From assembly GCA_934643865.1 (NCBI GenBank), contig CAKUCX010000006.1, forward strand, positions 16,936 through 80,935: a DNA stretch of 64,000 bases, in the 5' to 3' direction. Of this stretch, positions 1 through 64,000 are shown piece by piece. A model generated the notes under the pieces. That model was not told where the DNA came from, did not search any database, and saw only the letters and a program-made list of their open reading frames with translations. Numbering within the stretch: the first letter of the stretch is position 1; each line of letters opens with the position of its first letter. Source of the DNA: an uncultured Kiritimatiellota bacterium. GTDB taxonomy: Bacteria > Verrucomicrobiota > Kiritimatiellia > RFP12 > UBA1067. The position numbers were made by a program, and so were the translations under genes.

Positions 1-15
1 ATGTCGGGTAGGTAG

Positions 16-237
16 GGCGCGCGAAGTACCCGCGCCGCCTCGGCACGTGGCGTCCTACCCCCCCCCTGTCTCATATTTCTTCCATGGTCGATTTCCCAAT
101 ATGAGGTTATCGGCCCCTAGCCCACTTTTTATAAAATGTGGGCCAATGTACCCACACAGCCGAAAATCGAAACCATCCATCCGAACGGGCCGTTGCACAG
201 TGCCACGCGCCGAGGCGGCGCGGGTACATCGCGCGCC
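16..237. repeat. Inverted repeat pair, 36-bp arms (16-51 and 202-237), about 150-bp spacer
   Basis: GGCGCGCGAAGTACCCGCGCCGCCTCGGCACGTGGC at 16-51 is the reverse complement of 202-237 with 2 mismatches. It lies at the window edge. Confidence 0.6.
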
Positions 238-731
238 GGGCCAGGTGCGTGGCGTTCAGGACCGGTGCGTGGCGTTGTGAGGGAATTGGTCTGGTACCCA
301 CGTATCGGATACCACGTATCAGAACAACGCAGGGAACAACACGGGGACTCGGTGGCGGCCGCACCGTCCGCAAGCGCCACGTCACCGAGCGTAGGCGGCG
401 CACCATCGCACGCGAGCGTCGCGCCCACCGCCACGTCCCAAGCCGCCGCAGCCTCCTCGGACCCCTGCTCCTGTATGAGACCGCAGGACCTGTAAAAACT
501 CACGCCAACAGGCCAAACGCTTGTATTTTCAGGCCGTCCTGGACTTCGGCCCCGGCGGAATGGGACAGCAGACGCGCTGATAGGGCCGTTTTCTCGGGGA
601 TGGTGTCATCGGGCTGAAAAACCTGCTTCAGGCGGGGAGAAGATAACTCATAGATTCGTTCGAGAATGACGTTTTATACGGCGTCATGAAATCGTGCTTT
701 GTCTGAGTGGAACGGCAGTGAATTTGATTGA

Positions 732-2726
732 TTACGGATTCTTGTCTCGCTTCAATATCTCAATCCTGCAAAGATACACATCGGATGGCGCACCCGTGCC
801 GAATGACGGCATTTTGAAGGTCTTTATGAATCGGAGCCGGTATTCTTTCGCGTGTTCACGATAATGTTGCAGATTGTATGCGTGCTGCGAATCAGCGAGC
901 GCGTAGAGTTTTGCGTCAGGCTCGCTTTTCAGTATGGATTCAATCACTGGTATGGGGTCGCTGTTCGCGGCGAAAGTGGTGGCGGTCCTTATCGGAAGCG
1001 ACATGAGCATCTGGTTGGATCGTTCGCCTATGACGATTGCATCCTTCGGCAAGAGTGCGGCCAATTCCCTAGCTGCGGCCTCATGTTGATGCATTCCACT
1101 CCTGACAAGCTCGCAGAACGATGATCGCCAGTTTGGAGTTGCAAGATAGCATGACAAAATGCAAGCGGGGATGACGAACAAAAGAATCCGACGCCAGGGC
1201 AACCTTTCTTTGAAACCGAATACGGCGACAAGGAACAAAACGGATATGACGAGTGAAATGGCCATGGGCGAAAAATACTCGCTGGGTGATTTCTTGATGT
1301 GACTTGCCAATTGCACGGCTGGGAAAGGCGCGAATACGACTGATGCAGCCACAAACGAAGTTGCTATCCAGACAACCGCATTGACCTTGATAGATCTAAA
1401 TCCGTGCAGAAACGCAACAACAATGGAAACAGAAACGACGAAAGCGAATATCATTTGCCAAGTCATGCCCCAAACGTTTTTTGCCGGCAGATTGTATATC
1501 CGCGAGTAGAAGTTCTGGCTTGTCGCCGGCGGAATCGACACCGATGCTGCGAATATCAGCCCTACGGCGCAAAGCGCAAAAGTCAGAAGTAGCGGCAACA
1601 AGGCCTTGCCCCATGTCGTACGCTCTTCTAAAATGGAACATTGCTCCAATTCAGATGCAATGGCAAAGGAAAGAATCGGCAGTATCACGATTACCGGAAG
1701 GAAATAGTGCGTATAGATGGTGTTCATCACCGATATCGCGGCAACATATGCGGGAACTGCGAGAAACAGCAACAGATGCCCATTCCATCTTTTTGCCAGG
1801 GCGTTTCTTGCAGCCATTGCGATTGGAATCGAAAGCATCAGCGGTGCGACAACGCCGAGAAGCTGGATGGATGGGTCGCGTGGAAATGACGAAATTCCCT
1901 TGAAGTGCGACGCGAAGTTGAAGAGCGGCGGCAATGGATAGTGCGTGGTGGTTTTCCTGACAATCTCCCATATCGACACACCGACCCTGGCGGCGTCTGG
2001 CATGACGGATAGCGCCACTATAAATTTATACGCGAACGCGGCTGCGACGGCGACACCAACGAACAGCAGCAGATCCTTGGTGCTGTCACGCAGACTTCTG
2101 TCCCGGGCCACCCCTGCGGCCACGATAGGAAGCAATGCCCATACGCTTGGCTTCACTAGGATTATCGCCCCCGACAGCAGCGCAGCGCAGATAATCCGCC
2201 ATCGCTTTCCTCCAGCGGCGCAAACATACGAAATGACCAGAAGAGCACCTATTAGGGCATCGTTGCTCGCGGTACGCTCGTATGCCACGACCATCGGCAC
2301 GAGCGACACGGAAGTGCAGAGCGCGAATGCCGTTGTCGCCCCCGCCCTCTTGGCTAAGTGCAGGAACGCAAAGAGCCATGCGGCAAAATAGACGCAAAGA
2401 AAAGGGATGCGCCATGTCCATGTGGACAGTCCGAATGCGAGATGCGATGCGTAGCTCAGCCAATGCGTTCCAGCGGAGAATCCGTAGGTGAACGCCTCGT
2501 TTCGCGGCAGATCGACAAAGTGGTTCCAGACAAATTTCTCCTTTCCTCCAGAAAGGTAATAACCCTCATCAGTTGCGTTATAGCCGTATTCCCAGATTGA
2601 CGGTATGCCTGGATCGCAGTCGATCCACGGCAGACGGAAGAGCAGATAGATCACGGAAAAAGCTACAAGCAGCAGCCAGAACTTCATTCGGCCGTCTTTG
2701 CGGATACAAAGCCTCGAAATTTCCAT
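732..2726 (-). CDS. Polytopic membrane protein, GT-C-type glycosyltransferase-like (ArnT/PMT_2-like)
   Basis: 664-aa ORF with many hydrophobic spans and an acidic DEGYY loop after the first TM, as in GT39/GT83-type enzymes. It has a soluble C-terminal domain. AAGGA lies 9 nt upstream of ATG 2726 (alternative ATG at 2687). The region is visibly AT-richer than its flanks. Confidence 0.45.
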   Translation of the reverse strand: MEISRLCIRKDGRMKFWLLLVAFSVIYLLFRLPWIDCDPGIPSIWEYGYNATDEGYYLSGGKEKFVWNHFVDLPRNEAFTYGFSAGTHWLSYASHLAFGLSTWTWRIPFLCVYFAAWLFAFLHLAKRAGATTAFALCTSVSLVPMVVAYERTASNDALIGALLVISYVCAAGGKRWRIICAALLSGAIILVKPSVWALLPIVAAGVARDRSLRDSTKDLLLFVGVAVAAAFAYKFIVALSVMPDAARVGVSIWEIVRKTTTHYPLPPLFNFASHFKGISSFPRDPSIQLLGVVAPLMLSIPIAMAARNALAKRWNGHLLLFLAVPAYVAAISVMNTIYTHYFLPVIVILPILSFAIASELEQCSILEERTTWGKALLPLLLTFALCAVGLIFAASVSIPPATSQNFYSRIYNLPAKNVWGMTWQMIFAFVVSVSIVVAFLHGFRSIKVNAVVWIATSFVAASVVFAPFPAVQLASHIKKSPSEYFSPMAISLVISVLFLVAVFGFKERLPWRRILLFVIPACILSCYLATPNWRSSFCELVRSGMHQHEAAARELAALLPKDAIVIGERSNQMLMSLPIRTATTFAANSDPIPVIESILKSEPDAKLYALADSQHAYNLQHYREHAKEYRLRFIKTFKMPSFGTGAPSDVYLCRIEILKRDKNP

Positions 2727-3117
2727 TTCATGATTTCCTTACTGCATCCTCCGCAGAACCTCCCCCCAGCGTGTAGTATCCACTCTCGCCCGCTCATACC
2801 GGCCGCCCCTCTCTGCGGGCACGTAGACCAAAGGTCCAAAACCGCTCGGCTTTGTGCCCCCTTGCAAAGGCATGAATCTCATCACGCTTCACGGCTCTTT
2901 CGTCCATCACGTACATGCGCGCACATCCTCCGCCCATGTTCCACGCCACCGTTTCAGGGCATGGCGCGTCCAAAGGGGAAAGACGCAGACAGTTTAGCAT
3001 TCCCGTCCCCAAAGGTCAATGGAAGCAGCAGGTTTTTCAGGCGCCCGCCCGGCGCTGCGCCCGCCCGGCGCGACAGGTGGTCGTCAGGAGCGGCAGATAC
3101 TCCTTCTGCCGGTAGGG

Positions 3118-3175
3118 AAATAGGGGACAGTCCCCCCATTAAATAGGGGACTGTCCTCCATGGGGAAATAGGGGA
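3118..3175 (+). repeat. Three direct copies of AAATAGGGGA (3118, 3141, 3166); the first two extend into near-palindromes GGGGACAGTCCCC / AGGGGACTGTCCT
   Basis: Read directly from the sequence. Spacing is 23 and 25 bp, in a non-coding stretch. Confidence 0.6.
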
Positions 3176-3295
3176 TGCGGAATTCACATCTGTGATCAAT
3201 CTAGGTTGACTGAATGCCCCTTCACTGGCCTACGGAGCTGTTAACCTGCCCCTAGTTGCATTTAGTCTGTCCGGCGACCAGTAATGTGAGCCCCC

Positions 3296-3513
3296 CATGC
3301 CTGAGATTTCAGTGCGTAATAAAATCTCATCCATGGACAGAATCGTCATCTGCGAGAACGTCATCGCCTCGGCAATCAAATCTTGTGGGCCGCAAAGGAC
3401 ACAACGTTCACAAAGCCTTTGCGCTCTTTGTGATCTTTGTTGCAGAAATCGCCATATTCCGTTGCCGGATCGAGAGGTTGAGGAATCGGCCGTGTAAAGG
3501 TGTAGAAATGTGA
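3296..3513 (+). repeat. Dispersed structured repeat, copy A (core TGAGATTTCAGTGCGTAATAA at 3302-3322)
   Basis: The 5' ~105 bp and 3' ~110 bp align at roughly 85% with the reverse complement of 39993-40423. The core 21-mer is also found at 40559-40579. Confidence 0.7.
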
Positions 3514-3551
3514 AAGGGGGAGGGCCGCAACAAGTTGCGGCCCTCCCCCTT
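3514..3551. other. Perfect 18-bp-stem hairpin (AAGGGGGAGGGCCGCAAC aa GTTGCGGCCCTCCCCCTT)
   Basis: The arms at 3514-3531 and 3534-3551 are exact reverse complements. Confidence 0.8.
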
Positions 3552-3635
3552 GGCGTCCCTCCCGTCGCAGTCATCAAGCCGAGTTGCAGGCGGACGCCCC
3601 GCGCCGCCCCCCTTTCCAAACGAAAGGCGCAAAAG

Positions 3636-3682
3636 CTCTTGACGCAAAGGACGCAGAGCCTCTGCGTCCTTTGCGTCAAGAG
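3636..3682 (-). terminator. Perfect 22-bp-stem hairpin overlapping the stop of the AAA/PD-(D/E)XK gene; likely intrinsic terminator
   Basis: CTCTTGACGCAAAGGACGCAGA gcc TCTGCGTCCTTTGCGTCAAGAG. On the minus strand it is followed by CTTTTGCGCCTTTCGTTT. It carries the ACGCAAAG motif shared with hairpins at 40166-40213 and 54247-54292. Confidence 0.5.
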
Positions 3683-5307
3683 AGCCCGCACCCCGCCCCG
3701 TCCGCCGCGACCTCGACCTGGCGGTCGGAGAGGTTGCGCATGTCGGCGTCGAACGCCGCGCCGACGAGCGTGACCTTCTTTCCGCACCGCAGCCACTTCT
3801 CGGCGTAGCCCTTCGCCTTGATCTGCGCGAGCGCGGCGGCGGCCAACACAGATGTCGGCCCTCCTGGGGAGGGACGCGCTCCGTCGCGTCCGCCCGCGCC
3901 CAGCTTGAACTCGAAGACGTAGACGCCGCGCGGCGTCTCCACGACCGCGTCCACGCGCCCCCGGTTCGTCCAGCACTCCGCGTGCGTGCGCGCGCCGATC
4001 AGGACGAAGACCGCGTAGAAGAGCGTCTGGTAGTACTTCTCGCGCTTCACGGTGATGTTCGCCGGGATGTTCGCGAAGAAGCACGAGAGCGCGTCGAGCA
4101 TGTCGTCCACGTCGTCCGCGCGCAGGGCCTCCACCATCTGCGTGAGGAGCGAGGCGTGTTCGGCGGCCGGCAGGGCCGAGAACGCGCGCGAGACGGCCTT
4201 CGAGAAGGCGTTGCGCACCTCGTCGTTCGGGAAGCCGAGCGTGTACTGCGTGTAGACGCCCTCGCGCGCGCTGCCCGTGATCGTCAGGTAGCCCGTCTGG
4301 TAGAGGAGCGGCAGCAGTTCCGGTTCCGAGGGCTCGTAGACCGAGAAGGCCCCTTCGTCCAGCGTCACGCCATCGACCTGCTCCGGCGCGTCCTTGAGCA
4401 GCTGCAGGAGGAACGTCGGCGCCCCCGTCTCGAACCAGTACTCGCCGAACCTACCCGCCGAAAGGCACTTGCCGACCGAGACGGGGTTGAAGACCGGCAC
4501 GGCGTTCTCCGCGAAGCGGTAGCCGTCGTACATCTTCACGAGGTGCGCGAACGTCGTCTCGCCGTCCCAGCCGTAGTTCGCGCCGAGGGCCGCGAGCGAG
4601 GCGGGGAAGTTCGCCTTGACCTCCTCGTGCGTGTAGCCGAAGAGCGTCGCGACGCGCGCGTCCATCGAGAACTCGTTGAGGTTGTTGAGGTCGGAGAAGA
4701 CCGACACCTTCGAGAACTTGCTGACGCCCGTCATGAACGCGAAGCGCTGAAGCCCCTCGCTCGTCTTGATGACGGAGTAGAACTCCTTGAGCGCGTCGCG
4801 GACGTCGTTCACGTCCGGCTTGCCGAGGCGCCCGAGGAGCGGCTTGTCGTACTCGTCGACGAGGAGGACAACCTTCCCGTCCGGGCTGCGTTCCGCGAGA
4901 TCCGAGATCAGCATCTCAAACTGGCCCGAAACCGGAAGGCCCTCGCGCAGGGGAACGCCCAGCCGCTCCGCGTTGCGCAGGAGCTGCACGCGGATCTTCT
5001 GCCAGAGCATGTCCACCGTCGCCGCCTGGCAGCCGGACATGTCGAGCTTGAGGACAGGCCACGTCTTCGACCAGTCCCAGTCCGGCTCGATGGCGAGGCC
5101 CCTGAAGAGGCCGCGCCGCCCCTCGAAGAGGCACTGCAGGGTCGAGACGGCGAGCGACTTCCCGAAGCGGCGCGGGCGCGCGATGAAGAACTGCTTGCCG
5201 AGCGAGCCGTCGGCGAGCGTCTTCAGGATCGCCGTCTTGTCCACGTAGACGAACCCGCCCTCGCGGACGTCGGCGAACGAAAAGGTGTCTGTCGCAATCT
5301 TCTCCAT
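3676..5307 (-). CDS. AAA-ATPase-like protein with C-terminal PD-(D/E)XK nuclease domain (AAA-ATPase_like / PDDEXK_9 architecture)
   Basis: 543 aa. The N-terminus FVYVDKTAILKTL...FFIARPRRFGKSL matches the predicted AAA-ATPase family. The C-terminus RVDAVVETPRGVYVFEFKL is PD-(D/E)XK-like. Confidence 0.7.
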   Translation of the reverse strand: MEKIATDTFSFADVREGGFVYVDKTAILKTLADGSLGKQFFIARPRRFGKSLAVSTLQCLFEGRRGLFRGLAIEPDWDWSKTWPVLKLDMSGCQAATVDMLWQKIRVQLLRNAERLGVPLREGLPVSGQFEMLISDLAERSPDGKVVLLVDEYDKPLLGRLGKPDVNDVRDALKEFYSVIKTSEGLQRFAFMTGVSKFSKVSVFSDLNNLNEFSMDARVATLFGYTHEEVKANFPASLAALGANYGWDGETTFAHLVKMYDGYRFAENAVPVFNPVSVGKCLSAGRFGEYWFETGAPTFLLQLLKDAPEQVDGVTLDEGAFSVYEPSEPELLPLLYQTGYLTITGSAREGVYTQYTLGFPNDEVRNAFSKAVSRAFSALPAAEHASLLTQMVEALRADDVDDMLDALSCFFANIPANITVKREKYYQTLFYAVFVLIGARTHAECWTNRGRVDAVVETPRGVYVFEFKLGAGGRDGARPSPGGPTSVLAAAALAQIKAKGYAEKWLRCGKKVTLVGAAFDADMRNLSDRQVEVAADGAGCGLS

Positions 5308-5399
5308 GCCGCACAGTATAGCACATCACGCGCTTCCAACGCTTAGCACCCGTCAAGAACTGACAGGGAGGACGGCGACGCGCCCGGCGGGCTTTTGCG

Positions 5400-6953
5400 T
5401 CAAGAGAAGAGGACGCGGAAGGCGGGGGCCAGGCGCGCGCGGAGGGTCGCGGCGACGGCGCGCGCGTCGGCCGTCCAGCCGTAGAGCGCGGCGAAGGCGG
5501 CGGCGTACGCGGCCGAGACGGCGGCGGCGCAGCCGAACCAGCCCAGCCAGCTTTCCGGCTCGGGCGCGAGCAGAGCCTTCGCGCCGGCGGAGAACGCGAC
5601 GGGGAGGAGCGTGAGCGCGGCGTACTGCCGCCAGTACGCGCCAAGCGGACGGTCGAAGCGCAAGCGGAAGAGCAGATAGGGGCCGCGCCAAAACGCCGTC
5701 AGCCCATAGGAGACGATCGTCCCGACAAGGACTCCCGCGAGGCCGAGCGGGCCTACGAGCGCGACGGAGACGGCGACGTTGAGCGCCGCCTCGATGAGCG
5801 GGCGCGGCTTGTCGCGCACGAAGAGCCCGGAGGCCGTAATATTCGCGCCGACCGTACACCACGAATTCTGGAGATAGAAGAGAACGCAGAGGACGACCTC
5901 GACGCCCGTGCCAAGGCAGAAGCGCGCGCCGAGCCAGAGGCGGATGAACGGCCCGACGAGGAGGAAGAGCCCCGTCGCGGCGAAGCCGCTGAGCGCGAGG
6001 TTCAGGAACTGCATCTTGCGAAAGAGGCGGTAGACGTCCACGGGCGCGAGCGTCGCGTAGGCGTTGCCGTAGTTCGAGGTGAAGACGCCGAGGAACTGCC
6101 CCAGCAGGCGCGCGAGCGCGGAGACGAGGAGCGCGTAGTTGGAGTAGAGGCCGACCGCCGCGAGGCCGACGAACTTCGAGAGGACGATGCTGTCCGTCGA
6201 GCTGACGACCGTACCGCCGACGCGGTGAAGCATGAACGCGCCGGCGTCCTTGAAGATCTCGGCCTTCTCCGCGCGCGGCAGGCGCTCGCAGACGGCGAAG
6301 ACAGCCCGGTAGCGCCGCGTCGTCCAGGCGCTGAGGAGCCCGTTGAACGCGAGGACGAACGCGACGCCGGAAGCGAGCGTCCAGACGAAGCTGCGCGTCA
6401 GCCAGAGGACGAGGATCTGGACGGCGAAGCGTCCCGTCTCGGAGACCATCGACGCGAAGAGCGCGACGTGGTTCTTCCGGTCGGCGTTCCAGATGGAGAG
6501 GCGGTAGGAGAAGAGGTAGGTGGAGACGCTCTGCGCGAGGAAGAGGAGGTAGACGACGTTCAGGTTCACGTCGCCCGGCACGTCGGAGGCGTCCCTGACG
6601 AGGTGGCCGACGAACGGGAAGAGCGCAAGCCCAAGGGAGAGGACGACGAGCGCGACGAGGAGGTAGACCTGGCGGAAGAAGCGCATGAGCCGCCCGACCT
6701 GCACGACGTCGCCGGCGGCGATCGGCTTGTAGAAGCGGTAGCAGATGGCGGCCCCGACGCCGAGCTCGGCGAGGGCGAGGAGGCGGAAAACGTCCCAGAA
6801 GAGCCCGTTGATGCCGAGGTAGCGCTCGGAGAGGAGGGCGATGAACGCCGTGCGGTAGGCAAAGCCGGCGGCGACGTTGACGACGTGGCAGAGCGTCCCG
6901 ACGCCGGACGCGCGGAGCATGCTCGCCGCGCGGCTCTGGCGGTTGAAGGTCAC
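5400..6953 (-). CDS. Polysaccharide flippase / Wzx-type (MOP superfamily) membrane protein
   Basis: 517 aa, GTG start, about 12-14 hydrophobic spans. It resembles lipopolysaccharide/oligosaccharide flippases and sits with GT and esterase neighbours. Confidence 0.55.
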   Translation of the reverse strand: MTFNRQSRAASMLRASGVGTLCHVVNVAAGFAYRTAFIALLSERYLGINGLFWDVFRLLALAELGVGAAICYRFYKPIAAGDVVQVGRLMRFFRQVYLLVALVVLSLGLALFPFVGHLVRDASDVPGDVNLNVVYLLFLAQSVSTYLFSYRLSIWNADRKNHVALFASMVSETGRFAVQILVLWLTRSFVWTLASGVAFVLAFNGLLSAWTTRRYRAVFAVCERLPRAEKAEIFKDAGAFMLHRVGGTVVSSTDSIVLSKFVGLAAVGLYSNYALLVSALARLLGQFLGVFTSNYGNAYATLAPVDVYRLFRKMQFLNLALSGFAATGLFLLVGPFIRLWLGARFCLGTGVEVVLCVLFYLQNSWCTVGANITASGLFVRDKPRPLIEAALNVAVSVALVGPLGLAGVLVGTIVSYGLTAFWRGPYLLFRLRFDRPLGAYWRQYAALTLLPVAFSAGAKALLAPEPESWLGWFGCAAAVSAAYAAAFAALYGWTADARAVAATLRARLAPAFRVLFS

Positions 6954-6962
6954 GGCGCGACC
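6887..6962. repeat. 76-bp direct repeat, copy 1 (covers the true 5' end of the flippase gene)
   Basis: Identical to 10140-10215 except for one base (GAAGGT versus GAAAGT). Confidence 0.9.
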
Positions 6963-7030
6963 TTTCTTGCAAGGCCGAGACGCCGGGCGGCAGACGGGGA
7001 CATTCTCTCAACAGACGGCATGCTCACTTG

Positions 7031-7375
7031 TCAACTCCTGAAGATGAAGAAGACCGCCGCGAAGATGCAGACCGCGGCCGCCAGGTAGTTCCATGAGACG
7101 GGCTGGCGCATCACCAGCACCGAGAACGGCATGAAGACGAGGAGCGTGACCGCCTCCTGCGTGATCTTCAGCTGCTCCAGCGTCATCGTCTTCGCGCCGA
7201 TCCGGTTGGCGGGGACGGCCACGCAATACTCGACGAATGCGATCAGCCACGAGACGAGGATCGCCATCCAGACCGGCGCGCCCGACAGGCTGCGCAAGTG
7301 GCCGTACCAAGCGTAGAGCATTACGAGGTTCGACACGCAGAGAAGCCCCACGGTCATCCAATTGACGTTTGACAC
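7031..7375 (-). CDS. Small DMT-superfamily membrane protein (DUF486-like)
   Basis: 114 aa with four hydrophobic helices. The sequence VEYCVAVPANRIG...LKITQE is typical of the DUF486/DMT family. Confidence 0.6.
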   Translation of the reverse strand: MSNVNWMTVGLLCVSNLVMLYAWYGHLRSLSGAPVWMAILVSWLIAFVEYCVAVPANRIGAKTMTLEQLKITQEAVTLLVFMPFSVLVMRQPVSWNYLAAAVCIFAAVFFIFRS

Positions 7376-7404
7376 AGGTTAAACTCTTTCTTCCGAATGG
7401 TTAG

Positions 7405-8880
7405 TTATCGACAGTTTTCTGCAATGGGGTCAGACCCCATAGATACCCTGAAATAATATCCACCCGTTTTCTTGCTGCCGCGATGCTCAATCGAACCGTC
7501 GGCAACCAGTTTTGCAAGGACCCGCTCAACCGTCGCCTTGCTCTTGCCCGTCAGCATCACCAACTTTGGTTTGTTGATGCCCGGAGCAGATCTTATCGCC
7601 TCATTTATCACCTCATTTATCGCCTCATTTATCGCCTCATCGCCCCGTTCAACGGCCTTTGCATCCTCTATTATCGCATTGGGGGCCGCGCGGACGCAAA
7701 CCATGAGATCCCCTGGCTCGCCGGGATTGACCGTATAGTGCGGTTGCGGGCATCCGTGCTTGCGGCATTCCCGCATGACCTTCTCTATGCCACGTCCCCA
7801 TGTCTCAATCTTGCCCGTCAGATAGACACATCCGGCGACAGTGGGATTCGCAGGACGGGAGACATGCTTCTTCATCAACGTCTCAACCGTCCAAGTCTCA
7901 GGAAGCGAGCCGACATTCGCAACATACAACCTGTCGGCATAAACACTGATCTGAATCGGAATCCCGCTTGAATAATCCTTGTGGACAAGCGCATTGAAAA
8001 TCAATTCGCGCAACCCTTCCTTTGGGAACGGGAACTTCTCGACACGCTGTTCGCCGTTCTCATACCAAATCTTCGCCTTAAGATACTTGAAATAGATGAG
8101 ATCAAGCGTCTTCTCCGCCTGTTCAAGCAAGGAGCCATGTACGTCATCATGGTACATCAAATCCGCGTCATCCACGCCAAACATCCCGACCTTGACGTAC
8201 GCACCCGGAATCCACTTCTCTGCCTTCTCCGAGAACAGAAGCGCGGCAGCATACGTCAGGCCATCCTTGGCGACAAGATGGAGGTTCGTGACAAATGCCT
8301 CCTTGGACTCCCGGCGCACCGAGTCATCCAGTCGTCCCTTGTCGATGGACAAATCCTTGAATCGCTTGATTTCCCGTGCCGAAACGTCCTTCATTTTGAA
8401 TCGAGGGCAGGGCAGATTCTCCCAGTGAAGTCCCCGGCGTCTGAGAAGGAACGCCTCCAGCCCCGGCCCCGAGAGTCGCTGGTTCGTCGCGCCGCGCCGG
8501 ACATAATAGACACCACGAAGCGAAATCGGAACCGGATACGCGGGAACGACAATCTCAATGACATCCTTATTCTTCAGTTTCAGATGGTTGACCTCGGCGA
8601 TCATTCCCATCGTATCGCGCATCACGTTGGGAATCGTTTCAAGAAGTGTCTTCCAGTCGGCAACACCGACAACCTCATTGTCCCTCTTGTCATCGGCAAC
8701 GCCAATGAGCATGCGTCCGCCCTCGGCATTGGCAAACCCACAGATCCACTTGAGATATTCCTCTCGCCAGCTCTGCTTGTATTCGGTGTTCTGGTCTTCT
8801 TTCCGCATAGAATCCTTTTGTTTGATGACTGTGCGGATTTCGTCAAGCGATCCACATTCAAGTCGTGTTTCACTTTGCAT
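7405..8880 (-). CDS. AlbA_2 (Schlafen-like 'divergent AAA') + HATPase_c_4 + C-terminal wHTH protein (COG2865-type, often annotated RecG-like)
   Basis: 491 aa. TEYKQSW...ICGFANAEGGRMLIGV is the AlbA_2 signature. NALVHKDY...GRGIEK is the HATPase_c_4-like part. The gene is AT-rich and contains an (INEA)4 12-bp tandem repeat. Confidence 0.7.
   Translation of the reverse strand: MQSETRLECGSLDEIRTVIKQKDSMRKEDQNTEYKQSWREEYLKWICGFANAEGGRMLIGVADDKRDNEVVGVADWKTLLETIPNVMRDTMGMIAEVNHLKLKNKDVIEIVVPAYPVPISLRGVYYVRRGATNQRLSGPGLEAFLLRRRGLHWENLPCPRFKMKDVSAREIKRFKDLSIDKGRLDDSVRRESKEAFVTNLHLVAKDGLTYAAALLFSEKAEKWIPGAYVKVGMFGVDDADLMYHDDVHGSLLEQAEKTLDLIYFKYLKAKIWYENGEQRVEKFPFPKEGLRELIFNALVHKDYSSGIPIQISVYADRLYVANVGSLPETWTVETLMKKHVSRPANPTVAGCVYLTGKIETWGRGIEKVMRECRKHGCPQPHYTVNPGEPGDLMVCVRAAPNAIIEDAKAVERGDEAINEAINEVINEAIRSAPGINKPKLVMLTGKSKATVERVLAKLVADGSIEHRGSKKTGGYYFRVSMGSDPIAENCR
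7593..7640. repeat. 12-bp tandem repeat x4 (TTATCGCCTCAT), in frame, encoding EAINEAINEVINEAI
   Basis: Read directly from the sequence; it lies inside the AlbA_2 gene. Confidence 0.85.
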
Positions 8881-8915
8881 CAGGACCTTCTAACGAATGA
8901 TCTCTTGATAGGGGA

Positions 8916-9812
8916 TCACGCTTTAGCGTATTTTCTGAAAGTTCGCCCCATCACAATGGCCGTATTCTTCATCCATTGGAATGCTTTCATGCGCGTCTCT
9001 TCATCAAAATCACGAAAATCACCAAGTTCATTACGCACAATGATTCGACTGGCATCCTTTTCTTCCAACGGCTGCCATTCAGGCACGAAGCCGAGATCCG
9101 TCTCGATATCTTCTTTCTTCTCCAGGAGGCTGGCGTACAGCTTTTTGTTCTTGGGGATGTAGAACTCGACACCAACCCCATTCTGCCGCACATTTATCGT
9201 AAGCGAAATATGTCCGGCGGAAACACCACATCCTAGATCAACCCAATGATCAGACGGGGCTTTTCGTCCAGCACGGAAGACTTTAACATATTCAGGGTCT
9301 TGGTCGGCGAACGCGAAAAACGCCGCCCAATACCCACGGCGCGCGGCAAGAGTCTCGTCAAACTTGCCGCGAGTGGCGTCCGCTGCCGCAGATTCCTCTT
9401 TTTCTTTCTTTGTTTCCTCATACTTCACCAACTCACCACCCGTCAGACCCGCGATCTGTTCCAACAGTTCATACGCTTCTTCTGCCTCCATCTGAAAGAA
9501 TTCGCGCTGACGGACAACCTTCCCAGACGCATTCTTCTCCACCGTTCGCAAATCCGAGCGGAGCATATCTATCAGCCTGTGTACATAGATGTCGCTACGG
9601 GCTGAACCGCTGTCCTCGACCGCGAGCGTCGCGTAGATCTTGAATGAAAACGGAACGGCCGTGCTGCCGTCAAGCTCCCGCTTGCGCTGTTCGACATTCG
9701 CCGCCCATCCAATCTTCACATACTCCTTGAAACTCGGATTGGTCATGATATAGATATAACCTTTATTCACACTTGCATCTCCGTTTGTTTGCTTATCACA
9801 ATTGTACAACAC
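8916..9812 (-). CDS. T5orf172/MUG113 (GIY-YIG-like) N-terminal domain fused to DUF4268
   Basis: 298 aa. GYIYIMTNPSFKEYVKIGWA...RELDGSTAVPFSF is the T5orf172 pattern. The C-terminal half (YWAAF...HISLTINV...VGVEFYI) resembles DUF4268. The gene is AT-rich. Confidence 0.6.
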   Translation of the reverse strand: MLYNCDKQTNGDASVNKGYIYIMTNPSFKEYVKIGWAANVEQRKRELDGSTAVPFSFKIYATLAVEDSGSARSDIYVHRLIDMLRSDLRTVEKNASGKVVRQREFFQMEAEEAYELLEQIAGLTGGELVKYEETKKEKEESAAADATRGKFDETLAARRGYWAAFFAFADQDPEYVKVFRAGRKAPSDHWVDLGCGVSAGHISLTINVRQNGVGVEFYIPKNKKLYASLLEKKEDIETDLGFVPEWQPLEEKDASRIIVRNELGDFRDFDEETRMKAFQWMKNTAIVMGRTFRKYAKA

Positions 9813-9834
9813 AAAGGGCCTCAGATATCATCCG

Positions 9835-9984
9835 TCAATTATTCCAGCCAATTCGAGTCAAGAATGAGTTTAATCGCCTTAATTGCGCCTGAGTCAGCCA
9901 CACCATCTCGTTCTCAAGCCGTACATCCAATCGAATGGTCTCGTTCGGCTGATAAATGACAATCTGATTCTCGGCGTTGTCCAT
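9835..9984 (-). pseudogene. N-terminal fragment of a RhuM-family gene
   Basis: A 49-codon ORF, MDNAENQIVIYQPNETIRLDVRLENEMVWLTQAQL..., matches the conserved RhuM N-terminus. It then diverges and stops, whereas full-length proteins are about 330 aa. Confidence 0.55.
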
Positions 9985-10139
9985 GTCCGTCACGCTCTTT
10001 CTGCCCACTTTCAAGCCTACATTATATCATTTTCGTCTCATCGCCCTGGCGAATAAAGATCCGCGCGCAGACGCCATGTTCGATACTCCTTCTGAACTCA
10101 TCCGTGCGGCGTTTGGCCCGGAGGCGGATCGGAAGAAGC

Positions 10140-10215
10140 GGCAGAGCGTCCCGACGCCGGACGCGCGGAGCATGCTCGCCGCGCGGCTCTGGCGGTTGAA
10201 AGTCACGGCGCGACC
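10140..10215. repeat. 76-bp direct repeat, copy 2 (orphan copy of the flippase 5' end, immediately after the GDSL stop)
   Basis: 75/76 identity to 6887-6962. It encodes VTFNRQSRAASMLRASGVGTLC and then unrelated sequence. Confidence 0.9.
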
Positions 10216-10219
10216 CGCC

Positions 10220-11074
10220 TCACAGAAACGGCGCGAGCGCCTTCATCCAGATGTCGTAGCCCGCGTCCGTGGGATGGATCTCGTCGGCCATCAGCGCGCG
10301 CGGCACCCATCCCGTTTCGTCCACGAGCTGCGCGTTGACATCGACCCAGACGATCTCGGGATGCGCGTCGGCGAAGCACTTCAGGAGCCTGTTCGTCTCG
10401 TCGTTGCGCGCCCGCGCCGCCGCGTGGCGCGCGGACTGCGCGGAGGCCCCGCGCGGGAAGATCGGGTGGAGGATGATCCGCGCCCGGGGCTGCCGAGCCC
10501 TGATCTGCGCGACGATCTTCTCCACGCCCTTCGCCACGTCTTCGGGCCTTGCGGACTTCGCGGAGTTGTTGTTCGTGCCGATCATCAGCACCACGTTCCG
10601 CGCCGTGTAGCCGTCGAGCTCGCCGTGGGCGATCCGCCAGAGGACGTGCTGCGTGCCGTCGCCGCCGTAGCCGCAGTTGAGGACCCGGCGCCCGGCGGTG
10701 AACGCCGCCCAGCTCGCAGGGTGGCGCCATTCCCAGAAGTGCATGATCGAATCGCCAAGCATCACCACGTCCACCGTCTGCCCCTTCAGCGCCCGCACCT
10801 GCTCGATGCGGCTCAGGAAGCGGTTCGCCCACCAGTAGTCCCCAAACGGGCCCTCCCCGCGTCCCGGCGCAGCGTTGCGCGAATTCATCCGCGCCGCCGC
10901 CACGCATTCAACCGGCTCCCGCGCCGCCGCCGCGTCCGCCGCCCCCGCCGCCAGCGCCACACAGGCGGCCAGCCCCAGCAATCCCCGTTTCATTGAGCTT
11001 GCGTGGCGCACCATGCTCTTGCCCCGTCCGCGCCTCAACCCGTCATCGTTATGCCTGTCGTTCGTTTCGTTCAT
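10220..11074 (-). CDS. SGNH/GDSL hydrolase (PAF-acetylhydrolase / sialate O-acetylesterase-like), secreted
   Basis: GDSIMHFW block I, CGYGGDGTQHVLWR block II, MIGTNN block III and DEIHP block V are all present. AGGAG lies 9 nt upstream of ATG 11074. The signal-peptide-like MKRGLLGLAACVALAAG begins at 10993. Confidence 0.75.
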   Translation of the reverse strand: MNETNDRHNDDGLRRGRGKSMVRHASSMKRGLLGLAACVALAAGAADAAAAREPVECVAAARMNSRNAAPGRGEGPFGDYWWANRFLSRIEQVRALKGQTVDVVMLGDSIMHFWEWRHPASWAAFTAGRRVLNCGYGGDGTQHVLWRIAHGELDGYTARNVVLMIGTNNNSAKSARPEDVAKGVEKIVAQIRARQPRARIILHPIFPRGASAQSARHAAARARNDETNRLLKCFADAHPEIVWVDVNAQLVDETGWVPRALMADEIHPTDAGYDIWMKALAPFL

Positions 11075-11186
11075 TGCAGTTTTCTCCTGTCGGACGATGC
11101 CCCGTCGTCAGACCCGGGCATCTTGTTCGGTTGATGTTTCATTCTTCATTTCCCATTTTCTTATAAAGAGTGGTCTGCGTTGCGAG

Positions 11187-12314
11187 TCAGATACCATGCT
11201 CCAGCCTCCGCTTGAGCGCGTCGATGCGGCGCTTCGCCCACAGGAGCGGCGGCAGCAGCGGCACGGCGTGCGCGAGCGTCGCCGCGAAGAGGCGCGCCGC
11301 GCCGCCCGCAGCCGCGACGTCCGCCGCAAGGAAGCGCGCGCGCAGGCGCCGGAGCGCGCGCCGCTTCGCGCGCCCGGACCGCCGGGGCGCGCAGCAGACC
11401 GCCTGCGCCTCGTGGTAGAAGACGAGAAAGGCGAGGCGCCGCGCCGTCTGCGGGTCGTCGCGTCCGAGCCCGCCCGCCAGGAAGATGCGCCGCTTCTCGC
11501 GCGCGAGCCGCAGCCAGTTGCGCGCGCGCACGAAGTCCCCTTCCCGCCGGTAGTAGCCCGAGCAGGCCGACGCCTCGAAGCGCAGGTAGTCGTAGAGCGT
11601 TGTGCGGACGGCCGCGAGCGTCCCCGCCGACAGGAGGTAGTCGAGGAGGAACATCTCGTCCTCGCACATCGTGATGCCGCGCCGGAAGCGTATCTTCCGC
11701 GCCTCGATGAGGTCGCGCCGGAAGAGGCTCGCGACGAGGTAGCCGTTCACGCGGCGCGTCCCGAGGAGGAGCGGGTAGAAGACGCGCGCGAGGATCTCCG
11801 CGCGTCCGCGCAGCGTCTCCGCCGCGCCCGCGAACGGGAACATGACGACGCCGTCGGCCGTCTTCTCCGGCCCGCAGTCGCAGAGGGCGCCGCTCGCAAG
11901 GTCGGCCCGCTCGCGCGCGGCCAGCGCGAGCAGCGTCGTGTAGATTGCCGGGCGCACGCGGTCGTCGGAGTCGCAGAACGCGACCCAGTCGCCGCGCGCG
12001 GCGTCGAGCCCCCGGTTGCGGGCGACGCACACGCCGCCGTTCGGTCCGGAGAGGACGCGAAAGCGCGCGTCCTTCGCCGCGAAGGCGCGGCAGAGCGCGA
12101 GCGAGCCGTCCGTCGAGCCGTCGTCGATGAGGATGAACTCGCAGTCGGCGAGGTGCTGCGTCCGCAGGGCCTCCAGGCACGCGCCCAGCCGCGCCGCCGT
12201 GTTGTAGACGGGCACGACGACGCTCACCTTCGGCCTCGCGGCCAAGGCGGCAGCAGACGCGGCCGGTGCCTCGTTCAGAAGCCTCTCAACGGCCCGTTTT
12301 CGACAATCGCCCAT
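11187..12314 (-). CDS. Family 2 glycosyltransferase
   Basis: VSVVVPVYN...ILIDDGSTDGS...FCDSDD are GT2 motifs. The start is set at ATG 12314 because TGGTATACT (12335-12343) lies 20 nt upstream. The ORF stays open in frame up to 12590. Confidence 0.7.
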   Translation of the reverse strand: MGDCRKRAVERLLNEAPAASAAALAARPKVSVVVPVYNTAARLGACLEALRTQHLADCEFILIDDGSTDGSLALCRAFAAKDARFRVLSGPNGGVCVARNRGLDAARGDWVAFCDSDDRVRPAIYTTLLALAARERADLASGALCDCGPEKTADGVVMFPFAGAAETLRGRAEILARVFYPLLLGTRRVNGYLVASLFRRDLIEARKIRFRRGITMCEDEMFLLDYLLSAGTLAAVRTTLYDYLRFEASACSGYYRREGDFVRARNWLRLAREKRRIFLAGGLGRDDPQTARRLAFLVFYHEAQAVCCAPRRSGRAKRRALRRLRARFLAADVAAAGGAARLFAATLAHAVPLLPPLLWAKRRIDALKRRLEHGI

Positions 12315-12334
12315 AATCGCCCCTAACGGCTGCC

Positions 12335-12343
12335 AGTATACCA
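12335..12343 (-). promoter_or_regulatory. Extended -10 element TGGTATACT
   Basis: Minus-strand TGGTATACT lies 20 nt upstream of the GT2 ATG. The same element type recurs upstream of other genes in the window. Confidence 0.4.
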
Positions 12344-12857
12344 TATCCTCGCCGCCGTAGTAGCCCGGTTTCTGCGCCTGGATGTTCGCCGCCGTGTCAA
12401 CAATCTTCAATTCAACGTCGTTCGACGCCTGGCCCGTGCGGCCGTCGCCGAGGAAGATGTCGCCGTTCGTACCGACCGTGCCCGCAAACGCGCAGTCCGT
12501 CTCCTCGGCGACCTTATCGACGCTGCCGGTGTCGGCGGCCGCCTGTTCCCCAAACGCCACGAACGCGAACAAAATCGTCGCCTTTCGCACGATTCTCGCA
12601 AACTACATCATATTTGGTCTTCTCACTTTCATGGATTCTGTGTACCCCGCCTCTCGTTTTTGGAGTGAAGGGCGCATCGTCTACTCCCCCCGGCTGACTG
12701 TGCAAGAATTTGAACAGCGTTTTTGTCTTTGGCGTTTTTAACCTTCCTTCGGTCTTTAACCACGGAAGGCGCGGACACGCCTTCGGCGACACGGAAAACG
12801 TTTATGCCTGGGATGCGGCCGAATGCCGGCACATGCGATGCATCCGATGGATGCGCG

Positions 12858-14195
12858 CTAGCATCCGAGGCGGCGGGCAAGCGCGTTGAGATAGTCGTCC
12901 GTCATGCCCGAGACGAAGTCCAGCACCGCATGCGCCCACCAGGCGCGGGTGCGGGAACGGTTGGCCTCGTAGTAGGCGGCGTCCCACGCGAGCTGAACGA
13001 GCTGCCGGCTCAGCGTCGAGAGGGCCGCAAACGCAGGCGCGCCGCCTACTTCGGGAATCTGTTCGAGGAACGAGAGGTAGTGGTCGAGGACACCGGCGAA
13101 CTGTCCATAGGAGCCGATCTCGGCAATGACCTTGCGATGGTGGGAGAAGAGGACGCCGTAGAGCTTCTTGATCTCGTCGAACGCCGCCTTCTGCCCGCTC
13201 TCAAGGTAGTCCTTGAGCTCGCCCTCCAGCGCGCCCGCCATGATCGCATCGTAGTGCCGCGTGAACTGCACGAAGAACGCCTCGACGAGGTCGCGGATCG
13301 CCACGCCCCTGAACCACTGGAGGGGCTTGCCCGCACTCTCGGCCTGATGGCGCGGCGTGAGCATCTCGTGGAAGAGCGCGCACACTTGCCGCCGGGGAAG
13401 GATGCCCATCGCCACCGCGTCCTCAAAATCAAGGATGCGGTAGCAGATGTCGTCGGCGGCCTCGGTAAGGAACGAAAGCGGATGGCGCATGAACGTGCCG
13501 TCCGCGCGCACAAGCCCGAGCCGGGACCAGACCGAGCGGAAAATCGCCTCCTCCGTCGTGAACGCCGCGAGCTTTCGCGCGCCGTCCTCCCCTGTCGCGA
13601 AGGAGGAGGAGAGGCGCGGATGCTTGACAAGCGCCCCGAGGGAGGCGAGCGTGAGGCAGTAGAACACCGAATCGCGCAGGTCGCTCCGCACGAGCATCCG
13701 GAAGGCCTGCGCGTTGCCGTCGAACACGCGGAAGTCGTTCCACACGGGATCGGGCCCCAGACGGTCGCCCGCCTTCTCGGCCCAGGCCTGAATCGCCTCT
13801 TCGCCGGAATGCCCGTAGGCGGGGTTGCCGATGTCGTGCGCAAGGCCGGCGGCCTGCATGCACCAGTCGAGGGCCTCAAGCTGGGCGGGCGCCACGTCGC
13901 CGCGTTCGCGCAGGAACGCCTGCAGCTCGCGCGCGAACGTATGGCAGAGCGAGGCGACTTCGAGCGAATGCGTCAGGCGGTTGTGGATGCCGTCGACGTC
14001 CGCAAAGGGATGGACCTGCGTCTTGCGCGCGAGCCGCCGGAACGCGGACGAGAAGACGACGCGGCCGTAGTCGATCTCATACGGCGAGCGCGCGTCGCCC
14101 TGCGGCCGATAGCCGTCGAATCCGACCGCATCGCCTTCCAGCCTGACCCGCAGGGGCGAGAGCAGGTGCGCCCATCTCTCCGTCGCCGCGCTCAC
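12858..14195 (-). CDS. dgt: dGTP triphosphohydrolase-like HD-domain protein
   Basis: RLTHSLEVASL...GLAHDIGNPAYGHSGE are dGTPase HD motifs. The GTG start at 14195 overlaps the upstream TGA (GTGA). The 786-aa track ORF is a read-through artefact. Confidence 0.75.
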   Translation of the reverse strand: MSAATERWAHLLSPLRVRLEGDAVGFDGYRPQGDARSPYEIDYGRVVFSSAFRRLARKTQVHPFADVDGIHNRLTHSLEVASLCHTFARELQAFLRERGDVAPAQLEALDWCMQAAGLAHDIGNPAYGHSGEEAIQAWAEKAGDRLGPDPVWNDFRVFDGNAQAFRMLVRSDLRDSVFYCLTLASLGALVKHPRLSSSFATGEDGARKLAAFTTEEAIFRSVWSRLGLVRADGTFMRHPLSFLTEAADDICYRILDFEDAVAMGILPRRQVCALFHEMLTPRHQAESAGKPLQWFRGVAIRDLVEAFFVQFTRHYDAIMAGALEGELKDYLESGQKAAFDEIKKLYGVLFSHHRKVIAEIGSYGQFAGVLDHYLSFLEQIPEVGGAPAFAALSTLSRQLVQLAWDAAYYEANRSRTRAWWAHAVLDFVSGMTDDYLNALARRLGC

Positions 14196-15328
14196 CCCTC
14201 GATCCCGCAGGCCATGAGCGTGGCCTTGTGGACGGCGACGTCGTGGTCGTACTGGCCGGGCGGGTTCGGACGCCGCCCGCGCACGATGTCCGCGAGTTCC
14301 TTGAGCTGGTCGGCGTAGCGGTCCTTCTGCACGCCGCAGGCCACCGTGTGCGTCCCCGCCTTGTACCCGCCCGCCGGCGCCTTGAGGCGCAGTTCGAGCG
14401 TCGTGGGCCTGCCGTCGAAGCGCTCGATCGGGCGCAGGTCGATGGCCCCCTTCGTCCCCTGGATGCGCAGCCAGCGCGTCGCGCACGCCGCGTGGCGCGC
14501 CGTGCGCACCGTCACCGTGGCGCGCGGCCATTCCAGCACGCTCACGCAGTTCGTCCCCGCGTCTGCGGGGTCGCCGGGCGCGGGGAGGCGCACGACGTGG
14601 GCGCGCGCGGGGAGGCCCGGCATCATCGGGAGGATGAAGTCGATGAGGTGGCAGCCGAGGTTGTACATGAGGCCGCCCTTGAAGGAGGCGATGTAGGCGT
14701 TGTAGTTCCTGCTGCCGTAGTCGTGGTACATGTCGGCCTCGACGGAGATGATCTCCCCGAGCCAGCCCTCCTTGACGGCCTTCTGGCAGAACCGGATCGC
14801 GGGGTTCACGCGGAACATGTAGCCGATCTGCACGGGGAGGCCGCGCGCCTTGCAGAACGCCATCAGCGCCTCGAACTTCCTGAAGTTCTGACCGCACGGC
14901 TTGTCGAGGTGCATCGCAAGGCCGTGCTTCGCGACCTGCCAGGCGACGGGGATGAGGTCGTCGTTCGTCACCTCCACGAAGACGCACTGGATCGTCTTGT
15001 CCGCCCAGACCTGCTCGGGCGTGAGGCGCGGCACGCCGTCGAAGATCTTGAAGTCGCGGTCTTCGGCCGGCGTCTTCGAGGCGCGGTCGTCGACGATGCC
15101 GACAAGCTCGTAGTCGTCGGGCAGCCTGCGGAGCGAATGGAACTTCCCGTCCGCGTGCTCGTGGCGCATGCCCCACTGGACAACGCGCACCTTCTTCGCG
15201 TCCGGGAACGGCCTCCACGGCACGACGGGCGTCGCGTGCGTCACCGCGTCCACCGCCTTCTTCTCGCCCGTCACGCAGCCCGCCGCCGCGAACGCCGCCG
15301 AGAGCCCCAGGAAATCACGTCGCTTCAT
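14192..15328 (-). CDS. Gfo/Idh/MocA-family oxidoreductase with twin-arginine signal
   Basis: MKRRDFLGLSAAFAAAG is a TAT motif. There is an N-terminal Rossmann fold and the family's C-terminal domain. The start at 15328 leaves a 13-nt gap after the GH43 stop. Confidence 0.7.
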   Translation of the reverse strand: MKRRDFLGLSAAFAAAGCVTGEKKAVDAVTHATPVVPWRPFPDAKKVRVVQWGMRHEHADGKFHSLRRLPDDYELVGIVDDRASKTPAEDRDFKIFDGVPRLTPEQVWADKTIQCVFVEVTNDDLIPVAWQVAKHGLAMHLDKPCGQNFRKFEALMAFCKARGLPVQIGYMFRVNPAIRFCQKAVKEGWLGEIISVEADMYHDYGSRNYNAYIASFKGGLMYNLGCHLIDFILPMMPGLPARAHVVRLPAPGDPADAGTNCVSVLEWPRATVTVRTARHAACATRWLRIQGTKGAIDLRPIERFDGRPTTLELRLKAPAGGYKAGTHTVACGVQKDRYADQLKELADIVRGRRPNPPGQYDHDVAVHKATLMACGIEG

Positions 15329-15341
15329 CTTGACCTCGCCT

Positions 15342-16343
15342 TCACTTCCGTTGTTCCGGTTCCGCATGCCACTCCACGCCCGCGCAGGAAAGCCCCGCGT
15401 CGCCCCAGGCGACCGGGAAGAGCTTCATCCGCTCGTCCGGCGTCTTGTTCGGCTGGTGGAGCGAGAGCATGAGCGCGCCGTCGAAGCGGTTGAAGAGCAT
15501 GCCGTGCCCGCCGTCCCGCGTGAAGAGGGGCGTGTGCCGCGTCCAGGGCCCCCGGATGGAGCCGCTTTCGGAGACGCACTGCAGCACGCAGTAGCCGCTC
15601 CCCTTCAGGAAGTTGCTCCAGATCATGCACAGCGCCCGCTCCCCCTTCCGCCGGATCAGGAAGGGGCCGTCCGTCACGTGCCCGCCGCCCGGCGCGTCCG
15701 CCGCGCGGAAGAGCTCCACCGGCTCCGCCGTGAAGCGCGCCAGGTCGCGGCTCATCGGCGCCGCCATCATGCGCCCGTTCCCCGTCTGGCACCACTCGTG
15801 GCAGAACACCATCCACGGCACGCCGTCCTCCACCCAGAGCGTCCCGTCGAGGCACATCCATTCGGGCGGCGTCACGCTCCCCGCCTTCACCGGCCTGAAC
15901 GGCCCGAGCGGGCTCTCGCTGCGGAACACCCACACGCCGCGCGGCTGAAGCCCCCCGCCCGTGAAGCCCTCCTGTAGCATCGGCCTGACCGGATGCGCCG
16001 CGTCCGGGGCGAAGGTCAGCGTGGTGAAGAGCCAGTACGCGCCGTCGTATTTGTGGACCTCGGGCGCCCACACGGCGGTGTTCTTCACCTCCGGCGGCAG
16101 CGTCATCGCCATCCGCTTCTCGCTCCAGCGCTCGAGATCCGTCGACGTGCGCACGCCCACGCCCTTCCCGCCATTCCACGGCTTCGACTCGTAGAGGTAG
16201 TACGTGCCGTTGTCGGGCAGCACGAAGGGGTCGCGGATCTGGAAGTCCGCCCGCGTCAACGCCTTCGGCGCCGCCGCAAGGCCCGCCCCCGCCCACAGCG
16301 CCGCGCACGCCGCCGCGAGCCCCAGAACGTTCCGCCGCGCCAT
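15342..16343 (-). CDS. Glycoside hydrolase family 43-like (five-bladed propeller), secreted
   Basis: RDPFVL...YYLY...WAPEV...YWLF pattern. Signal peptide MARRNVLGLAAACAALWA. The ATG overlaps the upstream TGA (ATGA). Confidence 0.7.
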   Translation of the reverse strand: MARRNVLGLAAACAALWAGAGLAAAPKALTRADFQIRDPFVLPDNGTYYLYESKPWNGGKGVGVRTSTDLERWSEKRMAMTLPPEVKNTAVWAPEVHKYDGAYWLFTTLTFAPDAAHPVRPMLQEGFTGGGLQPRGVWVFRSESPLGPFRPVKAGSVTPPEWMCLDGTLWVEDGVPWMVFCHEWCQTGNGRMMAAPMSRDLARFTAEPVELFRAADAPGGGHVTDGPFLIRRKGERALCMIWSNFLKGSGYCVLQCVSESGSIRGPWTRHTPLFTRDGGHGMLFNRFDGALMLSLHQPNKTPDERMKLFPVAWGDAGLSCAGVEWHAEPEQRK

Positions 16344-17779
16344 CACACGTTCCCGATTTCCCAGCCCTTGCGGTACGTCGTGCGGCAGTAGGCGTTGGCG
16401 GCCGGGTTGTTCGTCACCGCCTTGCCGTCCCACTCGACGCGCGGCCGGCCGTCGCGCGCGGCGAGCGCCACGACGTTGCCCAGCAGCACCGTCTTCACGA
16501 GCGGCACGCCGTAGTCGACGAAGTCCGCGTTCGCCTTGCGCCCCTCGCGGATCGCGTCGAAGAACTCGTGGACGTGGCTCTTGCCCTTCGCGAGGCGGCG
16601 GAACTTCTTCGGCGGCACGGGCAGCGTCTTCTTGAGGGACATCGGCACGAACTGGTATGCGTTGCCGAACTGCCCCGCCCAGAGGATGCCCTTCTCGCCC
16701 ATGAAGAGCGTGCCGATGTTGCCGAGGTTCATCTTGAACTTCTTCTCAAGCTCCAGGACGATCGGCGGGAAGTTCATCCACTCCCGCTTCGCGTAGTGGT
16801 ACTGCACGTCCTCGTCGATCGGCACGTCGTCCTTGATGCCGTCCATCCAGTGGAGCGTCACGGGGTCCATGCCGGGGCGCGCCGGGAACTCGTAGGTGAT
16901 CGTCTCGCGCGTCGGCCAGGACTCCGGGCAGACGTAGCTCATGTCCTCCATCGTCACCGAGGCCGGCGGCGTCCCCATCAGGTTGAGCGCCCAGAACGGC
17001 GCGTCGAGCACGTGGTTGCCCATGTTGCCGAGCGAGCCGTTGCCGAAGCCCCGGATGTCGTACCAGCGCTGGCCGAGGTAGGAGCGGCGGTAGGGGCGCA
17101 TCTCGGCCGGGCCCACCCAGAGGTCCCAGTCCATGCCCTTCGGCGGCGCGATCACGGGGCTGAGCGCCCGCTGCGCGTTGAAGCGGTCGCTCCAGCTCCA
17201 CACCTCGCGCACCTGCCCCAGGGCGCCGCTCTGCACGTACTCGGCGACGAGCGGCTGGAACGGGCCGGAATGGCCGTGGTGGCCCGCCTGCGTGACGACG
17301 CCGTACTTCCGCTGCGCCGCCGCGAGGAGGTCCGCCTCCTCCTCGGAGTAGCAGATCGGCTTCTCGACGTAGACGTGGATGCCCTTCTTCATGCAGGCGA
17401 TCGCGATGGGCGCGTGCGACTGCTGGTTCGAGGCGATGATCGCCGCGTCCACCGCGTCGCCCATCTGCTCCAGAAAGACGCGGTAGTCCGCGAACGTCTT
17501 CACCTTCGAGAGGTCGCAGGACGGCGCGAGCTTCGCGAGGCGCTCCTTCGTGTACGTCATCTGGGGCGCGTCGGGGTCGACCATCGCGACGATCTCCTCG
17601 TCCAGGCACTTCGTCACGAGCACGGAGCGCAGCCGCCCGCCGCAGCCGATGAGCGCGACGCGGATCTTCCGCCCCGCCGCAATCTGCCGTGCCCGGCTCT
17701 GGCCGAAGGCCGGGCCGCCGATGCCGAACGCGGCCGCGCCCGCAGCCAGCCCCAGGAAGTGACGTCTTTTCATTTTCAT
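16343..17779 (-). CDS. Gfo/Idh/MocA-family oxidoreductase with twin-arginine signal (glycoside hydrolase 109-like architecture)
   Basis: MKMKRRHFLGLAAGAAAFG is a TAT motif. RVALIGCGGR is a Rossmann motif. The protein is about 478 aa. Confidence 0.65.
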   Translation of the reverse strand: MKMKRRHFLGLAAGAAAFGIGGPAFGQSRARQIAAGRKIRVALIGCGGRLRSVLVTKCLDEEIVAMVDPDAPQMTYTKERLAKLAPSCDLSKVKTFADYRVFLEQMGDAVDAAIIASNQQSHAPIAIACMKKGIHVYVEKPICYSEEEADLLAAAQRKYGVVTQAGHHGHSGPFQPLVAEYVQSGALGQVREVWSWSDRFNAQRALSPVIAPPKGMDWDLWVGPAEMRPYRRSYLGQRWYDIRGFGNGSLGNMGNHVLDAPFWALNLMGTPPASVTMEDMSYVCPESWPTRETITYEFPARPGMDPVTLHWMDGIKDDVPIDEDVQYHYAKREWMNFPPIVLELEKKFKMNLGNIGTLFMGEKGILWAGQFGNAYQFVPMSLKKTLPVPPKKFRRLAKGKSHVHEFFDAIREGRKANADFVDYGVPLVKTVLLGNVVALAARDGRPRVEWDGKAVTNNPAANAYCRTTYRKGWEIGNV

Positions 17780-17816
17780 AGCCTTGCTACCTTTCATTTC
17801 CTTGCTGCTCCTTTCG

Positions 17817-19490
17817 TCATCCAACCGCCTGCACAGGCGTTTCAAAAGGCTCCCTCCGCTTCATGGCCGGATCCGGCACGCACTGGGCAGCCGCCCGCTG
17901 AACGACAGCATCGACGGCCGCATCGACGGCCGCGCGGCCACGCTCGCCGTACAATGCCGCGAGACGCTCGACGTCGGCCATGGAAAGGCTTTTGGCATGG
18001 GGGATGCGGACGTTTCGGAGGTTCTGCGCCTGGTAACGTATGAACCCGCCCCGCATCTCGGCCGAAAGGCATCTCATCTGGTTTGTCACAAAAGAGCTGC
18101 GCATCAGCACGCAGAGCGCCCGAAGATCCCACCCCTTTGACGTGATCCAGTATACATTGTGATGCGGGTAAAGGCGGCCACGCTCGTCCAGCGCGACATT
18201 TCCGCCGACCTGGATGTCCGGTAGGAGGAGCTTCGGGCTCCTCAACACGCGATAACGGATGCGATCCAGCGTCCGATACCACGCATCGGGATGTTTCTTC
18301 GCGCAGTAGCGCCCCTTGAGCCGCCCGGCATGCGCCTCAAGATAGCCCGCCATCTTTGGATAGTCCGCCAGATCCTTCATGAGCCTGTCGTCGTCGTTGT
18401 CATACGGGTTCAAGATGTAGTGGCCGCGCCAGTTGGCCACGCCGTCCGCGATGTCGCCCGCCATCACCAACGGCAGAAGGCACCCCTCCTCCAGGTCGCA
18501 GGCCCTCTGCGCATCGACATAGAGATCGTCGGCGCCGGACGCGACGCCGATTCCGATGCGCGTCCCGGGCGCCGATTCCTCAATGACAGGGAAGGCCCTT
18601 GACGCCCACTCCGCGAAATCACGGCGGTCGCGGCTCGTCGAGATCCACGGCGCCTCATCGCGATACCAGCTGTCGAATGCCGAGAGGTTCCCCCTGGACG
18701 CCCTGTTTTCCCGCAGCGTCTTCCGGGAGGCGTCGCCAATCGTCTTCGCAAGCGTCCTCTCGCCGACATGGCGGTCGAGGACGCAGATTGCCGGATAGGC
18801 CGAAACCTCCTCCTCGAACGGCTGGGCGTGCTCCATGTTCAGATAAAGGGCGACCCTGTATTCCCGTGAGATCAGCGAACGCAACCTCCTCCCGTAGCTG
18901 CTTTTGGCGAAGCGGTTCGAGCAGATGAACGAAAGCACGCCGTCCGCCGCCAGCAGCGACAGGGCCTTTTCGAAGAACGGGACGTAGATGTCACAGCGCG
19001 CCGAGAACGTCTTGTACCGTGACTTGTACTCGCCCTGCAGCTGGGGGGCGAGGGCGTCAAAGCGGATGTAGGGGGGATTGCCGATCACGACATCGAAGTT
19101 CCGCGCAAAGCCGTGAAGCAGGAAATCGCAGCGGACGAACCACGTGCGGACAAGCTCCTCGGCCCGCCCGCTCGGGCATCCCCGGCCCAGCAGCACGGAC
19201 TTCGTCCGGGAGGCGACCGCTTCAATGTTGTCCTCTGAAATGTCGCATGCCGTCAAGAAGGAATCCAGCCGCGCATCCGTCCAGTCCGCGACTTCGGCAA
19301 GGACCTTCTCGACCAACGGCAGGACGAATGCGCCCCTTCCGCAGCTTGGCTCAAGGACGCGTGCGCCCAACCACTTCCGGATCCTTCCAAAATAAGCGAC
19401 CTCGTGGATCATGTGGTCGACGACTTCACGCCGCGTAAAGACCTCCCCTGTGACGTTCCGGCGGACCGTTCTGGACATTCGCGAGGTCAT
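17817..19490 (-). CDS. Type II N6-adenine DNA methyltransferase (Eco57I/TaqI-like gamma class; M.PaeR7I/M.XhoI-like)
   Basis: Motif I is EPSCGRGAF and motif IV is VIGNPPYIRF. The gene has a 4-nt overlap with the upstream endonuclease gene. Confidence 0.8.
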   Translation of the reverse strand: MTSRMSRTVRRNVTGEVFTRREVVDHMIHEVAYFGRIRKWLGARVLEPSCGRGAFVLPLVEKVLAEVADWTDARLDSFLTACDISEDNIEAVASRTKSVLLGRGCPSGRAEELVRTWFVRCDFLLHGFARNFDVVIGNPPYIRFDALAPQLQGEYKSRYKTFSARCDIYVPFFEKALSLLAADGVLSFICSNRFAKSSYGRRLRSLISREYRVALYLNMEHAQPFEEEVSAYPAICVLDRHVGERTLAKTIGDASRKTLRENRASRGNLSAFDSWYRDEAPWISTSRDRRDFAEWASRAFPVIEESAPGTRIGIGVASGADDLYVDAQRACDLEEGCLLPLVMAGDIADGVANWRGHYILNPYDNDDDRLMKDLADYPKMAGYLEAHAGRLKGRYCAKKHPDAWYRTLDRIRYRVLRSPKLLLPDIQVGGNVALDERGRLYPHHNVYWITSKGWDLRALCVLMRSSFVTNQMRCLSAEMRGGFIRYQAQNLRNVRIPHAKSLSMADVERLAALYGERGRAAVDAAVDAVVQRAAAQCVPDPAMKRREPFETPVQAVG

Positions 19491-20227
19491 GAACGTGCCC
19501 GAAGGAAAAGATAGAGCGACTTGAAGAAGGCGTAGGCGGAGACGCCGCCCCCGCCATCACGCACGGTCGCCGTGTCCTTGTCCGAGAGGACCAAGGCCGC
19601 CGCATGATAGTCGCGCTCAAGCATCAGCCGCTCACAAAGGATTTCGTAACGGCGGAGATACGAAGACCCGACAAAGACATCCATGGGCGGAATCGGGCTC
19701 TTGCCGAGGGCCACGGGGTACGTGGAAGCCTCCGAATCCTCGACAAAGAGGAAATACCCCAGCCAGGGCGGCGCGATCACGCCAAACGCCTTCTCGCGGT
19801 ATGCCGTCCAGAAATCGCGCGCGACGCCAAGGGCCTCCTCGGAGCGATTGTTGAAGTTGTTTCCGAAACTTCCGCTCTGGGATTTCAGCTCAATTACCGC
19901 AACAAGCTGAACGCCCCTCAAGAAAACGACATCCCAATTCTTCTGCGGACGATAATACCCCGGGATCGGCACCGCCGCGTTGAAGAAGATCTCGTCCGGG
20001 CCAAAGCCGGCGGCGATTCCGACGTCCCGGATCAACGCGGCGAACCCATCCAACTGCCTGCCTCCCGTGACCTGCCCGCGCGTCCCGGCGTCGCGCCCGC
20101 CACGGCTCCTCTGCTTGTCGGCCTGATCCCGGCGCGTTGCCCAGTACATCCTGGCCGCACCGTGCAGCTTGGCGAAGAGGTCTTCACGTGTAAAGGGCAG
20201 GTCCATCGTGTCGGCGTCCTTTTTCAT
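19487..20227 (-). CDS. XhoI/PaeR7I-family type II restriction endonuclease
   Basis: 246 aa. RDAGTRGQVTGGRQLDGF...VIELKSQSGSFGNNFNNRSEEALG matches my recollection of the XhoI-family (PF04555) core. Confidence 0.7.
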   Translation of the reverse strand: MKKDADTMDLPFTREDLFAKLHGAARMYWATRRDQADKQRSRGGRDAGTRGQVTGGRQLDGFAALIRDVGIAAGFGPDEIFFNAAVPIPGYYRPQKNWDVVFLRGVQLVAVIELKSQSGSFGNNFNNRSEEALGVARDFWTAYREKAFGVIAPPWLGYFLFVEDSEASTYPVALGKSPIPPMDVFVGSSYLRRYEILCERLMLERDYHAAALVLSDKDTATVRDGGGGVSAYAFFKSLYLFLRARS

Positions 20228-20251
20228 CCGATCCCATTTGACGCGCGCGCC

Positions 20252-21121
20252 TCAGAAGTTCGCGACGAGGTGGATGCCGCCGCGCAGGATGCCCGCGTTG
20301 TAGTGGTCGTGGAGGTCGTAGCGGCTGTGGCGCACCTGCCGGCTCAGGCTGTAGTAGTAGGAGAGCGAGCCGCCCACCTTGAGCCATTCGGTAAGCTGGT
20401 AAGAGAGGCCCAGGTCGCTGTGGAAGTTGTTGAACGCAACGCCATTCACGTCGCCCTTCGAGTAGTGGTCCATGTAGGACCCGTTCGCGACGCCGAAGCC
20501 GGAGCCGAGCGTGAGCGTGAGGGCGTCGGTGAGCGCGAAGGCGTGCGAGAAATCGAAGTCGAAGTAGAGCATGTTCTCGTCGTTGTGGCCGTTCGAGTCG
20601 AAGTCCCACCACACGTAGGCGCGCGGCGTGAGGTACGGGTTGCGCCAGCGCACGCCCGCGAGGAACTCGTCCGTCTCGCGCATTCCCGAAGCGTGGCGGT
20701 TCGGGAACTGGTAGAGGATGAAGCCCGTCTCGACGTCGAGGCAGTCGAAGGCCGTGTAGTTGTAACTCACCGTCTCGTCGACGATGCTCATGCCGCCGAA
20801 GCGGTGCGGGCCCTTGTAGCCGTTGATGGCGAAGTTCGACCAGGCGCGCAGCTTGATCTTGCCGTACTCGGCCGCCTCGCCGAGCTTGAGCCAGACGTTC
20901 CCGGCCGGCTGCCACACGGCCGTGTCGAACATGATCTGCCCGCGCCAGATGTAGGCGGAGTAGAACGTCAGCTCCAGATCGAGGTCGACGAAGGCGTCGA
21001 GGAGCGTCTCCGTCTTCTCCTCGGAGACGGCGGGCGGCGGCGCCGGCGAGGAGGTCTTCGTTTCGGCGAAGACGGCGCCCGCGCTGAGGGCCGTCGCGAT
21101 CAGGATGAGTCGTGTATGCAT
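20252..21121 (-). CDS. Putative outer-membrane beta-barrel protein
   Basis: Signal peptide MHTRLILIATALSAGAVFA, alternating beta-strand pattern and a C-terminal ...HLVANF (terminal Phe). The start is set at 21121; the longer track ORF is upstream read-through. Confidence 0.5.
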   Translation of the reverse strand: MHTRLILIATALSAGAVFAETKTSSPAPPPAVSEEKTETLLDAFVDLDLELTFYSAYIWRGQIMFDTAVWQPAGNVWLKLGEAAEYGKIKLRAWSNFAINGYKGPHRFGGMSIVDETVSYNYTAFDCLDVETGFILYQFPNRHASGMRETDEFLAGVRWRNPYLTPRAYVWWDFDSNGHNDENMLYFDFDFSHAFALTDALTLTLGSGFGVANGSYMDHYSKGDVNGVAFNNFHSDLGLSYQLTEWLKVGGSLSYYYSLSRQVRHSRYDLHDHYNAGILRGGIHLVANF

Positions 21122-21128
21122 GCCCCTA

Positions 21129-21137
21129 AGTATAGCA
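21129..21137 (-). promoter_or_regulatory. TGCTATACT extended -10, 7 nt upstream of ATG 21121 (leaderless-type)
   Basis: The minus strand reads TGCTATACT-TAGGGGC-ATG. The same architecture occurs at 28888 and 57781. Confidence 0.45.
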
Positions 21138-21167
21138 GAAAAAGCGCCGCGCCGCGCACCCCCAAGC

Positions 21168-21614
21168 CTAGACCTGCAGGAAGCCGCCGCCGAGGGCCGC
21201 GCCCGACGGCGGGCCGGACGGCTCGCTCGGCCGGTAGTCGGCGACGATCTTCCGCCACGTCTCCAGCACGTTGACAAAGCCTTCGAGAAGCGACAGGAAT
21301 GCCTCGACGCCAAGGCACGCGAGCGGCGCGACGCGCGTGAGCGTCAGCTCGCCGTTCTCCGGGTTGACGGCCAGCGTCGCGCCCGCCGTCCCCGCGAAGT
21401 TGAAGTTCGCCTCCAGCATCGCGCGGTAGAGCGGCGCAAGGCCCTGCGGCGGCGGCTCGCCGATGACGCCGTTCAAGACAACAGCCTCAAGATCGGCGAT
21501 CTCCAGGACGGAGACGTCCATGCCGTCGATCGTCAGGCGCGTCGCGCCATCGTGCAGCGCAAGCTCAACGCCGAGCGACCGCCCCGCTTCCAAGACGAGT
21601 TCGTCGAACCCCAT
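21168..21614 (-). CDS. CesT/Tir-chaperone-like (type III secretion chaperone family) small acidic protein
   Basis: 148 aa. The layout LYRAMLEANFNFAGTAGATLAVNPENGELTLTRV...EAFLSLLEGFVNVLETWRKI follows the CesT-family pattern (LL-x-N ... ga-l-a-d ... L-E-F-V-x-x-A-E-x-W). Confidence 0.45.
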   Translation of the reverse strand: MGFDELVLEAGRSLGVELALHDGATRLTIDGMDVSVLEIADLEAVVLNGVIGEPPPQGLAPLYRAMLEANFNFAGTAGATLAVNPENGELTLTRVAPLACLGVEAFLSLLEGFVNVLETWRKIVADYRPSEPSGPPSGAALGGGFLQV

Positions 21615-21630
21615 GGCGTCCCCCGCTTCC

Positions 21631-24600
21631 CTACTTCTGCTTCTGCCGGGCCTGGTAGGCGGCCCAGAGGAGGGCGGGCTTCTTCGCGGCGACCTCCTGG
21701 AAGAGGGCCTTCGCCTCGGCGGCCTTGCCGTCGGCGAGGCACGCGAGGCCGCGCAGGTACTTCGCCTTCCAGAGGTTGTCCGCCTGGCGTTCCATCGGCG
21801 AGTTCTCGCCGCCGAACTTCGCGTAGGCGTCGATGACCTTCGGCTGCGGCGTCTCCAGGGTCGCGATGGCCTTCTGGAGCTCGGCGCGGTTCGCCGCGAC
21901 GTCCGCCTCCGCCCCCTTCAGCTCGCGGAGGACGAGCATGCGGTAGAAGTTCATCTCGCCGGGGTGGACCCAGCCCTTGAGCGCGTGCGCGAGCTCGTCG
22001 CGCCAGCCCTTCTCGTCGCCCTGAGCCTTGCGGCACTGCGCGAGGTAGTAGCGCACCTTCGGCTCCGTGCCCGCGTCGCCGGGGCGGCCCGCCTGCAGGC
22101 TCTCGGGATAGGTGAGCGCCTGGCGGAAGTCGGCCTCGGCGCCGGGGAAGTCCTTCGCCGCCATCTTCCCGAGGCCGCGCAGCAGGAGCGCGTCCACGAA
22201 TGGCGCGAGCAGCCCCTCGCCGCCCTCCCACACGTGGAAGCGCCGGCCCGTGAGGATCGCGAGCGCGGCGTCGTAGTCGCCCGCCTCGTTGAAGAGGTAG
22301 GCCATGCGCAGGATGCAGGCGTCGTACTTCTCGGCCGTCGCGCGGTACGTCTTCATCGTCGCGAGGCGCTCCGCCGTCCCCTTGCCGAGCTTCTCGGCGA
22401 GCTTGTCCATCTCCTCCAGCGCGCGGAAGTTCGTGGGGTCGGCCGCAAGCGCCTTCACGTAGTAGCCGTAGGCCTCCTCGCTCGGGACGCCCGAGGGGAC
22501 GCCCGTGTTCGTGAAGTACGTGCCGGGATGCGCGAGGGCGAAGCCCATGTTGCGGAGCGCGAGCGCGTGGTCGGGCTTGAGGGCGAGCGCCTTCTGCCAG
22601 CTCGCGCGCGCGGCGTCCTTCTGGTCGTTGTTCCATTCGAGGTTGCCGAGGTAGTACCACGTGTTCGCGAGGTCGGGGCGGAGCGCCGCCGCCCGCTTCA
22701 GCACGGCGTACTCCTCGTGGCGGCTCGGGAAGCAGTAGTCCGTGGACTGCGCCGCCGCCTGCGCGTAGCGTTCTTTCGCGAGGTCCGCGCGCCCCATCCG
22801 CTCCAGCGCGGCGCCGCCGAAGTAGTCGAAGAGCGCATTCTTGTAGCTCGCACACGCCGCGACCGTCTCCTTGAGCGGCAGGGCGCCCTCGGTCCTATAG
22901 GGCTTCTCCCGCGCGGCAAGGGCGCTTGCCTGGTCGCAGAGCGCCGCCACCTCGTGCCACGCGCCGAGGCTCCAGTAGTCGCACACGGTCTCCAGCAGGG
23001 CCTGCGCCTTGAGGCCGCGGTTCTCGCCCGCGTTCACCACGGCGTCCTCGCCGTCATCCTCCAGGAACGCGCGCTCGGCGACGCCCCAGGCGTCGAGCGG
23101 GTCGATGGCCGCCGCAAGGCGCAGCTCCTTCGCGCAGCCTGTCACGTCCTTGAGCTGGCGGAGGATGTAGGCCCGCGTGACGTGCAGCTTCGCCTCCTTC
23201 GCGCCCCGGTCGAGCGCGTCCTCGACGCGCGCCAAGGCCTCCTCCCAGTCGCCCCGCAGGCACGCGAGGCGGGCGAGCCCCGCGTAGGCCATGCGCGCGT
23301 GCGTACTGCGCCAGGTCACGCGCCAGTAGAGGTCTTCGGCCTCCTTGAACTTCGCCGCGCGCACGGCGGGGTCGTCCGCGAGCTGGCCCTCCTCTTCGAG
23401 AACGACCGCGAGCAGGTATTCCGGCTCGGCGTCCTTCGCCCGCGTGTAGTTGCGCGTGACGCGCGCCACCGCCGTGCGCAGCAGCTTCTCCGCCTTCGCA
23501 TACTCGGCGTTCTTCGCGAGGCGCGTCGCGAGGGCGACGTTCGCGGCCGCGTAGCCGGGATCGAGTTCAAGCGCGCGCGCGTAGTAGGGAACGGGGTCGA
23601 TGAGACCGTTGTGGAACTGGTCGAGGCGGAGGCCCGTCAGGTACGCCTCCTCGGCGCTCGTGTAGTCCTTCGGCTCCTTCGGGTTCGCCACCTTCGGCGG
23701 CAGCGGGTCGTGCGGGTCGGGGCCGACGGGCGTGTAGGCGAGGAAGACCTTGCCGGAGGCGTCCGCGAGCGTCGCCGTGAACGCCTGGTCCTGCGCGTCG
23801 GCCGGAACCTTCACGGTCTTGCACCAGGGCGTGTCGGGGCCGATGGCGACCTTCTTTTCCTCGAAGACGGGCGCGGGCGCGCCCTTCTGCAGGACGCGCA
23901 CCGTGCAGTCCTTCAGGACGCGCGTCGAGTGGAAGCCGACGAGCAGGTCCTCCTTCTTCTCCAGGCGCTCCACGTTCACCGCGCCGTCGATCGTCACGTT
24001 CTTCACGCCGCCGATGCCCTTGACGGGGAACCAGAACTGCTTGACCGTGCGCGTCTCGTAGGGGTCGATCCAGCTGTAGTCCGGCTGGTTGTCGCTCCAG
24101 CAGCCGACCATCAGCTCCAGGTACGGGCCGTCCGAGTCGGTCAGCACCGTGTCCCACACGTGCGCCTCCGGGAAGTTGCCCCAGAGGAAGAACTTCTTGC
24201 CGACGGTGATGTGGCGGTTCGAGACGTGCGCCGTGCCCATGTTCTTCTTGTGGTCGTAGCCGGCGAGCCAGGCGTTGTCGGGGTCCATCGCGAAGATGGA
24301 GCGGCTCTCGACCGTGAAGTTGCGCCACCAGGAGAGGTCAATCAGACCCTCCACGTCGTCCGCCGTCTTCGCGCGCTGCGAGGGGATCCACTGGTGGTCG
24401 ACCTTCTTCGGGCCCATCGGAAACGACGTCCAGAACGCCTTGTGGTGGTCGAAGCCGAGGTGGCAGCTCGGCGGGAAGATCACCTGGTAGTCGTCGCCGC
24501 AGTGGACGGAGACGTTCGCCCAGTAGATCATCGACTCGATGTAGGGCCCGCGGTTCATGAAGACGTTCTCGGCCTGCAGCACGGCGCGGTCCGGGAGGAG

Positions 24601-25146
24601 GGAAAGGCCTATCGACCACTTGAGCCTACGGCGCAGCTCGGTCTCGCCGATCCAGATCGCCTTCTTCCCCGTCTTCTTGTCCGTCACGAGCCTCCAGTCG
24701 ATCGGCATCGCCGTCGTCGCGCGGTGGTGGTGCGGGAAGTTCCACTCCACGCCGCCCGAGATCCACGCGCCGAGCATGCCGATGAGCGCGGGCTTGACGA
24801 CGTGCTGGCGGTAGAACGTCTCGAAGCCCGTCTTCTTGTCCGTCAGGTTGAGGAGGTGGCCGCCGTGCTCGGGCAGGAGGCCGAACTGCAGCCAGTCGTT
24901 CTCCATCGTGAGGTACGTGTACGTCTCGTCGATTTTCCCGTCGTGGAGCACGTCCTGCATCGGATAGGGGTAGACGCGCCCCTGCGCGCCCTGGTAGACG
25001 CGCCCCGTGTAGAAGACGGGCGTCTTGTCGTAGCCGCCCGGCGCGTACGTCGGCAGCGTGATCGTCTTCTTTTCCATGGCGACGCCGCCCGCGAGCGCGG
25101 CGGACGCAGCGAGCGCCGTCAGCGCGAGATTGAGCCTCTTCATCAT
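21631..25146 (-). CDS. DUF5107-like N-terminal domain + long TPR-repeat protein, secreted
   Basis: Signal peptide MMKRLNLALTALAASAALA. GVEWNFPHHHR and the surrounding ~400 aa resemble DUF5107. TPR-like helical repeats follow to the C-terminus. Confidence 0.5.
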   Translation of the reverse strand: MMKRLNLALTALAASAALAGGVAMEKKTITLPTYAPGGYDKTPVFYTGRVYQGAQGRVYPYPMQDVLHDGKIDETYTYLTMENDWLQFGLLPEHGGHLLNLTDKKTGFETFYRQHVVKPALIGMLGAWISGGVEWNFPHHHRATTAMPIDWRLVTDKKTGKKAIWIGETELRRRLKWSIGLSLLPDRAVLQAENVFMNRGPYIESMIYWANVSVHCGDDYQVIFPPSCHLGFDHHKAFWTSFPMGPKKVDHQWIPSQRAKTADDVEGLIDLSWWRNFTVESRSIFAMDPDNAWLAGYDHKKNMGTAHVSNRHITVGKKFFLWGNFPEAHVWDTVLTDSDGPYLELMVGCWSDNQPDYSWIDPYETRTVKQFWFPVKGIGGVKNVTIDGAVNVERLEKKEDLLVGFHSTRVLKDCTVRVLQKGAPAPVFEEKKVAIGPDTPWCKTVKVPADAQDQAFTATLADASGKVFLAYTPVGPDPHDPLPPKVANPKEPKDYTSAEEAYLTGLRLDQFHNGLIDPVPYYARALELDPGYAAANVALATRLAKNAEYAKAEKLLRTAVARVTRNYTRAKDAEPEYLLAVVLEEEGQLADDPAVRAAKFKEAEDLYWRVTWRSTHARMAYAGLARLACLRGDWEEALARVEDALDRGAKEAKLHVTRAYILRQLKDVTGCAKELRLAAAIDPLDAWGVAERAFLEDDGEDAVVNAGENRGLKAQALLETVCDYWSLGAWHEVAALCDQASALAAREKPYRTEGALPLKETVAACASYKNALFDYFGGAALERMGRADLAKERYAQAAAQSTDYCFPSRHEEYAVLKRAAALRPDLANTWYYLGNLEWNNDQKDAARASWQKALALKPDHALALRNMGFALAHPGTYFTNTGVPSGVPSEEAYGYYVKALAADPTNFRALEEMDKLAEKLGKGTAERLATMKTYRATAEKYDACILRMAYLFNEAGDYDAALAILTGRRFHVWEGGEGLLAPFVDALLLRGLGKMAAKDFPGAEADFRQALTYPESLQAGRPGDAGTEPKVRYYLAQCRKAQGDEKGWRDELAHALKGWVHPGEMNFYRMLVLRELKGAEADVAANRAELQKAIATLETPQPKVIDAYAKFGGENSPMERQADNLWKAKYLRGLACLADGKAAEAKALFQEVAAKKPALLWAAYQARQKQK

Positions 25147-25207
25147 CGTATCCGTTTCCTCTTTTCTGCCTGAAGCCTTTTGAAGCCTTTTCCGCCCGGG
25201 GCCGGGC

Positions 25208-27166
25208 CTACCGCCGTGCGGGCATCCGGTCCACGGGCGCACCGGAGATGTGGAGGTCCGTCGCGTCGCCATCCACGCGGATGCGGCCCGCATACGGCAG
25301 CCTCGGCGCGCCCGGGTCGTTCCAGACGACCGTGTTGTCGCGGAAGTGGAAGCCGCTCCCGTTCATGATGTACCAGAGGTAACCGCGCGGATTCACGAAC
25401 GTACACCCCTCGACGAGAATGTCGCCCACGGCCTCCCCGCTCGGGACGACGGGCTTGCCGGCCGCCTCGTAGGCGGCGACGGCCTTCGCGAACGCGGCGT
25501 TCTTGATCGGCACCTGGCGCATCGGCGCATCGCCCTTCCACGGCAGGCGCAGCGCCGTGAAGATCTGGCTTGAGACGCCGCCCACCGTGAAGTCGTCGCG
25601 TACGTTCTCGAAGCGGCAGTTCCGCACGACGACGTTGCGGCAGCCGATGCCCTCGCACCAGACGTTGTAGGTGTAGCAGCTCTGGAAGCGGAGGGGCGAG
25701 CCGTCCATCGGCCCGAACGTGCAGTTCTCGAACGTGAGGTTGCTGCCGAGGACGAGGCCCCGGCTGTAGGACGAGCCGTGGAAGCGGCAGTTGCGGAAGA
25801 GGAAATTCTCCGTCGTGTACTCGTCGTCGACGAGGACGAAGAAGAGGCCCGTCTGCTGCGGGAGGTCGCGGTCGAAGGCGATCTGCTCGCCGTCGATCCG
25901 GACGATCCGCCCCGTCCAGCCCGGGACGGGAGCGAAGTCCTGCTGGCGCAGGCGCAGGCGCGAGCCCGTGCGGAAGAGCGTGTAGGCGACACCCCGGTTG
26001 TTGACGACCTCGACCGTGCGCGGCCCCTTCGTCCAGGCGATCTGCGTGCGGTCGTGGTAGTTGAAGTGGTCGTCGCGGTGCATCGTCGCCTCGCAGTCGA
26101 TCATCTTCGCGTAGCCCTGCGACTGGACGACGTGGTGCGCGTCGGCCGTCGACGTGACGGGATAGTTCGCGCCCGGCTTCGGCCTCACGTTCACGTTCAC
26201 GAGCTGCCACCACTTCTGCGCGCCGCGCGTCTCCACGCCAAGGCCCCACGTCGCCCAGATGTCCACGTTGCGCAGCGTGAAGTGGCGGTTCGACGTCAGC
26301 ACGACGCCGTTCATGCCGTAGTAGTGGTGCGTGATCGCGAAGACGTTGCCGATCTCCTTCTGCGCGACGAGGCGCACGAGGTCACGGTTCCTCTTCGGGC
26401 TGTAGCGGTTGGCCGAATAGGGCGCGACGTAGCCGTAGGCCGGCCTGACATACGGCCAGACGCGGATGCGCGACGGCGAAAGCCACGCCATCTTCGCGCC
26501 CATCGTCCCGGCGCTCGTGCCGAAGTAGGCGCTGCCATGGTTGTTCCTGCCGTCGTCCCGGCGGGGGCCTGAGCGGTCCTTCGCCATGGGCGTGAGGAGC
26601 TGGATCGCCACGGGGTCCGGGTACTTGGGATGCGGCCTGTCGAGGTCGAAGTCGATGGTGGAGGTGTTGTCCTCCGCGCCTTCGGCCGCGCCGACGCACG
26701 TACACCAGAAGCCGAGCGGATCGCGCTCCCAGTCCCAGTCGATGTTGAAGTTCCCGACCTCGGTGCGCACGCAGTCCCGGATTTCGACGTTGCCGTAGCC
26801 CTCGACGAGGATGGAGGGGTCGTCCTGGTTCGGGACGGTGCGGCGGAAGACGAACGTCGCGCCGCCGCCGTCCACCACGCAGTCCGAGAGCCCCTCGATC
26901 TTGAGGCCCGGCCCGTCGAAGCAGCGGTACGTGCCGGGCGCGATGACGACGCGCGCCGCCTTCACGCGCCGCGCCTCGGCGAACGCGCGGTTCGCGGCCT
27001 CGGCGTTGTGTTCGTTCGCCTCGGAGAGGCCGAAGTCGGCCGCCCGCACGACGGCGCCGCCCGTCGCGCGCGGCGACTCCACCTCGAAGTCCGGGCAGCC
27101 CGTCGGCTCGCCCCGGAGGATTCCGGCAGCCAGCGCCGCCAGCACGAACGCGCGTCCCTTCGCCAC
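25208..27166 (-). CDS. Right-handed parallel beta-helix (pectate-lyase-fold) protein, secreted
   Basis: GTG start at 27166, 2 nt after the upstream TGA. Signal-like (M)AKGRAFVLAALAAG. There are repeated beta-helix turns (NVxIxxC, NCxFxN). The 1156-aa track ORF is an artefact. Confidence 0.5.
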   Translation of the reverse strand: MAKGRAFVLAALAAGILRGEPTGCPDFEVESPRATGGAVVRAADFGLSEANEHNAEAANRAFAEARRVKAARVVIAPGTYRCFDGPGLKIEGLSDCVVDGGGATFVFRRTVPNQDDPSILVEGYGNVEIRDCVRTEVGNFNIDWDWERDPLGFWCTCVGAAEGAEDNTSTIDFDLDRPHPKYPDPVAIQLLTPMAKDRSGPRRDDGRNNHGSAYFGTSAGTMGAKMAWLSPSRIRVWPYVRPAYGYVAPYSANRYSPKRNRDLVRLVAQKEIGNVFAITHHYYGMNGVVLTSNRHFTLRNVDIWATWGLGVETRGAQKWWQLVNVNVRPKPGANYPVTSTADAHHVVQSQGYAKMIDCEATMHRDDHFNYHDRTQIAWTKGPRTVEVVNNRGVAYTLFRTGSRLRLRQQDFAPVPGWTGRIVRIDGEQIAFDRDLPQQTGLFFVLVDDEYTTENFLFRNCRFHGSSYSRGLVLGSNLTFENCTFGPMDGSPLRFQSCYTYNVWCEGIGCRNVVVRNCRFENVRDDFTVGGVSSQIFTALRLPWKGDAPMRQVPIKNAAFAKAVAAYEAAGKPVVPSGEAVGDILVEGCTFVNPRGYLWYIMNGSGFHFRDNTVVWNDPGAPRLPYAGRIRVDGDATDLHISGAPVDRMPARR

Positions 27167-27168
27167 AA

Positions 27169-28794
27169 TCAGGCCCTCCTGGCGGGAAGCTCGGTCTGCA
27201 GGAGGCGCCGCGCCGCGCCCGCGCCGCCGAGGAGCTTCACGAAGTAGTCCTCGATCCGGTCGGCGAGCGGCGTCTTCGTAAGGTCCGTGCCGAAGATGGA
27301 TGCGTTCGCGAGGATGCCGCGCAGCTGGCCGCGGTAGGTGGCGGGGTCGTTCCAGACGATCCCCTTCAGCTGCGCCTGCAGCTCGTCCTTGAGCGGGTCG
27401 GCCGAGACCTCCATCGCCTCGCCCGCGTCGTTGACCGCGAGCAGATAGCGCAGCCAGCCCGCGAGCGCGAGCGGAATCGCGACGAGCGTGCCGAGGTCGC
27501 GCCCGGCGGCGAGGTAGCTCTTCACCGTCTCGCCGAAGCGCACGCCCACCTTCTGCGACGTGTCCGTCGCGATGCGGCGCGGGTCGTCCGGCATGAACGG
27601 GTTCGGCAGGCGTTCGTTGACGACCTCGTCGATGAACGCCTTCGGGGAGATGATCTTCGGATCGACGACGACGGGCAGACCCTCCACGTAGCCGAGGCGC
27701 TTCACGAGGCGCACGATGTCCGCGTCCTTCATCTCCTCGCAGATGAGCGTGTAACCGAGCAGACAGCCGTACATCGCCATCGCCGTGTGGAGCGGGTTGA
27801 GGCACGTCGTCACCTTCATCTTCTCGGTCATGTTCACCGTCGCGCGGTCGCAGAAGTAGACGCCGGCCCGTTCGAGGGGCGGCCGCCCGTTCGGGAAGCG
27901 GTCCTCGACGACGAGGTACTGCGGCTTCTCGGCGTTCACGAACGGCGCGATGAACGTCTTCTTCGACGTGACGACGGGCGCCATGCCCTCGATGCCGTCC
28001 GCCGCAAGGGCCTTCTCGACCATCGGGTGCGGGCGGGGCGTGATCTTGTCGATCATCGACCAGGGGAAGGCGACCTTCGCCTCGTCCTCCAGGTACGCGA
28101 GGAATCCGCCATCCACGAACCCGTCCCCGTGCCAGGCCCGCGCGATCTCGACGACGGCGTTCCGCAGCTTCTCGCCGTTGTGCGAGCAATTGTCCATCGA
28201 GACGACCGCGAGCGGCAGCTGTCCGGCCCGGTAGCGCGCTAGGAGGAGCGCGCAGACGATCGACATCGCGTGGCGCGCGGCGGCGGGGCCCTCCTTCATG
28301 TCCGCCTCGACGACCGGCAGGAGCGCGCCGTCCGGCTTCCGGAGCGCGTAGCCCTTCTCCGTGATCGTGAACGAGAGCATCTTCAGGGAGGGCGCGCGGA
28401 AGATCGCCTCCAGGTGCGCCTTCGCGGTCGCGTCGGAGAAGTCCGCCTTCACGCCCTCGGCGACGCCCGCGAGCACTTCGCGCGTCGTCGTGCCGTCGGG
28501 ATTGAGGAGCACGTTCAGCGTGAGGTTGTCGTGCGGCGCGTAGATCCGGTCGATGATGTCGTAGTCGAACGTATCGCACGCGATGATGCCGGTCTTCGCG
28601 AGGCCCGCGTCCAGGAGACGCTGGTTGAGCGAGCCGATGAAGCCCCGGAAGATGTTGCCCGCGCCGAAATGGACCCACTCGGGGGCGGCCTTCGTCTGCG
28701 CGCGCATGGCGGCGATGTCGAACTTCGGCAGCGCCACGTGCGCGGCCTTCCAGGCATCCGCCTGCGTCAGGATGGAATCGAGCGTCAACTGCAT
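27169..28794 (-). CDS. Mannitol-dehydrogenase-family oxidoreductase (hexuronate: altronate/mannonate oxidoreductase-like)
   Basis: WVHFGAGNIFRGF dinucleotide motif and family-typical length (541 aa). AAGGAG lies 8 nt upstream of ATG 28794. Confidence 0.65.
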   Translation of the reverse strand: MQLTLDSILTQADAWKAAHVALPKFDIAAMRAQTKAAPEWVHFGAGNIFRGFIGSLNQRLLDAGLAKTGIIACDTFDYDIIDRIYAPHDNLTLNVLLNPDGTTTREVLAGVAEGVKADFSDATAKAHLEAIFRAPSLKMLSFTITEKGYALRKPDGALLPVVEADMKEGPAAARHAMSIVCALLLARYRAGQLPLAVVSMDNCSHNGEKLRNAVVEIARAWHGDGFVDGGFLAYLEDEAKVAFPWSMIDKITPRPHPMVEKALAADGIEGMAPVVTSKKTFIAPFVNAEKPQYLVVEDRFPNGRPPLERAGVYFCDRATVNMTEKMKVTTCLNPLHTAMAMYGCLLGYTLICEEMKDADIVRLVKRLGYVEGLPVVVDPKIISPKAFIDEVVNERLPNPFMPDDPRRIATDTSQKVGVRFGETVKSYLAAGRDLGTLVAIPLALAGWLRYLLAVNDAGEAMEVSADPLKDELQAQLKGIVWNDPATYRGQLRGILANASIFGTDLTKTPLADRIEDYFVKLLGGAGAARRLLQTELPARRA

Positions 28795-28817
28795 GTGCCT
28801 GTCTCCTTTTGCCGAGC

Positions 28818-28847
28818 AGTATACCACACGAGCGTTTTGCGGGTCAA
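28818..28847 (-). promoter_or_regulatory. Sigma70-type promoter TTGACC-N18-(TGG)TATACT for the mannitol-DH-family gene
   Basis: On the minus strand, TTGACC is at 28847-28842 and TGGTATACT at 28826-28818. The RBS and ATG follow downstream. Confidence 0.5.
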
Positions 28848-28864
28848 CATGCGCGCCGCGCGAA

Positions 28865-28880
28865 GGGGGGGGGGGGGGGG
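28865..28880. repeat. G16 homopolymer
   Basis: Sixteen consecutive G between the two divergent promoters, at the left edge of the cas remnant. Confidence 0.95.
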
Positions 28881-28887
28881 CAAACTG

Positions 28888-28896
28888 TGCTATACT
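28888..28896 (+). promoter_or_regulatory. TGCTATACT extended -10, 7 nt upstream of ATG 28904 (leaderless-type)
   Basis: The sequence reads TGCTATACT-ACCGAGC-ATG. Confidence 0.45.
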
Positions 28897-28903
28897 ACCG
28901 AGC

Positions 28904-29548
28904 ATGGACGTGAAGCATCTCATTGCCGTGGCCGCCGGCGCGGCGGCGGCCGTGCAGGGACGCCTCTGGCGGCAGGTTGTCCGCGCGAAGATCCTCAACC
29001 AGTCCGAACTGTTGCGCCGTCTGGGATTTGACACATGCCGTCGCCTGCGGGTGATGGCCGACGAGGTGAAGAACTACGATGCGGAGAATGTCGAGGCCCA
29101 GGCGGCGCGCATCTATTTCCGTGCGCTGGCGCCCGATCCCGGATTCGTTCGTGCGCGCGAGGGAACATGGCCGAACCCTGCGCTCAACTACGGCTATGGC
29201 GTCTTGCGGGCGGCCGTCGCCCGTGCGCTTGTCGGTTCCGGGCTCACCTGCTTTCGCGGGGTCCATCACCACAACCGCTACAACGCCTTCTGCCTCGCGG
29301 ATGACATGATGGAACCCTACCGGCCTTTTGTTGATCAGTACGTCTTCGGACATGTTCCGCCTTTCGACGTCCAGGCAACTGAACTGACACGCGAGATGAA
29401 GGCGCGGCTTCTGCAGATGCTGACGTGTGACGTGAAGACGGGTGACCTCAAACGCCCGCTGATGGTCGCCCTGACCTACACGACGGCCTCGCTTGCCAAG
29501 TACTATCTGGGCAAGACCGACCACCTTGTCCTCCCGTCCTTCCTGTGA
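28904..29548 (+). CDS. cas1: Type II Cas1 lacking the N-terminal beta-domain (5'-truncated cas1; ORF still intact)
   Basis: LWRQVVRAKILNQ aligns to SpyCas1 VWTTIIAQKILNQ (around residue 95). Catalytic-region motifs are retained: EAQAARIYF, NYGYGVL, HHHNRYNAF, ADDMMEPYRP. About 90 N-terminal residues have no coding space because the mannitol-DH-family gene is adjacent. Confidence 0.75.
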   Translation: MDVKHLIAVAAGAAAAVQGRLWRQVVRAKILNQSELLRRLGFDTCRRLRVMADEVKNYDAENVEAQAARIYFRALAPDPGFVRAREGTWPNPALNYGYGVLRAAVARALVGSGLTCFRGVHHHNRYNAFCLADDMMEPYRPFVDQYVFGHVPPFDVQATELTREMKARLLQMLTCDVKTGDLKRPLMVALTYTTASLAKYYLGKTDHLVLPSFL

Positions 29549-29892
29549 CGCTCTGTACGCAGACGGCCCTCAACGGATATGCGATTGTGTGGCTCTACGT
29601 GATGTTCGACCTGCCCGTGGAGACCAAGGCGCAGCGCCGCCTGGCGACGCGCTTTCGCAAAGATCTCCTCAAGGACGGCTTTGCCATGCACCAGTATTCC
29701 GTCTACATCCGGCATTGCGCGAGCCATGAGGCCGCAACCGTCCACATCGGACGGATCAAGAGCCTGGTGCCGGACGAGGGACTTGTCTCCATCCTCAAGG
29801 TGACGGACCGCCAGTTCGGCGACACCGTCCAGTTTGTGGGCCGGAAACGGAAGCCGCCTCCGCCGACACCGCTTCAGCTCGAATTTTTCTAG
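29545..29892 (+). CDS. cas2: Type II Cas2
   Basis: WLYVMFDLPVETKAQRRLATRFRKDLLKDGFAMHQYSVY aligns with SpyCas2 [38 protein letters not shown]. The GTG start overlaps the cas1 TGA. Confidence 0.8.
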   Translation: MTLCTQTALNGYAIVWLYVMFDLPVETKAQRRLATRFRKDLLKDGFAMHQYSVYIRHCASHEAATVHIGRIKSLVPDEGLVSILKVTDRQFGDTVQFVGRKRKPPPPTPLQLEFF

Positions 29893-29982
29893 GAAAGCAT
29901 CCAACAGAGGGTTTGGAACGCCATTCTGAAGGAAATTTCCAGAATCAAAATCCTTGATTTTGCCTTGTCAGTAAAGGGCGAT

Positions 29983-30029
29983 GTCGCTCCAATACTGAAA
30001 AACAATTTCAAAGAGCATCAAATCACAAC
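29983..30029 (-). CRISPR. Solitary CRISPR-repeat-like (or tracrRNA anti-repeat-like) 47-mer; no array
   Basis: The minus strand reads GTTGTGATTTGATGCTCTTTGAAATTGTTTTTCAGTATTGGAGCGAC. It resembles long type II-C repeats that begin GTTGTGATTTG (recalled from memory). Only one copy is present, 90 bp after cas2 in an AT-rich leader-like stretch. Confidence 0.3.
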
Positions 30030-30041
30030 GATACTGCCATT

Positions 30042-31079
30042 TCACCACGGCAGAAACCAGTATACTCCATTGTTTGTTTGAACGTCAATAGCGTCCCATC
30101 CTGGACGGGCGTGGTCGCGGTCAAGGACCCAGCGCGCCGCACCGCGCCATGCTCCCAATGTTCCGCGCCGCGCCCGTCGCCCCGCCTCCGCCTCGCCCAC
30201 TCGCGCCGGGTTCACCAAGGCGTCGATGCGGTTGAGGTAGGCCGTCCGGCTCCTCGGTGTCTCCCGCATCACTTCGGCGTAGACCTCCCGCGCCCGCACC
30301 ACCTCCACGGCATCGTCCACCGCCGGCGTCTCCACGAGCCGCGCCGCCGGTACGGGATCGCGGAGGCCCGTCATCTGCTTGAGCTTCCGCGCGGCCGCCT
30401 TGTAGGCCATCACCGTCTTGTACTTGAGGTAGAGTGCCGGGATGTTCGTCTGGAGCCATGCCTTCACGCCTCCCCGGCGGGCGACGATCTCACCGCTCTC
30501 CGCACGCACAAGGGAACTATCGACGTAACAGGCCAGGTCCTCCATCAACGAGCCGAACCTAAGAAGGTCCTCGTTCGATTCGCGGACTCTCTCCCACGCC
30601 TCCAGCAGCTGTTCCTTCGTCGGGCACGGATTCGTCGTCGTGCGCCGCTTCGCCGCGCGCCGTTCCGCCGCGAGCCGCTGTCGGCGTGCCTTCTCCCGTT
30701 CGTAGTAGGCGGAACGGCGCGACGCATGGCGGAGACGGTCGATCCTCCGCGTTGCGCCGAGGCGCAGCCAGCGCGCGAGCGTCCGCAGCAGCCAGACGTC
30801 GCCGTCCGCGTAGGCGACGATCTCGCGGACGGACGTGCCACGCCGCAGCCACGCGACGGCAAGCCCCTCCGACGCCTCGCAGAGGTCGCCGAAGGCGCGG
30901 CGGCGGTCCTGGATGCGTTTCCGCCGCGCCCGGGCGCGGTGTTCGCGCGCGGCCAGGATTTCGCCCAGCAACGCCTCGTGCCGCCGATCGAAGTCAGACG
31001 AGGCGGCGGAATGAACGGACGCCTCAGGGACGCCGGGGGCGTCTGCCGGGACGACGGTCGTGGAAGGATGTTCAGGCAT
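30042..31079 (-). CDS. Hypothetical Arg-rich protein
   Basis: About 345 aa from MPEHPSTT. No family recognised. TGTTATCAT lies 6 nt upstream of the ATG. The gene is convergent with cas2. Confidence 0.4.
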   Translation of the reverse strand: MPEHPSTTVVPADAPGVPEASVHSAASSDFDRRHEALLGEILAAREHRARARRKRIQDRRRAFGDLCEASEGLAVAWLRRGTSVREIVAYADGDVWLLRTLARWLRLGATRRIDRLRHASRRSAYYEREKARRQRLAAERRAAKRRTTTNPCPTKEQLLEAWERVRESNEDLLRFGSLMEDLACYVDSSLVRAESGEIVARRGGVKAWLQTNIPALYLKYKTVMAYKAAARKLKQMTGLRDPVPAARLVETPAVDDAVEVVRAREVYAEVMRETPRSRTAYLNRIDALVNPARVGEAEAGRRARRGTLGAWRGAARWVLDRDHARPGWDAIDVQTNNGVYWFLPW

Positions 31080-31257
31080 GGGCCTATGATAACACAGGAA
31101 CGGGAGAATGACAAGACTACGGTGCGGACGAAATCCTGTTTTCGCCTTGAACCGTCTCATGGAAAACCAACCGCGTCGAGAGCTGTCGCGCGGGGAGCTT
31201 GAAATCCGCCTTTTGGCATGGATGTTCCCCGGCCAAAGCAGCACGCCCGCCTCCCGT

Positions 31258-31396
31258 TGGGCTGGCGACCGGATTGCTTGGGCTGGCAACTGGATTGCGT
31301 GGGCTGGCGACCGGATTGCTTGGGCTGGCGACCGGATTGCTTGGGCTGGCGACTGGATTGCGTGGGCTGGCGACCGGATCGCTTGGGCTGGCGATC
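31258..31396. repeat. 21-bp tandem repeat, about 6.6 copies (TGGGCTGGCGACCGGATTGCT)
   Basis: Units start at 31258, 31279, 31300, 31321, 31342 and 31363, with a partial unit at 31384. Each unit has 0-3 substitutions. Confidence 0.9.
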
Positions 31397-31406
31397 AGGG
31401 CGGGCG

Positions 31407-33617
31407 TCACCGCCGCCCGTCGGGCAAAGGCCGCGTGAAGACGCCGCTTCCCGTGCAGAACATAAAGAGCCGCCCGTCGTCGAGGAAGACGATCCGCTCA
31501 GGCCCGCTCGGAACCTTGAGCCCGTCTTCCAGGACCTCGCAGGACGCCCCCCCGTTGTACGAAACGTAAAGCGCGTCATGGTGGCCGAAGACGACGACGC
31601 CCTTGCGCCGCGCGTCGAAGGCGACGGTCGCGGATCCCGCCGGCGCCCCCTTGAGGGGATGCCAGGTCGCCCCGCCGTCCAGCGTTTCGAGCATCGCCGA
31701 CCCGCACAGGATGAAGCGCCCCGGCACATGGGGGTCGGCAAAGGGGAGGCGGCCCCGCACCCGGCTCGGCATCTCCCGCCACGCGCCGGCCGCGCGGTCG
31801 AGCCGATAGAGCCGGCGCCCGTCCATCGCGCGGAGGATGGCCGAACCGTCGGGGGAAAAGGCCAGTTGGCGGTTGTCGCCCTGCCATTCCTCGTTCTTGA
31901 AGAGCGGCGGCCCCTCCGGCAGGCCCTTCGAGAACCATTCCCAGGAAACCCCGCAGTCCTGCGAGCGGTAGACGCCCCCACGGCCTGGGGCGAGATCGCC
32001 GCCCGCACACACATAGACGTCGTCGTTCACGGGGTCGACCGCCACCGTGAAGACACCGTGGGAGGCCGTGTCGAAGCGCGGATGCCCGTTCTTCCCCGCG
32101 TTGGCCAGCTTCGTCCAGGAGACACCGCCGTCCTCGGAGCGCCACACCGGCGTCTCCCACTTCCCGCCGCACGCATAGAGAAGCCCCCTCGTGCGGACGG
32201 AACAGGCGAGGCTCTTCGCATACGGCCGGGCCTTCGGGCTCGAATACGAGGCGCCCCCGTTCGTTGAGTAAAGATAGCCCATGTCCGCGACGCCGTAGTA
32301 GAGGCGTTCCCGGTCGAAGGGGTCGAACACGAGGCAGGACGAGACCAGCTGCATGATGCCCGTCTGTGCGCTCGTCCAGTTGCGCCCCGCGTCAAACGTC
32401 TCCCAGATGAAGTACCAGTCCGTCGTGAGCCAGTGGTCGGGACGGCGCGGATCGACGACGATCGTGGAGAGTTCCTCCATCTGCCGGCTCGCTTCAAGGC
32501 GCCGCATGTGGCCCTCGGTCTTCGGGTCGCGCAGCCTCAGCGTCTCACGTTCAACGGGCGTCCAACATGCATCCTTCGCCCCGCGGCGGTAGATCCGCCC
32601 GGCATTGCTCCCGATCAGCCAGAAGTCCGGCCCGGCCGCGAGGGCATGGTAGGTCCCCTCGTTGATGTAGCTCCACCGTCCGCGCGGGACATACGGCCGC
32701 AGGCCCTCGCCGAAGTCGTGCCACGTCGCGCCGCCGTCGTCGGACGCCGCCGCCAGAAGCGGCTTCGCCCCCGGTGCCGCATCCACCTGGGCAAACACGC
32801 CGTAGACCCCCACAAGGCGGTCGGCTCCCCGGATCTGGCGGACCTCATAGGGCGATTCGGCGCTCACGCGCGTCCAGGTCTCTCCGCCGTCGTCTGAACG
32901 GTAGAAGCCGCGTTCGCGCGTGCGCCGCCCCCCTAGCCGGATCCGATACGATTCCTGCGCGTCGTAGTCGTGCTTCAGCGACCACGGCGCGCAGGCCCAG
33001 ACGCGGTTCGTCACCGTGGCGTCGTAGCGCACGTCGCTGAACCAGTGGTTCGTCAGCCCCACGTTCTTCCACGTCTCGCCATTGTCGCGGGAGAGGAAGA
33101 GCCCGTCGGACTCGCTCCCCGCCACCAGCTCGTCGGGGTGTACGGGATTCCGCGCCAGGACAAGCCCCATCATGCGGCGCGGCCCGTTTGCATGGTAGCG
33201 CGCCGACAGCGTCTGCCGGAAGGAGATGCCCCCGTCGCGCGAGACGAAGACGCCCCCCTTCCGCCACGGCCCGTCGCCCGCCGCCATGACGAACGTATTC
33301 GCGTCGCGCGGGTCCACGTCGAGCGTCCGCACCATCCCCGCGTTCAGGTCGCGCTGGCCGATCGTCAGGTTTGCGTGCAGCGGGTACCAGGACTTCCCCG
33401 CGTCGTCGCTGCGATAGGGCCCCCCGACGTCCACATAGGTGTACCACACGTTGGGGTCGCTGGGCGCGATGACCACGTTCTGCATGAACCCGCCCCCGTA
33501 GATGGGCAGGACCTTCCAGGGCGTGTCAAGGGCCGTGCGCCGCTGGACGGTCTCGCCCCACGCGGCCAGCGCGCCCCACAGGGCCGCCGTCCAGGCCAGA
33601 AGATGTCTCATTGCCAT
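31407..33617 (-). CDS. BNR/Asp-box repeat beta-propeller protein (GH74/sialidase-like), secreted
   Basis: There are at least 9 Asp-boxes (SDDAGKSW, SRDGGISF, SRDNGETW, SDDGGETW, SDDGGATW, SEDGGVSW, SQDCGVSW, TLDGGATW ...). Signal peptide MAMRHLLAWTAALWGALAAWG. Confidence 0.7.
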   Translation of the reverse strand: MAMRHLLAWTAALWGALAAWGETVQRRTALDTPWKVLPIYGGGFMQNVVIAPSDPNVWYTYVDVGGPYRSDDAGKSWYPLHANLTIGQRDLNAGMVRTLDVDPRDANTFVMAAGDGPWRKGGVFVSRDGGISFRQTLSARYHANGPRRMMGLVLARNPVHPDELVAGSESDGLFLSRDNGETWKNVGLTNHWFSDVRYDATVTNRVWACAPWSLKHDYDAQESYRIRLGGRRTRERGFYRSDDGGETWTRVSAESPYEVRQIRGADRLVGVYGVFAQVDAAPGAKPLLAAASDDGGATWHDFGEGLRPYVPRGRWSYINEGTYHALAAGPDFWLIGSNAGRIYRRGAKDACWTPVERETLRLRDPKTEGHMRRLEASRQMEELSTIVVDPRRPDHWLTTDWYFIWETFDAGRNWTSAQTGIMQLVSSCLVFDPFDRERLYYGVADMGYLYSTNGGASYSSPKARPYAKSLACSVRTRGLLYACGGKWETPVWRSEDGGVSWTKLANAGKNGHPRFDTASHGVFTVAVDPVNDDVYVCAGGDLAPGRGGVYRSQDCGVSWEWFSKGLPEGPPLFKNEEWQGDNRQLAFSPDGSAILRAMDGRRLYRLDRAAGAWREMPSRVRGRLPFADPHVPGRFILCGSAMLETLDGGATWHPLKGAPAGSATVAFDARRKGVVVFGHHDALYVSYNGGASCEVLEDGLKVPSGPERIVFLDDGRLFMFCTGSGVFTRPLPDGRR

Positions 33618-33786
33618 GCTCCTCTCAATGTCCGCCCCGAAGGGGACAACCCAGAACAATCTCGTCGCCATCTTCCCTCTCTTGTCCCCCATGCGCTTCC
33701 CGACCAGCTAGACCCGCCGGAAGACAACGGCCACGCCACGCGCGGCGGGCAGAATCGCCGAATCGCCGTTCCGGCCCTTTCCCCGC

Positions 33787-35247
33787 CTACTTCCCGCAGA
33801 CGGCGCGGAAGACGGGGAGGGCGGCGTCCGCCCAGATGCGGTAGCCGGCTTCGCGCGGATGGAGGAAGTCGGGCATGAGGTCCTTCGAGATCGTGCCGTC
33901 GGCCTGGACGAGCTTGTCCGTGAAATCGAGCCACAGGATGTTCTCGCCGTCGGCGTAGGGCTTGATAAGCGCATTGACGGCGGCGTTGTTGCGACGCTTC
34001 GGGTCGTCGGGCCGCTCGCCGCGCGGGAAGACGGGGAGGAGGAGAATCTTCGCCTGGGGCTGCTTCGCGCGGATGTCCGCAAGGAGCGTCCGGATGCCGC
34101 GCGCGGTGTCCTCCGGCCTGTCGCCGTAGTTGTTGTTCGTGCCGATCATGAGCATGACGAGCTTCGTGCGGTAGCCGGTGAGTTCGCCGTTCCGCACGCG
34201 CCAGATGTTGTGCTGCACGCGGTCGCCGCCAATGCCGAGGGGGAGGATGCGGTAGGTCTTGCGCAGCTCCGCAAGGACGTTCCGCCCGTTGCCCTCCCAG
34301 CCGGCGGTGATCGAGTCGCCGAGGAAGACGAGGTCGTACTCGGCCGGCCCCTCGGCAATCGCGCGGCGGTGGCGCCGGAGGGCGTGGAACCACATCTCGG
34401 GATCCCGCCACCAGCGTTCACACTGGAAGCCGATGAGGGAGGTCGAGCGGGCGGGGGCGGGAAGATTCACCTGCGGCGGTTCGGGGGCGGGGGCGGGAGA
34501 GGGCGGGCAGGGACGCGCCGCGTCGCCCGCGCAGGCGTATTCGATGAACGGCAGGATGCCGGCGGCCCACGTCTCGTAGCCGGAGGCGGCGGGATGGAGG
34601 CGGTCGGGGAACGTCTCGGCGGGCAGGGTGCCGTCCGGCGCGAGGAAGCGGGCCGTGAAGTCGCACCAGAGAACCGCCTTGCCGTCCGCGAACTTCCGGA
34701 TCTCGCGGTTCACCACGTCGTTGCGCACGCGGCAGGGATCCTGCGCCGTCGCGCCGCGCGGGAAGATGGGACAGAGGACGATCTTCGCGCCGGGCTGCTT
34801 CGCGCGGATCTTATCGAGCACCGCGCGCACGCCGATGATCGTGTCGGCGGGCGGCTCCTTCTCGAAGGGCCAGTGCCCCGTGTTGTTCGTGCCGATCATC
34901 AGGACGACCGCCTTCGCCTCGTAACCGTCGAGTTCGCCGTGGTCGAGCCGCCACAGGACGTGTTCCGTGCGGTCCGCGCTATAGCCGAGGTTGAGCGCGT
35001 GGTAGGGCGCGCCGGCGAAGGACTTCTCCCACTGCGCGCGCCCGTTGCTCTCCCAGAAGTGCGTGATCGAGTCGCCGATGAAGACGACGCGCGACCCGCC
35101 CGCCTTCACGCGCTCCAGCTTCTGCGCGTGGCGCTTCATCCACCAGCTGTTCGTGTCCGCGTTTTGCGGCACGGGCGTGACCGCGCGAATGTCCGCCCCG
35201 GCGACGGCCGCAACGGCAAGGGCCAGCATCAAAACAAGCTTCTTCAT
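33787..35247 (-). CDS. Tandem double SGNH/GDSL esterase (two PAF-AH/sialate-O-acetylesterase-like domains), secreted
   Basis: Two complete motif sets are present: FIGDSITHFW...LGYSADRTEHVLWR...MIGTNN and FLGDSITAGW...LGIGGDRVQHNIWR...MIGTNN. Confidence 0.75.
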   Translation of the reverse strand: MKKLVLMLALAVAAVAGADIRAVTPVPQNADTNSWWMKRHAQKLERVKAGGSRVVFIGDSITHFWESNGRAQWEKSFAGAPYHALNLGYSADRTEHVLWRLDHGELDGYEAKAVVLMIGTNNTGHWPFEKEPPADTIIGVRAVLDKIRAKQPGAKIVLCPIFPRGATAQDPCRVRNDVVNREIRKFADGKAVLWCDFTARFLAPDGTLPAETFPDRLHPAASGYETWAAGILPFIEYACAGDAARPCPPSPAPAPEPPQVNLPAPARSTSLIGFQCERWWRDPEMWFHALRRHRRAIAEGPAEYDLVFLGDSITAGWEGNGRNVLAELRKTYRILPLGIGGDRVQHNIWRVRNGELTGYRTKLVMLMIGTNNNYGDRPEDTARGIRTLLADIRAKQPQAKILLLPVFPRGERPDDPKRRNNAAVNALIKPYADGENILWLDFTDKLVQADGTISKDLMPDFLHPREAGYRIWADAALPVFRAVCGK

Positions 35248-35342
35248 TCTTTCACTCTCCTCCTGTCAACCAGCGTCCGCACGCCCCCGCGCGCAACGCG
35301 AACGGCGCGGTTTCCTTGTTTGCCGCCTGCGATCAGGCGCCT

Positions 35343-36647
35343 TCAGTCGGCCTCGTCGCGGGCCGAGGCCCCCATCTCCCCGCAGACGTCCTCGAAGGCG
35401 TCGAGGAAGGCGTCCACGTCCTTCTCCGTGTGGGCGGCGGAGATGAAGTTGCACTCGAACTGCGAGGGGGCGATGTAGATGCCCCGCTTGAGGAGGCCAT
35501 GGAAGATCCGCGCGTAGAGCGCCGTCGAGCAGGCCTTCGCGTCCGCCAGGTCCTGCACGGGCGTGTCGGTGCAGAACGGCGTGAAGACGCCGTTGAAGCT
35601 CTGGCACGTGACGGCGAGGCCGTGTTCGGCGGCAAGCGTCGAGACGCCCACCGCGAGCGCGCTGCCCAGTTCGGCCATGCGGGCGTAGGGCGCGTCGCGT
35701 TCGAGGACGTCGAGGGTCTTCAGCCCGGCGGCGACGGCGACGGGATTGCCGCTCAGCGTTCCCGCCTGGTAGACGGGCCCCGTCGGCGCGAGCTGCCGCA
35801 TCCACTTCGCCTTCCCGCCCACCGCCGCGAGCGGGAATCCACCGCCGATCACCTTGCCGAGCGTGATGAGGTCGGGCGTGACGCCGCCGTAGAGGGCCGA
35901 GTAGGAAGAAAACCCGAAGCGGAAGCCGTTGATGACCTCGTCGCAGATGAGAAGCGCCCCGTGCTTCTTCGTGACCGCGCGCAGGCCCTTCAGGAAGCCG
36001 TCCGCCGGCGGCACGAGGCCCATGTTGCCCGCAACGGGCTCCACGATCACGGCGGCGATCTCGTCGCCCCGTTCCGCGAAGGCGGCCTCGACGGCCCCGA
36101 GGTCGTTGTAGGGGACGACGAGCGTATCGGCGACCGCGCCCGCCGTCACGCCGGCGGAGGACGACGCCCCCATCGTGAGGACGCCCGAGCCGCTCTTCAC
36201 GAGCACCGTGTCGCTGTGGCCGTGATAGCAGCCGTCGAACTTCAGGACGACGCTCCGGCCCGTCGCGCCGCGCGCGAGGCGGAGGGCCGTCATCACGGCC
36301 TCGGTGCCCGAGTTGACGGCCCGCACCATCTCCAGCCCCGGCACGAGCGACACGAGCCGTTCGGCGAATTCGACCTCCTGCGGCGTCGCGATGCCGAAGG
36401 TGCTGCCGCGCGCGACGGCGGCCTTCGCGGCGGCCACGACCTCGCGGTGGGCGTGGCCGAGGATCATCGCGCCCCAGCTGCAGCAGTAGTCCGTGAGCGT
36501 GCGCCCATCGGCGGTGCGGATCTTCTGGCGACGTCCGCTCTCCACGAAGACGGGCGTGCCGCCCACGCCGTTGAACGCCCGCACGGGCGAATTCACCCCG
36601 CCCGGGATGACCGTGCAGGCCCGCTTGAACAGAAGCGCGTGATCCAT
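35343..36647 (-). CDS. hemL: Glutamate-1-semialdehyde 2,1-aminomutase
   Basis: PGGVNSPVRAF...DYCCSWGAMILGHAH... and full-length similarity to HemL (434 aa). Confidence 0.9.
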   Translation of the reverse strand: MDHALLFKRACTVIPGGVNSPVRAFNGVGGTPVFVESGRRQKIRTADGRTLTDYCCSWGAMILGHAHREVVAAAKAAVARGSTFGIATPQEVEFAERLVSLVPGLEMVRAVNSGTEAVMTALRLARGATGRSVVLKFDGCYHGHSDTVLVKSGSGVLTMGASSSAGVTAGAVADTLVVPYNDLGAVEAAFAERGDEIAAVIVEPVAGNMGLVPPADGFLKGLRAVTKKHGALLICDEVINGFRFGFSSYSALYGGVTPDLITLGKVIGGGFPLAAVGGKAKWMRQLAPTGPVYQAGTLSGNPVAVAAGLKTLDVLERDAPYARMAELGSALAVGVSTLAAEHGLAVTCQSFNGVFTPFCTDTPVQDLADAKACSTALYARIFHGLLKRGIYIAPSQFECNFISAAHTEKDVDAFLDAFEDVCGEMGASARDEAD

Positions 36648-36662
36648 GACGACCGTCCTTCC

Positions 36663-37565
36663 CTACTTGTATTCGATCTTGACCTTCTCGCGGAGCTCGG
36701 CGACGAAGGCGTCCATCGCACGGCCGCGCGCCTCGTGGCGGAGGAGGTCGCGGATCTGGTCGGCGACGTCGACGAGCGTCTGCGGCCCGCCCGCGCGTTC
36801 GTCCGTCTTGAGGATGATGTGGTAGCCGAACGGAGTCTCGATGACGTCCGACACCTCGCCGCACTTCATCGCGAAGGCGGCCTTGTCGAAGGCGGGCACC
36901 ATCATGCCGGGGCCGAACCAGCCGAGAGAGCCGCCCTGCGCGCCGCTCGGGCAGTCGGAGTTCTCCTTCGCCTCCCAGCAGAACGCCTGGCCGACCTCGC
37001 CGGGCTCGCCGGCGGCGACGATGCGCGCGCGGATCGCCCTGATCTTGTCCAGCGCCTCCACCTTGTCCGCCTCGTCAAGGCCCTCGGTCTTCACGAGGAT
37101 GTGCTGGGCGAGTACCTGCGGCTGCGAGACGAAGTCGTCCTTGTGGGCGGCGTAGTAGTCGGCGATCTCCTGCTCGGTCGGCTCGGCGACGCCGCTGCAG
37201 GCCTGCTGCACGAGCGCGTCCACGCGACAGCCCTTCACGATCTCGCGGCGGAGGTCGTCCTCGGACATCTTCTGCTGGGCGAGGACGCGCACGAAGTTGT
37301 CGCGCCCGCCCACCTGGGCGACGATCTCGGCGATCTTCGCGTCGACGGCCTTCTCGTCCACCGGCTTGTCCAGCTGCAACGCGCGCGCGAGGAGCAGCTT
37401 CGCGCCGATCGCCTGCTCCTGGGCCTTCTCGACGAGCTTCGGGAGGTTCGCCTTGATTTCGTCGGGACGCATCCCGTGTTCGGAATAGAACTTCACGAGA
37501 CGGTCCAGCTCGAACTGCACCGCCTCCTTGGAAATGGGTTCGCCGTTGACGTAGGCCTGCTTCAT
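36663..37565 (-). CDS. Parvulin-type peptidyl-prolyl isomerase (SurA/PrsA-like)
   Basis: AQHILV...GGSLGWFGPGMMVPAFDKAAF...ETPFGYHIIL is a PpiC domain. Confidence 0.8.
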   Translation of the reverse strand: MKQAYVNGEPISKEAVQFELDRLVKFYSEHGMRPDEIKANLPKLVEKAQEQAIGAKLLLARALQLDKPVDEKAVDAKIAEIVAQVGGRDNFVRVLAQQKMSEDDLRREIVKGCRVDALVQQACSGVAEPTEQEIADYYAAHKDDFVSQPQVLAQHILVKTEGLDEADKVEALDKIRAIRARIVAAGEPGEVGQAFCWEAKENSDCPSGAQGGSLGWFGPGMMVPAFDKAAFAMKCGEVSDVIETPFGYHIILKTDERAGGPQTLVDVADQIRDLLRHEARGRAMDAFVAELREKVKIEYK

Positions 37566-37575
37566 CTCGTTCTCC

Positions 37576-38871
37576 TTAAAGGAACAGCATGCTCCAGAGA
37601 TTTGCGGTTCCGCACAGTTCGTCTCGCGAAATGCGGACGAGGAGGCGGTCTGCCTGCCCGTCGTGCCAGCTCATGCACCCGAGGCCGTCGCCGCGCGCGC
37701 GGCGCAGGAGGCGCAGCGCCATGTGGAGCTGCGCGCTGTCCATCGGCAGCAGCTTCGCCGCCACCTTCGGGAGGCAGAGGCGCAGCACCGTCGTCGGCGA
37801 GCAGAACATCGCGTTCGCCGCCGCAGGCATCGTGAACGCCTCGGGCAGGATCTTCTGGAGCCGGGCGCGCGGCGGCGCGGCGGGCGGCGCGCCCGGCTCG
37901 TCGAGGAAGTAGGTCGTCAGGCCCGGCCGGGCCTGCTGCCGCAGCGCCGCGCGGACGAACGCGCCGAACTCCGGCCCCGCCTTCGCGAAGATTTCCTCGG
38001 CGACGCGCACGTCCGAGGGCGTCGTCGTCACGCCGAAGAGCGGCGCGTTCGCCGGGACGCCCGCGAGCGCGAGCGCGCCGCGCGGCAGGGGCGGCCGCTT
38101 CATCGCGATCTTGCGCGCGACGGCGCGCAGCTCAAGTCCCGCCGGCGCCATGCGGACGGAAAGCTCCCCCTGCGCAAAGAGGTCCGAGCCGAAGAGGACG
38201 CGCGCGCCGGCCGCGTCCATCTGTACGTGGGCGAGATCCGCGCCGAGCGGCCGCGCGCGCGCGGCGGCCGAGGCGGCGAAGGCGTGCGCCGCCATCGAGG
38301 CGGACGGCGCGAGCGTCGCCCACTGGCCGTCCGGCGAGAACCAGGCCCACAGCGTGCGCTTCGCATGGGGACCCGGCGGCACGCGCAGCGTCCCGTTCAC
38401 GTCCGGCGCGGCGTCGGGGTGGCGCTGCTGGAACGCGGCCTTCGCAAGCGCCGTCGGCCAGACGACGCTCCAGCGCTTCACGCGGTCGAGGTCGGCGTCG
38501 GACGGCTTCTTCGCGGCCACGACGCGCGCGGCGACGGCGGGGTCGACGTAGCAGACCGCGACGCCGTGCGCGCGCGGGCGCATCGGGCCGAAGAGGAGGG
38601 CCGCGCCCTGTCGGCGAATCGCGCGGGGGACGATGACCGTGAGGACGGGATCCGTCGCCTTCGGGCCGGCAAGCGCGGCGACCGTCCGGGCGACCACCTC
38701 AAGGTTCGCGAACGCGACCGTTCCCGCAGGGCGATAGCCTGCGGAGGGGACGGCGCGCCGCGCGGCGGGCGCAGCCGCGCGCGGCGCAGGGGCCTTCTTC
38801 TTCATGGGCCCCGCGAAGACGGCGGCGGCCGTGCAAAACAGCACGGCCGCCGCGATGACCGCGTTTTTCAT
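37576..38871 (-). CDS. Hypothetical secreted protein
   Basis: Signal peptide MKNAVIAAAVLFCTAAAVFA, then an Ala/Arg-rich sequence with no recognised family. It sits between tpiA and the PPIase gene on the same strand. Confidence 0.4.
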   Translation of the reverse strand: MKNAVIAAAVLFCTAAAVFAGPMKKKAPAPRAAAPAARRAVPSAGYRPAGTVAFANLEVVARTVAALAGPKATDPVLTVIVPRAIRRQGAALLFGPMRPRAHGVAVCYVDPAVAARVVAAKKPSDADLDRVKRWSVVWPTALAKAAFQQRHPDAAPDVNGTLRVPPGPHAKRTLWAWFSPDGQWATLAPSASMAAHAFAASAAARARPLGADLAHVQMDAAGARVLFGSDLFAQGELSVRMAPAGLELRAVARKIAMKRPPLPRGALALAGVPANAPLFGVTTTPSDVRVAEEIFAKAGPEFGAFVRAALRQQARPGLTTYFLDEPGAPPAAPPRARLQKILPEAFTMPAAANAMFCSPTTVLRLCLPKVAAKLLPMDSAQLHMALRLLRRARGDGLGCMSWHDGQADRLLVRISRDELCGTANLWSMLFL

Positions 38872-38893
38872 GGACGGGAGGGAATGTCGCGCC

Positions 38894-39658
<765 letters not shown>

Positions 39659-39703
39659 CTGACTCGTTCCTCTTTGAAAAGACTGTTTCGAAAACGTTTT
39701 TAG

Positions 39704-39712
39704 ATTCTACCA
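39704..39712 (-). promoter_or_regulatory. Extended -10 TGGTAGAAT upstream of tpiA
   Basis: Minus-strand TGGTAGAAT lies about 46 nt upstream of the tpiA ATG, with AGAGGA as the RBS. Confidence 0.4.
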
Positions 39713-39745
39713 TTTTCGCCGCGCAGACGCAAGGACGGCCCCAAG

Positions 39746-39771
39746 GACACCCTTATCCCGATTTTTTCGGG
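39746..39771. repeat. Perfect 26-bp inverted repeat, left arm (GACACCCTTATCCCGATTTTTTCGGG)
   Basis: Exact reverse complement of 40833-40858. The related motif CTTATCCCGATTT recurs at 39775 and 40800. Confidence 0.9.
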
Positions 39772-39992
39772 ACAGCTTATCCCGATTTCCCGCCAGCCCC
39801 CAATAAGCGCGGTGGGAAAAATGTGTCGGCACGCGCGGTATGCGCCTTGGACTTTCTCCGCGCAGGGCCCAAACCGCGCGAAAGGCTCCTTCCCCGCCCG
39901 ATTCCGGGACAGGGCGCACGGCTCCGCCGCCGCGAAGTCCGCATCCTCCGGCCGGTCAACACCGATCGCGCGGAGATGCGTCCTCCGGCCGG

Positions 39993-40423
39993 CTCACACT
40001 TACACGCCTCTACACGGCCAACCCCTCAATCGATCGATTCGGCAACAAGACATGGCATTTTGTGCCGCAAAGGACGTAAAGGCCGCAACGGCTTTGCGAA
40101 CGTTGCGTCAGAGTTCTTTGCGGACTTTGCGTTGGAAAAAGGAGTACGGGATGTTTTAACGCCAAGAACGCAGAGGGGACGCAAAGACCGCAGAGGATCT
40201 TTGCGTCCCCTATGAGGACAAAAGCCAATAGGCAGAGTCGCCTTTGCGATTTCCGCTTCCCTTGCGCCGATGCCTGATGTATGTCTCTCTCCTGTCCGCA
40301 GTGTCGGACGGCTCGTTTCGCCTTTGCGGCCCACACGATCTGATTGCCGGGGCGATGACGCATGCGGGGATGACGCTTCTGGCCATGGACGAAATTTTAT
40401 TACGCACTGAAATCTCACGCATG
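39993..40423 (-). repeat. Dispersed structured repeat, copy B (with about 215-bp internal insertion relative to copy A)
   Basis: The reverse complement aligns with 3296-3513 at both ends. The core 21-mer is at 40397-40417. Confidence 0.7.
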
Positions 40424-40558
40424 AGGGAGGAGGGGACTCGGCGCAGGGCGTCCGAACGGGCCCGGCGCGCGAAGGACCCGCGCCGAGCCGTGTCGCCGAG
40501 CCACATCGCCGCGCACGTGTTCCCGTACCCCGCTACGCGCCGCCGCGCCGCCGCAAGA

Positions 40559-40640
40559 TGAGATTTCACTGCGTAATAATCCCGGAAGCCGCCGCGCGGG
40601 GTGATGCGTTCGCGGCAATTGCGGTCCGCCCCAGGCTTGT
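40559..40640 (+). repeat. Dispersed structured repeat, partial copy C (core TGAGATTTCACTGCGTAATAA)
   Basis: The core is at 40559-40579, head-to-head with copy B, with 141 bp between the two cores. Confidence 0.55.
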
Positions 40641-40832
40641 CTCGGCGGCCTCAGGCACGACGAGAAGTAGAAGCGGACACGTTCCCGGTTCTTGCCCATC
40701 ACTTGCCTGTCATGATCTACATTACATTTCCGTTCGAAGCGCGGGCGGCGAGCGACACAACCCGCCCCCACGCCCATCAAAAAAGCATCGGGGGGCACCC
40801 TTCTCCCGATTTCTTGGCGAACCCCTGATTCC

Positions 40833-40858
40833 CCCGAAAAAATCGGGATAAGGGTGTC
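40833..40858. repeat. Perfect 26-bp inverted repeat, right arm
   Basis: CCCGAAAAAATCGGGATAAGGGTGTC is the exact reverse complement of 39746-39771. It also forms a local imperfect hairpin with 40796-40817. Confidence 0.9.
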
Positions 40859-41262
40859 AACAAGCGAAAGCCCTGAGGCGATGGGCGATCCTCCCCGTCC
40901 TCTCGTGCGACTGTCGGCTCCTCCATGCCGAGGGCGCCTGACGTCGCCGCTTCGCGAGAATCTGCGATTCTCAACATAGAAAAAACAGTCAAATCTGTGC
41001 GGCTCTACTTGAAAAGAAAAGAATGATTGGTGTCAGCTTCCCGCTCCGACGCGCGAACACCGTTGCCAGAAGCGCGCCGCAAAGTAACTCCATGCCTCCC
41101 CGCCTCCGCCTTCTCCGTGTTCAGCGAAAGCAATACGCTCGGCATGCCCACCATCGCGAAATTCGGACGAGTCGGATGTTTTTTGTTTTGTTGCGGGAGA
41201 CCGTCGTATTATGCTACCATTCCAAGCATCCAACGAAAGGATAACGAAAGGGCGTCGCATCT

Positions 41263-42732
41263 ATGACAACGAAAACCTTAGTGTCGCGGATCTTGGCTGG
41301 TCTTGCCGTCGCCTTTTCGCTCGGCGCGGACGCGGCTGTGCGGGCGGCGGAAAATGCGCCGCTGACGGGCGGTGTACACGTCTCGACGGACGTGCCGCGC
41401 TATTTTGCGGGTGCAGATGGGAAGGCCTGGATTCCGATTGGTCTCAACATCTGTTTCTCCCGCACAAAAGACGGCCGCCCGACGGGTGCGGATCTTGAGG
41501 TTCTTCGCGCCGAATTCGAGGGTTGGCTTGACCGCTTCGCGGCGGCAGGGGGCAATTATGTCCGCCTGTGGCTCGGTCATGCGTTCTTTGAGATCATGCC
41601 GGAAAGACCCGGCGAATTCGACCCAACGGCCGTCGAAACCCTGATGCGTGTCGTACGGCGGTGCGAGCGACTGGGACTGAAGCTGAAACTGACGCTGGAG
41701 AGCTTTCGCACGGTCTTTCCGAAGGGACAGGAGGGCACGGGACGCTACGCCGCGTTCTTCAACCGTTCGCTCTATGCGCCCTATGCCGCGGATCTGCATG
41801 CGTTTCTGCACAGTGAGCGATGCTATGAGATCTATATGGGCAAGGTGCGCGAGCTTGCCCGTCTCGGTCTTGGCGATTCGCCGGCCGTCATCGCCTGGGA
41901 ACCGTGGAATGAGATCGGCTGCATTGGCCCGTGGCGCAACGATGTGGGGCCGTGGAGCGATCGCTTGATGCGTGACTTGCGCCGGATGTTCCCCCGTCAG
42001 ATGACGACACAGAACCTCGGCAGCTTTTCGAGTCCGGACATGTTCGACTACTACGACTATATCTGCACGATGGAAGGCAATGACTTTCTGCAGGTGCATC
42101 GCTATCTTGATTGCGGTGGCGAGTTAGACGTCTGTCGCGGGCCGATGGACGTTCTCGCGGCCGATGCGGTGCGGGAACTCCGCGACCGCAATCCGCGCAA
42201 GCCCGTCCTTCTCGCCGAAGTCGGCGCGGTGAAACCGAACCATACGGGCCCCTCGATCCTGTACGCGCAAGACCGCGAGGGGACGCTGTTGCATGACGCG
42301 CTTTTCGCGCCGTTTTTCGCCGGCTCCGCCGGTTGCGGGCAGTTCTGGCATTGGGATAGCTATGTGGCGCCAAACGGCCTTTGGCATCACTACGCGCGCT
42401 TTGCGAAAGCCATTGAGGGGCTGGACCCGATCGCGGAGGACTTCCGCCCCTTCAAGACCGAGACGCGGCGCGTGCGGGTCTACGGGCTTCGGGGCAAGAG
42501 GACGACCGTTCTTTGGTGCCGCGACAAGGCGAGCGACTGGAGGTCCGAACTGGTCGAGGGGAATGAGGCAAAATCGGTCGTGGGCGAAGTGCTGCCGTCG
42601 CCCCTGGTGGGGGAGATGACGTGCTACCTTCCGTGGGAGGATCGGAGCGTGAAGGTTCAAGGCCCGTCCCTTCCCGCCTTCCGACGTTCCATCGTCGTGC
42701 GCTTGCCGACTGGAACGTGCCCATATCCATAA
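41263..42732 (+). CDS. Clan GH-A (GH5-like) glycoside hydrolase, secreted
   Basis: GGNYVRLW, an acid/base-like AWEPWNEIG and a nucleophile-like LLAEVG are present. There is a signal peptide. GC is somewhat lower than the flanks. Confidence 0.6.
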   Translation: MTTKTLVSRILAGLAVAFSLGADAAVRAAENAPLTGGVHVSTDVPRYFAGADGKAWIPIGLNICFSRTKDGRPTGADLEVLRAEFEGWLDRFAAAGGNYVRLWLGHAFFEIMPERPGEFDPTAVETLMRVVRRCERLGLKLKLTLESFRTVFPKGQEGTGRYAAFFNRSLYAPYAADLHAFLHSERCYEIYMGKVRELARLGLGDSPAVIAWEPWNEIGCIGPWRNDVGPWSDRLMRDLRRMFPRQMTTQNLGSFSSPDMFDYYDYICTMEGNDFLQVHRYLDCGGELDVCRGPMDVLAADAVRELRDRNPRKPVLLAEVGAVKPNHTGPSILYAQDREGTLLHDALFAPFFAGSAGCGQFWHWDSYVAPNGLWHHYARFAKAIEGLDPIAEDFRPFKTETRRVRVYGLRGKRTTVLWCRDKASDWRSELVEGNEAKSVVGEVLPSPLVGEMTCYLPWEDRSVKVQGPSLPAFRRSIVVRLPTGTCPYP

Positions 42733-42791
42733 ACCCTCGTCTGGCGAGACATGGACGTTCCGCTCCATCGCGTCATGCAGAGGGTGATGGC

Positions 42792-43726
42792 TCAACGCCG
42801 ATCGACGGACTTGCCGACCGCGACGCTGGAGGCGCAGTCGGCGGGGAGGGGCGGCAGCTCGCCCGCGCCGGTCTCGACGGCCTGCGCGGCGGCGCAGACG
42901 TCGTCCCAGGTCTGGTAGCGCCGCGCGCGGTCCTTGACGAGCATGCCGGCGAGAAGGCGCGCGAACTGCTCGGGGACGGCGGGGTTGAACGTGCGCGGAT
43001 CGGGGGCCCGGGCGGCGGGATCGACGTGGCGGCGCAGGATGTCGTCGTTGGAACGGAGCGGGAAGAGGATGCGCCCCGTGACGAGGTGGTAGAGCGTCGC
43101 GCCGAGGCAGTAGATGTCGGCGCGGCAGTCGAGCGGCGCGTTGCCGTAGATCTGCTCGGGGCTGATGTAGGCGGGCGTGCCGACGATTTCGTCCGTCGGA
43201 CGGCCGGCGCGCCGCAGGACGGCGGTGGACTGGCAGAGGCCCAGGTCCATCACCTTGACGACGCCGTCCTGGTTGACCATGAGGTTGTCCGGCTTGAGGT
43301 CGCAGTGGACGATGCGCGCGGCGTCCCAGGCGTATTTCATCGCGGCCGCCACGGATTCGCAGACGATGAGCGCGTCGGCGGGCGCGAGGGGGCCCTTGCG
43401 CGCGAGGTATGACGCGAAGGTGTAGCCGTCGACGAACTCCATGACGAAATAGTAACGCCCGTCGGCGTAGTCCGCGTCGTGGCCCTGCACGAGGCCGGGG
43501 TGGCGGAGGCCCGTCATCGTGCGCGCCTCCAGCATGAACTGGCGGATCTCCGCTCCCGTGGCGGCGAAGTCCGGGTCGAGCACCTTCACCGCGACGTATG
43601 TCCCCAGCGCCTGGTGCCAGGCCTTCCAGACGACGGCCATGCCGCCGCGCCCGACGATGGACACGAAGCGCAGGCCGGGGATGTCGGGCGGGGCTTCGCG
43701 GCGGCGGGCAGGGGGCTGCGGGGCCG

Positions 43727-43730
<4 letters not shown>
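42792..43730 (-). CDS. Ser/Thr protein kinase (Hanks type)
   Basis: GRGGMAVVWKA, VAVK, HCDLKPDNLMV, DLG and GTPAYISPE are kinase motifs. Confidence 0.85.
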
Positions 43731-45078
<1,348 letters not shown>

Positions 45079-45082
<4 letters not shown>

Positions 45083-46230
45083 GTGAGCCTCCTCACCCGC
45101 TTTTCGAGGCGCGGGATGCGAACGGTGAACTTCGTGCCGGCGCCTTCCTTCGACTCGACGTCGATCTCGCCGCCGTGCGCGCGCACGATGCGGCGCGAGA
45201 GCATGAGCCCGAGCCCGGTGCCGGCGCGCTTCGTCGTGCGGTAGGGCTCGAAGAGCGCGGCGACGGCGCCGGGGGCCATGCCGCTGCCGGAGTCGCGGAA
45301 GGAGACGGTGACGGCGTCGTCGTCCGCGTCGAGCGCGATGGCGAGCTCGCCGCCGTCCTTCATCGCCTCCAGGGCGTTCTTGACGAGGTTGAAGAAGACC
45401 TGCTCCATCTGCGCGCGGTCGAAGAAGGCGGGCGGCAGGGCGGGCGGCAGGTCGAGGAGGACGCGGATGCGGCGGTTCTCGATCTGCGTCTTCAGCGCCG
45501 CGAGCGTGTCCTTGAGGGGGTCCGCGAGCGAGCCGGGCGCGAGGTCGGGGCGGATCGGGCGCAGCGCGCCGAGGAAGCTGCGGTTGATGTCGGCGATGCG
45601 CCGGATCTCGTTCTGCGCCGTCGCGACGTCCGCGAGGAGGCGCGCGCGGCGCGCGGGGTCGCGCTCGCGCCGGAACTCGCGGGCCATGAGCTGGAGGTTG
45701 AGCGAGAGGGCGTTGAGGGGGTTGCCGATTTCGTGGGCGAGCCCGGCGGCGAGGTCCTTGATCGCGTCCGTGCGCTCGCTTTCGCGCGCGTCGGCCGCGC
45801 GGGCGTGGAGGCGCGTGACGTCGCGGAGGATGACGACGACGGCGTCCCCGTTCGGCAGGGCGCCGAGCTCAAGGATGCGGTGCTCGGGGTAGGCAAGCTC
45901 GATTTCGCACGACGCCTTGCGCGTCCAGCCGTCGCCCTCGTCGGAGGGGTGGAGGAGGCGGTCCCACCCCCAGGTAGGCAGCAGGTCGCGGAGGGGCCTG
46001 CCGCGTCCGTTCGAGAGGGCGGTCGCCGCGAGGCGGTCCGCCGCCGCGTTCGAGTAGAGGAGAAGACCCTCGGCGTTGACGACGAGGACGCCCTCGGAGA
46101 GGGTGTTGAAGACCGATTCGAGGAAGCCGATCTCGTCCGCCAGGGCCTTGAACTGGCGGCGCAGATCCTCTGCGTCGAGCCGGCCGATGCGGTCGGCGAC
46201 CTTGCTGAAGAATTGATGGGTCCGTGCCAT
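45079..46230 (-). CDS. PAS-domain sensor histidine kinase
   Basis: H-box LAAGLAHEIGNPLNAL and an HATPase_c domain (N, G1, G2 boxes). It lacks TM segments, so it is cytoplasmic. Confidence 0.85.
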
Positions 46231-46258
46231 TTCGTCTCACCTGTTGGAAAACGCCACA

Positions 46259-46267
46259 ATTGTACCA
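46259..46267 (-). promoter_or_regulatory. Extended -10 TGGTACAAT for the HK-RR-STK operon
   Basis: Minus-strand TGGTACAAT lies 28 nt upstream of ATG 46230. Confidence 0.4.
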
Positions 46268-46324
46268 TTTCGCGCCGACTGGGGCAAGAAGGTCCCCGAA
46301 TGCCGAAAATCGGGTTTTGGCGAA

Positions 46325-46353
46325 TTGCGCGAATGCGCGGGACATGGTATAAT
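46325..46353 (+). promoter_or_regulatory. TTGCGC-N17-(TGG)TATAAT promoter for the TPR gene
   Basis: TTGCGC is at 46325-46330 and TGGTATAAT at 46345-46353. GAGGAAA lies before ATG 46384. Confidence 0.45.
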
Positions 46354-46383
46354 CATCTAAAATTTCTTGTCGAGGAAACGGAC

Positions 46384-47814
46384 ATGGTAAACGACGCAGT
46401 TGCACAGAAGGCACAGAACTTCACGAACCGCGGCCGCCAGGCGCTGGAGGCCGGTCGCTACGATCTCGCCGTCGAGATGCTCTCGCAGGCGCTTGAGGCG
46501 ATGCCCGACCTGCTGGAGACGCGCCGCCTCCTGCGCGCGGCCCAGATCGCGAAGTTCCGCCAGAACCCGCCCTCCGGCTTCGCGCTGAAGCTCCAGGGCC
46601 TCTCCAACATGGGCAAGCGCGCGAAGGTTCTCTCGCTCGCGAAGAAGGGCAAGGGCGACGAGGCGATGGCCGAGGCCGAGAAGCTGCTCGCGATCAACCC
46701 GCTCGACCCGGACAACATCGAGTGCGCCGTCAAGGCCGCCGAGGCCGCCGGCAAGCCGGAGGCCGCCGCGATTTCCGTCGAGGCCGCCTACTCCTGCAGC
46801 CACGGCGACGTGAACCTGCTGGAGCGCGTGGCGCAGTACTACATGGTCGCCAAGCGCTACGACAAGGCGCGCGACGCCTATGTGAAGCTTTCCCAGCTCA
46901 AGCCCGGCGACCAGCGCATCCTCCAGCTCCTCAAGAACGCCGAGGCGCAGAGCACGATGTCCGCCGGGTGGAGCGACACGGTCGGCAAGAAGGGCGGCTA
47001 CCAGGCGATCCTCGCGAACGCCGAGCAGGCGAAGAAGATCAACCAGGCGAACAAGGCCATCGTCGCGGGCGACGACGCCGAGGCGATGATCGCGGAGAAG
47101 AAGGCCGCCATCGCGCGCGAGCCGAACAACCTCAACTTCTACCGCGCGCTCGCGCGCATCTACATGCAGAACAAGCGCTTCGCCGAGGCCGTCGAGACGC
47201 TGCAGAAGGCCCAGACGGTCAGCCAGGCCGACCCGGAGCTGGACCGCATGCTCTCCACGGTGCAGGCCGCGAACTACGAGTACCAGATCGAGCAGCTGCG
47301 CAAGGAAGGGCGCGCGGAGGAGGCCGACAACCTCGAAGTCGAGAAGAACCAGTTCGTGTTCGACGACCTGGCCACGCGCGTCGAGCGCTATCCGAACGAC
47401 CTCCACCTGCGCTTCGAGCTCGGCTACCAGTACTACATCTACGGCGACCAGGACCCGACGTTCTACGACGAGGCCGTGCAGCATCTCCAGCTCGCGCAGA
47501 AGTCGCCGAAGGACCGCCTCCCGGCGCTCTACTACCTTGCGATGTGCTTCCTGAAGAAGGGCCAGCGCGACATGGCCGTCATGCAGCTCGAAACGGCGCG
47601 CGACCAGATCCCCACGATGGACGACCTCAAGAAGAAGGTCGTCTACCAGCTCGGCCTCTGCGCCGAGGAGGCGAAGGACTACGAGAAGGCGTATGCCTAC
47701 TACAAGGACGTCTACTCGAACGACGTCACTTTCGGCGACCTCAACGAGCGCATGCTCAAGATCGGCAAGCTCATTCAGGAGCAGAAGGGCGTGCGCGCGT
47801 CGTCTCCCGCCTGA
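46384..47814 (+). CDS. TPR-repeat protein
   Basis: 476 aa from MVNDAVAQKAQNF, with helical TPR-like repeats throughout. The 879-aa track ORF upstream part is antisense to the kinase gene, so it is an artefact. Confidence 0.6.
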   Translation: MVNDAVAQKAQNFTNRGRQALEAGRYDLAVEMLSQALEAMPDLLETRRLLRAAQIAKFRQNPPSGFALKLQGLSNMGKRAKVLSLAKKGKGDEAMAEAEKLLAINPLDPDNIECAVKAAEAAGKPEAAAISVEAAYSCSHGDVNLLERVAQYYMVAKRYDKARDAYVKLSQLKPGDQRILQLLKNAEAQSTMSAGWSDTVGKKGGYQAILANAEQAKKINQANKAIVAGDDAEAMIAEKKAAIAREPNNLNFYRALARIYMQNKRFAEAVETLQKAQTVSQADPELDRMLSTVQAANYEYQIEQLRKEGRAEEADNLEVEKNQFVFDDLATRVERYPNDLHLRFELGYQYYIYGDQDPTFYDEAVQHLQLAQKSPKDRLPALYYLAMCFLKKGQRDMAVMQLETARDQIPTMDDLKKKVVYQLGLCAEEAKDYEKAYAYYKDVYSNDVTFGDLNERMLKIGKLIQEQKGVRASSPA

Positions 47815-47855
47815 GCGGGGCTTCTCGCCGGCGACCGGAAGGACAGGGGGGGCAC

Positions 47856-49976
47856 ATGGAAAAGACAAGCAGGGTGCGCGCGGGACTGGCCGTCGGCGGC
47901 CTCGTCGCGTGGACGGCCTTCGCCGTGCCGTTCCAGACGGGGGACGTGTTCGGAACGCCCGTCCGGGTCGAGGGGGCGGGTGACCGCGCGATGGCGCTCG
48001 CGCTGGAGGGCCACGTCCTCTACGCGGGGTGCGGGCCGCAGCTCGTCGTCTTCGACGTGAAGGAGCCGCTCGCGCCGCGCCGCCTCGGCGCCGTCGGCGG
48101 CTTCGGCGAGATTCGTCAGATCGCGGCCGAGAAGGGGATGGCCTACGTCGCGACGCGCGAATCGGGGCTCTGGATCGTCGATGCGGCCGATCCCGCGCGC
48201 CCGCGCGTCCGCTCGCGCTTCGACTGCTGCGAGCTTGCGACGGGCGTGGACGTGGCGGGCGACGTCGTCTTCCTCGGGCAGCGCCAGAACGGCGTGGAGT
48301 TCATCGACGTGTCAGACCCCGACCGTCCCGCGCACATCGCGATGCGCAAGACGGACGAGAGCCAGAGCGTGAAGTACCGCGACGGCTACCTCTACTCCGG
48401 CGACTGGGGCTCGGGCCGCCTCACCGTCTTTGACGTCCGCGACCTGCGGAACATCCGGCAGGTCGCCTACGTGCCGCTCTGGGGCTACGGCGACGGCGTC
48501 TGGCTGAAGGGGCGGTATCTCTACGCCGCGACGGGGCACCACGCGAAGAACCGCGACTTCGCGACGCTCCCGTTCAAGCCCGTCGACACGCCCGAGATCC
48601 GGAAGTTCGGCAAGTTGGACGCCGGGTCCGGCTGCGGACACGGCCTCGACGTCTTCGACATCTCCGACCCGGCGTCGCCGAAGCGCGTCGGCCGCGCGGA
48701 CTTCCCGCCGTTCTACGCGCGCGGGCTCGACATGTGGACGCCGCGCACGAGCGCGAACGCCGACGTCGTCTACGTCGCCCAGACGCACAACGGCCTCTTC
48801 GCCGTCGACTGCGCCGACCCGGCGCGGCCGAAGATCCTGGACCGCTGGGTCTTCCCGCTCGCGGACCATCCCGAATGGCCGAGCTGCTGCATCGGCTCCG
48901 TCGCCGTCGGGAACGGCTGCGTCTACGTCGCGGGCCTGGGATGCGGCGTGCAGGCCCTCCCCGCGAAATGCGCGGCGCAGGAGGCGTTCCGCGCGGGCCC
49001 GCCGCCGCGCCACGCCGATTTCCGGGAACCGTATCCGACGGACGGGGCGGCGTTTCACGTGTGGCGTCCGGCGAAACCGGGCCAGGCGCGCGCCGTCGCG
49101 CTGCGGGGCGACGTCGTCTACGCGGCGTGCGGGGACGCGGGGCTCCATGTGCTGCGCATCCGCCCCGAGGGCGGTTTCGAGCGGCTTGGGGGGCTGCCGG
49201 AGCGCGTGCGCGTCTTTGACGTGCAGACCGAGGGAAGCCGCCTCTACACGGCGGAGGGCCTGGACGGCTGGGGTGTCTACGAGCTGGACGGGCCGACGGG
49301 ATTCCGCGAGGTGGCGCGGCGGACGCATCTGGACGCCGCCCGCGAACCCGCCCTCTGGGTCTACAAGCCGTGCCCCGGCTTCATCGCGCTCTCCACGCGC
49401 CGGAACGGGGTGAGCCTCTTTGCCGACACCGGCCTGCAGGCGGCGCGCCCCCTTGTGCGGGTCGGCGGCTGCCCGGGCTGGGACCGATATCTGATGGATG
49501 CGCCCGTCGGGAAGGGGCGGTGGCTTGCGTACAACGTGGCGAACACCGCCCTGCGCTGGATCGACCTGGCGTCCGCGCCGAAGGTGAAGGTCGTTTCCAC
49601 CGACAACAACCGCATCTCCCTTTACAACGGCATCTGCCGCTTCTCGGACGACCTTGCCTTCGCGACGAGCGGCACGGGCTACCTCTTCCTGAAGCCGGGG
49701 GAGTGCGATCCGGCGGACGGCTCCAAGTGGAAGGCGCAGCCCTTTCCCGGCATGGCGATGGCGGGCATTCCGCGCGTCTCGCCCAGAAAGCGCGTCGTCC
49801 TGACGGAACGCATCCGCCGCCGGATCGGTCTGTGGGACTTCGCGGACCCGGATCTGCCGAAGTTCCTCGGGTGTTGGACCGTTTCGGGGAATCCCGGCAT
49901 CGCCGCGTTCTACCGTGAGCGGATCGTCGTCCCCTGCGGCTACCAGGGCGTCCTGCTCCAGAAGGAGAGGCGCTGA
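47856..49976 (+). CDS. LVIVD-repeat beta-propeller protein, secreted
   Basis: Repeats include GLWIVDAADPARP, GVEFIDVSDPDRP, LDVFDISDPASP and LFAVDCADPARP. The N-terminus is signal-like. Confidence 0.65.
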   Translation: MEKTSRVRAGLAVGGLVAWTAFAVPFQTGDVFGTPVRVEGAGDRAMALALEGHVLYAGCGPQLVVFDVKEPLAPRRLGAVGGFGEIRQIAAEKGMAYVATRESGLWIVDAADPARPRVRSRFDCCELATGVDVAGDVVFLGQRQNGVEFIDVSDPDRPAHIAMRKTDESQSVKYRDGYLYSGDWGSGRLTVFDVRDLRNIRQVAYVPLWGYGDGVWLKGRYLYAATGHHAKNRDFATLPFKPVDTPEIRKFGKLDAGSGCGHGLDVFDISDPASPKRVGRADFPPFYARGLDMWTPRTSANADVVYVAQTHNGLFAVDCADPARPKILDRWVFPLADHPEWPSCCIGSVAVGNGCVYVAGLGCGVQALPAKCAAQEAFRAGPPPRHADFREPYPTDGAAFHVWRPAKPGQARAVALRGDVVYAACGDAGLHVLRIRPEGGFERLGGLPERVRVFDVQTEGSRLYTAEGLDGWGVYELDGPTGFREVARRTHLDAAREPALWVYKPCPGFIALSTRRNGVSLFADTGLQAARPLVRVGGCPGWDRYLMDAPVGKGRWLAYNVANTALRWIDLASAPKVKVVSTDNNRISLYNGICRFSDDLAFATSGTGYLFLKPGECDPADGSKWKAQPFPGMAMAGIPRVSPRKRVVLTERIRRRIGLWDFADPDLPKFLGCWTVSGNPGIAAFYRERIVVPCGYQGVLLQKERR

Positions 49977-50012
49977 GGGCATCGCGCCATGCGCGCGGGA
50001 AGGAGTCGTGCC

Positions 50013-51803
50013 ATGAGAACGGGAATGTGCCTGGGCGCGGGCGTCGCGTGCCTCGCCTGCATTGCGGCCGCCGCCGCGACGGTGCCGGACCAGGTCGATC
50101 CGCGCGTGCGCGCCTACGTGGCGCCGACGCGGGTCGTGTGGACCAGCTCGAACGCGGGGGCCTACGGGACGCGCTCGGCGGTCAAGAACGTGGAGGGCCT
50201 GTTGGCGGCGAAGCACGGGCAGGTGCCGGAGAAGGCCTGGCTCAGGCCGAGCGGCTGCACGCTCGTGAACAACGGCGACCCGGCGGGCGTGCTCCTCGAC
50301 TTCGGGCGCGAGCTCCACGGCGGCCTCCAGATCGGCAACAGCGAATTCACGCACGGCTCGCGGGTCCGCATCCGCTTCGGCGAGTCCGTTGGCGAGGCGA
50401 TGGCCGACGTCGGCGAGAAGGGGGCGACGAACGACCACGCCGTGCGCGACGCCGTCTACCAGCTGCCGCACCTCGGCATGCTGGAGATCGGCAACACGGG
50501 CTTCCGCTTCGTGCGCATCGACCTGCTGTCGCAGGGGAAGGCGACGCTTGAATTCGTGCGCGCGATCTCCCTCATGCGCCCGATGCCGCGCGTGGGGGCG
50601 TTCCGCTCGTCCGACGAACGCCTCAACCGCGTCTGGGAGACGGCCGTGCGCACGGTCCACCTCTGCTGCCAGGACTTCCTCTGGGACGGCATCAAGCGCG
50701 ACCGCCTCGTGTGGATGGGCGACACGCACCCCGAGACGCGCGCGATCCTCGCCGTCTTCGGCGCGGCGGACGTCCTGCGCGACTCGCTCGACTACGCCGC
50801 CGCCACGACGCCGCCCGAAACGGCGTGGATGAACGGCATGGCGAACTACACGCTCTGGTTCCTGCGCAACACGCACGACTGGTACTTCTACACGGGCGAC
50901 GCCGCCTACCTGAAGGCGCGGCGGGACTACCTCGTCAAGACGGTCGAGCACGTCCTCGCGGAGACGTTCGGCGAGAAGGCCGCCTTCCGCACGAAGGGCT
51001 TCCTCGACTGGCCCACGCAGCACAACAAGCCCGCCGTCGACGCGGGCACGCGCGGACTCGTGGCGGTCGCGCTCGACAACGCGGCGGCGCTCATGGACGT
51101 GGTGGGCGAGGCGGGCGTGGCGGCCCGCTGCCGCGCGGCGGCGGCGAAGGTGCGCACGGAGAAGCCCGATCCGCACGGCGCGAAGTCGGCCGCCGCCCTC
51201 CTCGCGCTCGGCGGCCTGCGCGACGCGAAGGAGATGTACCGCGACGTGCTGGGCCGGAACGGGCACGACGGCGTCTCGACGTTCTACGGCTACTACATGC
51301 TGGAGGCGATGAGCGCCGCCGGCGAGGGCCGGCGCGCGCTCGACACGGTGCGCGACTACTGGGGCGCGATGCTCGACATGGGCGCGACGAGCTTCTGGGA
51401 GGACTTCAACGTCGCCTGGACGAACAACGCGACGCGCCTCGATGCGCTGCCGGAGGCCGGGAAGAAGGACATCCACGGCGACTTCGGCGAGTTCTGCTAC
51501 CCCGGCTACCGCCACTCGCTCTGCCACGGCTGGAGCGCGGGGCCCGCCGCCTGGTGCATCAACCGCGTGCTGGGCCTGGAGGCGCTGGACGCCGGATGCC
51601 GCACGGTGCGCGTGAAGCCGTTCCTCGGCGACCTCGCCTGGGCGGAGGGTGCGCTCGCGACGCCGCACGGCCCCGTGCGCGTGCGCCACGAGCGGCGGGC
51701 GGACGGCACGGTCGCCACGCAGGTCGACGCGCCGGCGGGCGTGAGGATCGTCCGCGAGACGCCGCAGGCCCCGCGCGAAAACGCGGAGGGGAAATGGAAA
51801 TGA
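50013..51803 (+). CDS. Six-hairpin glycosidase, alpha-L-rhamnosidase (GH78)-like
   Basis: DGIKRDRLVWMGD and CHGWSAGPAAW motifs are present. GGAAGGAG lies upstream of ATG 50013. There is a signal peptide. Confidence 0.55.
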   Translation: MRTGMCLGAGVACLACIAAAAATVPDQVDPRVRAYVAPTRVVWTSSNAGAYGTRSAVKNVEGLLAAKHGQVPEKAWLRPSGCTLVNNGDPAGVLLDFGRELHGGLQIGNSEFTHGSRVRIRFGESVGEAMADVGEKGATNDHAVRDAVYQLPHLGMLEIGNTGFRFVRIDLLSQGKATLEFVRAISLMRPMPRVGAFRSSDERLNRVWETAVRTVHLCCQDFLWDGIKRDRLVWMGDTHPETRAILAVFGAADVLRDSLDYAAATTPPETAWMNGMANYTLWFLRNTHDWYFYTGDAAYLKARRDYLVKTVEHVLAETFGEKAAFRTKGFLDWPTQHNKPAVDAGTRGLVAVALDNAAALMDVVGEAGVAARCRAAAAKVRTEKPDPHGAKSAAALLALGGLRDAKEMYRDVLGRNGHDGVSTFYGYYMLEAMSAAGEGRRALDTVRDYWGAMLDMGATSFWEDFNVAWTNNATRLDALPEAGKKDIHGDFGEFCYPGYRHSLCHGWSAGPAAWCINRVLGLEALDAGCRTVRVKPFLGDLAWAEGALATPHGPVRVRHERRADGTVATQVDAPAGVRIVRETPQAPRENAEGKWK

Positions 51804-51823
51804 AGCGAGGAAGAGGGAACGTC

Positions 51824-53206
51824 ATGAAGAGGAGCCGTGTTCTTCTGCTTGTTCTCGCCGCCGCGCTGGGGACGGCCCTCGCGGCGGATCCGGAACGGAC
51901 GGACGTGAAGCTTTCCGGGAACCGCGTCCTGCGGCTCGCCAACACGCGCGCGCGCAACTACGAGCTTGCCGCGCAGCTTTCGCTGAACGGTGGCCAGACC
52001 TGGTCGAACGCCCTCGTGCTGGACGCCGAACGCAGCGGGCTGTCGGGCTTCTCGGCGCGCGAACGCGACGACGGGAGGATCGAAATCTCCTATTCGAAGG
52101 GGGCGGGCGCCGCGCGCGAGGCGTTCCGGGCGGTCGTTTCCGAGAATGACCTGCGCGTCGGGCGGCTGATGAGCGCGGACGCGAAGATCATGGAACGCAC
52201 CCGCCCGGATCCGGCCTGGACGTGGCACGACGGCTCGGCGCTGCCGCAGGAAGGGCGCGGCTTCCGCGACACGGCGACGCCGTACCGCCGCCTGCCCGAA
52301 CGGCTGAAGGCGAAGTGCCCGGCGGGGGTCTGGCATCTGGGCCGCCAGTCGAGCGGCATCCTCTACCGCTTTCGGACGGATGCGCGCCGGATGCGGATCC
52401 GCTGGGAAGTCAAGGACCGCCAGCTGAGCGGCCACAACATGACGGGGGCTGGGAAGAGCGGCATCGACGTCTACGGCTGGACGGAGGGGCGCGGCTGGAC
52501 GTTTGTGAGCGGCAGCCGCCCGAAGCTCTTCGTGAACGAGATCGACGTCGCGTGGACGCCGGGGCGGCCCTGCATGGTCTACCTGCCCCCGTACAACGAG
52601 GTCGTCGCGTTCCAGATCGCCGTTCCGAAGGGCGCGTCGCTTGAGCCTCTGCCGCCCCGGGCAAGCGGCGTCGCCAAGCCCGTCGTCTGCTACGGGACAT
52701 CCATTACGCAGGGGGCCTCCGCCTCGCGTCCGGGCCTGACGTGGACGGCGCAGGCGGCGCGGCGGGCCGACGTGCCGTTCGTGAACCTCGGCTTCGCCGG
52801 CAACGGCAAGATGGAGGCGACGATGGTCGACGTCGTCGCCGAGATCGACGCATCGCTCTACGTCCTCGACTGCCTTTGGAACATGGACGAGGACATGGTG
52901 CGCACGCGCTTCGAGCCGTTTCTGCGCGCGCTGCGCCGCCGCCGTCCGGACGTGCCGATCCTCTGCGCGGAGGACTGCTCGACCTTCCGCGACGCGACGG
53001 CAAAGGGTGCGATCGTGAAGCGCCTCGTCGCGCGGCTGCGGGCGGAGGACCCGGCGCGCTGGAAGGGCCTCCATTTCCTTCCCAACGTGCGGGAGATGCT
53101 CAGGGACGGCGAGGAGACCGTCGACGGCTGCCATCCGAACGACTGCGGCATGAAGCAGCTCGGCATCGCCTTCGGCGACATGTTCCGCGAGATCCTCCTC
53201 AAGTAG
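51824..53206 (+). CDS. SGNH hydrolase with GxDxY-type N-terminal domain (carbohydrate esterase-like), secreted
   Basis: SGIDVYGW (GxDLY-type N-domain), YGTSITQG (block I), GFAGNG (block II) and DGCHPND (block V) are present. Signal peptide MKRSRVLLLVLAAALG. Confidence 0.65.
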   Translation: MKRSRVLLLVLAAALGTALAADPERTDVKLSGNRVLRLANTRARNYELAAQLSLNGGQTWSNALVLDAERSGLSGFSARERDDGRIEISYSKGAGAAREAFRAVVSENDLRVGRLMSADAKIMERTRPDPAWTWHDGSALPQEGRGFRDTATPYRRLPERLKAKCPAGVWHLGRQSSGILYRFRTDARRMRIRWEVKDRQLSGHNMTGAGKSGIDVYGWTEGRGWTFVSGSRPKLFVNEIDVAWTPGRPCMVYLPPYNEVVAFQIAVPKGASLEPLPPRASGVAKPVVCYGTSITQGASASRPGLTWTAQAARRADVPFVNLGFAGNGKMEATMVDVVAEIDASLYVLDCLWNMDEDMVRTRFEPFLRALRRRRPDVPILCAEDCSTFRDATAKGAIVKRLVARLRAEDPARWKGLHFLPNVREMLRDGEETVDGCHPNDCGMKQLGIAFGDMFREILLK

Positions 53207-54137
53207 CCCGCCCCTCCGCGCCGTGGCCGACCGCGCCCTCGCCCGGCGTCATGTTCTCGCCGACGAGGTCCGAGGCGGCGTCGCGGCTCGCAAAGCCCTG
53301 GATCCAGCCATTTTCAAACCCGAAGTCCGCCGCCGCCTCGGTGACGGTCTCGTATTCGTCCTTTGTGACGACACGGTTGAAGGGGGGCGTCTCGCGCGCC
53401 TTGAACGCGGGTGCGTACTGGCTCATCACGGAGACGTGGACGCGGGGCGAACAGGCGGTGGCGAGCCAGGCGAGGTTCTCGACGGCCTCGTCGGCGTGTC
53501 CGGGCAAAACGAGGATGCGCACGATGACGCCGCGTGTCGCGGCGCCGGGCGCATCGGAATCTAGAGGCCCCAGCGTCTCCCAAAGGTGTTTCACGCTCGC
53601 GCGCGCGGCGGCGACGTAGCCGGGCGCCTCGGAGGCGGCGCGCGCCGTCGCGTCCGAGGCGTAGCGCAGATCGACGAGCGCGATGTCGCAGAGGTCGCGC
53701 CAGGCCGCAAGCGTCTCGGGGCGCTCGTAGCCGCTGGAGTTGTAGACGAACGGCAGGCGGACGCCCTCGGCGAGGAGCGGCGCGACGGCGGCGCGGATGG
53801 CGGGCAGGTACGGCGTCGGCGAGACGAGGTTCCAGTTCGCGCAGCGGCGCGTGACGGCGAGCGTGCGGAAGGTGTCGGTGAGTTCGGGGATCGAAAGGTC
53901 GCGCCCCGCCCCCTGCCAGCTCCAGGGCGCGTTCTGGCAGTAGAGGCACTTCATCGTGCAGCGCGAGAAGAAGACGGCCCCCGAACCCGTCTCACCGCAG
54001 ATGGGCGGTTCCTCGCCGAAGTGGGGGCCCCAGCGGAAGACGCGCGGCTCGGCACCCGCCTGGCAGAAACCAAGTGAACCGCGTGTGCGGTCCGCACGGC
54101 AGCGGCGGGGGCAAAGTTCACAGGGAGGGAGGATCAT
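53199..54137 (-). CDS. Radical SAM protein (PflX-like activase family)
   Basis: The CTMKCLYCQN CxxxCxxC cluster is preceded by a Cys-rich N-terminus (CELCPRRC). Confidence 0.7.
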   Translation of the reverse strand: MILPPCELCPRRCRADRTRGSLGFCQAGAEPRVFRWGPHFGEEPPICGETGSGAVFFSRCTMKCLYCQNAPWSWQGAGRDLSIPELTDTFRTLAVTRRCANWNLVSPTPYLPAIRAAVAPLLAEGVRLPFVYNSSGYERPETLAAWRDLCDIALVDLRYASDATARAASEAPGYVAAARASVKHLWETLGPLDSDAPGAATRGVIVRILVLPGHADEAVENLAWLATACSPRVHVSVMSQYAPAFKARETPPFNRVVTKDEYETVTEAAADFGFENGWIQGFASRDAASDLVGENMTPGEGAVGHGAEGRAT

Positions 54138-54148
54138 GGGATTTAAAT

Positions 54149-54405
54149 GGTTAAGTCGCCGCTGCGCGGCTTTGAGTGGTTAAGTGGTTAAGTAGTTAAG
54201 CTTAAGTAGTTTAGGTTTAAATAATAACGAAATAGGGTAATTTTTTGCCACAAAGAACGCAAAGACCGTAAAGGCGTTGCGTTTTTTGTGGCGCGCAATA
54301 TTTGATTGCCGAAGGAACGCCTACTCATCTCTTCAACTTAAGCACTTAATTACTTAAATACTTTAACTTAACCACTTAACCACTTAACTACTTAACCACT
54401 TAAGG
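54149..54405. repeat. AT-rich dyad module: GGTTAAGT octamer array (left), ACGCAAAG-type hairpin (54247-54292), ACTTAANN octamer array x9 (54336-54405, right)
   Basis: GGTTAAGT occurs at 54149, 54178 and 54186, then decaying units run to about 54225. ACTTAACC-type 8-bp tandem units run from 54336 to 54405. The central hairpin arms are GCCACAAAGAACGCAA / TTGCGTTTTTTGTGGC. Confidence 0.85.
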
Positions 54406-55281
54406 GTCTGTTTGTCCGTTCTGTTCACGGAGGTATTTCGCGCGCACGCGCAGGAACGCGAGGCCGACGAAGGGCACCGTGAGGATGTAGAGGAGCCCCA
54501 CGACGCCGAGCGTGGGCCAGAAGTGCGTGAAGAGGAACGCGACGAGCAGGATGAGCGCGGCCATGGTCGGCAGCAGGTAGGCGCGCGTGAGGTGGACGCC
54601 CTTGAGGGAAATCGTCGGCAGGCGCGAGGCCATGAGCGCGCCGACGAGGAAGAGCATGAACATCGCGAAGGCGGGATGCTGGAGGACGGCGGGGAGGTTG
54701 AGCGCGTCCGGGAGCGACAGGGCCAGCAGGGCGGGCGTGAGGACCATCCAGCAGCCGCCGGGCGCAGGCACGCCGAGGAAGAAGTGCTTCCAGTACGGAA
54801 CCGCGGGCTGTTCGAGCATCGTGTTGAAGCGCGCGAGGCGGAAGGCGTCGCAGAGCGCGTAGAAGAGCGCGAAGGCGAGAAGCGCCTGCTTCGTCTGCAG
54901 CGAGAGGGCGAGGTCGCCGCTCAGCACCCAGAAGTAGAGGAACATCGCCGGCGCGACGCCGAAGTTGACGAAGTCCGCGAGCGAATCGAGCTCGGCGCCG
55001 AGCTTCGAGCTGCACTTCAGGAGGCGCGCGACGCGCCCGTCCATCGCGTCGCAGATGCACGCGACGATGAGGGCGACGAGCGCGAGCTGCCAGTCGCGCG
55101 TCGCGACGGGCTGGCCGGCGAGCGTCTTCGCGTAGTTCGTCGCGCTGAGGGCGATCGCGGTGATGCCGCCGCAGGCGGCCATCGAGGTGATGAGGTTCGG
55201 TACGACCGCGCGCAGCGGGACGCTGTCCTTTCGGGCTTCGTGGTTCTTGCGGCGGCGACCGCGCAGTCTGAATTTGCTCAT
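54400..55281 (-). CDS. pssA: CDP-diacylglycerol--serine O-phosphatidyltransferase
   Basis: The CDP-alcohol phosphatidyltransferase motif DAMDGRVARLLKCSSKLGAELDSLAD is present in a multi-TM protein. Confidence 0.85.
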   Translation of the reverse strand: MSKFRLRGRRRKNHEARKDSVPLRAVVPNLITSMAACGGITAIALSATNYAKTLAGQPVATRDWQLALVALIVACICDAMDGRVARLLKCSSKLGAELDSLADFVNFGVAPAMFLYFWVLSGDLALSLQTKQALLAFALFYALCDAFRLARFNTMLEQPAVPYWKHFFLGVPAPGGCWMVLTPALLALSLPDALNLPAVLQHPAFAMFMLFLVGALMASRLPTISLKGVHLTRAYLLPTMAALILLVAFLFTHFWPTLGVVGLLYILTVPFVGLAFLRVRAKYLREQNGQTDP

Positions 55282-55293
55282 GAGTGAAGGGGA

Positions 55294-55342
55294 AGGTTTT
55301 AGGTTTCAGGTTTCAGGTTCTAGGTTTTAGGTTTTGGGTTTT
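55294..55342. repeat. 7-bp tandem repeat x7 (AGGTTTY)
   Basis: AGGTTTT AGGTTTC AGGTTTC AGGTTCT AGGTTTT AGGTTTT GGGTTTT fills the 69-bp gap between the GH stop and the pssA start. Confidence 0.9.
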
Positions 55343-55350
55343 AGCCAAAC

Positions 55351-57765
55351 CTACCGGGCGGATTTGAGGAGGCGGGGGTTGCGGATCCAGAAGGAACAGG
55401 TCGTGCCCTTGGGGTTGGCACCGAGGCGGATCGCCTTCACGGCGCCGGGCTTCGCGCTGGAAGGGCCGAAGGTGAGGTCGATGCGGCGCGTCTCCCAGCC
55501 CGTGAGCGGGGCGGGGTAGGAGATGAAGCGCGCGTGGCGCGCGGGGTCGGCGAAGACGAGCATGAGGTTCTGACAGGCGAAGTCGTTCTCGACCTTGTCC
55601 TGCGCGCTCTTGACCTCGAACTCGAACATGAGCGCGTCGTCGAAGGCCTCCTCGGGGAGGGTGAGCGTGTAGACGGGGTAGAACCAGCGGTCGGCGGGCT
55701 TCGTCCAGGCGAGGTCGAAGCGCAGGGCCCCTTCGGCTTCATCCCAGACGGCGGCGAAGCGGTCGGCGGAGGTGTTGCGCTGCCAGGCTTTGGGGTCGCG
55801 CCAGTTCCGCAGTACGGTCGTGCGGCAGGTCGCGAGGAACGCCTTCAGGTTGCGTACGGGCATCGCGAGGCGGCTCGTGCGCCGGCCCTCGAAGCGGCCC
55901 GTGAGGACGAGCGGCTCGACGAGCGGCGCGCCCGCGCGCGGGGCGTAGGTGCAGGCGAAGGCGGCCGCGCCCATCGGCGGCAGGGCGATCTCGGCGGGGA
56001 GGCCGGAAAGCGAACCGCCCGCGACGGAGACCGTGCCGCGCTTGGCGACGGGGGAGAGGTTCCAGACCTGGACGCGCAGGCGGCCCGTGTCGGCGCGCAG
56101 TTCGGCGACGGACTTGTGGCTTGCGATGCTAAAGTCGTTCGTGTTGAGGTCGACGCGGAAGACGACGGAGAGGTCTTCGTCCGCCGTCGGGACGGAGGGC
56201 GTGGGCGTGCCGCACGGGAAAGGCGCAATGTCCGCCTTCAGGCCCCGGAGGCCCGAAAGGTAGGCGGTGTAGCGGGTCGCGGTGACGACGTTCGTGGAGA
56301 GGGTGGTGCGCTGTCCGCAGAGGTCGGTGAGCGTGTAGGCGCCGGACGGGGGAATGGGCAGGGTGAGCGTCGCGGCGCCGTCGGGCGTCGCGGCGGCCGT
56401 CTCCGTGGCGGTGTCGACGGGCGACACGCGCCAGAAGGCGAGCGTCTGCGAGCCGTCCGGCTGCGCGAAGAGGTAGCCCTTGAACGCCTCGCCGAGCCGG
56501 ACCTCGCCTTCGAGACGGGCGGCGGCGAGTTCGCGCGTGATCGCGCTCATCGCGGCGTAGGTGGGCTTGACGGTGCCGTCGCGGCGCATCACGCCCCAGT
56601 CCTTTGCGCCGTTGCGTTCGTTGTAGGCGCCGAAGACGAAGAAGTAGTTGCGCGAGACGCCCTGCATCTGGAAGGCGATCTGGCTCTTGGCGTAGAACTC
56701 GGCGTGGATCAGCTCCTGGGCGGGCGAGTGGGCCTTCTGTCCCTTGACCGCGCCGTCTTCGTCCGAATGGCCTTCGAGGTTCGTGCCGCTCTCGGTCATC
56801 CACACGGCGCGGCCCGCGATGCCGGCCTTCTCCATGAAGGCGCGCAGCTCGCGGAAGATGGCGGGGTAGCGGCTGAGCGGGGCGTAGGTATGGAAGTTGA
56901 AGACGTCGGAATACTTCGCCGCGTCGTTCGCGTAGAGGCCCGCGTCGTAGGCGGTGCGCGTCGCGTGGCAGACGGCGCCGGGGAGGACGGGCATCGCGGG
57001 CCGCGCGGCCTTGAAGCCGAGGTAGGCGGCCTTGAGGGCGGCCACGTAGTCCCAGACGGGCTCGGGGGCGAAGGCGATGTCCTGCTCGTTCCAGAACTCC
57101 CAGTCGCCCATGCGGTCGCCGAAGGCGGCGGCGGTGTCGCGGCAGAAGGCGTAGAGGGCGGCGAGGTTGCGGGGAAGCTTCTCGATGCGGTCCATGTAGT
57201 CCGGCACGTCGTGGAACATGCCCGAGACGCGCATGCCGCGCGCCTGGAGCATATCCGCGTTGTACATGTAATAGGAATAGTCGTAGACGCCTGGGCGCGG
57301 ATTCACTTCGGCGGCGCGCAGGCGTTCGCGCACGTGGGCGAGGCCGGTGCGCCAGAGGAGGTCGCTTACGAGGCGGTAGGTGTCGCCGCCGTACCAGGGG
57401 CATTCGAAGCTGCCGGGGTGCGAGACCCAGCTCTGCGCGGAGTCGACGCCGTAGAAGGAATCGTCGGTGCGCACGCGGCCCTCGGGCACCGGCACGACGG
57501 CGAAGGTGGCGTCCGCGCCCGCACCCTTCAGGTGGTAGTAGCCGACGGGACGCTTCCCGAGCGCGGCGCATCCGTCCGGCGCGAAGGTGCCGGAGGCCAG
57601 GGCACGCCCGCGCCAGTCCGTGAGCGTCCACGCCGCCCCGGCGGCGCCGCCCCGCGCGGTCGCCCGCTCCCGGTCCGTGTAGACGTGCCCCGGCGCGTCA
57701 AGGGTCAACTTCGCCTGCCCTGTCAGCAGGACGCCCGCCACCAGCGTAAGGAAGATTGTCTTCAT
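55351..57765 (-). CDS. Secreted glycoside hydrolase, clan GH-A-like TIM barrel with C-terminal beta-sandwich domains
   Basis: Signal peptide MKTIFLTLVAGVLLTG and an acid/base-like DWEFWNEQD. About 804 aa from ATG 57765. The upstream 180 codons of the track ORF are read-through. Confidence 0.5.
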   Translation of the reverse strand: MKTIFLTLVAGVLLTGQAKLTLDAPGHVYTDRERATARGGAAGAAWTLTDWRGRALASGTFAPDGCAALGKRPVGYYHLKGAGADATFAVVPVPEGRVRTDDSFYGVDSAQSWVSHPGSFECPWYGGDTYRLVSDLLWRTGLAHVRERLRAAEVNPRPGVYDYSYYMYNADMLQARGMRVSGMFHDVPDYMDRIEKLPRNLAALYAFCRDTAAAFGDRMGDWEFWNEQDIAFAPEPVWDYVAALKAAYLGFKAARPAMPVLPGAVCHATRTAYDAGLYANDAAKYSDVFNFHTYAPLSRYPAIFRELRAFMEKAGIAGRAVWMTESGTNLEGHSDEDGAVKGQKAHSPAQELIHAEFYAKSQIAFQMQGVSRNYFFVFGAYNERNGAKDWGVMRRDGTVKPTYAAMSAITRELAAARLEGEVRLGEAFKGYLFAQPDGSQTLAFWRVSPVDTATETAAATPDGAATLTLPIPPSGAYTLTDLCGQRTTLSTNVVTATRYTAYLSGLRGLKADIAPFPCGTPTPSVPTADEDLSVVFRVDLNTNDFSIASHKSVAELRADTGRLRVQVWNLSPVAKRGTVSVAGGSLSGLPAEIALPPMGAAAFACTYAPRAGAPLVEPLVLTGRFEGRRTSRLAMPVRNLKAFLATCRTTVLRNWRDPKAWQRNTSADRFAAVWDEAEGALRFDLAWTKPADRWFYPVYTLTLPEEAFDDALMFEFEVKSAQDKVENDFACQNLMLVFADPARHARFISYPAPLTGWETRRIDLTFGPSSAKPGAVKAIRLGANPKGTTCSFWIRNPRLLKSAR

Positions 57766-57772
57766 GGGCGGT

Positions 57773-57781
57773 AGTATAGCA
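57773..57781 (-). promoter_or_regulatory. TGCTATACT extended -10, 7 nt upstream of ATG 57765 (leaderless-type)
   Basis: The minus strand reads TGCTATACT-ACCGCCC-ATG. Confidence 0.45.
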
Positions 57782-57856
57782 AAAATCGGCGCACAGGGTC
57801 TGGACCTTGCCCATCTCGCCGCATCGGCGGCACGCGGACTTTTTCTATTTTCATAA

Positions 57857-57886
57857 TTGACAATCGCAATGGGGGGGGGGTACAAT
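57857..57886 (+). promoter_or_regulatory. Consensus sigma70 promoter TTGACA-N18-TACAAT with a G10 tract inside the spacer
   Basis: TTGACA is at 57857-57862, the spacer ATCGCAAT+G10 at 57863-57880 and TACAAT at 57881-57886. A T-rich stretch lies upstream. AGGAG is at 57934-57938 and the ATG at 57944. Confidence 0.6.
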
Positions 57887-57943
57887 GTTGTTGTTTCGAC
57901 AAACTCGGAACAGGATTTGGAAACACCGAAAACAGGAGAGGCC

Positions 57944-60157
57944 ATGATCGGATGCAGAATGGGGCGTGCGGTACGTTGGGCCATGGGCGCGGCGCTGCTG
58001 GCGTGTGCGGTGCGTGCGTCGGACGCCGTCGAGGACGGGGTGCTGACGCTCGATGCGTCGGATGCGGGACGAACGCTCCAGGCGGCGCTGGCGGCGCGGA
58101 GCCTCGCGCTTGCGGACCTCTCGTCCGTCACGTCGCTCGTCATCGACTGCGTGGGCGTTGTCACGAGCGACGTGGCGTTGGCGGGGTGGTCGGGCGACCT
58201 GCGCATCCGTCCCCAGAGTGTCTTCGAGGTGACGGCGGACGGGGCGCTCGGTACGGCGGACGGGGCAATCTTCATCGAGGACGGCGGGCAGCTGAAGATG
58301 TCCGTCATGACGAAGGCTACATGGAAGCAGACGAAGAAGACGTGTTATTTCGAGGGCGAGGGGCCGGACGGCAACGGCGCGCTCTACTCGATTTCCGCCC
58401 AGCACGAGAACGAGGGCTGCCTGTGGCCCTACCGGCTCGTCATGACGGGCGACGCCACGTGGAAGGCGGCGAATACCTCGCGGACCCAGGATGTCTACGG
58501 CGGGGAACTGGACATGAACGGCCACACGCTCCACTACGGGGTGGATGGACGCTTCCACGGCGTCAAGATCAAGAACCCGGGGCACATCGTCCACTTCTCG
58601 GGCGGGATGCTGATCCAGGGCGGCTGCGACTTCGGCGGCGGCGACACGAACACAATCACGGTGCAGAAGGGGGCGACGATGCGCCAGTGGGGCGGCCCCG
58701 GCGTCACGCCTTGGACGGCGATCTTCAAGCCGGGGTCCAGTCTCTATCCGGGCGCAGGGTCGGGCAACCAGTGGCAGGGTCCCGTCGTTCTGGAGGAGAT
58801 GGTGCCCATGGAGCGGTGGACGGAATGGCCGGGAATGACGTTCTACGGCCCGGTGAGCGGCCCGGGCGGCATCTTCTCCGCCAACAAAGGGGTCTATGGC
58901 GAGCGGATGACGTTGCGCTTCGTCTGTCCGACGAACGACTTCCGGGGCGGTGTCGCGTTGAGGGAATGCGTGCTCGACCTGCCGGTGAACGGCGCGCTGC
59001 CGGCGGACGGCGCAGCGCTCGTGATGACCAATTCGTCCGTGACGCTCTCGGCGGGCGTTGTCTACGACCTGCCGTCGGCGGTCTTCTCCGGGACGGGCAC
59101 CGTCGTGCGCGGATCGGGCGCGTGGCGCGGGAGCGTGACGAAGGAGGAGGCGGGTGAACTCGTCTACGCCTCGGGCGTGGGGGCCGACCTCCTGGACGTG
59201 AAGGGCGGAAGCGTGCGGTTCGCGTGTGACGACAAGGGACTGTACCGGGGCATCGAGGTGGGGACGGTGGCGGACAACACGGCGCTTGCGCTCTTCACCT
59301 CCGATGCCTGTCCCTCGAACGGATGGGCGGCCTTCCCCGAGTATTCCTACCCCGCGATGAACAGTTCGTGGAAGAACTACATGTGCGTGGTCTACACGGG
59401 CTACCTCTGGAACAGGTCGGGCGCGGACGCGGTGTGGACATTCGGGGCCTGCATCGACGACCGCGCACGCCTCATCATCAACGGCGAGACGGTTCTGGAC
59501 TGCACGGCCTGGAACGACCTCAAGTTCGCGCAAGCGACGCTCCGGCCAGGCGCGAACCGGTTCGAGTGGCGTCTGTGCAACGATACGGGCCCGGCGGGCG
59601 GCTCGAACGGCGGCGGCACCCTGAACTGGGAGGCGACGAAGGGCCTCGCCTACCACGTGGGCGCGACGGATTCAAAGGATCCAGCCGACTTCACGGCATT
59701 CACGGCGGATGACGTGGGGACGCTCTTCACGTTCACGGACGGGACGGTGGAGAGTCGACAGGCCCTGCTGCCGGTGTTCGGCACGGTGCGCCTCGCCGCC
59801 GGAACGACGCTGGACCTCGGGGGCGTCGACTACACGGTGAAGGCGATCGAGGGCGTGGGAACCGTGGCGGGCGGTCCGCTCACGGTGACGGAGCGACTGG
59901 TCGCCCCGGCGGCGGCGCTCAAGGCAGGCGGTGTGCTGACGGTCGAGGGGACGCTCGCCTTCGGCGCGGGCTGCGTCCTTGACGTGGACGAGCTGGAGAC
60001 GTTGGCCCACGTGAATGAACTTGTGGTGGCCACGGCGGGGACAATTGCGGGTAAGCCGGCCCTTTCGCCCGCGCTCAAGGCGGCGAACTGGATCGTCGTC
60101 TGCGCGGACGGCAAGGTGACGTTGTGCCGTTCGGGGTTCGCCATCATCTTCCGCTGA
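57944..60157 (+). CDS. Large secreted/surface protein with PA14-like domain and beta-helical passenger-like regions
   Basis: 737 aa with a signal peptide (AMGAALLACAVRA). YTGYLWNRSGADAVWTFGACIDDRARLIINGETVLD is a PA14-like core. Confidence 0.5.
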   Translation: MIGCRMGRAVRWAMGAALLACAVRASDAVEDGVLTLDASDAGRTLQAALAARSLALADLSSVTSLVIDCVGVVTSDVALAGWSGDLRIRPQSVFEVTADGALGTADGAIFIEDGGQLKMSVMTKATWKQTKKTCYFEGEGPDGNGALYSISAQHENEGCLWPYRLVMTGDATWKAANTSRTQDVYGGELDMNGHTLHYGVDGRFHGVKIKNPGHIVHFSGGMLIQGGCDFGGGDTNTITVQKGATMRQWGGPGVTPWTAIFKPGSSLYPGAGSGNQWQGPVVLEEMVPMERWTEWPGMTFYGPVSGPGGIFSANKGVYGERMTLRFVCPTNDFRGGVALRECVLDLPVNGALPADGAALVMTNSSVTLSAGVVYDLPSAVFSGTGTVVRGSGAWRGSVTKEEAGELVYASGVGADLLDVKGGSVRFACDDKGLYRGIEVGTVADNTALALFTSDACPSNGWAAFPEYSYPAMNSSWKNYMCVVYTGYLWNRSGADAVWTFGACIDDRARLIINGETVLDCTAWNDLKFAQATLRPGANRFEWRLCNDTGPAGGSNGGGTLNWEATKGLAYHVGATDSKDPADFTAFTADDVGTLFTFTDGTVESRQALLPVFGTVRLAAGTTLDLGGVDYTVKAIEGVGTVAGGPLTVTERLVAPAAALKAGGVLTVEGTLAFGAGCVLDVDELETLAHVNELVVATAGTIAGKPALSPALKAANWIVVCADGKVTLCRSGFAIIFR

Positions 60158-60245
60158 GGTTACGGTCCGTCGCCGGCGCGGGGACTTTAACCAAAGTCTA
60201 ACCGAATCCACACGCATGCGATTTCCCCCCGCTTCCGCCGATTGG

Positions 60246-63200
60246 CTACTTGCCGCCGGCCGCCAGCGGCCTTTCGCTGACCCAGACCTTGAAGAAGCCG
60301 GACGGGCTGCCGACGGGCTTCCTGACCACGAGACGGGTCGCGGCCGTGGCGGGCGCGGACGCGCCGGGGCAGACGAGCCCGTCCAGCGACGCCGCAGACG
60401 CCGCCGCATAGTAGAGCCCCGGCACGATCTCGACGTTCAGCGTCACGCTCCCCTCGCCGTCTTCCGTCCACGGCCCGTCCGCGATCGCCCCGGATCTCTC
60501 CACCTCGAACGGCGCCTTGAGCGCGACGACCGCCGTCGCGCCGCCGGACGCGATCTCGACCCTGTACGCCTTCCGCGCCACGGGGAAGGCGAAGTCGGAC
60601 TCCGCCAGGGCCACGCCTTCATTCGCCGTCACGACATAGCGGCCGTCACCGCTTTCCGCAATCGTCCCCTTGCCGCCGACGCTGAAGGTCGGCTGGGCAG
60701 GGCCGTCGTGCCATTCGACCGTCATGCCCTGCCACGTGCCGCCCGTCACCTCGTAGGTCGCATTGTTCCTCGGCAGCCGCACGACACAGGCAGCGGAAAC
60801 CCCGTTGAACGCTCCATCCATGTCAACAGTCGGCGCATCGCCGTCAAACGTCACGCTCGTCAGCCCGCTGCAGCCTGAAAACGCATCATACCCGATGCTC
60901 GTCACGCCGGCGGGGATTGTCACGCTGGTCAGACTGCTGCAGTCTTCAAACGCTTCATACCCGATGCTCGTCACGTCGGCGGGGATCGTCACGCCTGTCA
61001 GCCCGCTGCAGCCTTCAAACGCATAGGCCTCGATGCGCGTCACGCCATCGGGGATCGTCACGCCCGTCAGCCCACTGCAGCCGGAGAACGCACCTTTCCC
61101 GATGCGCGTCACGCCGTCGGGGATCGTCACGCCTGTCAGCCCGCTGCAGTCTGAAAACGCCCACTTTCCGATGCTCGTCACGCCGTCGGGGATCGTCACG
61201 CTTGTCAGCCCGCTACAGCCTTCAAACGCCCCTCCCCCGATGCCGCGGATTCCCGTCAGATCCAAGCTGCCGGAAAGAGAATCGGAGCATCCAACCGCCC
61301 ATCCATCGACGAGCTTGACGCCCGAAATCGTGTTCGTGTCAAAGAGCGCGTCGCTGCAGGCAGAGAACGCATTCCACCCGATACTCGTCACGCTGGCGGG
61401 AATCGTCACGCCTGTCAGCCCGCTGCAGCCGGAGAACGCTTCGTCCTCAATGATTGTCACGCCGTCGGGGATCGTCACGTTCGTCAGGCCGCTGCAACCC
61501 TCAAATGCATTCCACCCGATGCTCGTCACGCTGGCGGGGATCGTCATGCCCGTCAGCCCGCTGCAACCGGAGAACGTCCCATCCCCGATGCTCGTCACGC
61601 CGTCGGGGATCGTCACGTCCGTCAGGCCGCTGCAGCCCCCAAACGCATACTCCCCGATGCTCGTCACGCCGTCGGGGATCGTCACGCTTGTCAGCCCGCT
61701 GCAGCCTTCAAACGCCCCGCCCCCGATGCCGCGGATTCCCGTCAGATCCAAGATTCCGGAAAGAGAATCGGAGCATCCAACCGCCCATCCATCGACGAGC
61801 TTGACGCCCGAAATCGTGTTCGTGTCAAAGAGCGCATCGCTGCAGCCGGAGAACGCATTCCACCCGATACTCGTCACGCTGGCGGGGATCGTCATGCTTG
61901 TCAGGCCGCTGCAGCCTGAGAACGCCCAGTCCCCGATGCTCGTCACGCCGTCGGGGATCGTCACGTCCGCCAGCCCGCTGCAGTCTGAGAACGCCCAGTC
62001 CCCGATGCGCGTCACGCTGGCGGGGATTGTTACGCTTGTCAGCCCGCTGCAGCCTGAGAACGCCCCGCCCCCGATGTCCGTTACGCTGGCGGGGATCGTC
62101 ACGTCCGCCAGCCCACTGCAGTCTGAGAACGCCCAGTCCCCGATGTGCGTCACGCTGTCGGGGATCGTCACGCCCGTCAACCCGCTGCAGCCCTGGAACG
62201 CATAGTCCCCGATGCTCGTCACGCCGTTGCCGATCGTCACGCTTGTCAGCCCGCTACATCCCCGGAACGCATAGGCCCCGATGCGCGTCACGCTGGCGGG
62301 GATCGTCACGCTCTCAAGGCCCGCGCAACCTTCGAACGCCCCGTCCTCGATGGATGTCGTGCCGACCGAAATGACAAGGTTGGTCAAATTGTCGAGCGGA
62401 AGGTCACACCGGACTCCCGGCAGGCACGCCTCACGCACGTTGTTGCAGCCGGCAAAAGCCCCATATCCGATGTCCGTCACGTCGGCGGGGATCGTCACGC
62501 TCGTCAGCCCGCTGCAGCCGGCGAACGCCCAGTCCCCGATGTGCGTCACGCTGTCGGGGATCGTCACGCCCGTCAACCCGCTGCAGCCCTGGAACGCATA
62601 GTCCCCGATGCTCGTCACGCCGTTGCCGATCGTCACGCTTGTCAGCCCGCTACATCCCCGGAACGCATAGGCCCCGATGCGCGTCACGCTGGCGGGGATC
62701 GTCACGCTCTCAAGGCCCGCGCAACCTTCGAACGCCCCGTCCTCGATGGATGTCGTGCCGACCGAAATGACAAGGTTGGTCAAATTGTCGAGCGGAAGGT
62801 CACACCGGACTCCCGGCAGGCACGCCTCACGCACGTTGTTGCAGCCGGCAAAAGCCCCATATCCGATGTCCGTCACGTCGGCGGGGATCGTCACGCTCGT
62901 CAGCCCGCTGCAGCCGGCGAACGCCCCATACCCGATGCTCGTCACGCCGTCGGGGATCGTCACGTCCGCCAGCCCGCTGCAGTCTGAGAACGCCCAGTCC
63001 CCGATGCGCGTCACGCTGGCGGGGATTGTTACGCTTGTCAGCCCGCTGCAGCCTGAGAACGCCCCGCCCCCGATGTCCGTTACGCTGGCGGGGATCGTCA
63101 CGTCCGCCAGCCCACTGCAGTCTGAGAACGCCCAGTCCCCGATGTGCGTCACGCTGTCGGGGATCGTCACGCCCGTCAACCCGCTGCAGCCTTTAAACGC

Positions 63201-64000
63201 CCCGCCCCCGATGCCGCGGATTCCCGTCAGATCCAAGATTCCGGAAAGAGAATCGGAGCATCCAACTGCCCATCCATCGACGAGCTTCACGCCTTGAACC
63301 GTGTTCGTGTCAAAGAGCGCATCGCTACATTCTTCAAACGCCCCGATCCCGATGCTCGTCACGCCGTTGCCGATCGTCACGCTTGTCAGCCCACTGCAGC
63401 CGTAAAACGCTCCGTTCCCGATGCGCGTCACGCCGTCGGGGATTGTTACGCTTGTCAGCCCGCTACAGCCGGAGAACGCAGAGGCCCCGATGCTCGTTAC
63501 GCTGGCGGGGATTGCCACGCCTGTCAGCCCACTGCAGTCCTTGAACGCAGAGGCCCCGATGTCCGTCACGCTGACGGGGATCGTCACGCCTGTCAGCCCG
63601 CTGCAGCCGTAGAACGCATAGGCCCCGATGCTCGTCACGCCGTCGGGGATCGTCACGCTTGTCAGCCCGCCGCAATCCTCAAACGCAGAGTCCCCGATGT
63701 GCGTCACGCTGGCGGGGATCGTCACGCCCGTCAACCCGCTGCAGCCCTGGAACGCAGAGGCCCCGATGCTCGTCACGCCGTTGCCAATCGTCACGCCTGT
63801 CAGGCTCTCACAACCGTAGAAAGCGGATTCCCCGATGCTCGTCACGCCGTTGCCGATTGTCACGCTTGTCAGTCCGCTGCAATCCTCAAACGCAGAGTCC
63901 CCGATGTGCGTCACGCTGTCGGGGATCGTCACGCCCGTCAACCCGCTGCAGCCCCGGAACGCATAGGCCCCGATGCTCGTCACGCCGTTGCCGATTGTTA
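60246..64000 (-). CDS. BspA-type leucine-rich-repeat (LRR_5) giant surface protein, 5'-partial (continues beyond window)
   Basis: There are more than 45 repeats of the form IPxxVTxIGxxAFxGCSGLTSVT. The reading frame is still open at 64000. The C-terminal ~190 aa are non-LRR. Confidence 0.85.
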   Translation of the reverse strand, partial: TIGNGVTSIGAYAFRGCSGLTGVTIPDSVTHIGDSAFEDCSGLTSVTIGNGVTSIGESAFYGCESLTGVTIGNGVTSIGASAFQGCSGLTGVTIPASVTHIGDSAFEDCGGLTSVTIPDGVTSIGAYAFYGCSGLTGVTIPVSVTDIGASAFKDCSGLTGVAIPASVTSIGASAFSGCSGLTSVTIPDGVTRIGNGAFYGCSGLTSVTIGNGVTSIGIGAFEECSDALFDTNTVQGVKLVDGWAVGCSDSLSGILDLTGIRGIGGGAFKGCSGLTGVTIPDSVTHIGDWAFSDCSGLADVTIPASVTDIGGGAFSGCSGLTSVTIPASVTRIGDWAFSDCSGLADVTIPDGVTSIGYGAFAGCSGLTSVTIPADVTDIGYGAFAGCNNVREACLPGVRCDLPLDNLTNLVISVGTTSIEDGAFEGCAGLESVTIPASVTRIGAYAFRGCSGLTSVTIGNGVTSIGDYAFQGCSGLTGVTIPDSVTHIGDWAFAGCSGLTSVTIPADVTDIGYGAFAGCNNVREACLPGVRCDLPLDNLTNLVISVGTTSIEDGAFEGCAGLESVTIPASVTRIGAYAFRGCSGLTSVTIGNGVTSIGDYAFQGCSGLTGVTIPDSVTHIGDWAFSDCSGLADVTIPASVTDIGGGAFSGCSGLTSVTIPASVTRIGDWAFSDCSGLADVTIPDGVTSIGDWAFSGCSGLTSMTIPASVTSIGWNAFSGCSDALFDTNTISGVKLVDGWAVGCSDSLSGILDLTGIRGIGGGAFEGCSGLTSVTIPDGVTSIGEYAFGGCSGLTDVTIPDGVTSIGDGTFSGCSGLTGMTIPASVTSIGWNAFEGCSGLTNVTIPDGVTIIEDEAFSGCSGLTGVTIPASVTSIGWNAFSACSDALFDTNTISGVKLVDGWAVGCSDSLSGSLDLTGIRGIGGGAFEGCSGLTSVTIPDGVTSIGKWAFSDCSGLTGVTIPDGVTRIGKGAFSGCSGLTGVTIPDGVTRIEAYAFEGCSGLTGVTIPADVTSIGYEAFEDCSSLTSVTIPAGVTSIGYDAFSGCSGLTSVTFDGDAPTVDMDGAFNGVSAACVVRLPRNNATYEVTGGTWQGMTVEWHDGPAQPTFSVGGKGTIAESGDGRYVVTANEGVALAESDFAFPVARKAYRVEIASGGATAVVALKAPFEVERSGAIADGPWTEDGEGSVTLNVEIVPGLYYAAASAASLDGLVCPGASAPATAATRLVVRKPVGSPSGFFKVWVSERPLAAGGK
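62127..62926. repeat. Perfect 396-bp tandem duplication (2.02 units) inside the LRR gene
   Basis: 62127-62530 reads identically to 62523-62926 in a line-by-line comparison. The encoded 132-aa block is duplicated exactly. Confidence 0.85.

Follow-up and report, generated by a model that had tools for sequence, protein, structure and literature searches.

Some genomic islands, for example the dusA-specific ones, insert at a gene's 5' end and restore it; att-flanked remnants without an integrase (CIME-type elements) also exist.

Several described defence proteins are relevant to the genes considered here. Madara (PDC-S11), validated in 2026, is a modification-dependent nuclease that restricts T4(ghmC) and not T4(C) (bioRxiv 10.64898/2026.09.05.749240). 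The DUF4268 nucleases MdgA/B act specifically on modified DNA (PMC12366544); MdgA probably belongs to the PDC-S11 family, as judged from its D63 / E77 catalytic residues and not from sequence comparison. DUF4268 and AlbA_2 are also accessory C-terminal domains of the GmrSD/BrxU-type modification-dependent type IV enzymes. The T5orf172 domain of Odn (Gp88) from phage ICP1 works as a GIY-YIG-type nuclease, and the specificity domain of this protein has been swapped in (PMC8263062). PADLOC PDC-S57, a computational candidate only, groups T5orf172 proteins that have about 220 aa and are encoded by single genes. Finally, the Schlatpase family has about 60,000 members, and its majority architecture is AlbA_2-GHKL ATPase-HTH (bioRxiv 10.64898/2026.05.29.728809).

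The window (the whole 64,000-nt stretch of DNA analysed) comes from an uncultured high-GC gut bacterium and includes a variable surface-polysaccharide locus. Window positions 6963-10139 are a decayed, recombinase-less genomic islet that lies in this locus, at the very beginning of a polysaccharide flippase gene. It contains a RhuM-gene stub, an intact T5orf172-DUF4268 gene, an intact Schlatpase gene and a duplicate of a host DMT_6 gene. The features, with the basis of each, are as follows.

5400-6953, minus strand: polysaccharide flippase (Polysacc_synt) gene, 517 aa (Pfam)
6887-6962, minus strand: flippase-proximal repeat copy, holding the working flippase start (alignment)
6909-6930: imperfect 22-nt palindrome CGCGCGGAGCATGCTCGCCGCG in mid-repeat, with a second copy at 10162-10183 (sequence reading)
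6963-10139, minus strand: strain-variable inserted segment, 3177 bp (occupied versus empty contigs)
6963-7028, minus strand: 66-nt spacer between the DMT_6 copy and the repeat (alignment)
7029-7447, minus strand: DMT_6 duplicate, CDS 7031-7375, with a leader of about 70 nt (alignment to the native locus)
7424-7440, minus strand: hairpin ATGGGGTCTGACCCCAT in the DMT_6 leader, at the junction of upstream DNAs that differ across loci (locus comparison)
7405-8808, minus strand: Schlatpase gene, Schlafen (AlbA_2)-GHKL ATPase (HATPase_c_4)-C-terminal HTH region, intact, 467 aa from M25; longest ORF to 8880 (Pfam, alignment)
8916-9770, minus strand: T5orf172 (GIY-YIG-type nuclease)-linker helix-DUF4268 gene, intact, 284 aa, GTG start; longest ORF to 9812 (Pfam, PADLOC)
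9835-10014, minus strand: RhuM-family stub, the N-terminal 48 or so residues and a frame-end tail (PADLOC PDC-S05)
10015-10139, minus strand: left arm, about 60 nt common to the inserts of a second genomic background, then a RhuM upstream region (alignment)
10140-10215, minus strand: GDSL-proximal repeat copy, a dead stub heading a 59-codon ORF (10027-10206) (alignment)
10220-11074, minus strand: GDSL/SGNH esterase gene, the left flank in transcription order (Pfam GDSL)

The strain-variable segment and its contents

An earlier note on this DNA had described a 76-bp repeat, and exact alignment of 6887-6962 with 10140-10215 gives the same identity, 75/76. The edges are sharp: identity collapses on either side (only 13/22 matches in the adjoining 22 nt), and so long a repeat in 64 kb is far beyond chance. 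The repeat comprises 9 nt upstream of the flippase GTG and flippase codons 1-22, and its second copy begins 4 nt past the GDSL stop codon. All occupied contigs have the same junctions, ...CTCTGCC followed by GCTTCTTCCGATCC after the GDSL-proximal copy and GCAAGAAAGG followed by TCGCGCC before the flippase-proximal copy. They are identical in 24/24 instances of GDSL-core-cargo and 26/26 of spacer-core-flippase.

The segment is found in more than 20 contigs and is missing from L004, L016, L135 and L137. Because these four independent metagenome contigs carry an empty site (GDSL stop, 13 nt and flippase start, with a single repeat copy), 6963-10139 is a true presence/absence polymorphism. This direct adjacency supports the suggestion that esterase and flippase were once neighbours and that the segment was inserted between them. 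The 5' end of the flippase gene is regenerated, as had been proposed, and strains with and without the segment encode the same flippase protein.

The cargo (7405-10139) has a GC content of 51.7%, compared with 61.7% for the DMT_6 gene, 69% for the flippase and GDSL genes and 66% for the whole window. The segment had been described as including an AT-richer cargo of defence-type genes, and this holds both for composition and for content, with PADLOC candidate-family matches and relatives located beside R-M and GmrSD genes. The DMT gene (DMT_6 by Pfam, 6.6e-41) had been called native in GC. Its GC is indeed native-like, but the gene is more than that: it duplicates a core-genome gene, with 96-97% identity to the native DMT_6-ACT-DUF711 locus. 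Only 7029-7447 is in common with that locus, and homology stops 2 nt past the stop codon. The 66-nt spacer matches none of the other compared loci.

The RhuM stub was also correctly recognised. It matches PADLOC PDC-S05 (4e-11) at profile positions 3-37 only, and a 71%-identical relative in contig L168 continues into Pfam Virulence_RhuM. The left arm includes an extended -10 box, TGATATAAT (10029 to 10021, minus strand), a putative promoter identified as a motif only. In the inserts of the second background, a 69-nt promoter segment upstream of the T5orf172 gene is 66/69 identical to one upstream of the native DMT_6. The payload is thus a chromosomal block that moves as a unit in the species, with its own promoter, the T5orf172-DUF4268 gene, the Schlatpase-HTH gene and the DMT_6 copy; in the window strain the promoter part has been replaced by the RhuM-gene stub. 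The same block occurs in a third context, beside an IS, on a contig (L273) that has about 3x coverage and could be chimeric.

Arrival of the segment

Since the same junctions are present in two genomic backgrounds, the insertion happened once and is old. In the second background the two repeat copies have diverged from one another. A block of about 6.8 kb (window 5440-12227) retains about 96% identity inside unrelated flanks, and the population is a mosaic. We propose a single old integration into the flippase region by DNA that itself already carried the first 76 bp of this region. This would duplicate the 76 bp and keep the flippase intact, the signature of a Campbell-type circle insertion. 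The topology is directly observed; the agent would be either a now-absent integrase or homologous recombination. Homologous recombination has afterwards shuffled occupied and empty alleles among backgrounds. The insert can also be lost through recombination between the two repeat copies, and for any given strain gain and loss are both compatible with the data.

We regard as rather unlikely, although deserving of consideration, an origin without a circle, either from linear DNA of another strain through homology-facilitated illegitimate recombination or from a replication template-switch joining chromosomal pieces, with the 76-bp duplication as a by-product. In the linear-DNA version, flippase homology would secure one end, and illegitimate joining at flippase codon 22 the other. 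The insert is a patchwork in which at least five pieces meet at sharp joints: an arm of 60 nt, either the RhuM stub or a promoter segment, the gene pair, the DMT_6 copy, which stops 2 nt past its stop codon, and the 66-nt spacer. The same block is joined differently in L128 and L273. Moreover, 6963-10139 contains no integrase or transposase, as had been noted, no occupied contig carries a recombinase gene, and no circular junction of the insert was found. On the other hand, a clean, sharply bounded 76-bp direct duplication that regenerates the 5' end of a gene is a classic Campbell-type product, precise empty sites occur on both backgrounds, and the segments of 66 nt and about 60 nt beside the repeat copies could be attP arms. 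The repeat also has a central imperfect palindrome, which is possibly a recombinase-type core or may have arisen by chance in GC-rich coding DNA.

The topology suits a Campbell-type event, and an att-site mechanism fits it as an unproven proposal. The islet resembles dusA-type islands and CIME-type elements in its direct repeat derived from the 5' end of an intact target gene, its precise empty sites in related strains and its foreign composition. It differs in that every copy lacks an integrase, that an attP form was not seen and that its target, the flippase gene, is no known hotspot. Most of the interior duplicates a block of the chromosome (promoter, the gene pair and DMT_6) and is not a recognisable mobile element.

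The T5orf172-DUF4268 fusion

The four domains originally assigned to the two cargo proteins (T5orf172, DUF4268, AlbA_2 and HATPase_c_4) all hold in Pfam searches. In the fusion these are T5orf172 (1.9e-13) and DUF4268 (6.1e-24). Comparison with homologues indicates that the gene most likely starts at the GTG at 9770 and that of the Schlatpase at the ATG at 8808. The two genes do lie on one strand, but with these starts they are 107 nt apart and not 35 bp as first given.

All family-invariant residues, including those of GIY-YIG type, are kept in the fusion; the conserved Glu is E104 in the 298-aa ORF and E90 in the 284-aa protein. The N-terminal 130 residues match the best of the PADLOC models for PDC-S57 (1.9e-41), but the C-terminal 90 or so profile positions are unmatched and are replaced by DUF4268. 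PDC-S57-type proteins of about 220 aa are the commonest relatives. The tail matches PDC-S11 (1.5e-24) at profile positions 159-313 of 318 only. Genuine PDC-S11 proteins have DUF4268 at their C-terminus, and the linker and DUF4268 of the fusion are 38% identical over 169 residues (E = 5e-31) to the C-terminal half of one of them (P0265). Like Madara, the fusion is a single polypeptide of about 300 aa with an N-terminal nuclease, a long linker helix and a C-terminal DUF4268, and is found beside other restriction systems. Unlike that of Madara, its head is T5orf172 (GIY-YIG superfamily) and not a NucS-like PD-(D/E)XK domain.

The AF2 model of the fusion has a pLDDT of 87, and there is a weak structural match to Slx1. 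The DUF4268 model (pLDDT 93) gives only weak YbjN and type III chaperone matches and, differing here too from Madara, is not EVE-like: no EVE/PUA-like or nuclease fold was found in it. For this reason, the role of modified-DNA reader rests on the published genetics of relatives with different heads. The protein is most likely a type IV-like, modification-dependent restriction nuclease, in which the DUF4268 module would recognise phage DNA that is modified, in the manner of Madara/PDC-S11 and MdgA/B, and the T5orf172 head, in place of a NucS-like one, would cut it. A T5orf172 catalytic head with a separate domain predicted to choose the target is also the plan of Odn. However, Odn is encoded by a phage and its target is chosen by a RepA_N-like, sequence-specific domain, whereas the partner domain here is DUF4268 and the gene is chromosomal. 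GmrSD/BrxU enzymes share DUF4268 and AlbA_2 with the two window proteins, neither of which has DUF262 or DUF1524.

T5orf172 genes are common in phages as free-standing homing-endonuclease-like genes, and stand-alone T5orf172 proteins occur on 54 viral contigs. The gene might thus be selfish, cutting a target near DMT_6 and being copied in there, with its neighbours as passengers and with no part in defence; the recurrent sharp breakpoints, one immediately before TTGAAACGAACG at the left and one at the hairpin in the DMT_6 leader, would suit this. We nevertheless give this reading very little credence. The fusion was found on no viral contig, phage or plasmid, its tail is common to experimentally validated defence nucleases and GmrSD enzymes, and its relatives end R-M operons in unrelated genomes rather than occupying one conserved target. 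They adjoin EcoRI, type I R-M and GmrSD genes; for example, a GmrSD_N gene lies directly 3' of an 84%-identical relative. Many strains have broken copies of the fusion gene, and selection for it is therefore not constant.

The Schlatpase gene and the probable independence of the two genes

The Schlatpase protein matches SLFN_AlbA_2 (1.3e-14) and HATPase_c_4 (2.3e-18). Its order of AlbA_2 (PF04326), GHKL ATPase (PF13749) and a short C-terminal HTH region is that of the Schlatpase supradomain family, of which more than 3,500 homologues were found. An alignment with 14 of these shows that all invariant residues are kept. The homologues start at M25 and end at ...GGYY plus 1-5 residues; the window protein has a 13-residue C-terminal read-through extension. 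The C-terminal wHTH attributed to it is visible through homologues, although Pfam does not detect it in the window protein itself. Residues 37-329 give a partial match to a PADLOC pAgo model. Unlike the SLFN-pAgo RzAgo (bioRxiv 10.64898/2026.05.29.728809), the protein lacks an Argonaute core and therefore has no guide-dependent sensor. It most likely acts as in SLFN-pAgo, and the HTH would serve as sensor or autoregulator.

The earlier note saw in the two genes one uncharacterised anti-phage system on a mobile cassette; in such a system they would act as sensor and executor or as two coupled layers. Within the species the genes are invariably neighbours on one strand, preceded by one promoter segment that has an extended -10 box, and the pair moves together into three contexts. 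The two families are also adjacent or near each other in four independent contexts (the window, the L018 group, L111 and L089/L096): L111 has a different T5orf172 protein two genes from a 69%-identical Schlatpase, and in L089 and L096 the families are adjacent. Some functional link between the two genes may therefore exist. In addition, the P0002 island holds a RhuM/Fic-like gene, a Schlatpase and a fusion gene, but this Schlatpase has 604 aa, is only about 24% identical to that of the window and lies in the opposite order.

Outside the species, the association of either gene with the other is not conserved. In species-representative genomes an AlbA_2 (Schlatpase) homologue lies within 10 kb of 5/80 T5orf172 loci and of 0/9 full-fusion loci. 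The closest fusion relatives (83% and 79% identity) follow type I R-M/RadC or EcoRI R-M genes without a Schlatpase. The closest Schlatpase relatives (77%, 73% and 69%) have no T5orf172-DUF4268 neighbour, and the fusion is absent from the P0113, P0116 and P0120 contexts. The P0002, P0003 and P0008 contexts support the independence of both genes. Several strains have the fusion gene deleted and the Schlatpase intact, and DUF4268 nucleases work alone in experiments. An obligate two-gene system is thus unlikely. By sequence each gene falls into a class whose members have been described as working singly (the DUF4268 nucleases Madara/PDC-S11 and MdgA/B, and the stand-alone Schlatpase proteins), and we infer two independent single-gene defence candidates.

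It is very unlikely that neither gene serves defence, the Schlafen-ATPase-HTH protein being an ordinary transcription regulator, the fusion a nuclease for DNA repair or housekeeping, and the segment just accessory DNA in a variable polysaccharide locus. Members of the Schlatpase family are annotated as 'putative DNA binding domain-containing protein', 'ATP-binding protein' or 'predicted transcriptional regulator', and the defence role of stand-alone Schlatpases is predicted only. Neither window protein matches NCBIfam or a full-length PADLOC system model, and the frequent breakage of the fusion gene would also accord with such roles. Against this, the AlbA_2 domain is the effector nuclease of Avs9, SAMD9 and SLFN-pAgo, and DUF4268 nucleases are validated defences. 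Around the relatives, R-M, GmrSD, RadC, Bro-N and Fic/RhuM genes predominate. A segment that is strain-variable, AT-rich and often decaying is the usual pattern of defence genes.

The explanation that we consider probable is therefore a Campbell-type islet carrying two independent single-gene defence candidates, whose defence roles derive from the homology of their parts and from their neighbourhoods. The islet is well documented and fairly ordinary, with two separate candidate anti-phage genes and not a new two-gene system. It carries a predicted variant, with an exchanged nuclease head, of a type IV-like restriction enzyme.

Gene order and the occupied and empty sites

The insert (window 6963-10139) lies between two copies of a 76-bp repeat, referred to here as the core, and every gene of the region is on the minus strand.

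Features of the islet and its flanks (window coordinates, strand, description)
5400-6953, minus, flippase
6887-6962, minus, 76-bp repeat, flippase copy (9 nt of upstream sequence plus codons 1-22)
7031-7375, minus, DMT_6 gene (Pfam)
7405-8880, minus, AlbA_2/HATPase_c_4 gene (Pfam)
8916-9812, minus, T5orf172-DUF4268 gene (Pfam)
9835-10014, minus, RhuM stub (N-terminus of a RhuM-family gene)
10140-10215, minus, 76-bp repeat, GDSL-proximal copy (begins 4 nt past the GDSL stop)
10220-11074, minus, GDSL esterase
11187-12590, minus, GT2 glycosyltransferase

Alignment of 6887-6962 with 10140-10215 gave 75 identical positions of 76, identity dropping sharply at either side, and so bears out the direct repeat described in an earlier note on this DNA. 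The AT-richer character given there to the inserted DNA was also found (the cargo has a GC content of 51.7%, DMT_6 61.7% and the flanking genes 69%), and all the domains named were recovered in Pfam. The 35-bp spacing given for the two cargo genes needs correction: with the starts supported by homologues, probably GTG 9770 for the T5orf172-DUF4268 protein (the fusion, 284 aa) and ATG 8808 for the AlbA_2 plus HATPase_c_4 protein (the Schlatpase, 467 aa), the intergenic distance is 107 nt.

If the segment is an insertion, related strains should include sites where the GDSL gene is followed directly by the flippase. Such sites were searched for and found. In L004 and L016 (metagenome contigs) the GDSL stop is followed by 13 nt and the flippase start, with one 76-bp copy and no cargo; two more empty alleles, L135 and L137, are on a second genomic background. 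Many further contigs follow the window's gene order, so that both states occur among contigs whose encoded flippase or esterase is exactly that of the window. The core has only three settings across the fetched contigs: GDSL-core-cargo (24 instances), spacer-core-flippase (26) and GDSL-core-flippase (4), the spacer being the 66 nt (6963-7028) beside the flippase-proximal copy. Direct repeats thus flank the element and related strains carry a precise empty site, the attL/attR and attB arrangement of an integrative element. Occupied and empty strains encode identical flippase proteins, so the duplication preserves the gene. The earlier note had seen the structure correctly and had rightly taken the segment for an insertion of defence-type DNA. 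L137 was also considered as a possible alternative cargo; this was rejected, because L137 proved to be an allele of the empty type that later underwent deletions.

The insertion was a single, old event. Its junctions are base-for-base equal at both ends in all occupied contigs, and the block from the GT2 start to the flippase end (5440-12227, with both repeats and the cargo) recurs at approximately 96% identity in different flanks, which include Glyco_hydro_9, DUF4160, PapZ_C ... GT4, GT2, an HtpG-like gene and SASA. On the second background, each repeat copy has diverged from the other. GT2-GDSL is 97-98% identical in all pairs and identity is 94-95% between the two flippase types; these mosaic identities show a recombining population, in which no tree tells whether a given strain gained or lost the insert. 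The single T/C difference between the repeats was considered as a sign that the empty sites are secondary deletions, and was discarded because second-background empty sites carry C: the base follows the GDSL-flank haplotype and is therefore silent on the direction of change. No flippase adjoins the GDSL homologues found at 50-77% identity, so that the deeper ancestry of the adjacency is not readable from them.

Other variable DNA lies nearby. A second strain-variable segment of 5.6 kb beyond the flippase (window 1-5348, equivalent to L001 11606-17243) runs past the window start; it includes an AAA-ATPase_like plus PDDEXK_9 gene (3676-5307, minus strand) and an AT-rich 664-aa multi-pass membrane protein without a Pfam match (732-2726, minus strand). 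The empty-site strain L004 has 61 nt in its place. XhoI-like and Eco57I-like restriction-modification (R-M) genes (approximately 17817-20206, minus strand; coordinates mapped from gene calls on L008/L004) are found some 7-10 kb upstream of the islet, whether the site is occupied or empty. GDSL-esterase paralogues at approximately 34019-35076 have 68-74% nucleotide identity to the gene at 10220-11074. On the second background, a DDE_Tnp_1 IS transposase (L129 14627-15691) is located between GT2 and the HtpG-like gene.

The two cargo proteins

The head of the fusion matches Pfam T5orf172 above the cut-off (1.9e-13), and Y21, K33-I34-G35, R43 and R103-E104-F105 (numbering of the 298-aa long ORF) are invariant among 21 relatives, as in a GIY-YIG-type motif; the structural match to Slx1 is weak. 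T5orf172 nucleases belong to the GIY-YIG superfamily; one is active in Odn of phage ICP1, whose specificity comes from the fused domain (PMC8263062). The tail matches Pfam DUF4268 (6.1e-24). PADLOC divides the protein in the same way, assigning the head to PDC-S57 (1.9e-41) and the tail to PDC-S11 (1.5e-24). The PDC-S57 match covers positions 3-131 of 221 only, unlike a full-length member, and that to PDC-S11 covers positions 159-313 of 318, with no alignment to profile positions 1-158. Pfam places DUF4268 at 175-310 in two full-length PDC-S11 proteins, P0265 and P0109, and the fusion is 38% identical to P0265 over the linker and DUF4268 (E = 5e-31).

PDC-S11 is 'Madara', which has a NucS-like PD-(D/E)XK head and a C-terminal putative modification sensor, and which restricts T4 with glucosyl-hydroxymethylcytosine but not cytosine-T4 (bioRxiv 10.64898/2026.09.05.749240). 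The fusion resembles it in its C-terminal DUF4268 module, joined through a linker helix, but differs in that residues 18-120 are of the T5orf172/GIY-YIG type. Two further DUF4268 nucleases, MdgA and MdgB, were obtained by functional metagenomic selection and degrade modified T4 DNA (PMC12366544), and GmrSD enzymes carry DUF4268 as an accessory domain. By analogy with these proteins, the fusion most likely works as a type IV-like restriction enzyme in a single chain: DUF4268 would select modified DNA and the GIY-YIG head would cut it. A caveat comes from the DUF4268 domain model, which is confident (pLDDT 93.4, pTM 0.88) but resembles only YbjN-family proteins and type III secretion chaperones, and these weakly (TM 0.45-0.52, E approximately 0.01); no EVE/PUA-like or PD-(D/E)XK nuclease fold was seen among its structural matches. 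The fusion was not found on IMG/VR viral contigs, GenBank phages or PLSDB plasmids, which argues against a homing-endonuclease lifestyle. An NCBIfam search and PDB sequence searches with the fusion or the Schlatpase gave no match, and a single-sequence scan of species-representative genomes gave no result.

The second protein carries PF04326 followed by PF13749 (Pfam 1.3e-14 and 2.3e-18), the architecture of the Schlatpase family (AlbA_2 Schlafen domain plus GHKL ATPase, PF13749; 60,692 proteins), most members of which are small, with or without a C-terminal helix-turn-helix (HTH); the family is linked to defence islands and R-M systems (bioRxiv 10.64898/2026.05.29.728809). Homologue searches gave more than 3,500 matches. 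The family-invariant residues E33, K35, D63, N296, H300 and W361-G362-R363-G364 are all kept in the window protein, and L458, G468 and G473 are conserved towards the C-terminus of the homologue alignment. No Pfam HTH match at E <= 0.01 was obtained for the window protein; aligned homologues carry HTH_24, HTH_11 or a MarR-type domain at this position. The protein is typical of the family, apart from a 13-residue C-terminal extension due to a small deletion that took away the stop codon. AlbA_2 is also the killing domain in Avs9 and SAMD9/9L. By analogy, the Schlatpase would most likely be an ATP-gated Schlafen RNase. Within its gene, a 12-nt tandem repeat (7586-7646) corresponds to AINE/VINE units just N-terminal of the putative HTH region, and the copy number varies among strains.

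The earlier note had proposed that the two genes form an uncharacterised two-gene anti-phage system, and this is not supported. The fusion has approximately 1,500 representative homologues; approximately 22 relatives are close and full-length, and the best 150 representatives form approximately 15 clusters at 50% identity. The nearest ones outside the species occur in varied company: P0002 (84% identical to the fusion) between Fic-like_C and a 604-aa Schlatpase on one side and GmrSD_N and Bro-N on the other; P0003 (83%) after type I R-M, AAA_15 and RadC and before EamA; and P0008 (79%) after EcoRI R-M. The Schlatpase of the P0002 island is only approximately 24% identical to that of the window. 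Of 80 T5orf172 loci from species-representative genomes, 5 have a Schlatpase homologue within 10 kb; none of the 9 loci with a full fusion does. Conversely, no T5orf172-DUF4268 gene is near the Schlatpase relatives at 77%, 73% and 69% identity; their neighbours are HNH_2, a D12 methylase with NmeDI_C, and a HARE-HTH-T5orf172 protein with a protein kinase. The relative at 73% gives a hint of Kiritimatiellae, which may reflect horizontal transfer. Distant genomes do not conserve the co-occurrence and order expected of an obligate pair. The pattern is that of two defence-island residents, not of a dedicated partnership. Within the species the two genes are constantly linked behind one promoter, so that a small probability remains for a pair.

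Assembly and integration of the insert

The insert is pieced together around a copy of a host gene, DMT_6. In the core genome the DMT_6 protein has a second home (DMT_6-ACT-DUF711-...-Mur ligase-LpxC), with variable DNA immediately upstream. Native and inserted copies have in common only window 7029-7447 (96-97% identity), from the leader hairpin ATGGGGTCTGACCCCAT to 2 nt beyond the stop codon, and the full leader is common to the cassette-bearing forms and the native loci L131 and L133. Ahead of the T5orf172 gene, second-background inserts have a 69-nt segment that includes an extended -10 box (TGGTATAAT). This segment is identical at 66 of 69 positions to the DNA immediately upstream of native DMT_6 in L124 and L130, where it is joined to a truncated leader. 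In the simplest reading, the block 'promoter - T5orf172-DUF4268 - Schlatpase' would formerly have been upstream of native DMT_6, L124 and L130 would retain only its scar, and a copy of the block with DMT_6 would later have been placed at the esterase-flippase junction. The promoter part has given way in the window strain, up to the start codon, to a RhuM-stub segment that brings its own TGATATAAT box. A third context of the block is L273, beside an IS-type DDE transposase, on a contig with a coverage of only approximately 3x. The window and L268-L272 have an intact fusion gene; in many other strains it has a 389-bp internal deletion or bigger losses, with the Schlatpase gene whole.

The leader hairpin itself (window 7424-7440, also in L131, L133 and L273) has a constant stem (ATGGGGT...ACCCCAT) and loops that differ by locus, and is the joint where unrelated upstream DNAs meet. 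An Rfam search of the segment, including the hairpin, gave no match. In L273, the DDE_Tnp_1 transposase (1208-2392) is directly upstream of the cassette.

For the topology of the insertion we adopt one Campbell-type event, with subsequent spread and loss by homologous recombination, including recombination between the repeats. This follows from the direct duplication of the target 5' end, the sharply bounded identity and the precise empty sites: a circle carrying the 76 bp would integrate in this way and leave the duplication around the insert. The core holds a central imperfect 22-nt palindrome, and the segments of 66 nt and approximately 60 nt beside its two copies (the spacer and the arm) may be attP arms. 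Three findings speak against a classic island: no integrase or recombinase was found among all ORFs of the segment or in more than 20 occupied contigs, the circular junction spacer-core-arm (...GCAAGAAAGG + core + GCTTCTTCCGATCC) was absent from all 54 core instances in contigs fetched through the genes of this locus, and the interior is mostly chromosomal DNA. A homology-facilitated illegitimate event with linear DNA, or a template switch, instead of a circle is accordingly a serious rival to the Campbell-type event.

In L128 (contig VALL22-1_SAMEA10739833 scaffold_93), conjugative-element-type genes (PcfJ, PcfK, DNA polymerase III beta subunit and NikA-like; 1-7841, 58-62% GC) abut the cassette at a joint 143 nt before the T5orf172 gene, with no GDSL gene within 8 kb. 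Either more DNA was inserted at this spot in L128, or the element is present there in a fuller form. An Arg-rich low-complexity family of 415-446 aa recurs beside variable regions (the native DMT_6 locus and the P0002 defence island), with members at window 30042-31289 (minus strand; 68% identical), L124 6283-7536, L130 7992-9332 and L018 9859-11199. It was considered as a recombinase and dropped, having no Pfam match and a low-complexity sequence.

A bolder reading, to which we give little credence, is that promoter, T5orf172-DUF4268 and Schlatpase-HTH form a co-transcribed two-layer module, in which a modification-dependent nuclease would be backed by abortive infection through the Schlafen RNase if the first layer fails, and which would move without a recombinase via a fixed left end (beginning TTGAAACGAACG...) and a hairpin-marked right end. 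If true, this would account for the block abutting at least three unrelated flanks.

Significance of the locus

The locus does not reveal a new kind of system. Its novelty is modest: a candidate nuclease-head-swap variant of DUF4268 type IV-like nucleases, accompanied by a stand-alone Schlatpase, in an unusually well-resolved islet without a recombinase. The history of the islet can be read from population data: the block probably resided upstream of DMT_6, was copied into the 5' end of the flippase gene and later decayed. It is a clean natural example of defence genes settling in a surface-polysaccharide locus and then decaying, and its intact, internally deleted and fully lost alleles, with occupied and empty sites on two backgrounds, are suited to population studies; samples that contain the species include ERZ28614788 and ERZ15609957. 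It also provides a test case for stand-alone Schlatpases, a very large family. If the fusion restricts modified phage DNA, the type IV-like enzymes would gain a small single-gene member from a gut lineage that has been little studied, and DUF4268 would be seen to function with three or more unrelated nuclease heads (NucS-like, GmrSD and GIY-YIG), which would strengthen the view of this domain as a portable sensor of modified DNA.

Follow-up and report, generated by a model that had tools for sequence, protein, structure and literature searches.

The window analysed here is a 64-kb stretch of DNA (C6:16936-80935) from an uncultured gut bacterium of the Kiritimatiellae, in the PVC superphylum. 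On its minus strand lies a gene for a 289-aa secreted protein (20252-21121), with a signal peptide immediately 3′ of the ATG. This ATG (21121-21119) is separated by the 7-nt spacer TAGGGGC from an extended −10 box, TGCTATACT, at 21129-21137 on the same strand. The gene for an 804-aa secreted protein (55351-57765, minus strand), which also has a signal peptide at its ATG, shows the same layout, with TGCTATACT at 57773-57781, the 7-nt spacer ACCGCCC, and the ATG at 57765-57763. A further copy of TGCTATACT, of the TGTG type, occupies 28888-28896 on the plus strand and is followed by the 7-nt spacer ACCGAGC and by the ATG of a cas1 remnant at 28904. These three TGCTATACT-N7-ATG sites (21119-21137, minus; 28888-28906, plus; 57763-57781, minus) and a weaker TGTTATCAT-N6-ATG site (31077-31094, minus) had been described in an earlier note on this DNA, and each of them is present as given. 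The weaker box (31086-31094) precedes the ATG (31079-31077) of a gene for a 345-aa protein (30042-31079, minus strand) for which a Pfam search returned no match.

A pattern search added a fourth exact TGCTATACT-N7-ATG site that was absent from the earlier note, at 5305-5323 on the minus strand. Here the box (5315-5323) has TG before it, giving TGTG, and the sequence reads TGCTATACT-GTGCGGC-ATG, with the ATG at 5307-5305; the gene (3676-5307, minus strand) encodes a 543-aa AAA-ATPase_like and PDDEXK_9 protein. The N7-ATG layout was thus found at 4/4 copies of TGCTATACT in the window, and 100 dinucleotide-preserving shuffles of the window yielded no TGCTATACT-N7-ATG match.

The 289-aa and 804-aa proteins had been labelled an OM barrel and a GH-A hydrolase, respectively. 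Neither label could be confirmed by sequence searches, which gave no match for the 289-aa protein in Pfam or the PDB, and for the 804-aa protein no match in Pfam and nothing useful in the PDB. It had also been remarked that two of the boxes are followed by ACCG. This is correct for the two spacers given above, but it is no general feature of the genome: ACCG continues 4/80 of the TGCTATACT copies listed, A occupies the first spacer position in ~22% of sites (position-specific composition), and there is no preference for ACCG.

A copied 5′ module at a cas1 remnant

The ATG at 28904 opens a chimeric, N-terminally truncated cas1 of 214 aa (28904-29548, plus strand), which covers only positions 99-256 of the Pfam Cas_Cas1 profile and has cas2 on its 3′ side (29545-29892). 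An intact locus elsewhere is organized as cas9-cas1-cas2, with a cas1 of 298 aa. DNA homology between the window cas1 and the intact cas1 starts at 28937, 11 codons past the ATG. A 79-nt module (~28876-28954) that takes in the box, the spacer, and ~17 codons of the reading frame is a copy, at 92%, of the 5′ end of a gene on contig C93 (C93:5080), a large secreted-protein gene that is itself of the box-N7-ATG type. The site is thus a promoter module fused to a probable gene remnant. Because the module was copied from the C93 gene, the site is not an independent occurrence, so that of the claim that three unrelated genes share the layout the sites themselves stand and their independence does not.

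A homopolymer of 16 G residues (28865-28880, plus strand) lies 7 nt 5′ of the cas1 box. The tract has 17 G residues in another sample and 5 in the C93 parent, and it is where a third contig breaks; in one sample, the C93 upstream region (99% identical) is joined directly to the cas1 remnant. The varied joins may reflect real recombination or assembly ambiguity. We rejected an in-frame upstream extension of cas1 (28583-28903), which is not Cas1-like, and we rejected the minus-strand neighbour as a cas9, as this gene, whose start is at 28794, belongs to the mannitol-dehydrogenase family. A 1156-aa ORF overlapping this neighbour has a weak match to a beta-helix only.

Boxes upstream of leadered genes

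Extended −10 boxes also occur in the window at a greater distance from start codons. Upstream of the mannitol-dehydrogenase-family gene, TGGTATACT (28818-28826, minus strand) is followed by a 23-nt leader with AAGGAG and the ATG at 28794. Further examples are TGGTATACT at 12335-12343 (minus; 20-nt leader), TGGTAGAAT at 39704-39712 (minus; 44-nt leader with AGAGGA), TGGTACAAT at 46259-46267 (minus; 28-nt leader with AGGTGA), and TGGTATAAT at 46345-46353 (plus; 28-nt leader with GAGGA). These are the five boxes to which the earlier note had ascribed normal leaders, and they were all found, with leaders of 20-44 nt and purine-rich SD-like elements. We add TGATATAAT at 10021-10029 (minus), which has a purine-rich leader of 36 nt.

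The MAG itself does not contain the 3′ end of the 16S gene, and in its relatives the CCUCC anti-SD is intact. Since the 16S 3′ ends of four of these, one from the genus and three from elsewhere in the order, read GGATCACCTCC, the SD route is intact. The proposal that two initiation modes coexist in this organism is therefore supported, as the same boxes are also found 20-44 nt 5′ in genes with SD-bearing leaders.

Genome-wide enrichment and spacing

The genome that we scanned is a MAG of 3.31 Mb in 122 contigs with 68% G+C. The gene set (1955 genes) comes from our own crude codon-usage caller, which missed short genes, and percentages of genes are for this reason approximate. A genome-wide search for the motif and its distance to start codons, as the earlier note had suggested, was positive. 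TGCTATACT is present in 122 copies, where 4.3 (mononucleotide model) or 0.5-1.5 (Markov models) are expected, and the sibling boxes TGGTATACT (n = 95), TGGTATAAT (n = 63), and TGCTATAAT (n = 40) are likewise enriched. As all four are overrepresented, we take TG[C/G]TATA[A/C]T as the house consensus of this genome.

There are 320 TG[CG]TATA[AC]T boxes, and a start codon follows at 6, 7, or 8 nt in 47, 73, and 31 cases, respectively, with ~10-15 at other offsets; two thirds of the start codons 6-8 nt past these boxes are in frame with a called gene. For the 998 TGNTANNNT boxes, ATG was found at distances of 6, 7, and 8 nt in 67, 102, and 45 cases over a baseline of ~10-20. GTG was flat at the same three distances (14, 17, and 12), as were TTG and CTG, although GTG accounts for 26% of SD-led starts. 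Plain TANNNT hexamers without the TG showed no spacing peak genome-wide.

Counted by gene, a box lies 5-10 nt 5′ of a candidate start in 196 of the 1870 complete genes (10.5%), compared with 26-46 genes in neighbouring 6-nt bins. From the classes of neighbouring genes, we estimate that ~164 of the ~1142 operon-first genes (14%) are of this leaderless type. In total, roughly 170-200 genes in the genome, or ~10%, would be of the leaderless type, with conventional SD-led initiation used by the rest.

Promoter features of the box

With a TG one base 5′ of a TANNNT hexamer, the box has the makeup of an extended −10 element. The aligned sites give TRTGnTATAcT with an A/T-rich stretch just 5′; a T stands two bases 5′ of the TG at 167/196 sites, and the position between this T and the TG is occupied by a purine in 72%. 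In the −35 region, the leaderless class has only a weak T-G-G-C preference ~17-20 nt upstream. The same box is present 9-34 nt, and mostly 12-23 nt, upstream of 19/47 tRNA genes, often together with the −35-like element ccccTTGCGC ~17 nt further upstream, so that TTGCGC is what the tRNA promoters show in place of the weak preference. The tRNA promoters carry the same box without CATG at the corresponding place, and hence the ATG is no part of the promoter itself.

The spacers of 6-8 nt are G+C-rich rather than purine-rich, and there is no SD between box and ATG. At distances of 6-7 nt, the base 5′ of the ATG is a pyrimidine in 115/120 sites (C in 109), compared with 60% at SD-led starts (p = 5e-18). 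A pyrimidine at −1 followed by a purine at +1 is the bacterial start-site preference, established in start-site studies in E. coli. Gene order also points to a promoter. A co-directional gene lies <40 nt ahead of 8% of the leaderless-type genes and 36-39% of the others, and a divergent upstream neighbour is found for 38% as opposed to 14-17% (p = 4e-18 for operon position). Depletion of the box at operon-internal genes is what is expected for first genes of transcription units.

These observations bear on a different explanation, in which the box would act after transcription, as an A/U-rich non-SD ribosome binding site or enhancer in a longer 5′ UTR (comparable to group B of GeneMarkS-2), and transcripts would start further upstream. 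The box does lie at an RBS-like distance from the start codon, promoters and RBSs can share the same 6-8 nt window according to GeneMarkS-2 (PMC6028130), and some Verrucomicrobiota, namely Akkermansia, have been reported to be SD-scarce (PMC10783764). An RBS would not, however, be expected 5′ of 19 tRNA genes, and the TG/TRTG extension is typical of sigma contact. The pyrimidine(−1)/purine(+1) pattern is a feature of transcription starts, identical boxes stand 20-44 nt 5′ in SD-bearing leaders, and the anti-SD of the relatives is intact. The non-SD RBS of group B, the Bacteroidota type, precedes all genes including operon-internal ones (PMC6028130), whereas here the box is depleted before operon-internal genes; a motif before all genes and with no promoter role is not what we see, given the tRNA boxes and the operon depletion. 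We therefore consider a post-transcriptional signal distinctly unlikely. Judged by its sequence and genomic context, it is a true extended −10 promoter element of the sigma-70 type that we see in this box, rather than a translation signal.

N-termini of the leaderless-type genes

A second alternative accepts the promoters and holds that the adjacent ATG is false: translation would in truth begin further downstream, after an SD, and the N-termini would have been annotated too long. High-GC genomes do have long open frames 5′ of true starts. Start choice is generally ambiguous in this genome, as 132/196 genes have another candidate start upstream of the leaderless-type ATG, and the N-termini of the family that starts at 31079 differ among public gene calls (309-345 aa). 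If the codon were irrelevant, on the other hand, the peak at 6-8 nt would not be expected to be specific to ATG. Signal-peptide-like N-termini follow the leaderless-type ATGs at a normal rate (31%, against 25% for SD-led starts and 1.7% for internal Met codons of the same genes).

Pfam models likewise begin close to these ATGs. Among ten sampled leaderless-type proteins (EF-G-like, ArgJ, SpoU methylase, Sir2, T2SS ATPase, FliR-type exporter, GntR/LacI regulator, beta-CASP nuclease, YgiQ radical SAM, and SASA esterase), the model starts within residues 1-25 in all ten. As a whole, the leaderless-type genes cover a wide range of functions, housekeeping among them. Translated from these ATGs, the five proteins of the window are found letter for letter in public gene calls, cluster members counted from the window ATGs have uniform lengths in the clusters of three of these proteins, and the position of the ATG is conserved in orthologues. 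Misplaced starts are thus a very unlikely explanation. The signal peptides, the coverage by Pfam models, and the gene calls in public records all identify the ATGs next to the boxes as the predicted true N-termini.

Orthologous genes

For the 289-aa gene, 6/12 loci of the same genus have TG[C/G]TATA[A/C]T 6-7 nt before the ATG. The spacers of these loci are unrelated (TAGGGGC, GAAACC, GCTGGC, GTGGGC, CACGCCA, and CACGACA), and 5/12 same-genus loci have longer leaders that are purine-rich or carry an SD. Among homologues of the 804-aa gene (at least 61% identity), 12/17 have TGNTANNNT at 6-8 nt before the ATG, with differing box variants, and distant homologues from Lentisphaerae and Victivallales lack the box-N6-8 arrangement. 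ArgJ is of the leaderless type in the genome under study (TGGTATACT-N7) and in one congener (TGATATAAT-N7). In families f11 and f12, its gene has TGGCATACT or TGACATACT as the box, and a leader of ~30-50 nt comes after it, in f11 with an AGGAG-type SD; the leaderless form of ArgJ was seen in the studied genus only.

Because orthologues keep the box and its distance while the spacers drift, box and distance are constrained and the spacer is not. Both the 289-aa gene and ArgJ are of the leaderless type in one set of species and have leaders in another, and we conclude from such comparisons that genes switch between predicted leaderless and SD-led modes over short evolutionary distances.

We also considered whether the recurrence could come from promoter cassettes or mobile modules that had been duplicated, in which case it would say nothing general about initiation. 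At 2/5 window sites, the entire 5′ module is also present in a paralogue (the 3676-5307 gene has a paralogue on contig C23 with the same box-N7-ATG module and the 30042-31079 gene one on contig C24 with the same TGTTATCAT-N6-ATG module), and the cas1 site is copied. We rejected this explanation as extremely unlikely, because the 196 sites fall into 189 independent sequence clusters with just 7 pairs that have common flanking or downstream sequence, so that the count is not accounted for by duplication. There is also free variation in the spacers and in the flanks upstream, and orthologues in other species combine different box variants with the same spacing.

Distribution in the phylum

We scanned 151 genomes of the phylum for TGSTATAMT-N6-8-ATG, a pattern that detects one strong box type. 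The genome under study has 125 sites, and others of the same genus have 72-85 per genome. Within the family, another genus (g13) has 29 sites and a third (g14) has 5. Beyond the family, counts are 15-55 per genome in genus g11 of family f11, which belongs to the same order, 38 in family f9, and 8-9 in families f6 and f10. The other orders of the class have 0-4 sites and the rest of the phylum mostly 0-8. As only one box type was scanned, absence elsewhere is absence of this box and does not prove a lack of leaderless genes.

A reversed-pattern control gave ~0 sites in these genomes. A displaced control (N13-15) gave 8 sites in the genome under study, 9-13 for its congeners, and 0-7 within f11, whereas the counts for f9 and f10 were 19 and 11, respectively. 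On the strength of the displaced control, a spacing-specific excess holds for the genus, at least one sister genus, and family f11. As judged by the scan, the trait is patchy and confined to some families of one order.

Discussion

The presence of the box at tRNA genes, the narrow and ATG-specific spacing peak, the pyrimidine at −1, operon position, the N-termini, and conservation in orthologues all support the leaderless-mRNA reading of the earlier note. Extended −10 promoters of the housekeeping sigma factor very probably abut the ATG and give rise to leaderless or near-leaderless mRNAs as a genome-wide habit, with the 5′ ends and the route of translation deduced from the DNA alone. The housekeeping sigma factor (sigma-70/sigma-A type) would bind TRTGn-TATAcT with little help from a −35 element, at promoters with the consensus W-W-T-R-T-G-n-T-A-T-A-c-T, a weak −35, and 6-8 nt (mode 7) to the ATG. 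The open complex would set the start at a purine 7-9 nt past the hexamer, with a C before it, and the transcript would begin with AUG or with 1-2 additional bases. As there is no room for an SD in such an mRNA, we propose a leaderless route of translation, in which the ribosome with initiator tRNA would bind the 5′-terminal AUG directly. At the modal spacer of 7 nt, the canonical +1 (the 7th base past the −10) is the C before the ATG, and some mRNAs may thus have a leader of 1-2 nt. Additional upstream promoters may give rise to leadered isoforms.

The closest parallel is group C of GeneMarkS-2, whose defining trait is that operon-first genes have a Pribnow box at 6-8 nt from their start, and which comprises 90% of Actinobacteria and 97% of Deinococcus-Thermus while being rare elsewhere (PMC6028130). 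As in group C genomes such as those of Mycobacterium tuberculosis, Streptomyces, and Corynebacterium, the −10 box lies 6-8 nt before operon-first starts and leaves no room for an SD. As in group C and in the genes that Zheng et al (2011; PMC3160421) call TA-led, SD-led genes exist alongside and the signal is visible genome-wide from the sequence itself. The share is lower here, at ~14% of operon-first genes compared with 25-50% (PMC6028130), and set against group C the start codon is essentially ATG only. This exclusivity agrees with the known need of leaderless translation for a 5′ AUG (PMC10783764). High-GC Actinobacteria have a bare TANNNT (PMC3160421), whereas the boxes described here are almost all TG-extended, with a strong TATAcT and a TRTG "−16" motif. 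The architecture is the known leaderless type of group C; the lineage is new and the mechanism is not. Kiritimatiellae are not among the lineages named in either study (PMC6028130; PMC3160421).

Extended −10 (TGn) promoters and the TRTG "−16 region" promoters of Gram-positive sigma-A have a TG 5′ of the hexamer, preceded by T-R, and a weak or dispensable −35. The boxes in this genome resemble them in serving protein-coding and tRNA genes alike. Extended −10 elements are, however, a class of promoter and not an mRNA architecture, and what sets the present case apart is their systematic fusion to the start codon.

D. deserti was reportedly analysed by dRNA-seq by de Groot in 2014. In Deinococcus, a −10 motif 6-7 bp before ORFs drives leaderless genes, as shown experimentally (PMC12340547). 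The likeness to Deinococcus-Thermus extends to the distance of ~6-7 bp between −10 and ORF, its conservation in homologues, and the presence of genes with classical −35/−10 elements and an RBS (PMC12340547). In Deinococcus-Thermus, the arrangement was demonstrated by RNA-seq and reporters, concerns ~30% of ORFs, and is phylum-wide (PMC12340547), whereas here it is predicted, concerns ~10% of genes, and is limited to some families of one order.

Our literature search found no paper that links leaderless genes with Kiritimatiellae or Verrucomicrobia. On balance, we favour the view that a gut/rumen clade of Kiritimatiellae, with at least two families of one order, is an undescribed leaderless-rich lineage of the PVC superphylum, marked by a strict dependence on TRTGn-TATAcT and AUG and by orthologues that flip between modes within a genus. 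If so, frequent leaderless expression would extend to the PVC superphylum in a patchy, clade-restricted, and evolutionarily labile form. Leaderless initiation would here be recently derived and no ancient relic, the clade would offer a natural series for studying the gain and loss of 5′ leaders, and the lability would bear on the debate about whether leaderless initiation is an ancestral relic or has been repeatedly re-invented. Gene finders that model only the SD misplace starts most often in leaderless-rich genomes (PMC8153819). The box-N6-8-ATG rule would provide a cheap and precise predictor of both start codons and promoters for uncultured gut and rumen bacteria.

Leaderless-type promoters and poly-G tracts

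Placement of an extended -10 box 6-8 nt before the ATG, which we call a leaderless-type promoter, is family-wide among the AAA-ATPase_like + PDDEXK_9 paralogues. The genome holds at least five of these genes (window 3676-5307, minus strand, and contigs C23, C17, C1 and C4), and all of them start with the arrangement box-N6/7-ATG. When the distance from extended -10 boxes to the downstream ATG was plotted genome-wide, there was a secondary excess at a spacing of 10 (43, vs 28 at 9 and 21 at 11), which may stem from mRNAs with leaders of 2-3 nt or from a second start-site register.

At window 28865-28880 and on contigs C17, C38 and C90, a poly-G tract lies inside a leaderless-type promoter or just 5′ of it. 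The window tract is a G16 run preceding the box of an N-terminally truncated cas1 (28888-28896, plus strand); it is G17 in another sample and G5 in the parent copy, the 5′ end of the C93 gene from which this box and N-terminal module were copied. Tract counts across the genome gave roughly 34 G/C runs of at least 13, against about 3.5 expected by our own composition-based estimate (~10-fold excess). Several loci read TTGAC-G(9-13)-TAAATGGTAGAAT-N6-ATG, with the poly-G tract within the promoter, and this combination of poly-G and leaderless-type promoter is the layout of phase-variable promoters, but where such a run lies at the end of a contig (C69, C122) it seems to be an artefact of sequencing.

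The truncated cas1 belongs, together with cas2, to a decayed type II CRISPR-Cas remnant (window 28876-29892; contig C93:4681-5131), with neither cas9 nor an obvious CRISPR array at window 28876-29892. Here cas1-cas2 is joined to the copied module, which comprises a promoter and an N-terminal part. The alternative joins of this module differ between samples and thus reflect either recombination or assembly ambiguity.

Repeats in the window and genome

The long ORF 60246-63983 (minus strand), a large protein gene, is internally repetitive: a segment of 85 nt or more that contains GGGGATTGTTACGCTTGTCAGCCCGCTGCAGCC occurs in it three times in nearly identical form (window 62028, 63027 and 63444, plus strand). 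An 8-bp unit repeated in tandem, (AGTGGTTA / AGTAGTTA)n, forms arrays dispersed genome-wide, for example at C3:23632 and on C11, C59 and C77, with some on C6, the contig of the window. The 9-mers with the strongest over-representation in the genome, at about 180-255 copies, come from these arrays. A second genome-wide family (e.g. C8:51-1086) contains AGATTATTACGCG...GAAATCTCAT at spacings of about 101-115 bp. Its core 9-mer occurs in 81 copies in the genome, and the family may represent a CRISPR-like or REP-like array.

What the first reader, a model, noticed from the sequence alone, without database searches (positions are those of the whole stretch)
28865..30029. Eroded type II CRISPR-Cas locus: N-truncated cas1 + intact cas2 + one repeat-like 47-mer, without cas9 or array
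The Cas1 homology starts at about residue 95 of type II Cas1 (LWRQVVRAKILNQ). The alpha-helical catalytic domain is intact, with the E/H/D regions EAQAARIYF, HHHNRYNAF and ADDMMEPYRP. The missing N-domain and all of cas9 have no room, because the divergent mannitol-DH-family gene starts 110 bp away. The truncated ORF has acquired its own ATG directly behind a TGCTATACT -10 element and is still translationally coupled to a full-length cas2 (GTGA overlap). It therefore looks expressed rather than simply decaying. Ninety bp after cas2, in an AT-rich leader-like stretch, the minus strand carries one 47-mer beginning GTTGTGATTTG that resembles long type II-C repeats. Small hairpins lie next to it (29946-29962, and the GGAAATTTCC palindrome). 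No second copy exists. The locus could be a fossil, a retained mini-Cas1/Cas2 module with a non-adaptation role, or a tracrRNA remnant.
Basis: partly seen in the sequence, partly recalled or inferred. Interest (0 to 1): 0.7.

Follow-up and report, generated by a model that had tools for sequence, protein, structure and literature searches.

The report
Decayed type II-C CRISPR-Cas relic
This is the leftover stump of a Cas9-type CRISPR immune system in a human-gut Kiritimatiellia bacterium: half of cas1, all of cas2 and one repeat. Related strains show several stages of the same decay, so it is a tidy but ordinary example of how bacteria lose CRISPR.

Summary
Window 28904-29548 encodes only the C-terminal catalytic domain of a type II Cas1. 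29545-29892 is a full cas2, and one CRISPR repeat follows. There is no cas9, tracrRNA or array.

Three corrections:
- The repeat is 36 nt (29994-30029, minus strand), not 47. It is identical to the repeat of intact cas9-cas1-cas2-array loci in closely related gut Kiritimatiellia, which match 28937-30029 at about 97% without gaps.
- The ORF's ATG, its TGCTATACT box and its first 11-17 codons are not Cas1. They copy the 5' end of a GH88/DUF4861 gene. The fusion to cas1 codon 96 is in frame, at a GC-rich microhomology.
- The tracrRNA of intact loci lies upstream of cas9 and is deleted here.

The same chromosomal site occurs in more than 20 metagenome assemblies at earlier stages of decay. These carry a cas9 fragment fused at the same cas1 breakpoint, with either six repeats and five invariant spacers or one repeat. 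One allele has a premature stop.

Best reading: a non-functional relic made by stepwise deletions and array collapse. cas1ΔC-cas2 still shows low dN/dS (about 0.1, against 0.33 for the dead cas9 fragment). Allele exchange with intact loci can explain this, so retained function is not excluded.

The parts
28865..28880 (.). Left breakpoint of the relic. The mannitol-DH-side flank ends at 28865 and a run of G follows (15-16 G in this window).
   Evidence: The flank is shared with the cas9-fragment form L016 up to 28865. The G-run length differs between assemblies: G15 in the window, G16 in L001, 'CGGGGGG' in L099. The L002 contig instead starts with 27 C. The length is therefore unreliable or hypervariable.
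28881..28936 (+). Captured 5' end of a GH88/DUF4861 gene. It holds the extended -10-like TGCTATACT (28888-28896), the ATG at 28904 and codons 1-11 (MDVKHLIAVAA), which form the start of a signal peptide.
   Evidence: It aligns to the native TonB-receptor-adjacent GH88 gene (L117, L118, L120) with 3 differences. It is 85% identical to the GH88 start in L005 and L007. The -10 box ends 7 nt before the ATG and no Shine-Dalgarno sequence is visible, so a leaderless start is inferred.
28937..28954 (+). Fusion junction: the GC-rich microhomology GGCGCGGCGGCGGCCGTG (Gly-Ala-Ala-Ala-Ala-Val). Either parent could have contributed it.
   Evidence: Alignments A1 and A2. cas1 reads GCGCGACGGCGGCCGTG, cas9 reads GCGCGGCGGCGGCCG and GH88 reads GGCGTGGCGGCCGTCGTG. 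All three are in the same Ala-codon frame.
28904..29548 (+). Chimeric 214-aa ORF: GH88 start fused to Cas1 residues 96/102-298, the C-terminal catalytic domain only.
   Evidence: Family matches. The DNA from 28937 on is 97% identical to intact cas1. The exact protein is present in 10 contigs.
29545..29892 (+). Full-length cas2 (115 aa). Its GTG start overlaps the cas1 stop, as in intact loci.
   Evidence: Family matches. It is 99.1% identical to Cas2 of L005. The same exact protein also sits next to full-length Cas1 in L100.
29893..29993 (.). Native cas2-to-array region, the integration-side 'leader' of type II-C. It is AT-rich and holds small hairpins.
   Evidence: It is conserved in all intact loci. 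A cluster of 6-7 substitutions at 29900-29920 defines a second haplotype that the window shares with L016 and L105.
29994..30029 (-). Single 36-nt CRISPR repeat, the product of array collapse.
   Evidence: It is identical to all repeats of L011 and of the six-repeat remnant arrays. It differs by 1 nt from the repeats of L004, L005 and L007. Sister alleles at the same site have 6 repeats followed by the same right flank.
30030..30088 (-). Native flank on the far side of the former array. It carries a promoter-like site, TTGACG-18-TATACT (30088-30059), that points into the repeat.
   Evidence: The same flank follows the last repeat in L107 and L016. The promoter scan gave 10 of 12 matches, with 0.4 sites expected by chance in the region. 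Function was not tested.

Best explanation
The locus is a dead relic of a type II-C CRISPR-Cas cassette (tracrRNA, cas9, cas1, cas2, array) in a human-gut Kiritimatiellia lineage.

How it formed: recombination at a short GC-rich motif, GCGCG(A/G)CGGCGGCCG, removed cas9, the tracrRNA and the first 95 codons of cas1. That motif occurs in the same reading frame in cas9, in cas1 and in the signal-peptide region of a GH88/DUF4861 gene. Repeat-repeat recombination then collapsed the array to one repeat. In the window's version, the 5' end of the GH88/DUF4861 gene (a -10-like box, the ATG and about 11-14 codons) is fused in frame to cas1 codon 96.

What it can still do: the stump probably still makes a chimeric Cas1 C-terminal domain plus Cas2. 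Without Cas9, tracrRNA, the Cas1 N-terminal domain and spacers, it can neither acquire spacers nor interfere.

Shown: the homologies, the junctions, the missing parts, the intermediate forms, the invariant spacers and one nonsense allele.

Inferred: the deletion mechanism, the order of events, expression, and loss of integrase activity.
For: 1. Descent. Window 28937-30029 is about 97% identical, without gaps, to intact cas9-cas1-cas2-array loci L004-L015 and L017.
2. Missing parts. The window has no cas9 or GH88 body (tblastn), no Rfam hit and no anti-repeat. The tracrRNA of intact loci sits upstream of cas9. It has the anti-repeat GCAUCUUAUCACAAC, an AAGGCUAUAUGCC hairpin and the terminator GGCCCGGUUCGCCGGGCC followed by Us. 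Its duplex with the repeat is -23.7 kcal/mol, z = -2.4. The window's intergenic pieces give z = -1.3 to +1.6.
3. Missing Cas1 domain. Cas1 lacks residues 1-95, the N-terminal domain.
4. Decay series at the same chromosomal site. L106-L115 carry flank, cas9 nt ~100-415, cas1 from nt 287, cas2, then 6 repeats and 5 spacers. L016 is the same with 1 repeat. The window has the cas9 piece replaced by the GH88 5' end.
5. Adaptation has stopped. The five spacers are identical in all ten six-repeat loci fetched by one exact-protein look-up, which come from Hadza, MERR22 and other samples. Intact arrays differ at their cas2-proximal end and share old spacers at the far end. That is the polarity described for type II-C (PMC12080349).
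6. Microhomology at both kinds of junction.
7. Signs of decay. L116 has TGG>TGA in the cas1 part. P0131 has E>K in the conserved MEPYRP motif, and some alleles have a 3-nt deletion in the cas9 piece.
8. Not an artefact. The W-type junction is seen in separate assemblies, including L099, which has a short clean G tract.
Against: - No allele of the window's own type (W) has a frameshift or stop.
- cas1ΔN and cas2 among remnant alleles show pN/pS of 0.11 and 0.08. That is as low as between intact loci. The cas9 fragment in the same alleles shows 0.33, and the same cas9 stretch in intact loci shows 0.05. Remnant-specific changes are 8 N: 26 S in cas1ΔN-cas2 against 12 N: 12 S in the cas9 fragment (Fisher p = 0.051). 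This pattern is what continued constraint would give.
- Both fusions are in frame, and the window's form gained a promoter-like start.
- The order of events is not resolved. It could be a patch replacing the cas9 fragment, or one 7.4-kb deletion in a GH88-cas9-cas1 arrangement like L005.
Confidence: 0.7

Rival explanations
1. The Cas1 catalytic domain plus Cas2 is kept by selection as a two-gene module with a role outside adaptation, for example a nuclease or toxin-like or regulatory function. In the window's form it is expressed from the captured GH88 start.
For: pN/pS is low in cas1ΔN (0.11) and cas2 (0.08) among truncated alleles, against 0.33 in the adjoining cas9 fragment at similar pS. 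Remnant-specific changes are biased toward synonymous (8 N: 26 S against 12 N: 12 S, p = 0.051). The ORFs are open in nearly all of more than 20 distinct alleles. Both fusion types are in frame. The catalytic E, H and D motifs are intact. Synonymous diversity in the relic (0.056-0.067) is at least as large as in the flanking genes (0.017-0.038), so the truncation is not very recent.
Against: - Alleles are mosaics. Intact proteins carry the window's 'private' residues (P0001 has T44 and V50), so exchange with selected intact loci can produce the same statistics.
- In-frame junctions are expected anyway, because the microhomology is an Ala-codon run in the same frame in all three genes.
- One allele has a stop and another has a change in a conserved motif.
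- No family of N-truncated Cas1 exists beyond this one locus: all other relatives are 297-300 aa.
- The tests are marginal and rest on few alleles.
Confidence: 0.15
2. The remnant is a spare part. Cas2, and in sister alleles the mini-array, would work in trans with an intact type II-C cassette elsewhere in the same genome. That cassette would also keep the remnant homogenised by gene conversion.
For: The same species has strains with an intact cassette directly downstream of GH88. GH88 is 99.15% identical between L005 and L117/L118. An identical Cas2 protein occurs beside full-length Cas1 in L100. Remnant and intact alleles share polymorphisms. The repeats are the same, so a Cas9 supplied in trans could use remnant crRNAs.
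Against: No sample among those displayed yielded both an intact locus and a remnant. In sample ERZ27286944 the native GH88 is followed by T2SS genes, not by a CRISPR cassette. The five remnant spacers are frozen and absent from the intact arrays that were fetched. The window holds no second cas locus.
Confidence: 0.08
3. The arrangement is an assembly or duplication artefact: a chimeric contig joined through a poly-G sequencing artefact or through the shared GH88 5' stretch.
For: A 15-16 G run sits exactly at the left breakpoint, and one contig starts there with 27 C. L003 joins the native TonB-GH88 flank to the remnant across a 45-65 nt identical stretch and may be chimeric.
Against: The mannitol-DH-to-cas1ΔN adjacency is found in at least 9 contigs, and 10 contigs carry the exact protein, from different samples and assemblers. 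In L099 the junction reads GAAGCGGGGGGCAAACTG with no long homopolymer. The captured segment has its own 3 differences from the native GH88 copy.
Confidence: 0.02
4. The lone repeat is a functional solitary repeat unit (an RNA anti-CRISPR or a regulatory crRNA-like RNA) or a tracrRNA remnant, rather than debris.
For: A promoter-like site at 30088-30059 points into the repeat on the crRNA-sense strand. The repeat itself is perfectly conserved among remnant alleles, 0 differences in 36 nt.
Against: Sister alleles show that the repeat arose by collapse of a six-repeat array with the same flanks. No viral contig carries this repeat. Neighbouring genes have no phage-family hits. The real tracrRNA lies elsewhere in intact loci and no anti-repeat signal exists here.
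Confidence: 0.03

Closest known systems
Intact type II-C CRISPR-Cas cassettes of related gut Kiritimatiellia (L004-L015, L017; e.g. MAG CAKUGW010000066.1)
   Same: cas1 from codon 96, cas2, the 101-nt cas2-array region and the repeat are 96-98% identical. The cas1/cas2 overlap is the same. The repeat sense is the same and is fixed by the tracrRNA anti-repeat.
   Different: Those loci have a tracrRNA, a 1205-1224-aa Cas9, a 298-aa Cas1, 14-35 repeats and a conserved far-end region with a degenerate repeat. They also sit in other genomic contexts: downstream of GH88, or downstream of a 970-aa gene.
Canonical type II-C architecture (Neisseria meningitidis, Campylobacter jejuni)
   Same: The gene order is cas9-cas1-cas2 without csn2 or cas4. 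The array lies downstream of cas2 and is read on the opposite strand. New spacers enter at the cas-proximal repeat, which is the 'last' repeat in transcription sense (PMC12080349). The intact relatives fit this pattern.
   Different: The window keeps only the acquisition-side stump. No clear -10 box is visible inside the repeat (read from the sequence, own judgement). The Cas9 of the relatives is larger than the compact type II-C enzymes.
Degenerate or orphan CRISPR-Cas remnants in other bacteria, such as lone repeats left where a system was lost in Escherichia coli lineages (from my own knowledge, not checked here)
   Same: The effector gene is lost, partial adaptation genes remain and a lone repeat is left at a fixed chromosomal site.
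   Different: Here the intermediates survive in the population, the junction sequences show microhomology, and the truncated cas1 became an in-frame chimera with another gene's start.
Solitary repeat units / RNA anti-CRISPRs of phages and plasmids (from my own knowledge)
   Same: A single CRISPR repeat with no array.
   Different: This one is chromosomal, sits beside its own cas2 and native leader, derives from array collapse, and is not found on viral contigs.

Membership tests
Functional type II-C CRISPR-Cas locus | cas9 effector gene | tested here: not met
   tblastn of the L005 Cas9 against the 64-kb window gave no hit. Only 109 nt separate the ORF from the divergent mannitol-DH gene.
Functional type II-C CRISPR-Cas locus | tracrRNA with an anti-repeat | tested here: not met
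   The tracrRNA of intact loci lies upstream of cas9. It has no counterpart in the window. No piece of the window's intergenic DNA gives a significant duplex with the repeat. Rfam gave nothing.
Functional type II-C CRISPR-Cas locus | Full-length Cas1 (N-terminal domain plus catalytic domain) | tested here: not met
   Only profile positions 96-277 of 278 are covered. Query residue 18 aligns with residue 101 of solved Cas1 structures.
Functional type II-C CRISPR-Cas locus | Cas2 | tested here: met
   TIGR01573 at 1.3e-17, above its cutoff. Cas2_II at 2.1e-42. 99% identical to Cas2 of intact loci.
Functional type II-C CRISPR-Cas locus | CRISPR array (at least 2 repeats with spacers) | tested here: not met
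   The window has one repeat only.
Functional type II-C CRISPR-Cas locus | Subtype II-C: no csn2 or cas4 beside cas9-cas1-cas2 (judged on the intact relatives) | tested here: met
   In L004-L015, cas2 is followed directly by the array and no further cas genes are called.
Cas1 family (PF01867 / TIGR03639) | C-terminal alpha-helical domain with the conserved Glu, His and Asp | tested here: met
   179.6 bits against a cutoff of 120. EAQAAR, HHHN and DDMMEPYRP align with the equivalent motifs of 5XVN.
Cas1 family (PF01867 / TIGR03639) | Integrase activity with Cas2 | not testable with these tools
   Loss is inferred from the missing N-terminal domain and from the invariant spacers in sister alleles.
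Solitary repeat unit / RNA anti-CRISPR | Carried by a phage, plasmid or prophage and unlinked to cas genes | tested here: not met
   The repeat is absent from viral contigs. Neighbouring genes have no PHROGs hits. The repeat lies 101 nt from its own cas2.

The most novel reading that the evidence does not exclude
After Cas9 was lost, the Cas1 catalytic domain and Cas2 may have been kept by selection as a stand-alone module. The window's lineage would have re-armed it by capturing the leaderless start of a GH88 gene, placed behind a hypervariable G tract that could switch expression on and off. The low dN/dS relative to the dead cas9 fragment in the same ORF would then reflect real function and not allele exchange.
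Probability: 0.1. Interest if true: 0.6.

Novelty: new member of a known kind. Interest (0 to 1): 0.3.

Why it matters
Loss of CRISPR-Cas is common, but it is rarely caught in several steps. At one chromosomal site in one gut species there are at least three surviving stages: a cas9 fragment with six repeats, a cas9 fragment with one repeat, and a GH88 start with one repeat. The junction sequences point to microhomology at a GC-rich Ala-codon motif as the cutting point.

This gives a concrete population in which to ask whether cas1-cas2 stumps are neutral debris or are kept for something. For annotation, it is a warning: a 'Cas1' call here is a chimeric half-protein, and this genome should not be scored as CRISPR-positive.

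Tried and rejected
- Rfam, at gathering and at permissive thresholds, gave only chance-level hits.
- Searches for further copies of the 47-mer or of the repeat, and for tandem arrays in the window, found none.
- A scan of JGI metagenomes for the captured GH88 start gave 0 hits.
- Three frozen spacers and the repeat core were scanned against viral contigs, with 0 hits each. The spacers have no self-targets in the window or in the fetched loci. A self-targeting cause for cas9 loss could therefore not be shown.
- The repeat-like stretch in the leader (CTGAAGGAAATTTCCAGAATCAAA, around 29919-29945) was considered as an anti-repeat. It was rejected because its duplex energy is not above shuffles and the real tracrRNA was found elsewhere.
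- I looked for an intact or empty version of this site through mannitol-DH relatives. The exact protein occurs only with the window-type relic. Relatives at 95% and 90% identity have MatE or RelB/AbiEii on that side and no CRISPR. The original state of the site stays unknown.
- The L003 form (TonB receptor, GH88 start, cas1ΔN) was first taken as a third context. It is probably an assembly chimera over the shared 45-65 nt, though a real recombinant is not excluded.
- The downstream 345-aa ORF has no Pfam, NCBIfam, PADLOC or PHROGs match.
- The structure-prediction and exhaustive-profile tools were not used. The sequence-level answers were unambiguous.
Full report
**1. What is in the window**

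The plus strand carries a 214-aa ORF at 28904-29548. A 115-aa ORF at 29545-29892 overlaps it through a GTGA start/stop overlap.

The first ORF matches the type II Cas1 model TIGR03639 at E 7.5e-53 and 179.6 bits (cutoff 120). Only profile positions 96-277 of 278 are covered. Pfam Cas_Cas1 covers positions 99-256 of 283, and PADLOC Cas1_II agrees. Against solved structures, query residue 18 aligns with residue 101 of Enterococcus, Streptococcus pyogenes and S. thermophilus Cas1 (5XVN, 4ZKJ, 6QXF). The whole N-terminal domain is therefore missing, while the Glu, His and Asp motifs are present.

The second ORF is a complete Cas2.

The divergent mannitol-dehydrogenase-family gene starts at 28794, 109 nt from the ATG. 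The window has no cas9 (tblastn), no array, no Rfam family and no second copy of the repeat. The 200 nt after cas2 are AT-rich, at GC 0.415 against about 0.7 nearby.

**2. Intact relatives and the true repeat**

The closest proteins are 298-aa Cas1 proteins from Kiritimatiellia metagenome assemblies. The nearest species-representative genome is a Kiritimatiellaeota MAG from a Nepalese gut sample.

Their contigs carry cas9 (1205-1224 aa), cas1, cas2 and then an array of 14-35 repeats of 36 nt with 29-30-nt spacers. There is no csn2 or cas4, so the subtype is II-C. Window 28937-30029 aligns to these loci at about 97% without gaps. The homology stops exactly at the end of the first repeat.

The real repeat in the window is therefore 29994-30029. 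The window's repeat (…TTGTTTTTCAGT) is identical to every repeat of L011 and of the remnant arrays. It differs by 1 nt from the repeats of L004, L005 and L007.

**3. tracrRNA and polarity**

In the intact loci a textbook tracrRNA lies upstream of cas9 on the opposite strand. It has the anti-repeat …GCAUCUUAUCACAAC, then AAGGCUAUAUGCCGAAG…, then the terminator GGCCCGGUUCGCCGGGCC followed by AUUUU. Its duplex with the repeat is -23.7 kcal/mol, z = -2.4 against shuffles.

Intact arrays share old spacers and a degenerate repeat at the end far from cas2, and they differ at the cas2-proximal end. That is the polarity described for type II-C, where spacers enter at the repeat that is last in transcription sense (PMC12080349).

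The tracrRNA region has no counterpart in the window, and no window intergenic piece pairs with the repeat better than chance. The 'tracrRNA remnant' idea is rejected.

**4. The ORF is a chimera**

DNA homology to cas1 begins at 28937, which is codon 96. Upstream, 28888-28954 matches the start of a 1176-aa GH88/DUF4861 gene.

The native copy of that gene lies after a TonB-dependent receptor gene in the same species (L117-L121). From GCGGGGG through TGCTATACT, the ATG and MDVKHLIAVAAG, the window differs from it at only 3 positions.

The crossover lies in GGCGCGGCGGCGGCCGTG. This is a run of Gly/Ala/Val codons present in similar form and in the same frame in cas1, in cas9 and in GH88. The 'own ATG behind a -10' is thus a captured gene start. 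The -10-like box ends 7 nt before the ATG and there is no Shine-Dalgarno sequence, so a leaderless transcript is plausible (inference).

**5. A decay series at the same site**

The exact Cas2 protein and near-identical Cas1 parts occur in many assemblies, from Hadza, Nepal, 'MERR22' and other samples. Between the same mannitol-DH flank and the same right-hand gene, three forms occur:

| Form | Loci | Content between the flanks |
|---|---|---|
| Y6 | L106-L115 | Flank up to window 28865, cas9 nt ~100-415, cas1 from nt 287, cas2, leader, six repeats with five spacers, then the window's right flank GATACTGCCATTTCACC… |
| Y1 | L016 | The same, with one repeat |
| W | the window, L001, L099, L101 | The cas9 piece is replaced by the GH88 start |

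The cas9::cas1 junction uses the same motif, GCGCG(G/A)CGGCGGCCG. The Y-type ORF (308-309 aa) is a three-part in-frame fusion of flank ATG, Cas9 residues ~38-139 and Cas1 from residue 96.

The five spacers are identical in all ten six-repeat loci fetched, which share one exact fusion protein. Spacer uptake has therefore stopped. The window shares the solo repeat and a derived leader haplotype (6-7 changes at 29900-29920) with L016, but not with the Y6 loci L106-L115. The window's form therefore looks like the most derived.

How the GH88 start came in is unresolved. One route is a templated patch that replaced the cas9 fragment, since the left breakpoint is shared to within 2 nt. The other is a single 7.4-kb deletion in a GH88-tracrRNA-cas9-cas1 arrangement. 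That arrangement really exists in conspecific strains: the GH88 of L005 is 99.15% identical to the native gene.

L003 joins the native TonB-GH88 flank to the relic and is probably an assembly chimera over the shared 45-65 nt.

**6. Is it an artefact?**

The G run at the left breakpoint is G15 here and G16 in L001. In L099 it reads CGGGGGG. The L002 contig starts with 27 C at that point, so its length is either unreliable or hypervariable.

The junction itself recurs in independent assemblies, and in L099 it is clean. The arrangement is real.

**7. Debris or retained module?**

Signs of decay:
- L116 has TGG>TGA in the cas1 part.
- P0131 has E>K in MEPYRP.
- Some alleles have a 3-nt deletion in the cas9 piece.
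- The structural variants themselves are a sign of decay.

Signs of constraint come from the six Y alleles:

| Region | pS | pN | pN/pS |
|---|---|---|---|
| cas9 fragment (remnant alleles) | 0.073 | 0.024 | 0.33 |
| cas1ΔN (remnant alleles) | 0.067 | 0.0074 | 0.11 |
| cas2 (remnant alleles) | 0.056 | 0.0046 | 0.08 |
| Same cas9 stretch (intact loci) | 0.074 | 0.0035 | 0.05 |
| Mannitol-DH gene (flank) | 0.038 | 0.0053 | 0.14 |
| β-helix gene (flank) | 0.017 | 0.0005 | 0.03 |

Alleles seen only in remnants are 8 N: 26 S in cas1ΔN-cas2 and 12 N: 12 S in the cas9 piece (Fisher p = 0.051). For all segregating sites the counts are 12:36 against 12:12 (p = 0.062).

This is what selection on cas1ΔN-cas2 would give. 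However, the alleles are mosaics with incompatible site patterns. An intact protein, P0001, carries the window's 'private' T44 and V50, and the remnant Cas1 parts lie within 1-3 residues of the intact consensus. Exchange with intact, selected loci can therefore explain the same numbers. I could not show whether any genome holds both an intact locus and a remnant. I treat retained function as a live minority reading.

**8. Context**

Relatives with 95% and 90% identical mannitol DH carry MatE or RelB/AbiEii on that side. The intact cassette sits in at least three contexts at 97-99% identity. A type II restriction gene lies about 9 kb upstream of the relic. The relic thus sits at a variable, defence-prone boundary. 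The downstream 345-aa ORF has no family match.

A promoter-like site at 30088-30059 points into the repeat on the crRNA-sense strand. It may be the old array promoter or a chance match.

**9. Verdict**

This is a real, correctly spotted, eroded type II-C locus. It is a new instance of a known phenomenon. It is made more informative by the surviving intermediates, the microhomology junctions and the chimeric start. Interest is modest (0.3). The only route to higher interest is proof that the Cas1 C-terminal domain and Cas2 module is maintained by selection.

Noticed in passing
window 28865-28880: A run of 15-16 G sits between the divergent mannitol-DH promoter and the captured -10 box. Its length differs between assemblies: G15, G16, CG6, and one contig that starts there with C27. 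It could be a two-colour-chemistry artefact or a truly hypervariable tract at the -35 position.
   Followed up: partly
window 29900-29920: Six or seven substitutions cluster within 21 nt of the cas2-array region (agagggtttggaacgcc against agatggttcaaagcacc). The two haplotypes both occur among remnants. Only the second occurs in the 11 intact loci compared. The cluster overlaps a small hairpin (ATGGT…ACCAT) and looks like a conversion patch, not independent point mutations.
   Followed up: partly
L004-L015, L017 (intact loci): The tracrRNA-cas9-cas1-cas2-array cassette is 97-99% identical across at least three unrelated genomic contexts. It has a conserved ~300-nt far-end region that holds a degenerate repeat. 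This suggests the whole cassette moves between strains or species.
   Followed up: partly
L005 2642-2708 against L118 9935-10000: The GH88/DUF4861 gene is 99.15% identical between strains overall, but its first ~67 nt and everything upstream differ (85% identity, then none). The gene start is therefore itself a rearrangement boundary with three different left neighbours: an Rce1-like gene, a TonB receptor gene and the mannitol-DH gene.
   Followed up: partly
window 31257-31394: A 21-nt tandem repeat, 6.6 copies at 90% match (also readable as a 63-nt unit, 2.2 copies). It lies between the BNR-repeat gene and the 345-aa ORF.
   Followed up: no
window 54160-54400 and 55294-55344: Two short-repeat arrays in inverted orientation (GTGGTTAA-type octamers on one side, TTAACCAC on the other) flank an AT-rich ~100-nt core. 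About 900 nt further on there is an AGGTTTT heptamer repeated 7 times. Both bracket one minus-strand gene. They may be a protein-binding or origin-like region.
   Followed up: no
window 60849-63988: A long coding repeat with a 69-nt (23-aa) period, more than 40 units, running to the end of the window. It is probably a leucine-rich-repeat-type surface protein.
   Followed up: no
window about 17800-20206: A restriction-modification pair: an XhoI-like type II restriction enzyme (PADLOC 1.5e-61) next to an Eco57I-family gene, in a stretch of lower GC (0.61-0.62) about 9 kb from the relic.
   Followed up: partly
window 10-53 and 202-237: A GC-rich ~40-nt element, present in both orientations at the start of the window. 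It resembles (84-86%) the sequence just beyond the tracrRNA terminator of intact loci (L005 ~6190-6234). It may be a dispersed repeat.
   Followed up: no
window 1-3000 and 7000-10000: Two blocks of markedly lower GC (0.50-0.56 against about 0.68 for the rest of the window). They may be foreign DNA.
   Followed up: no
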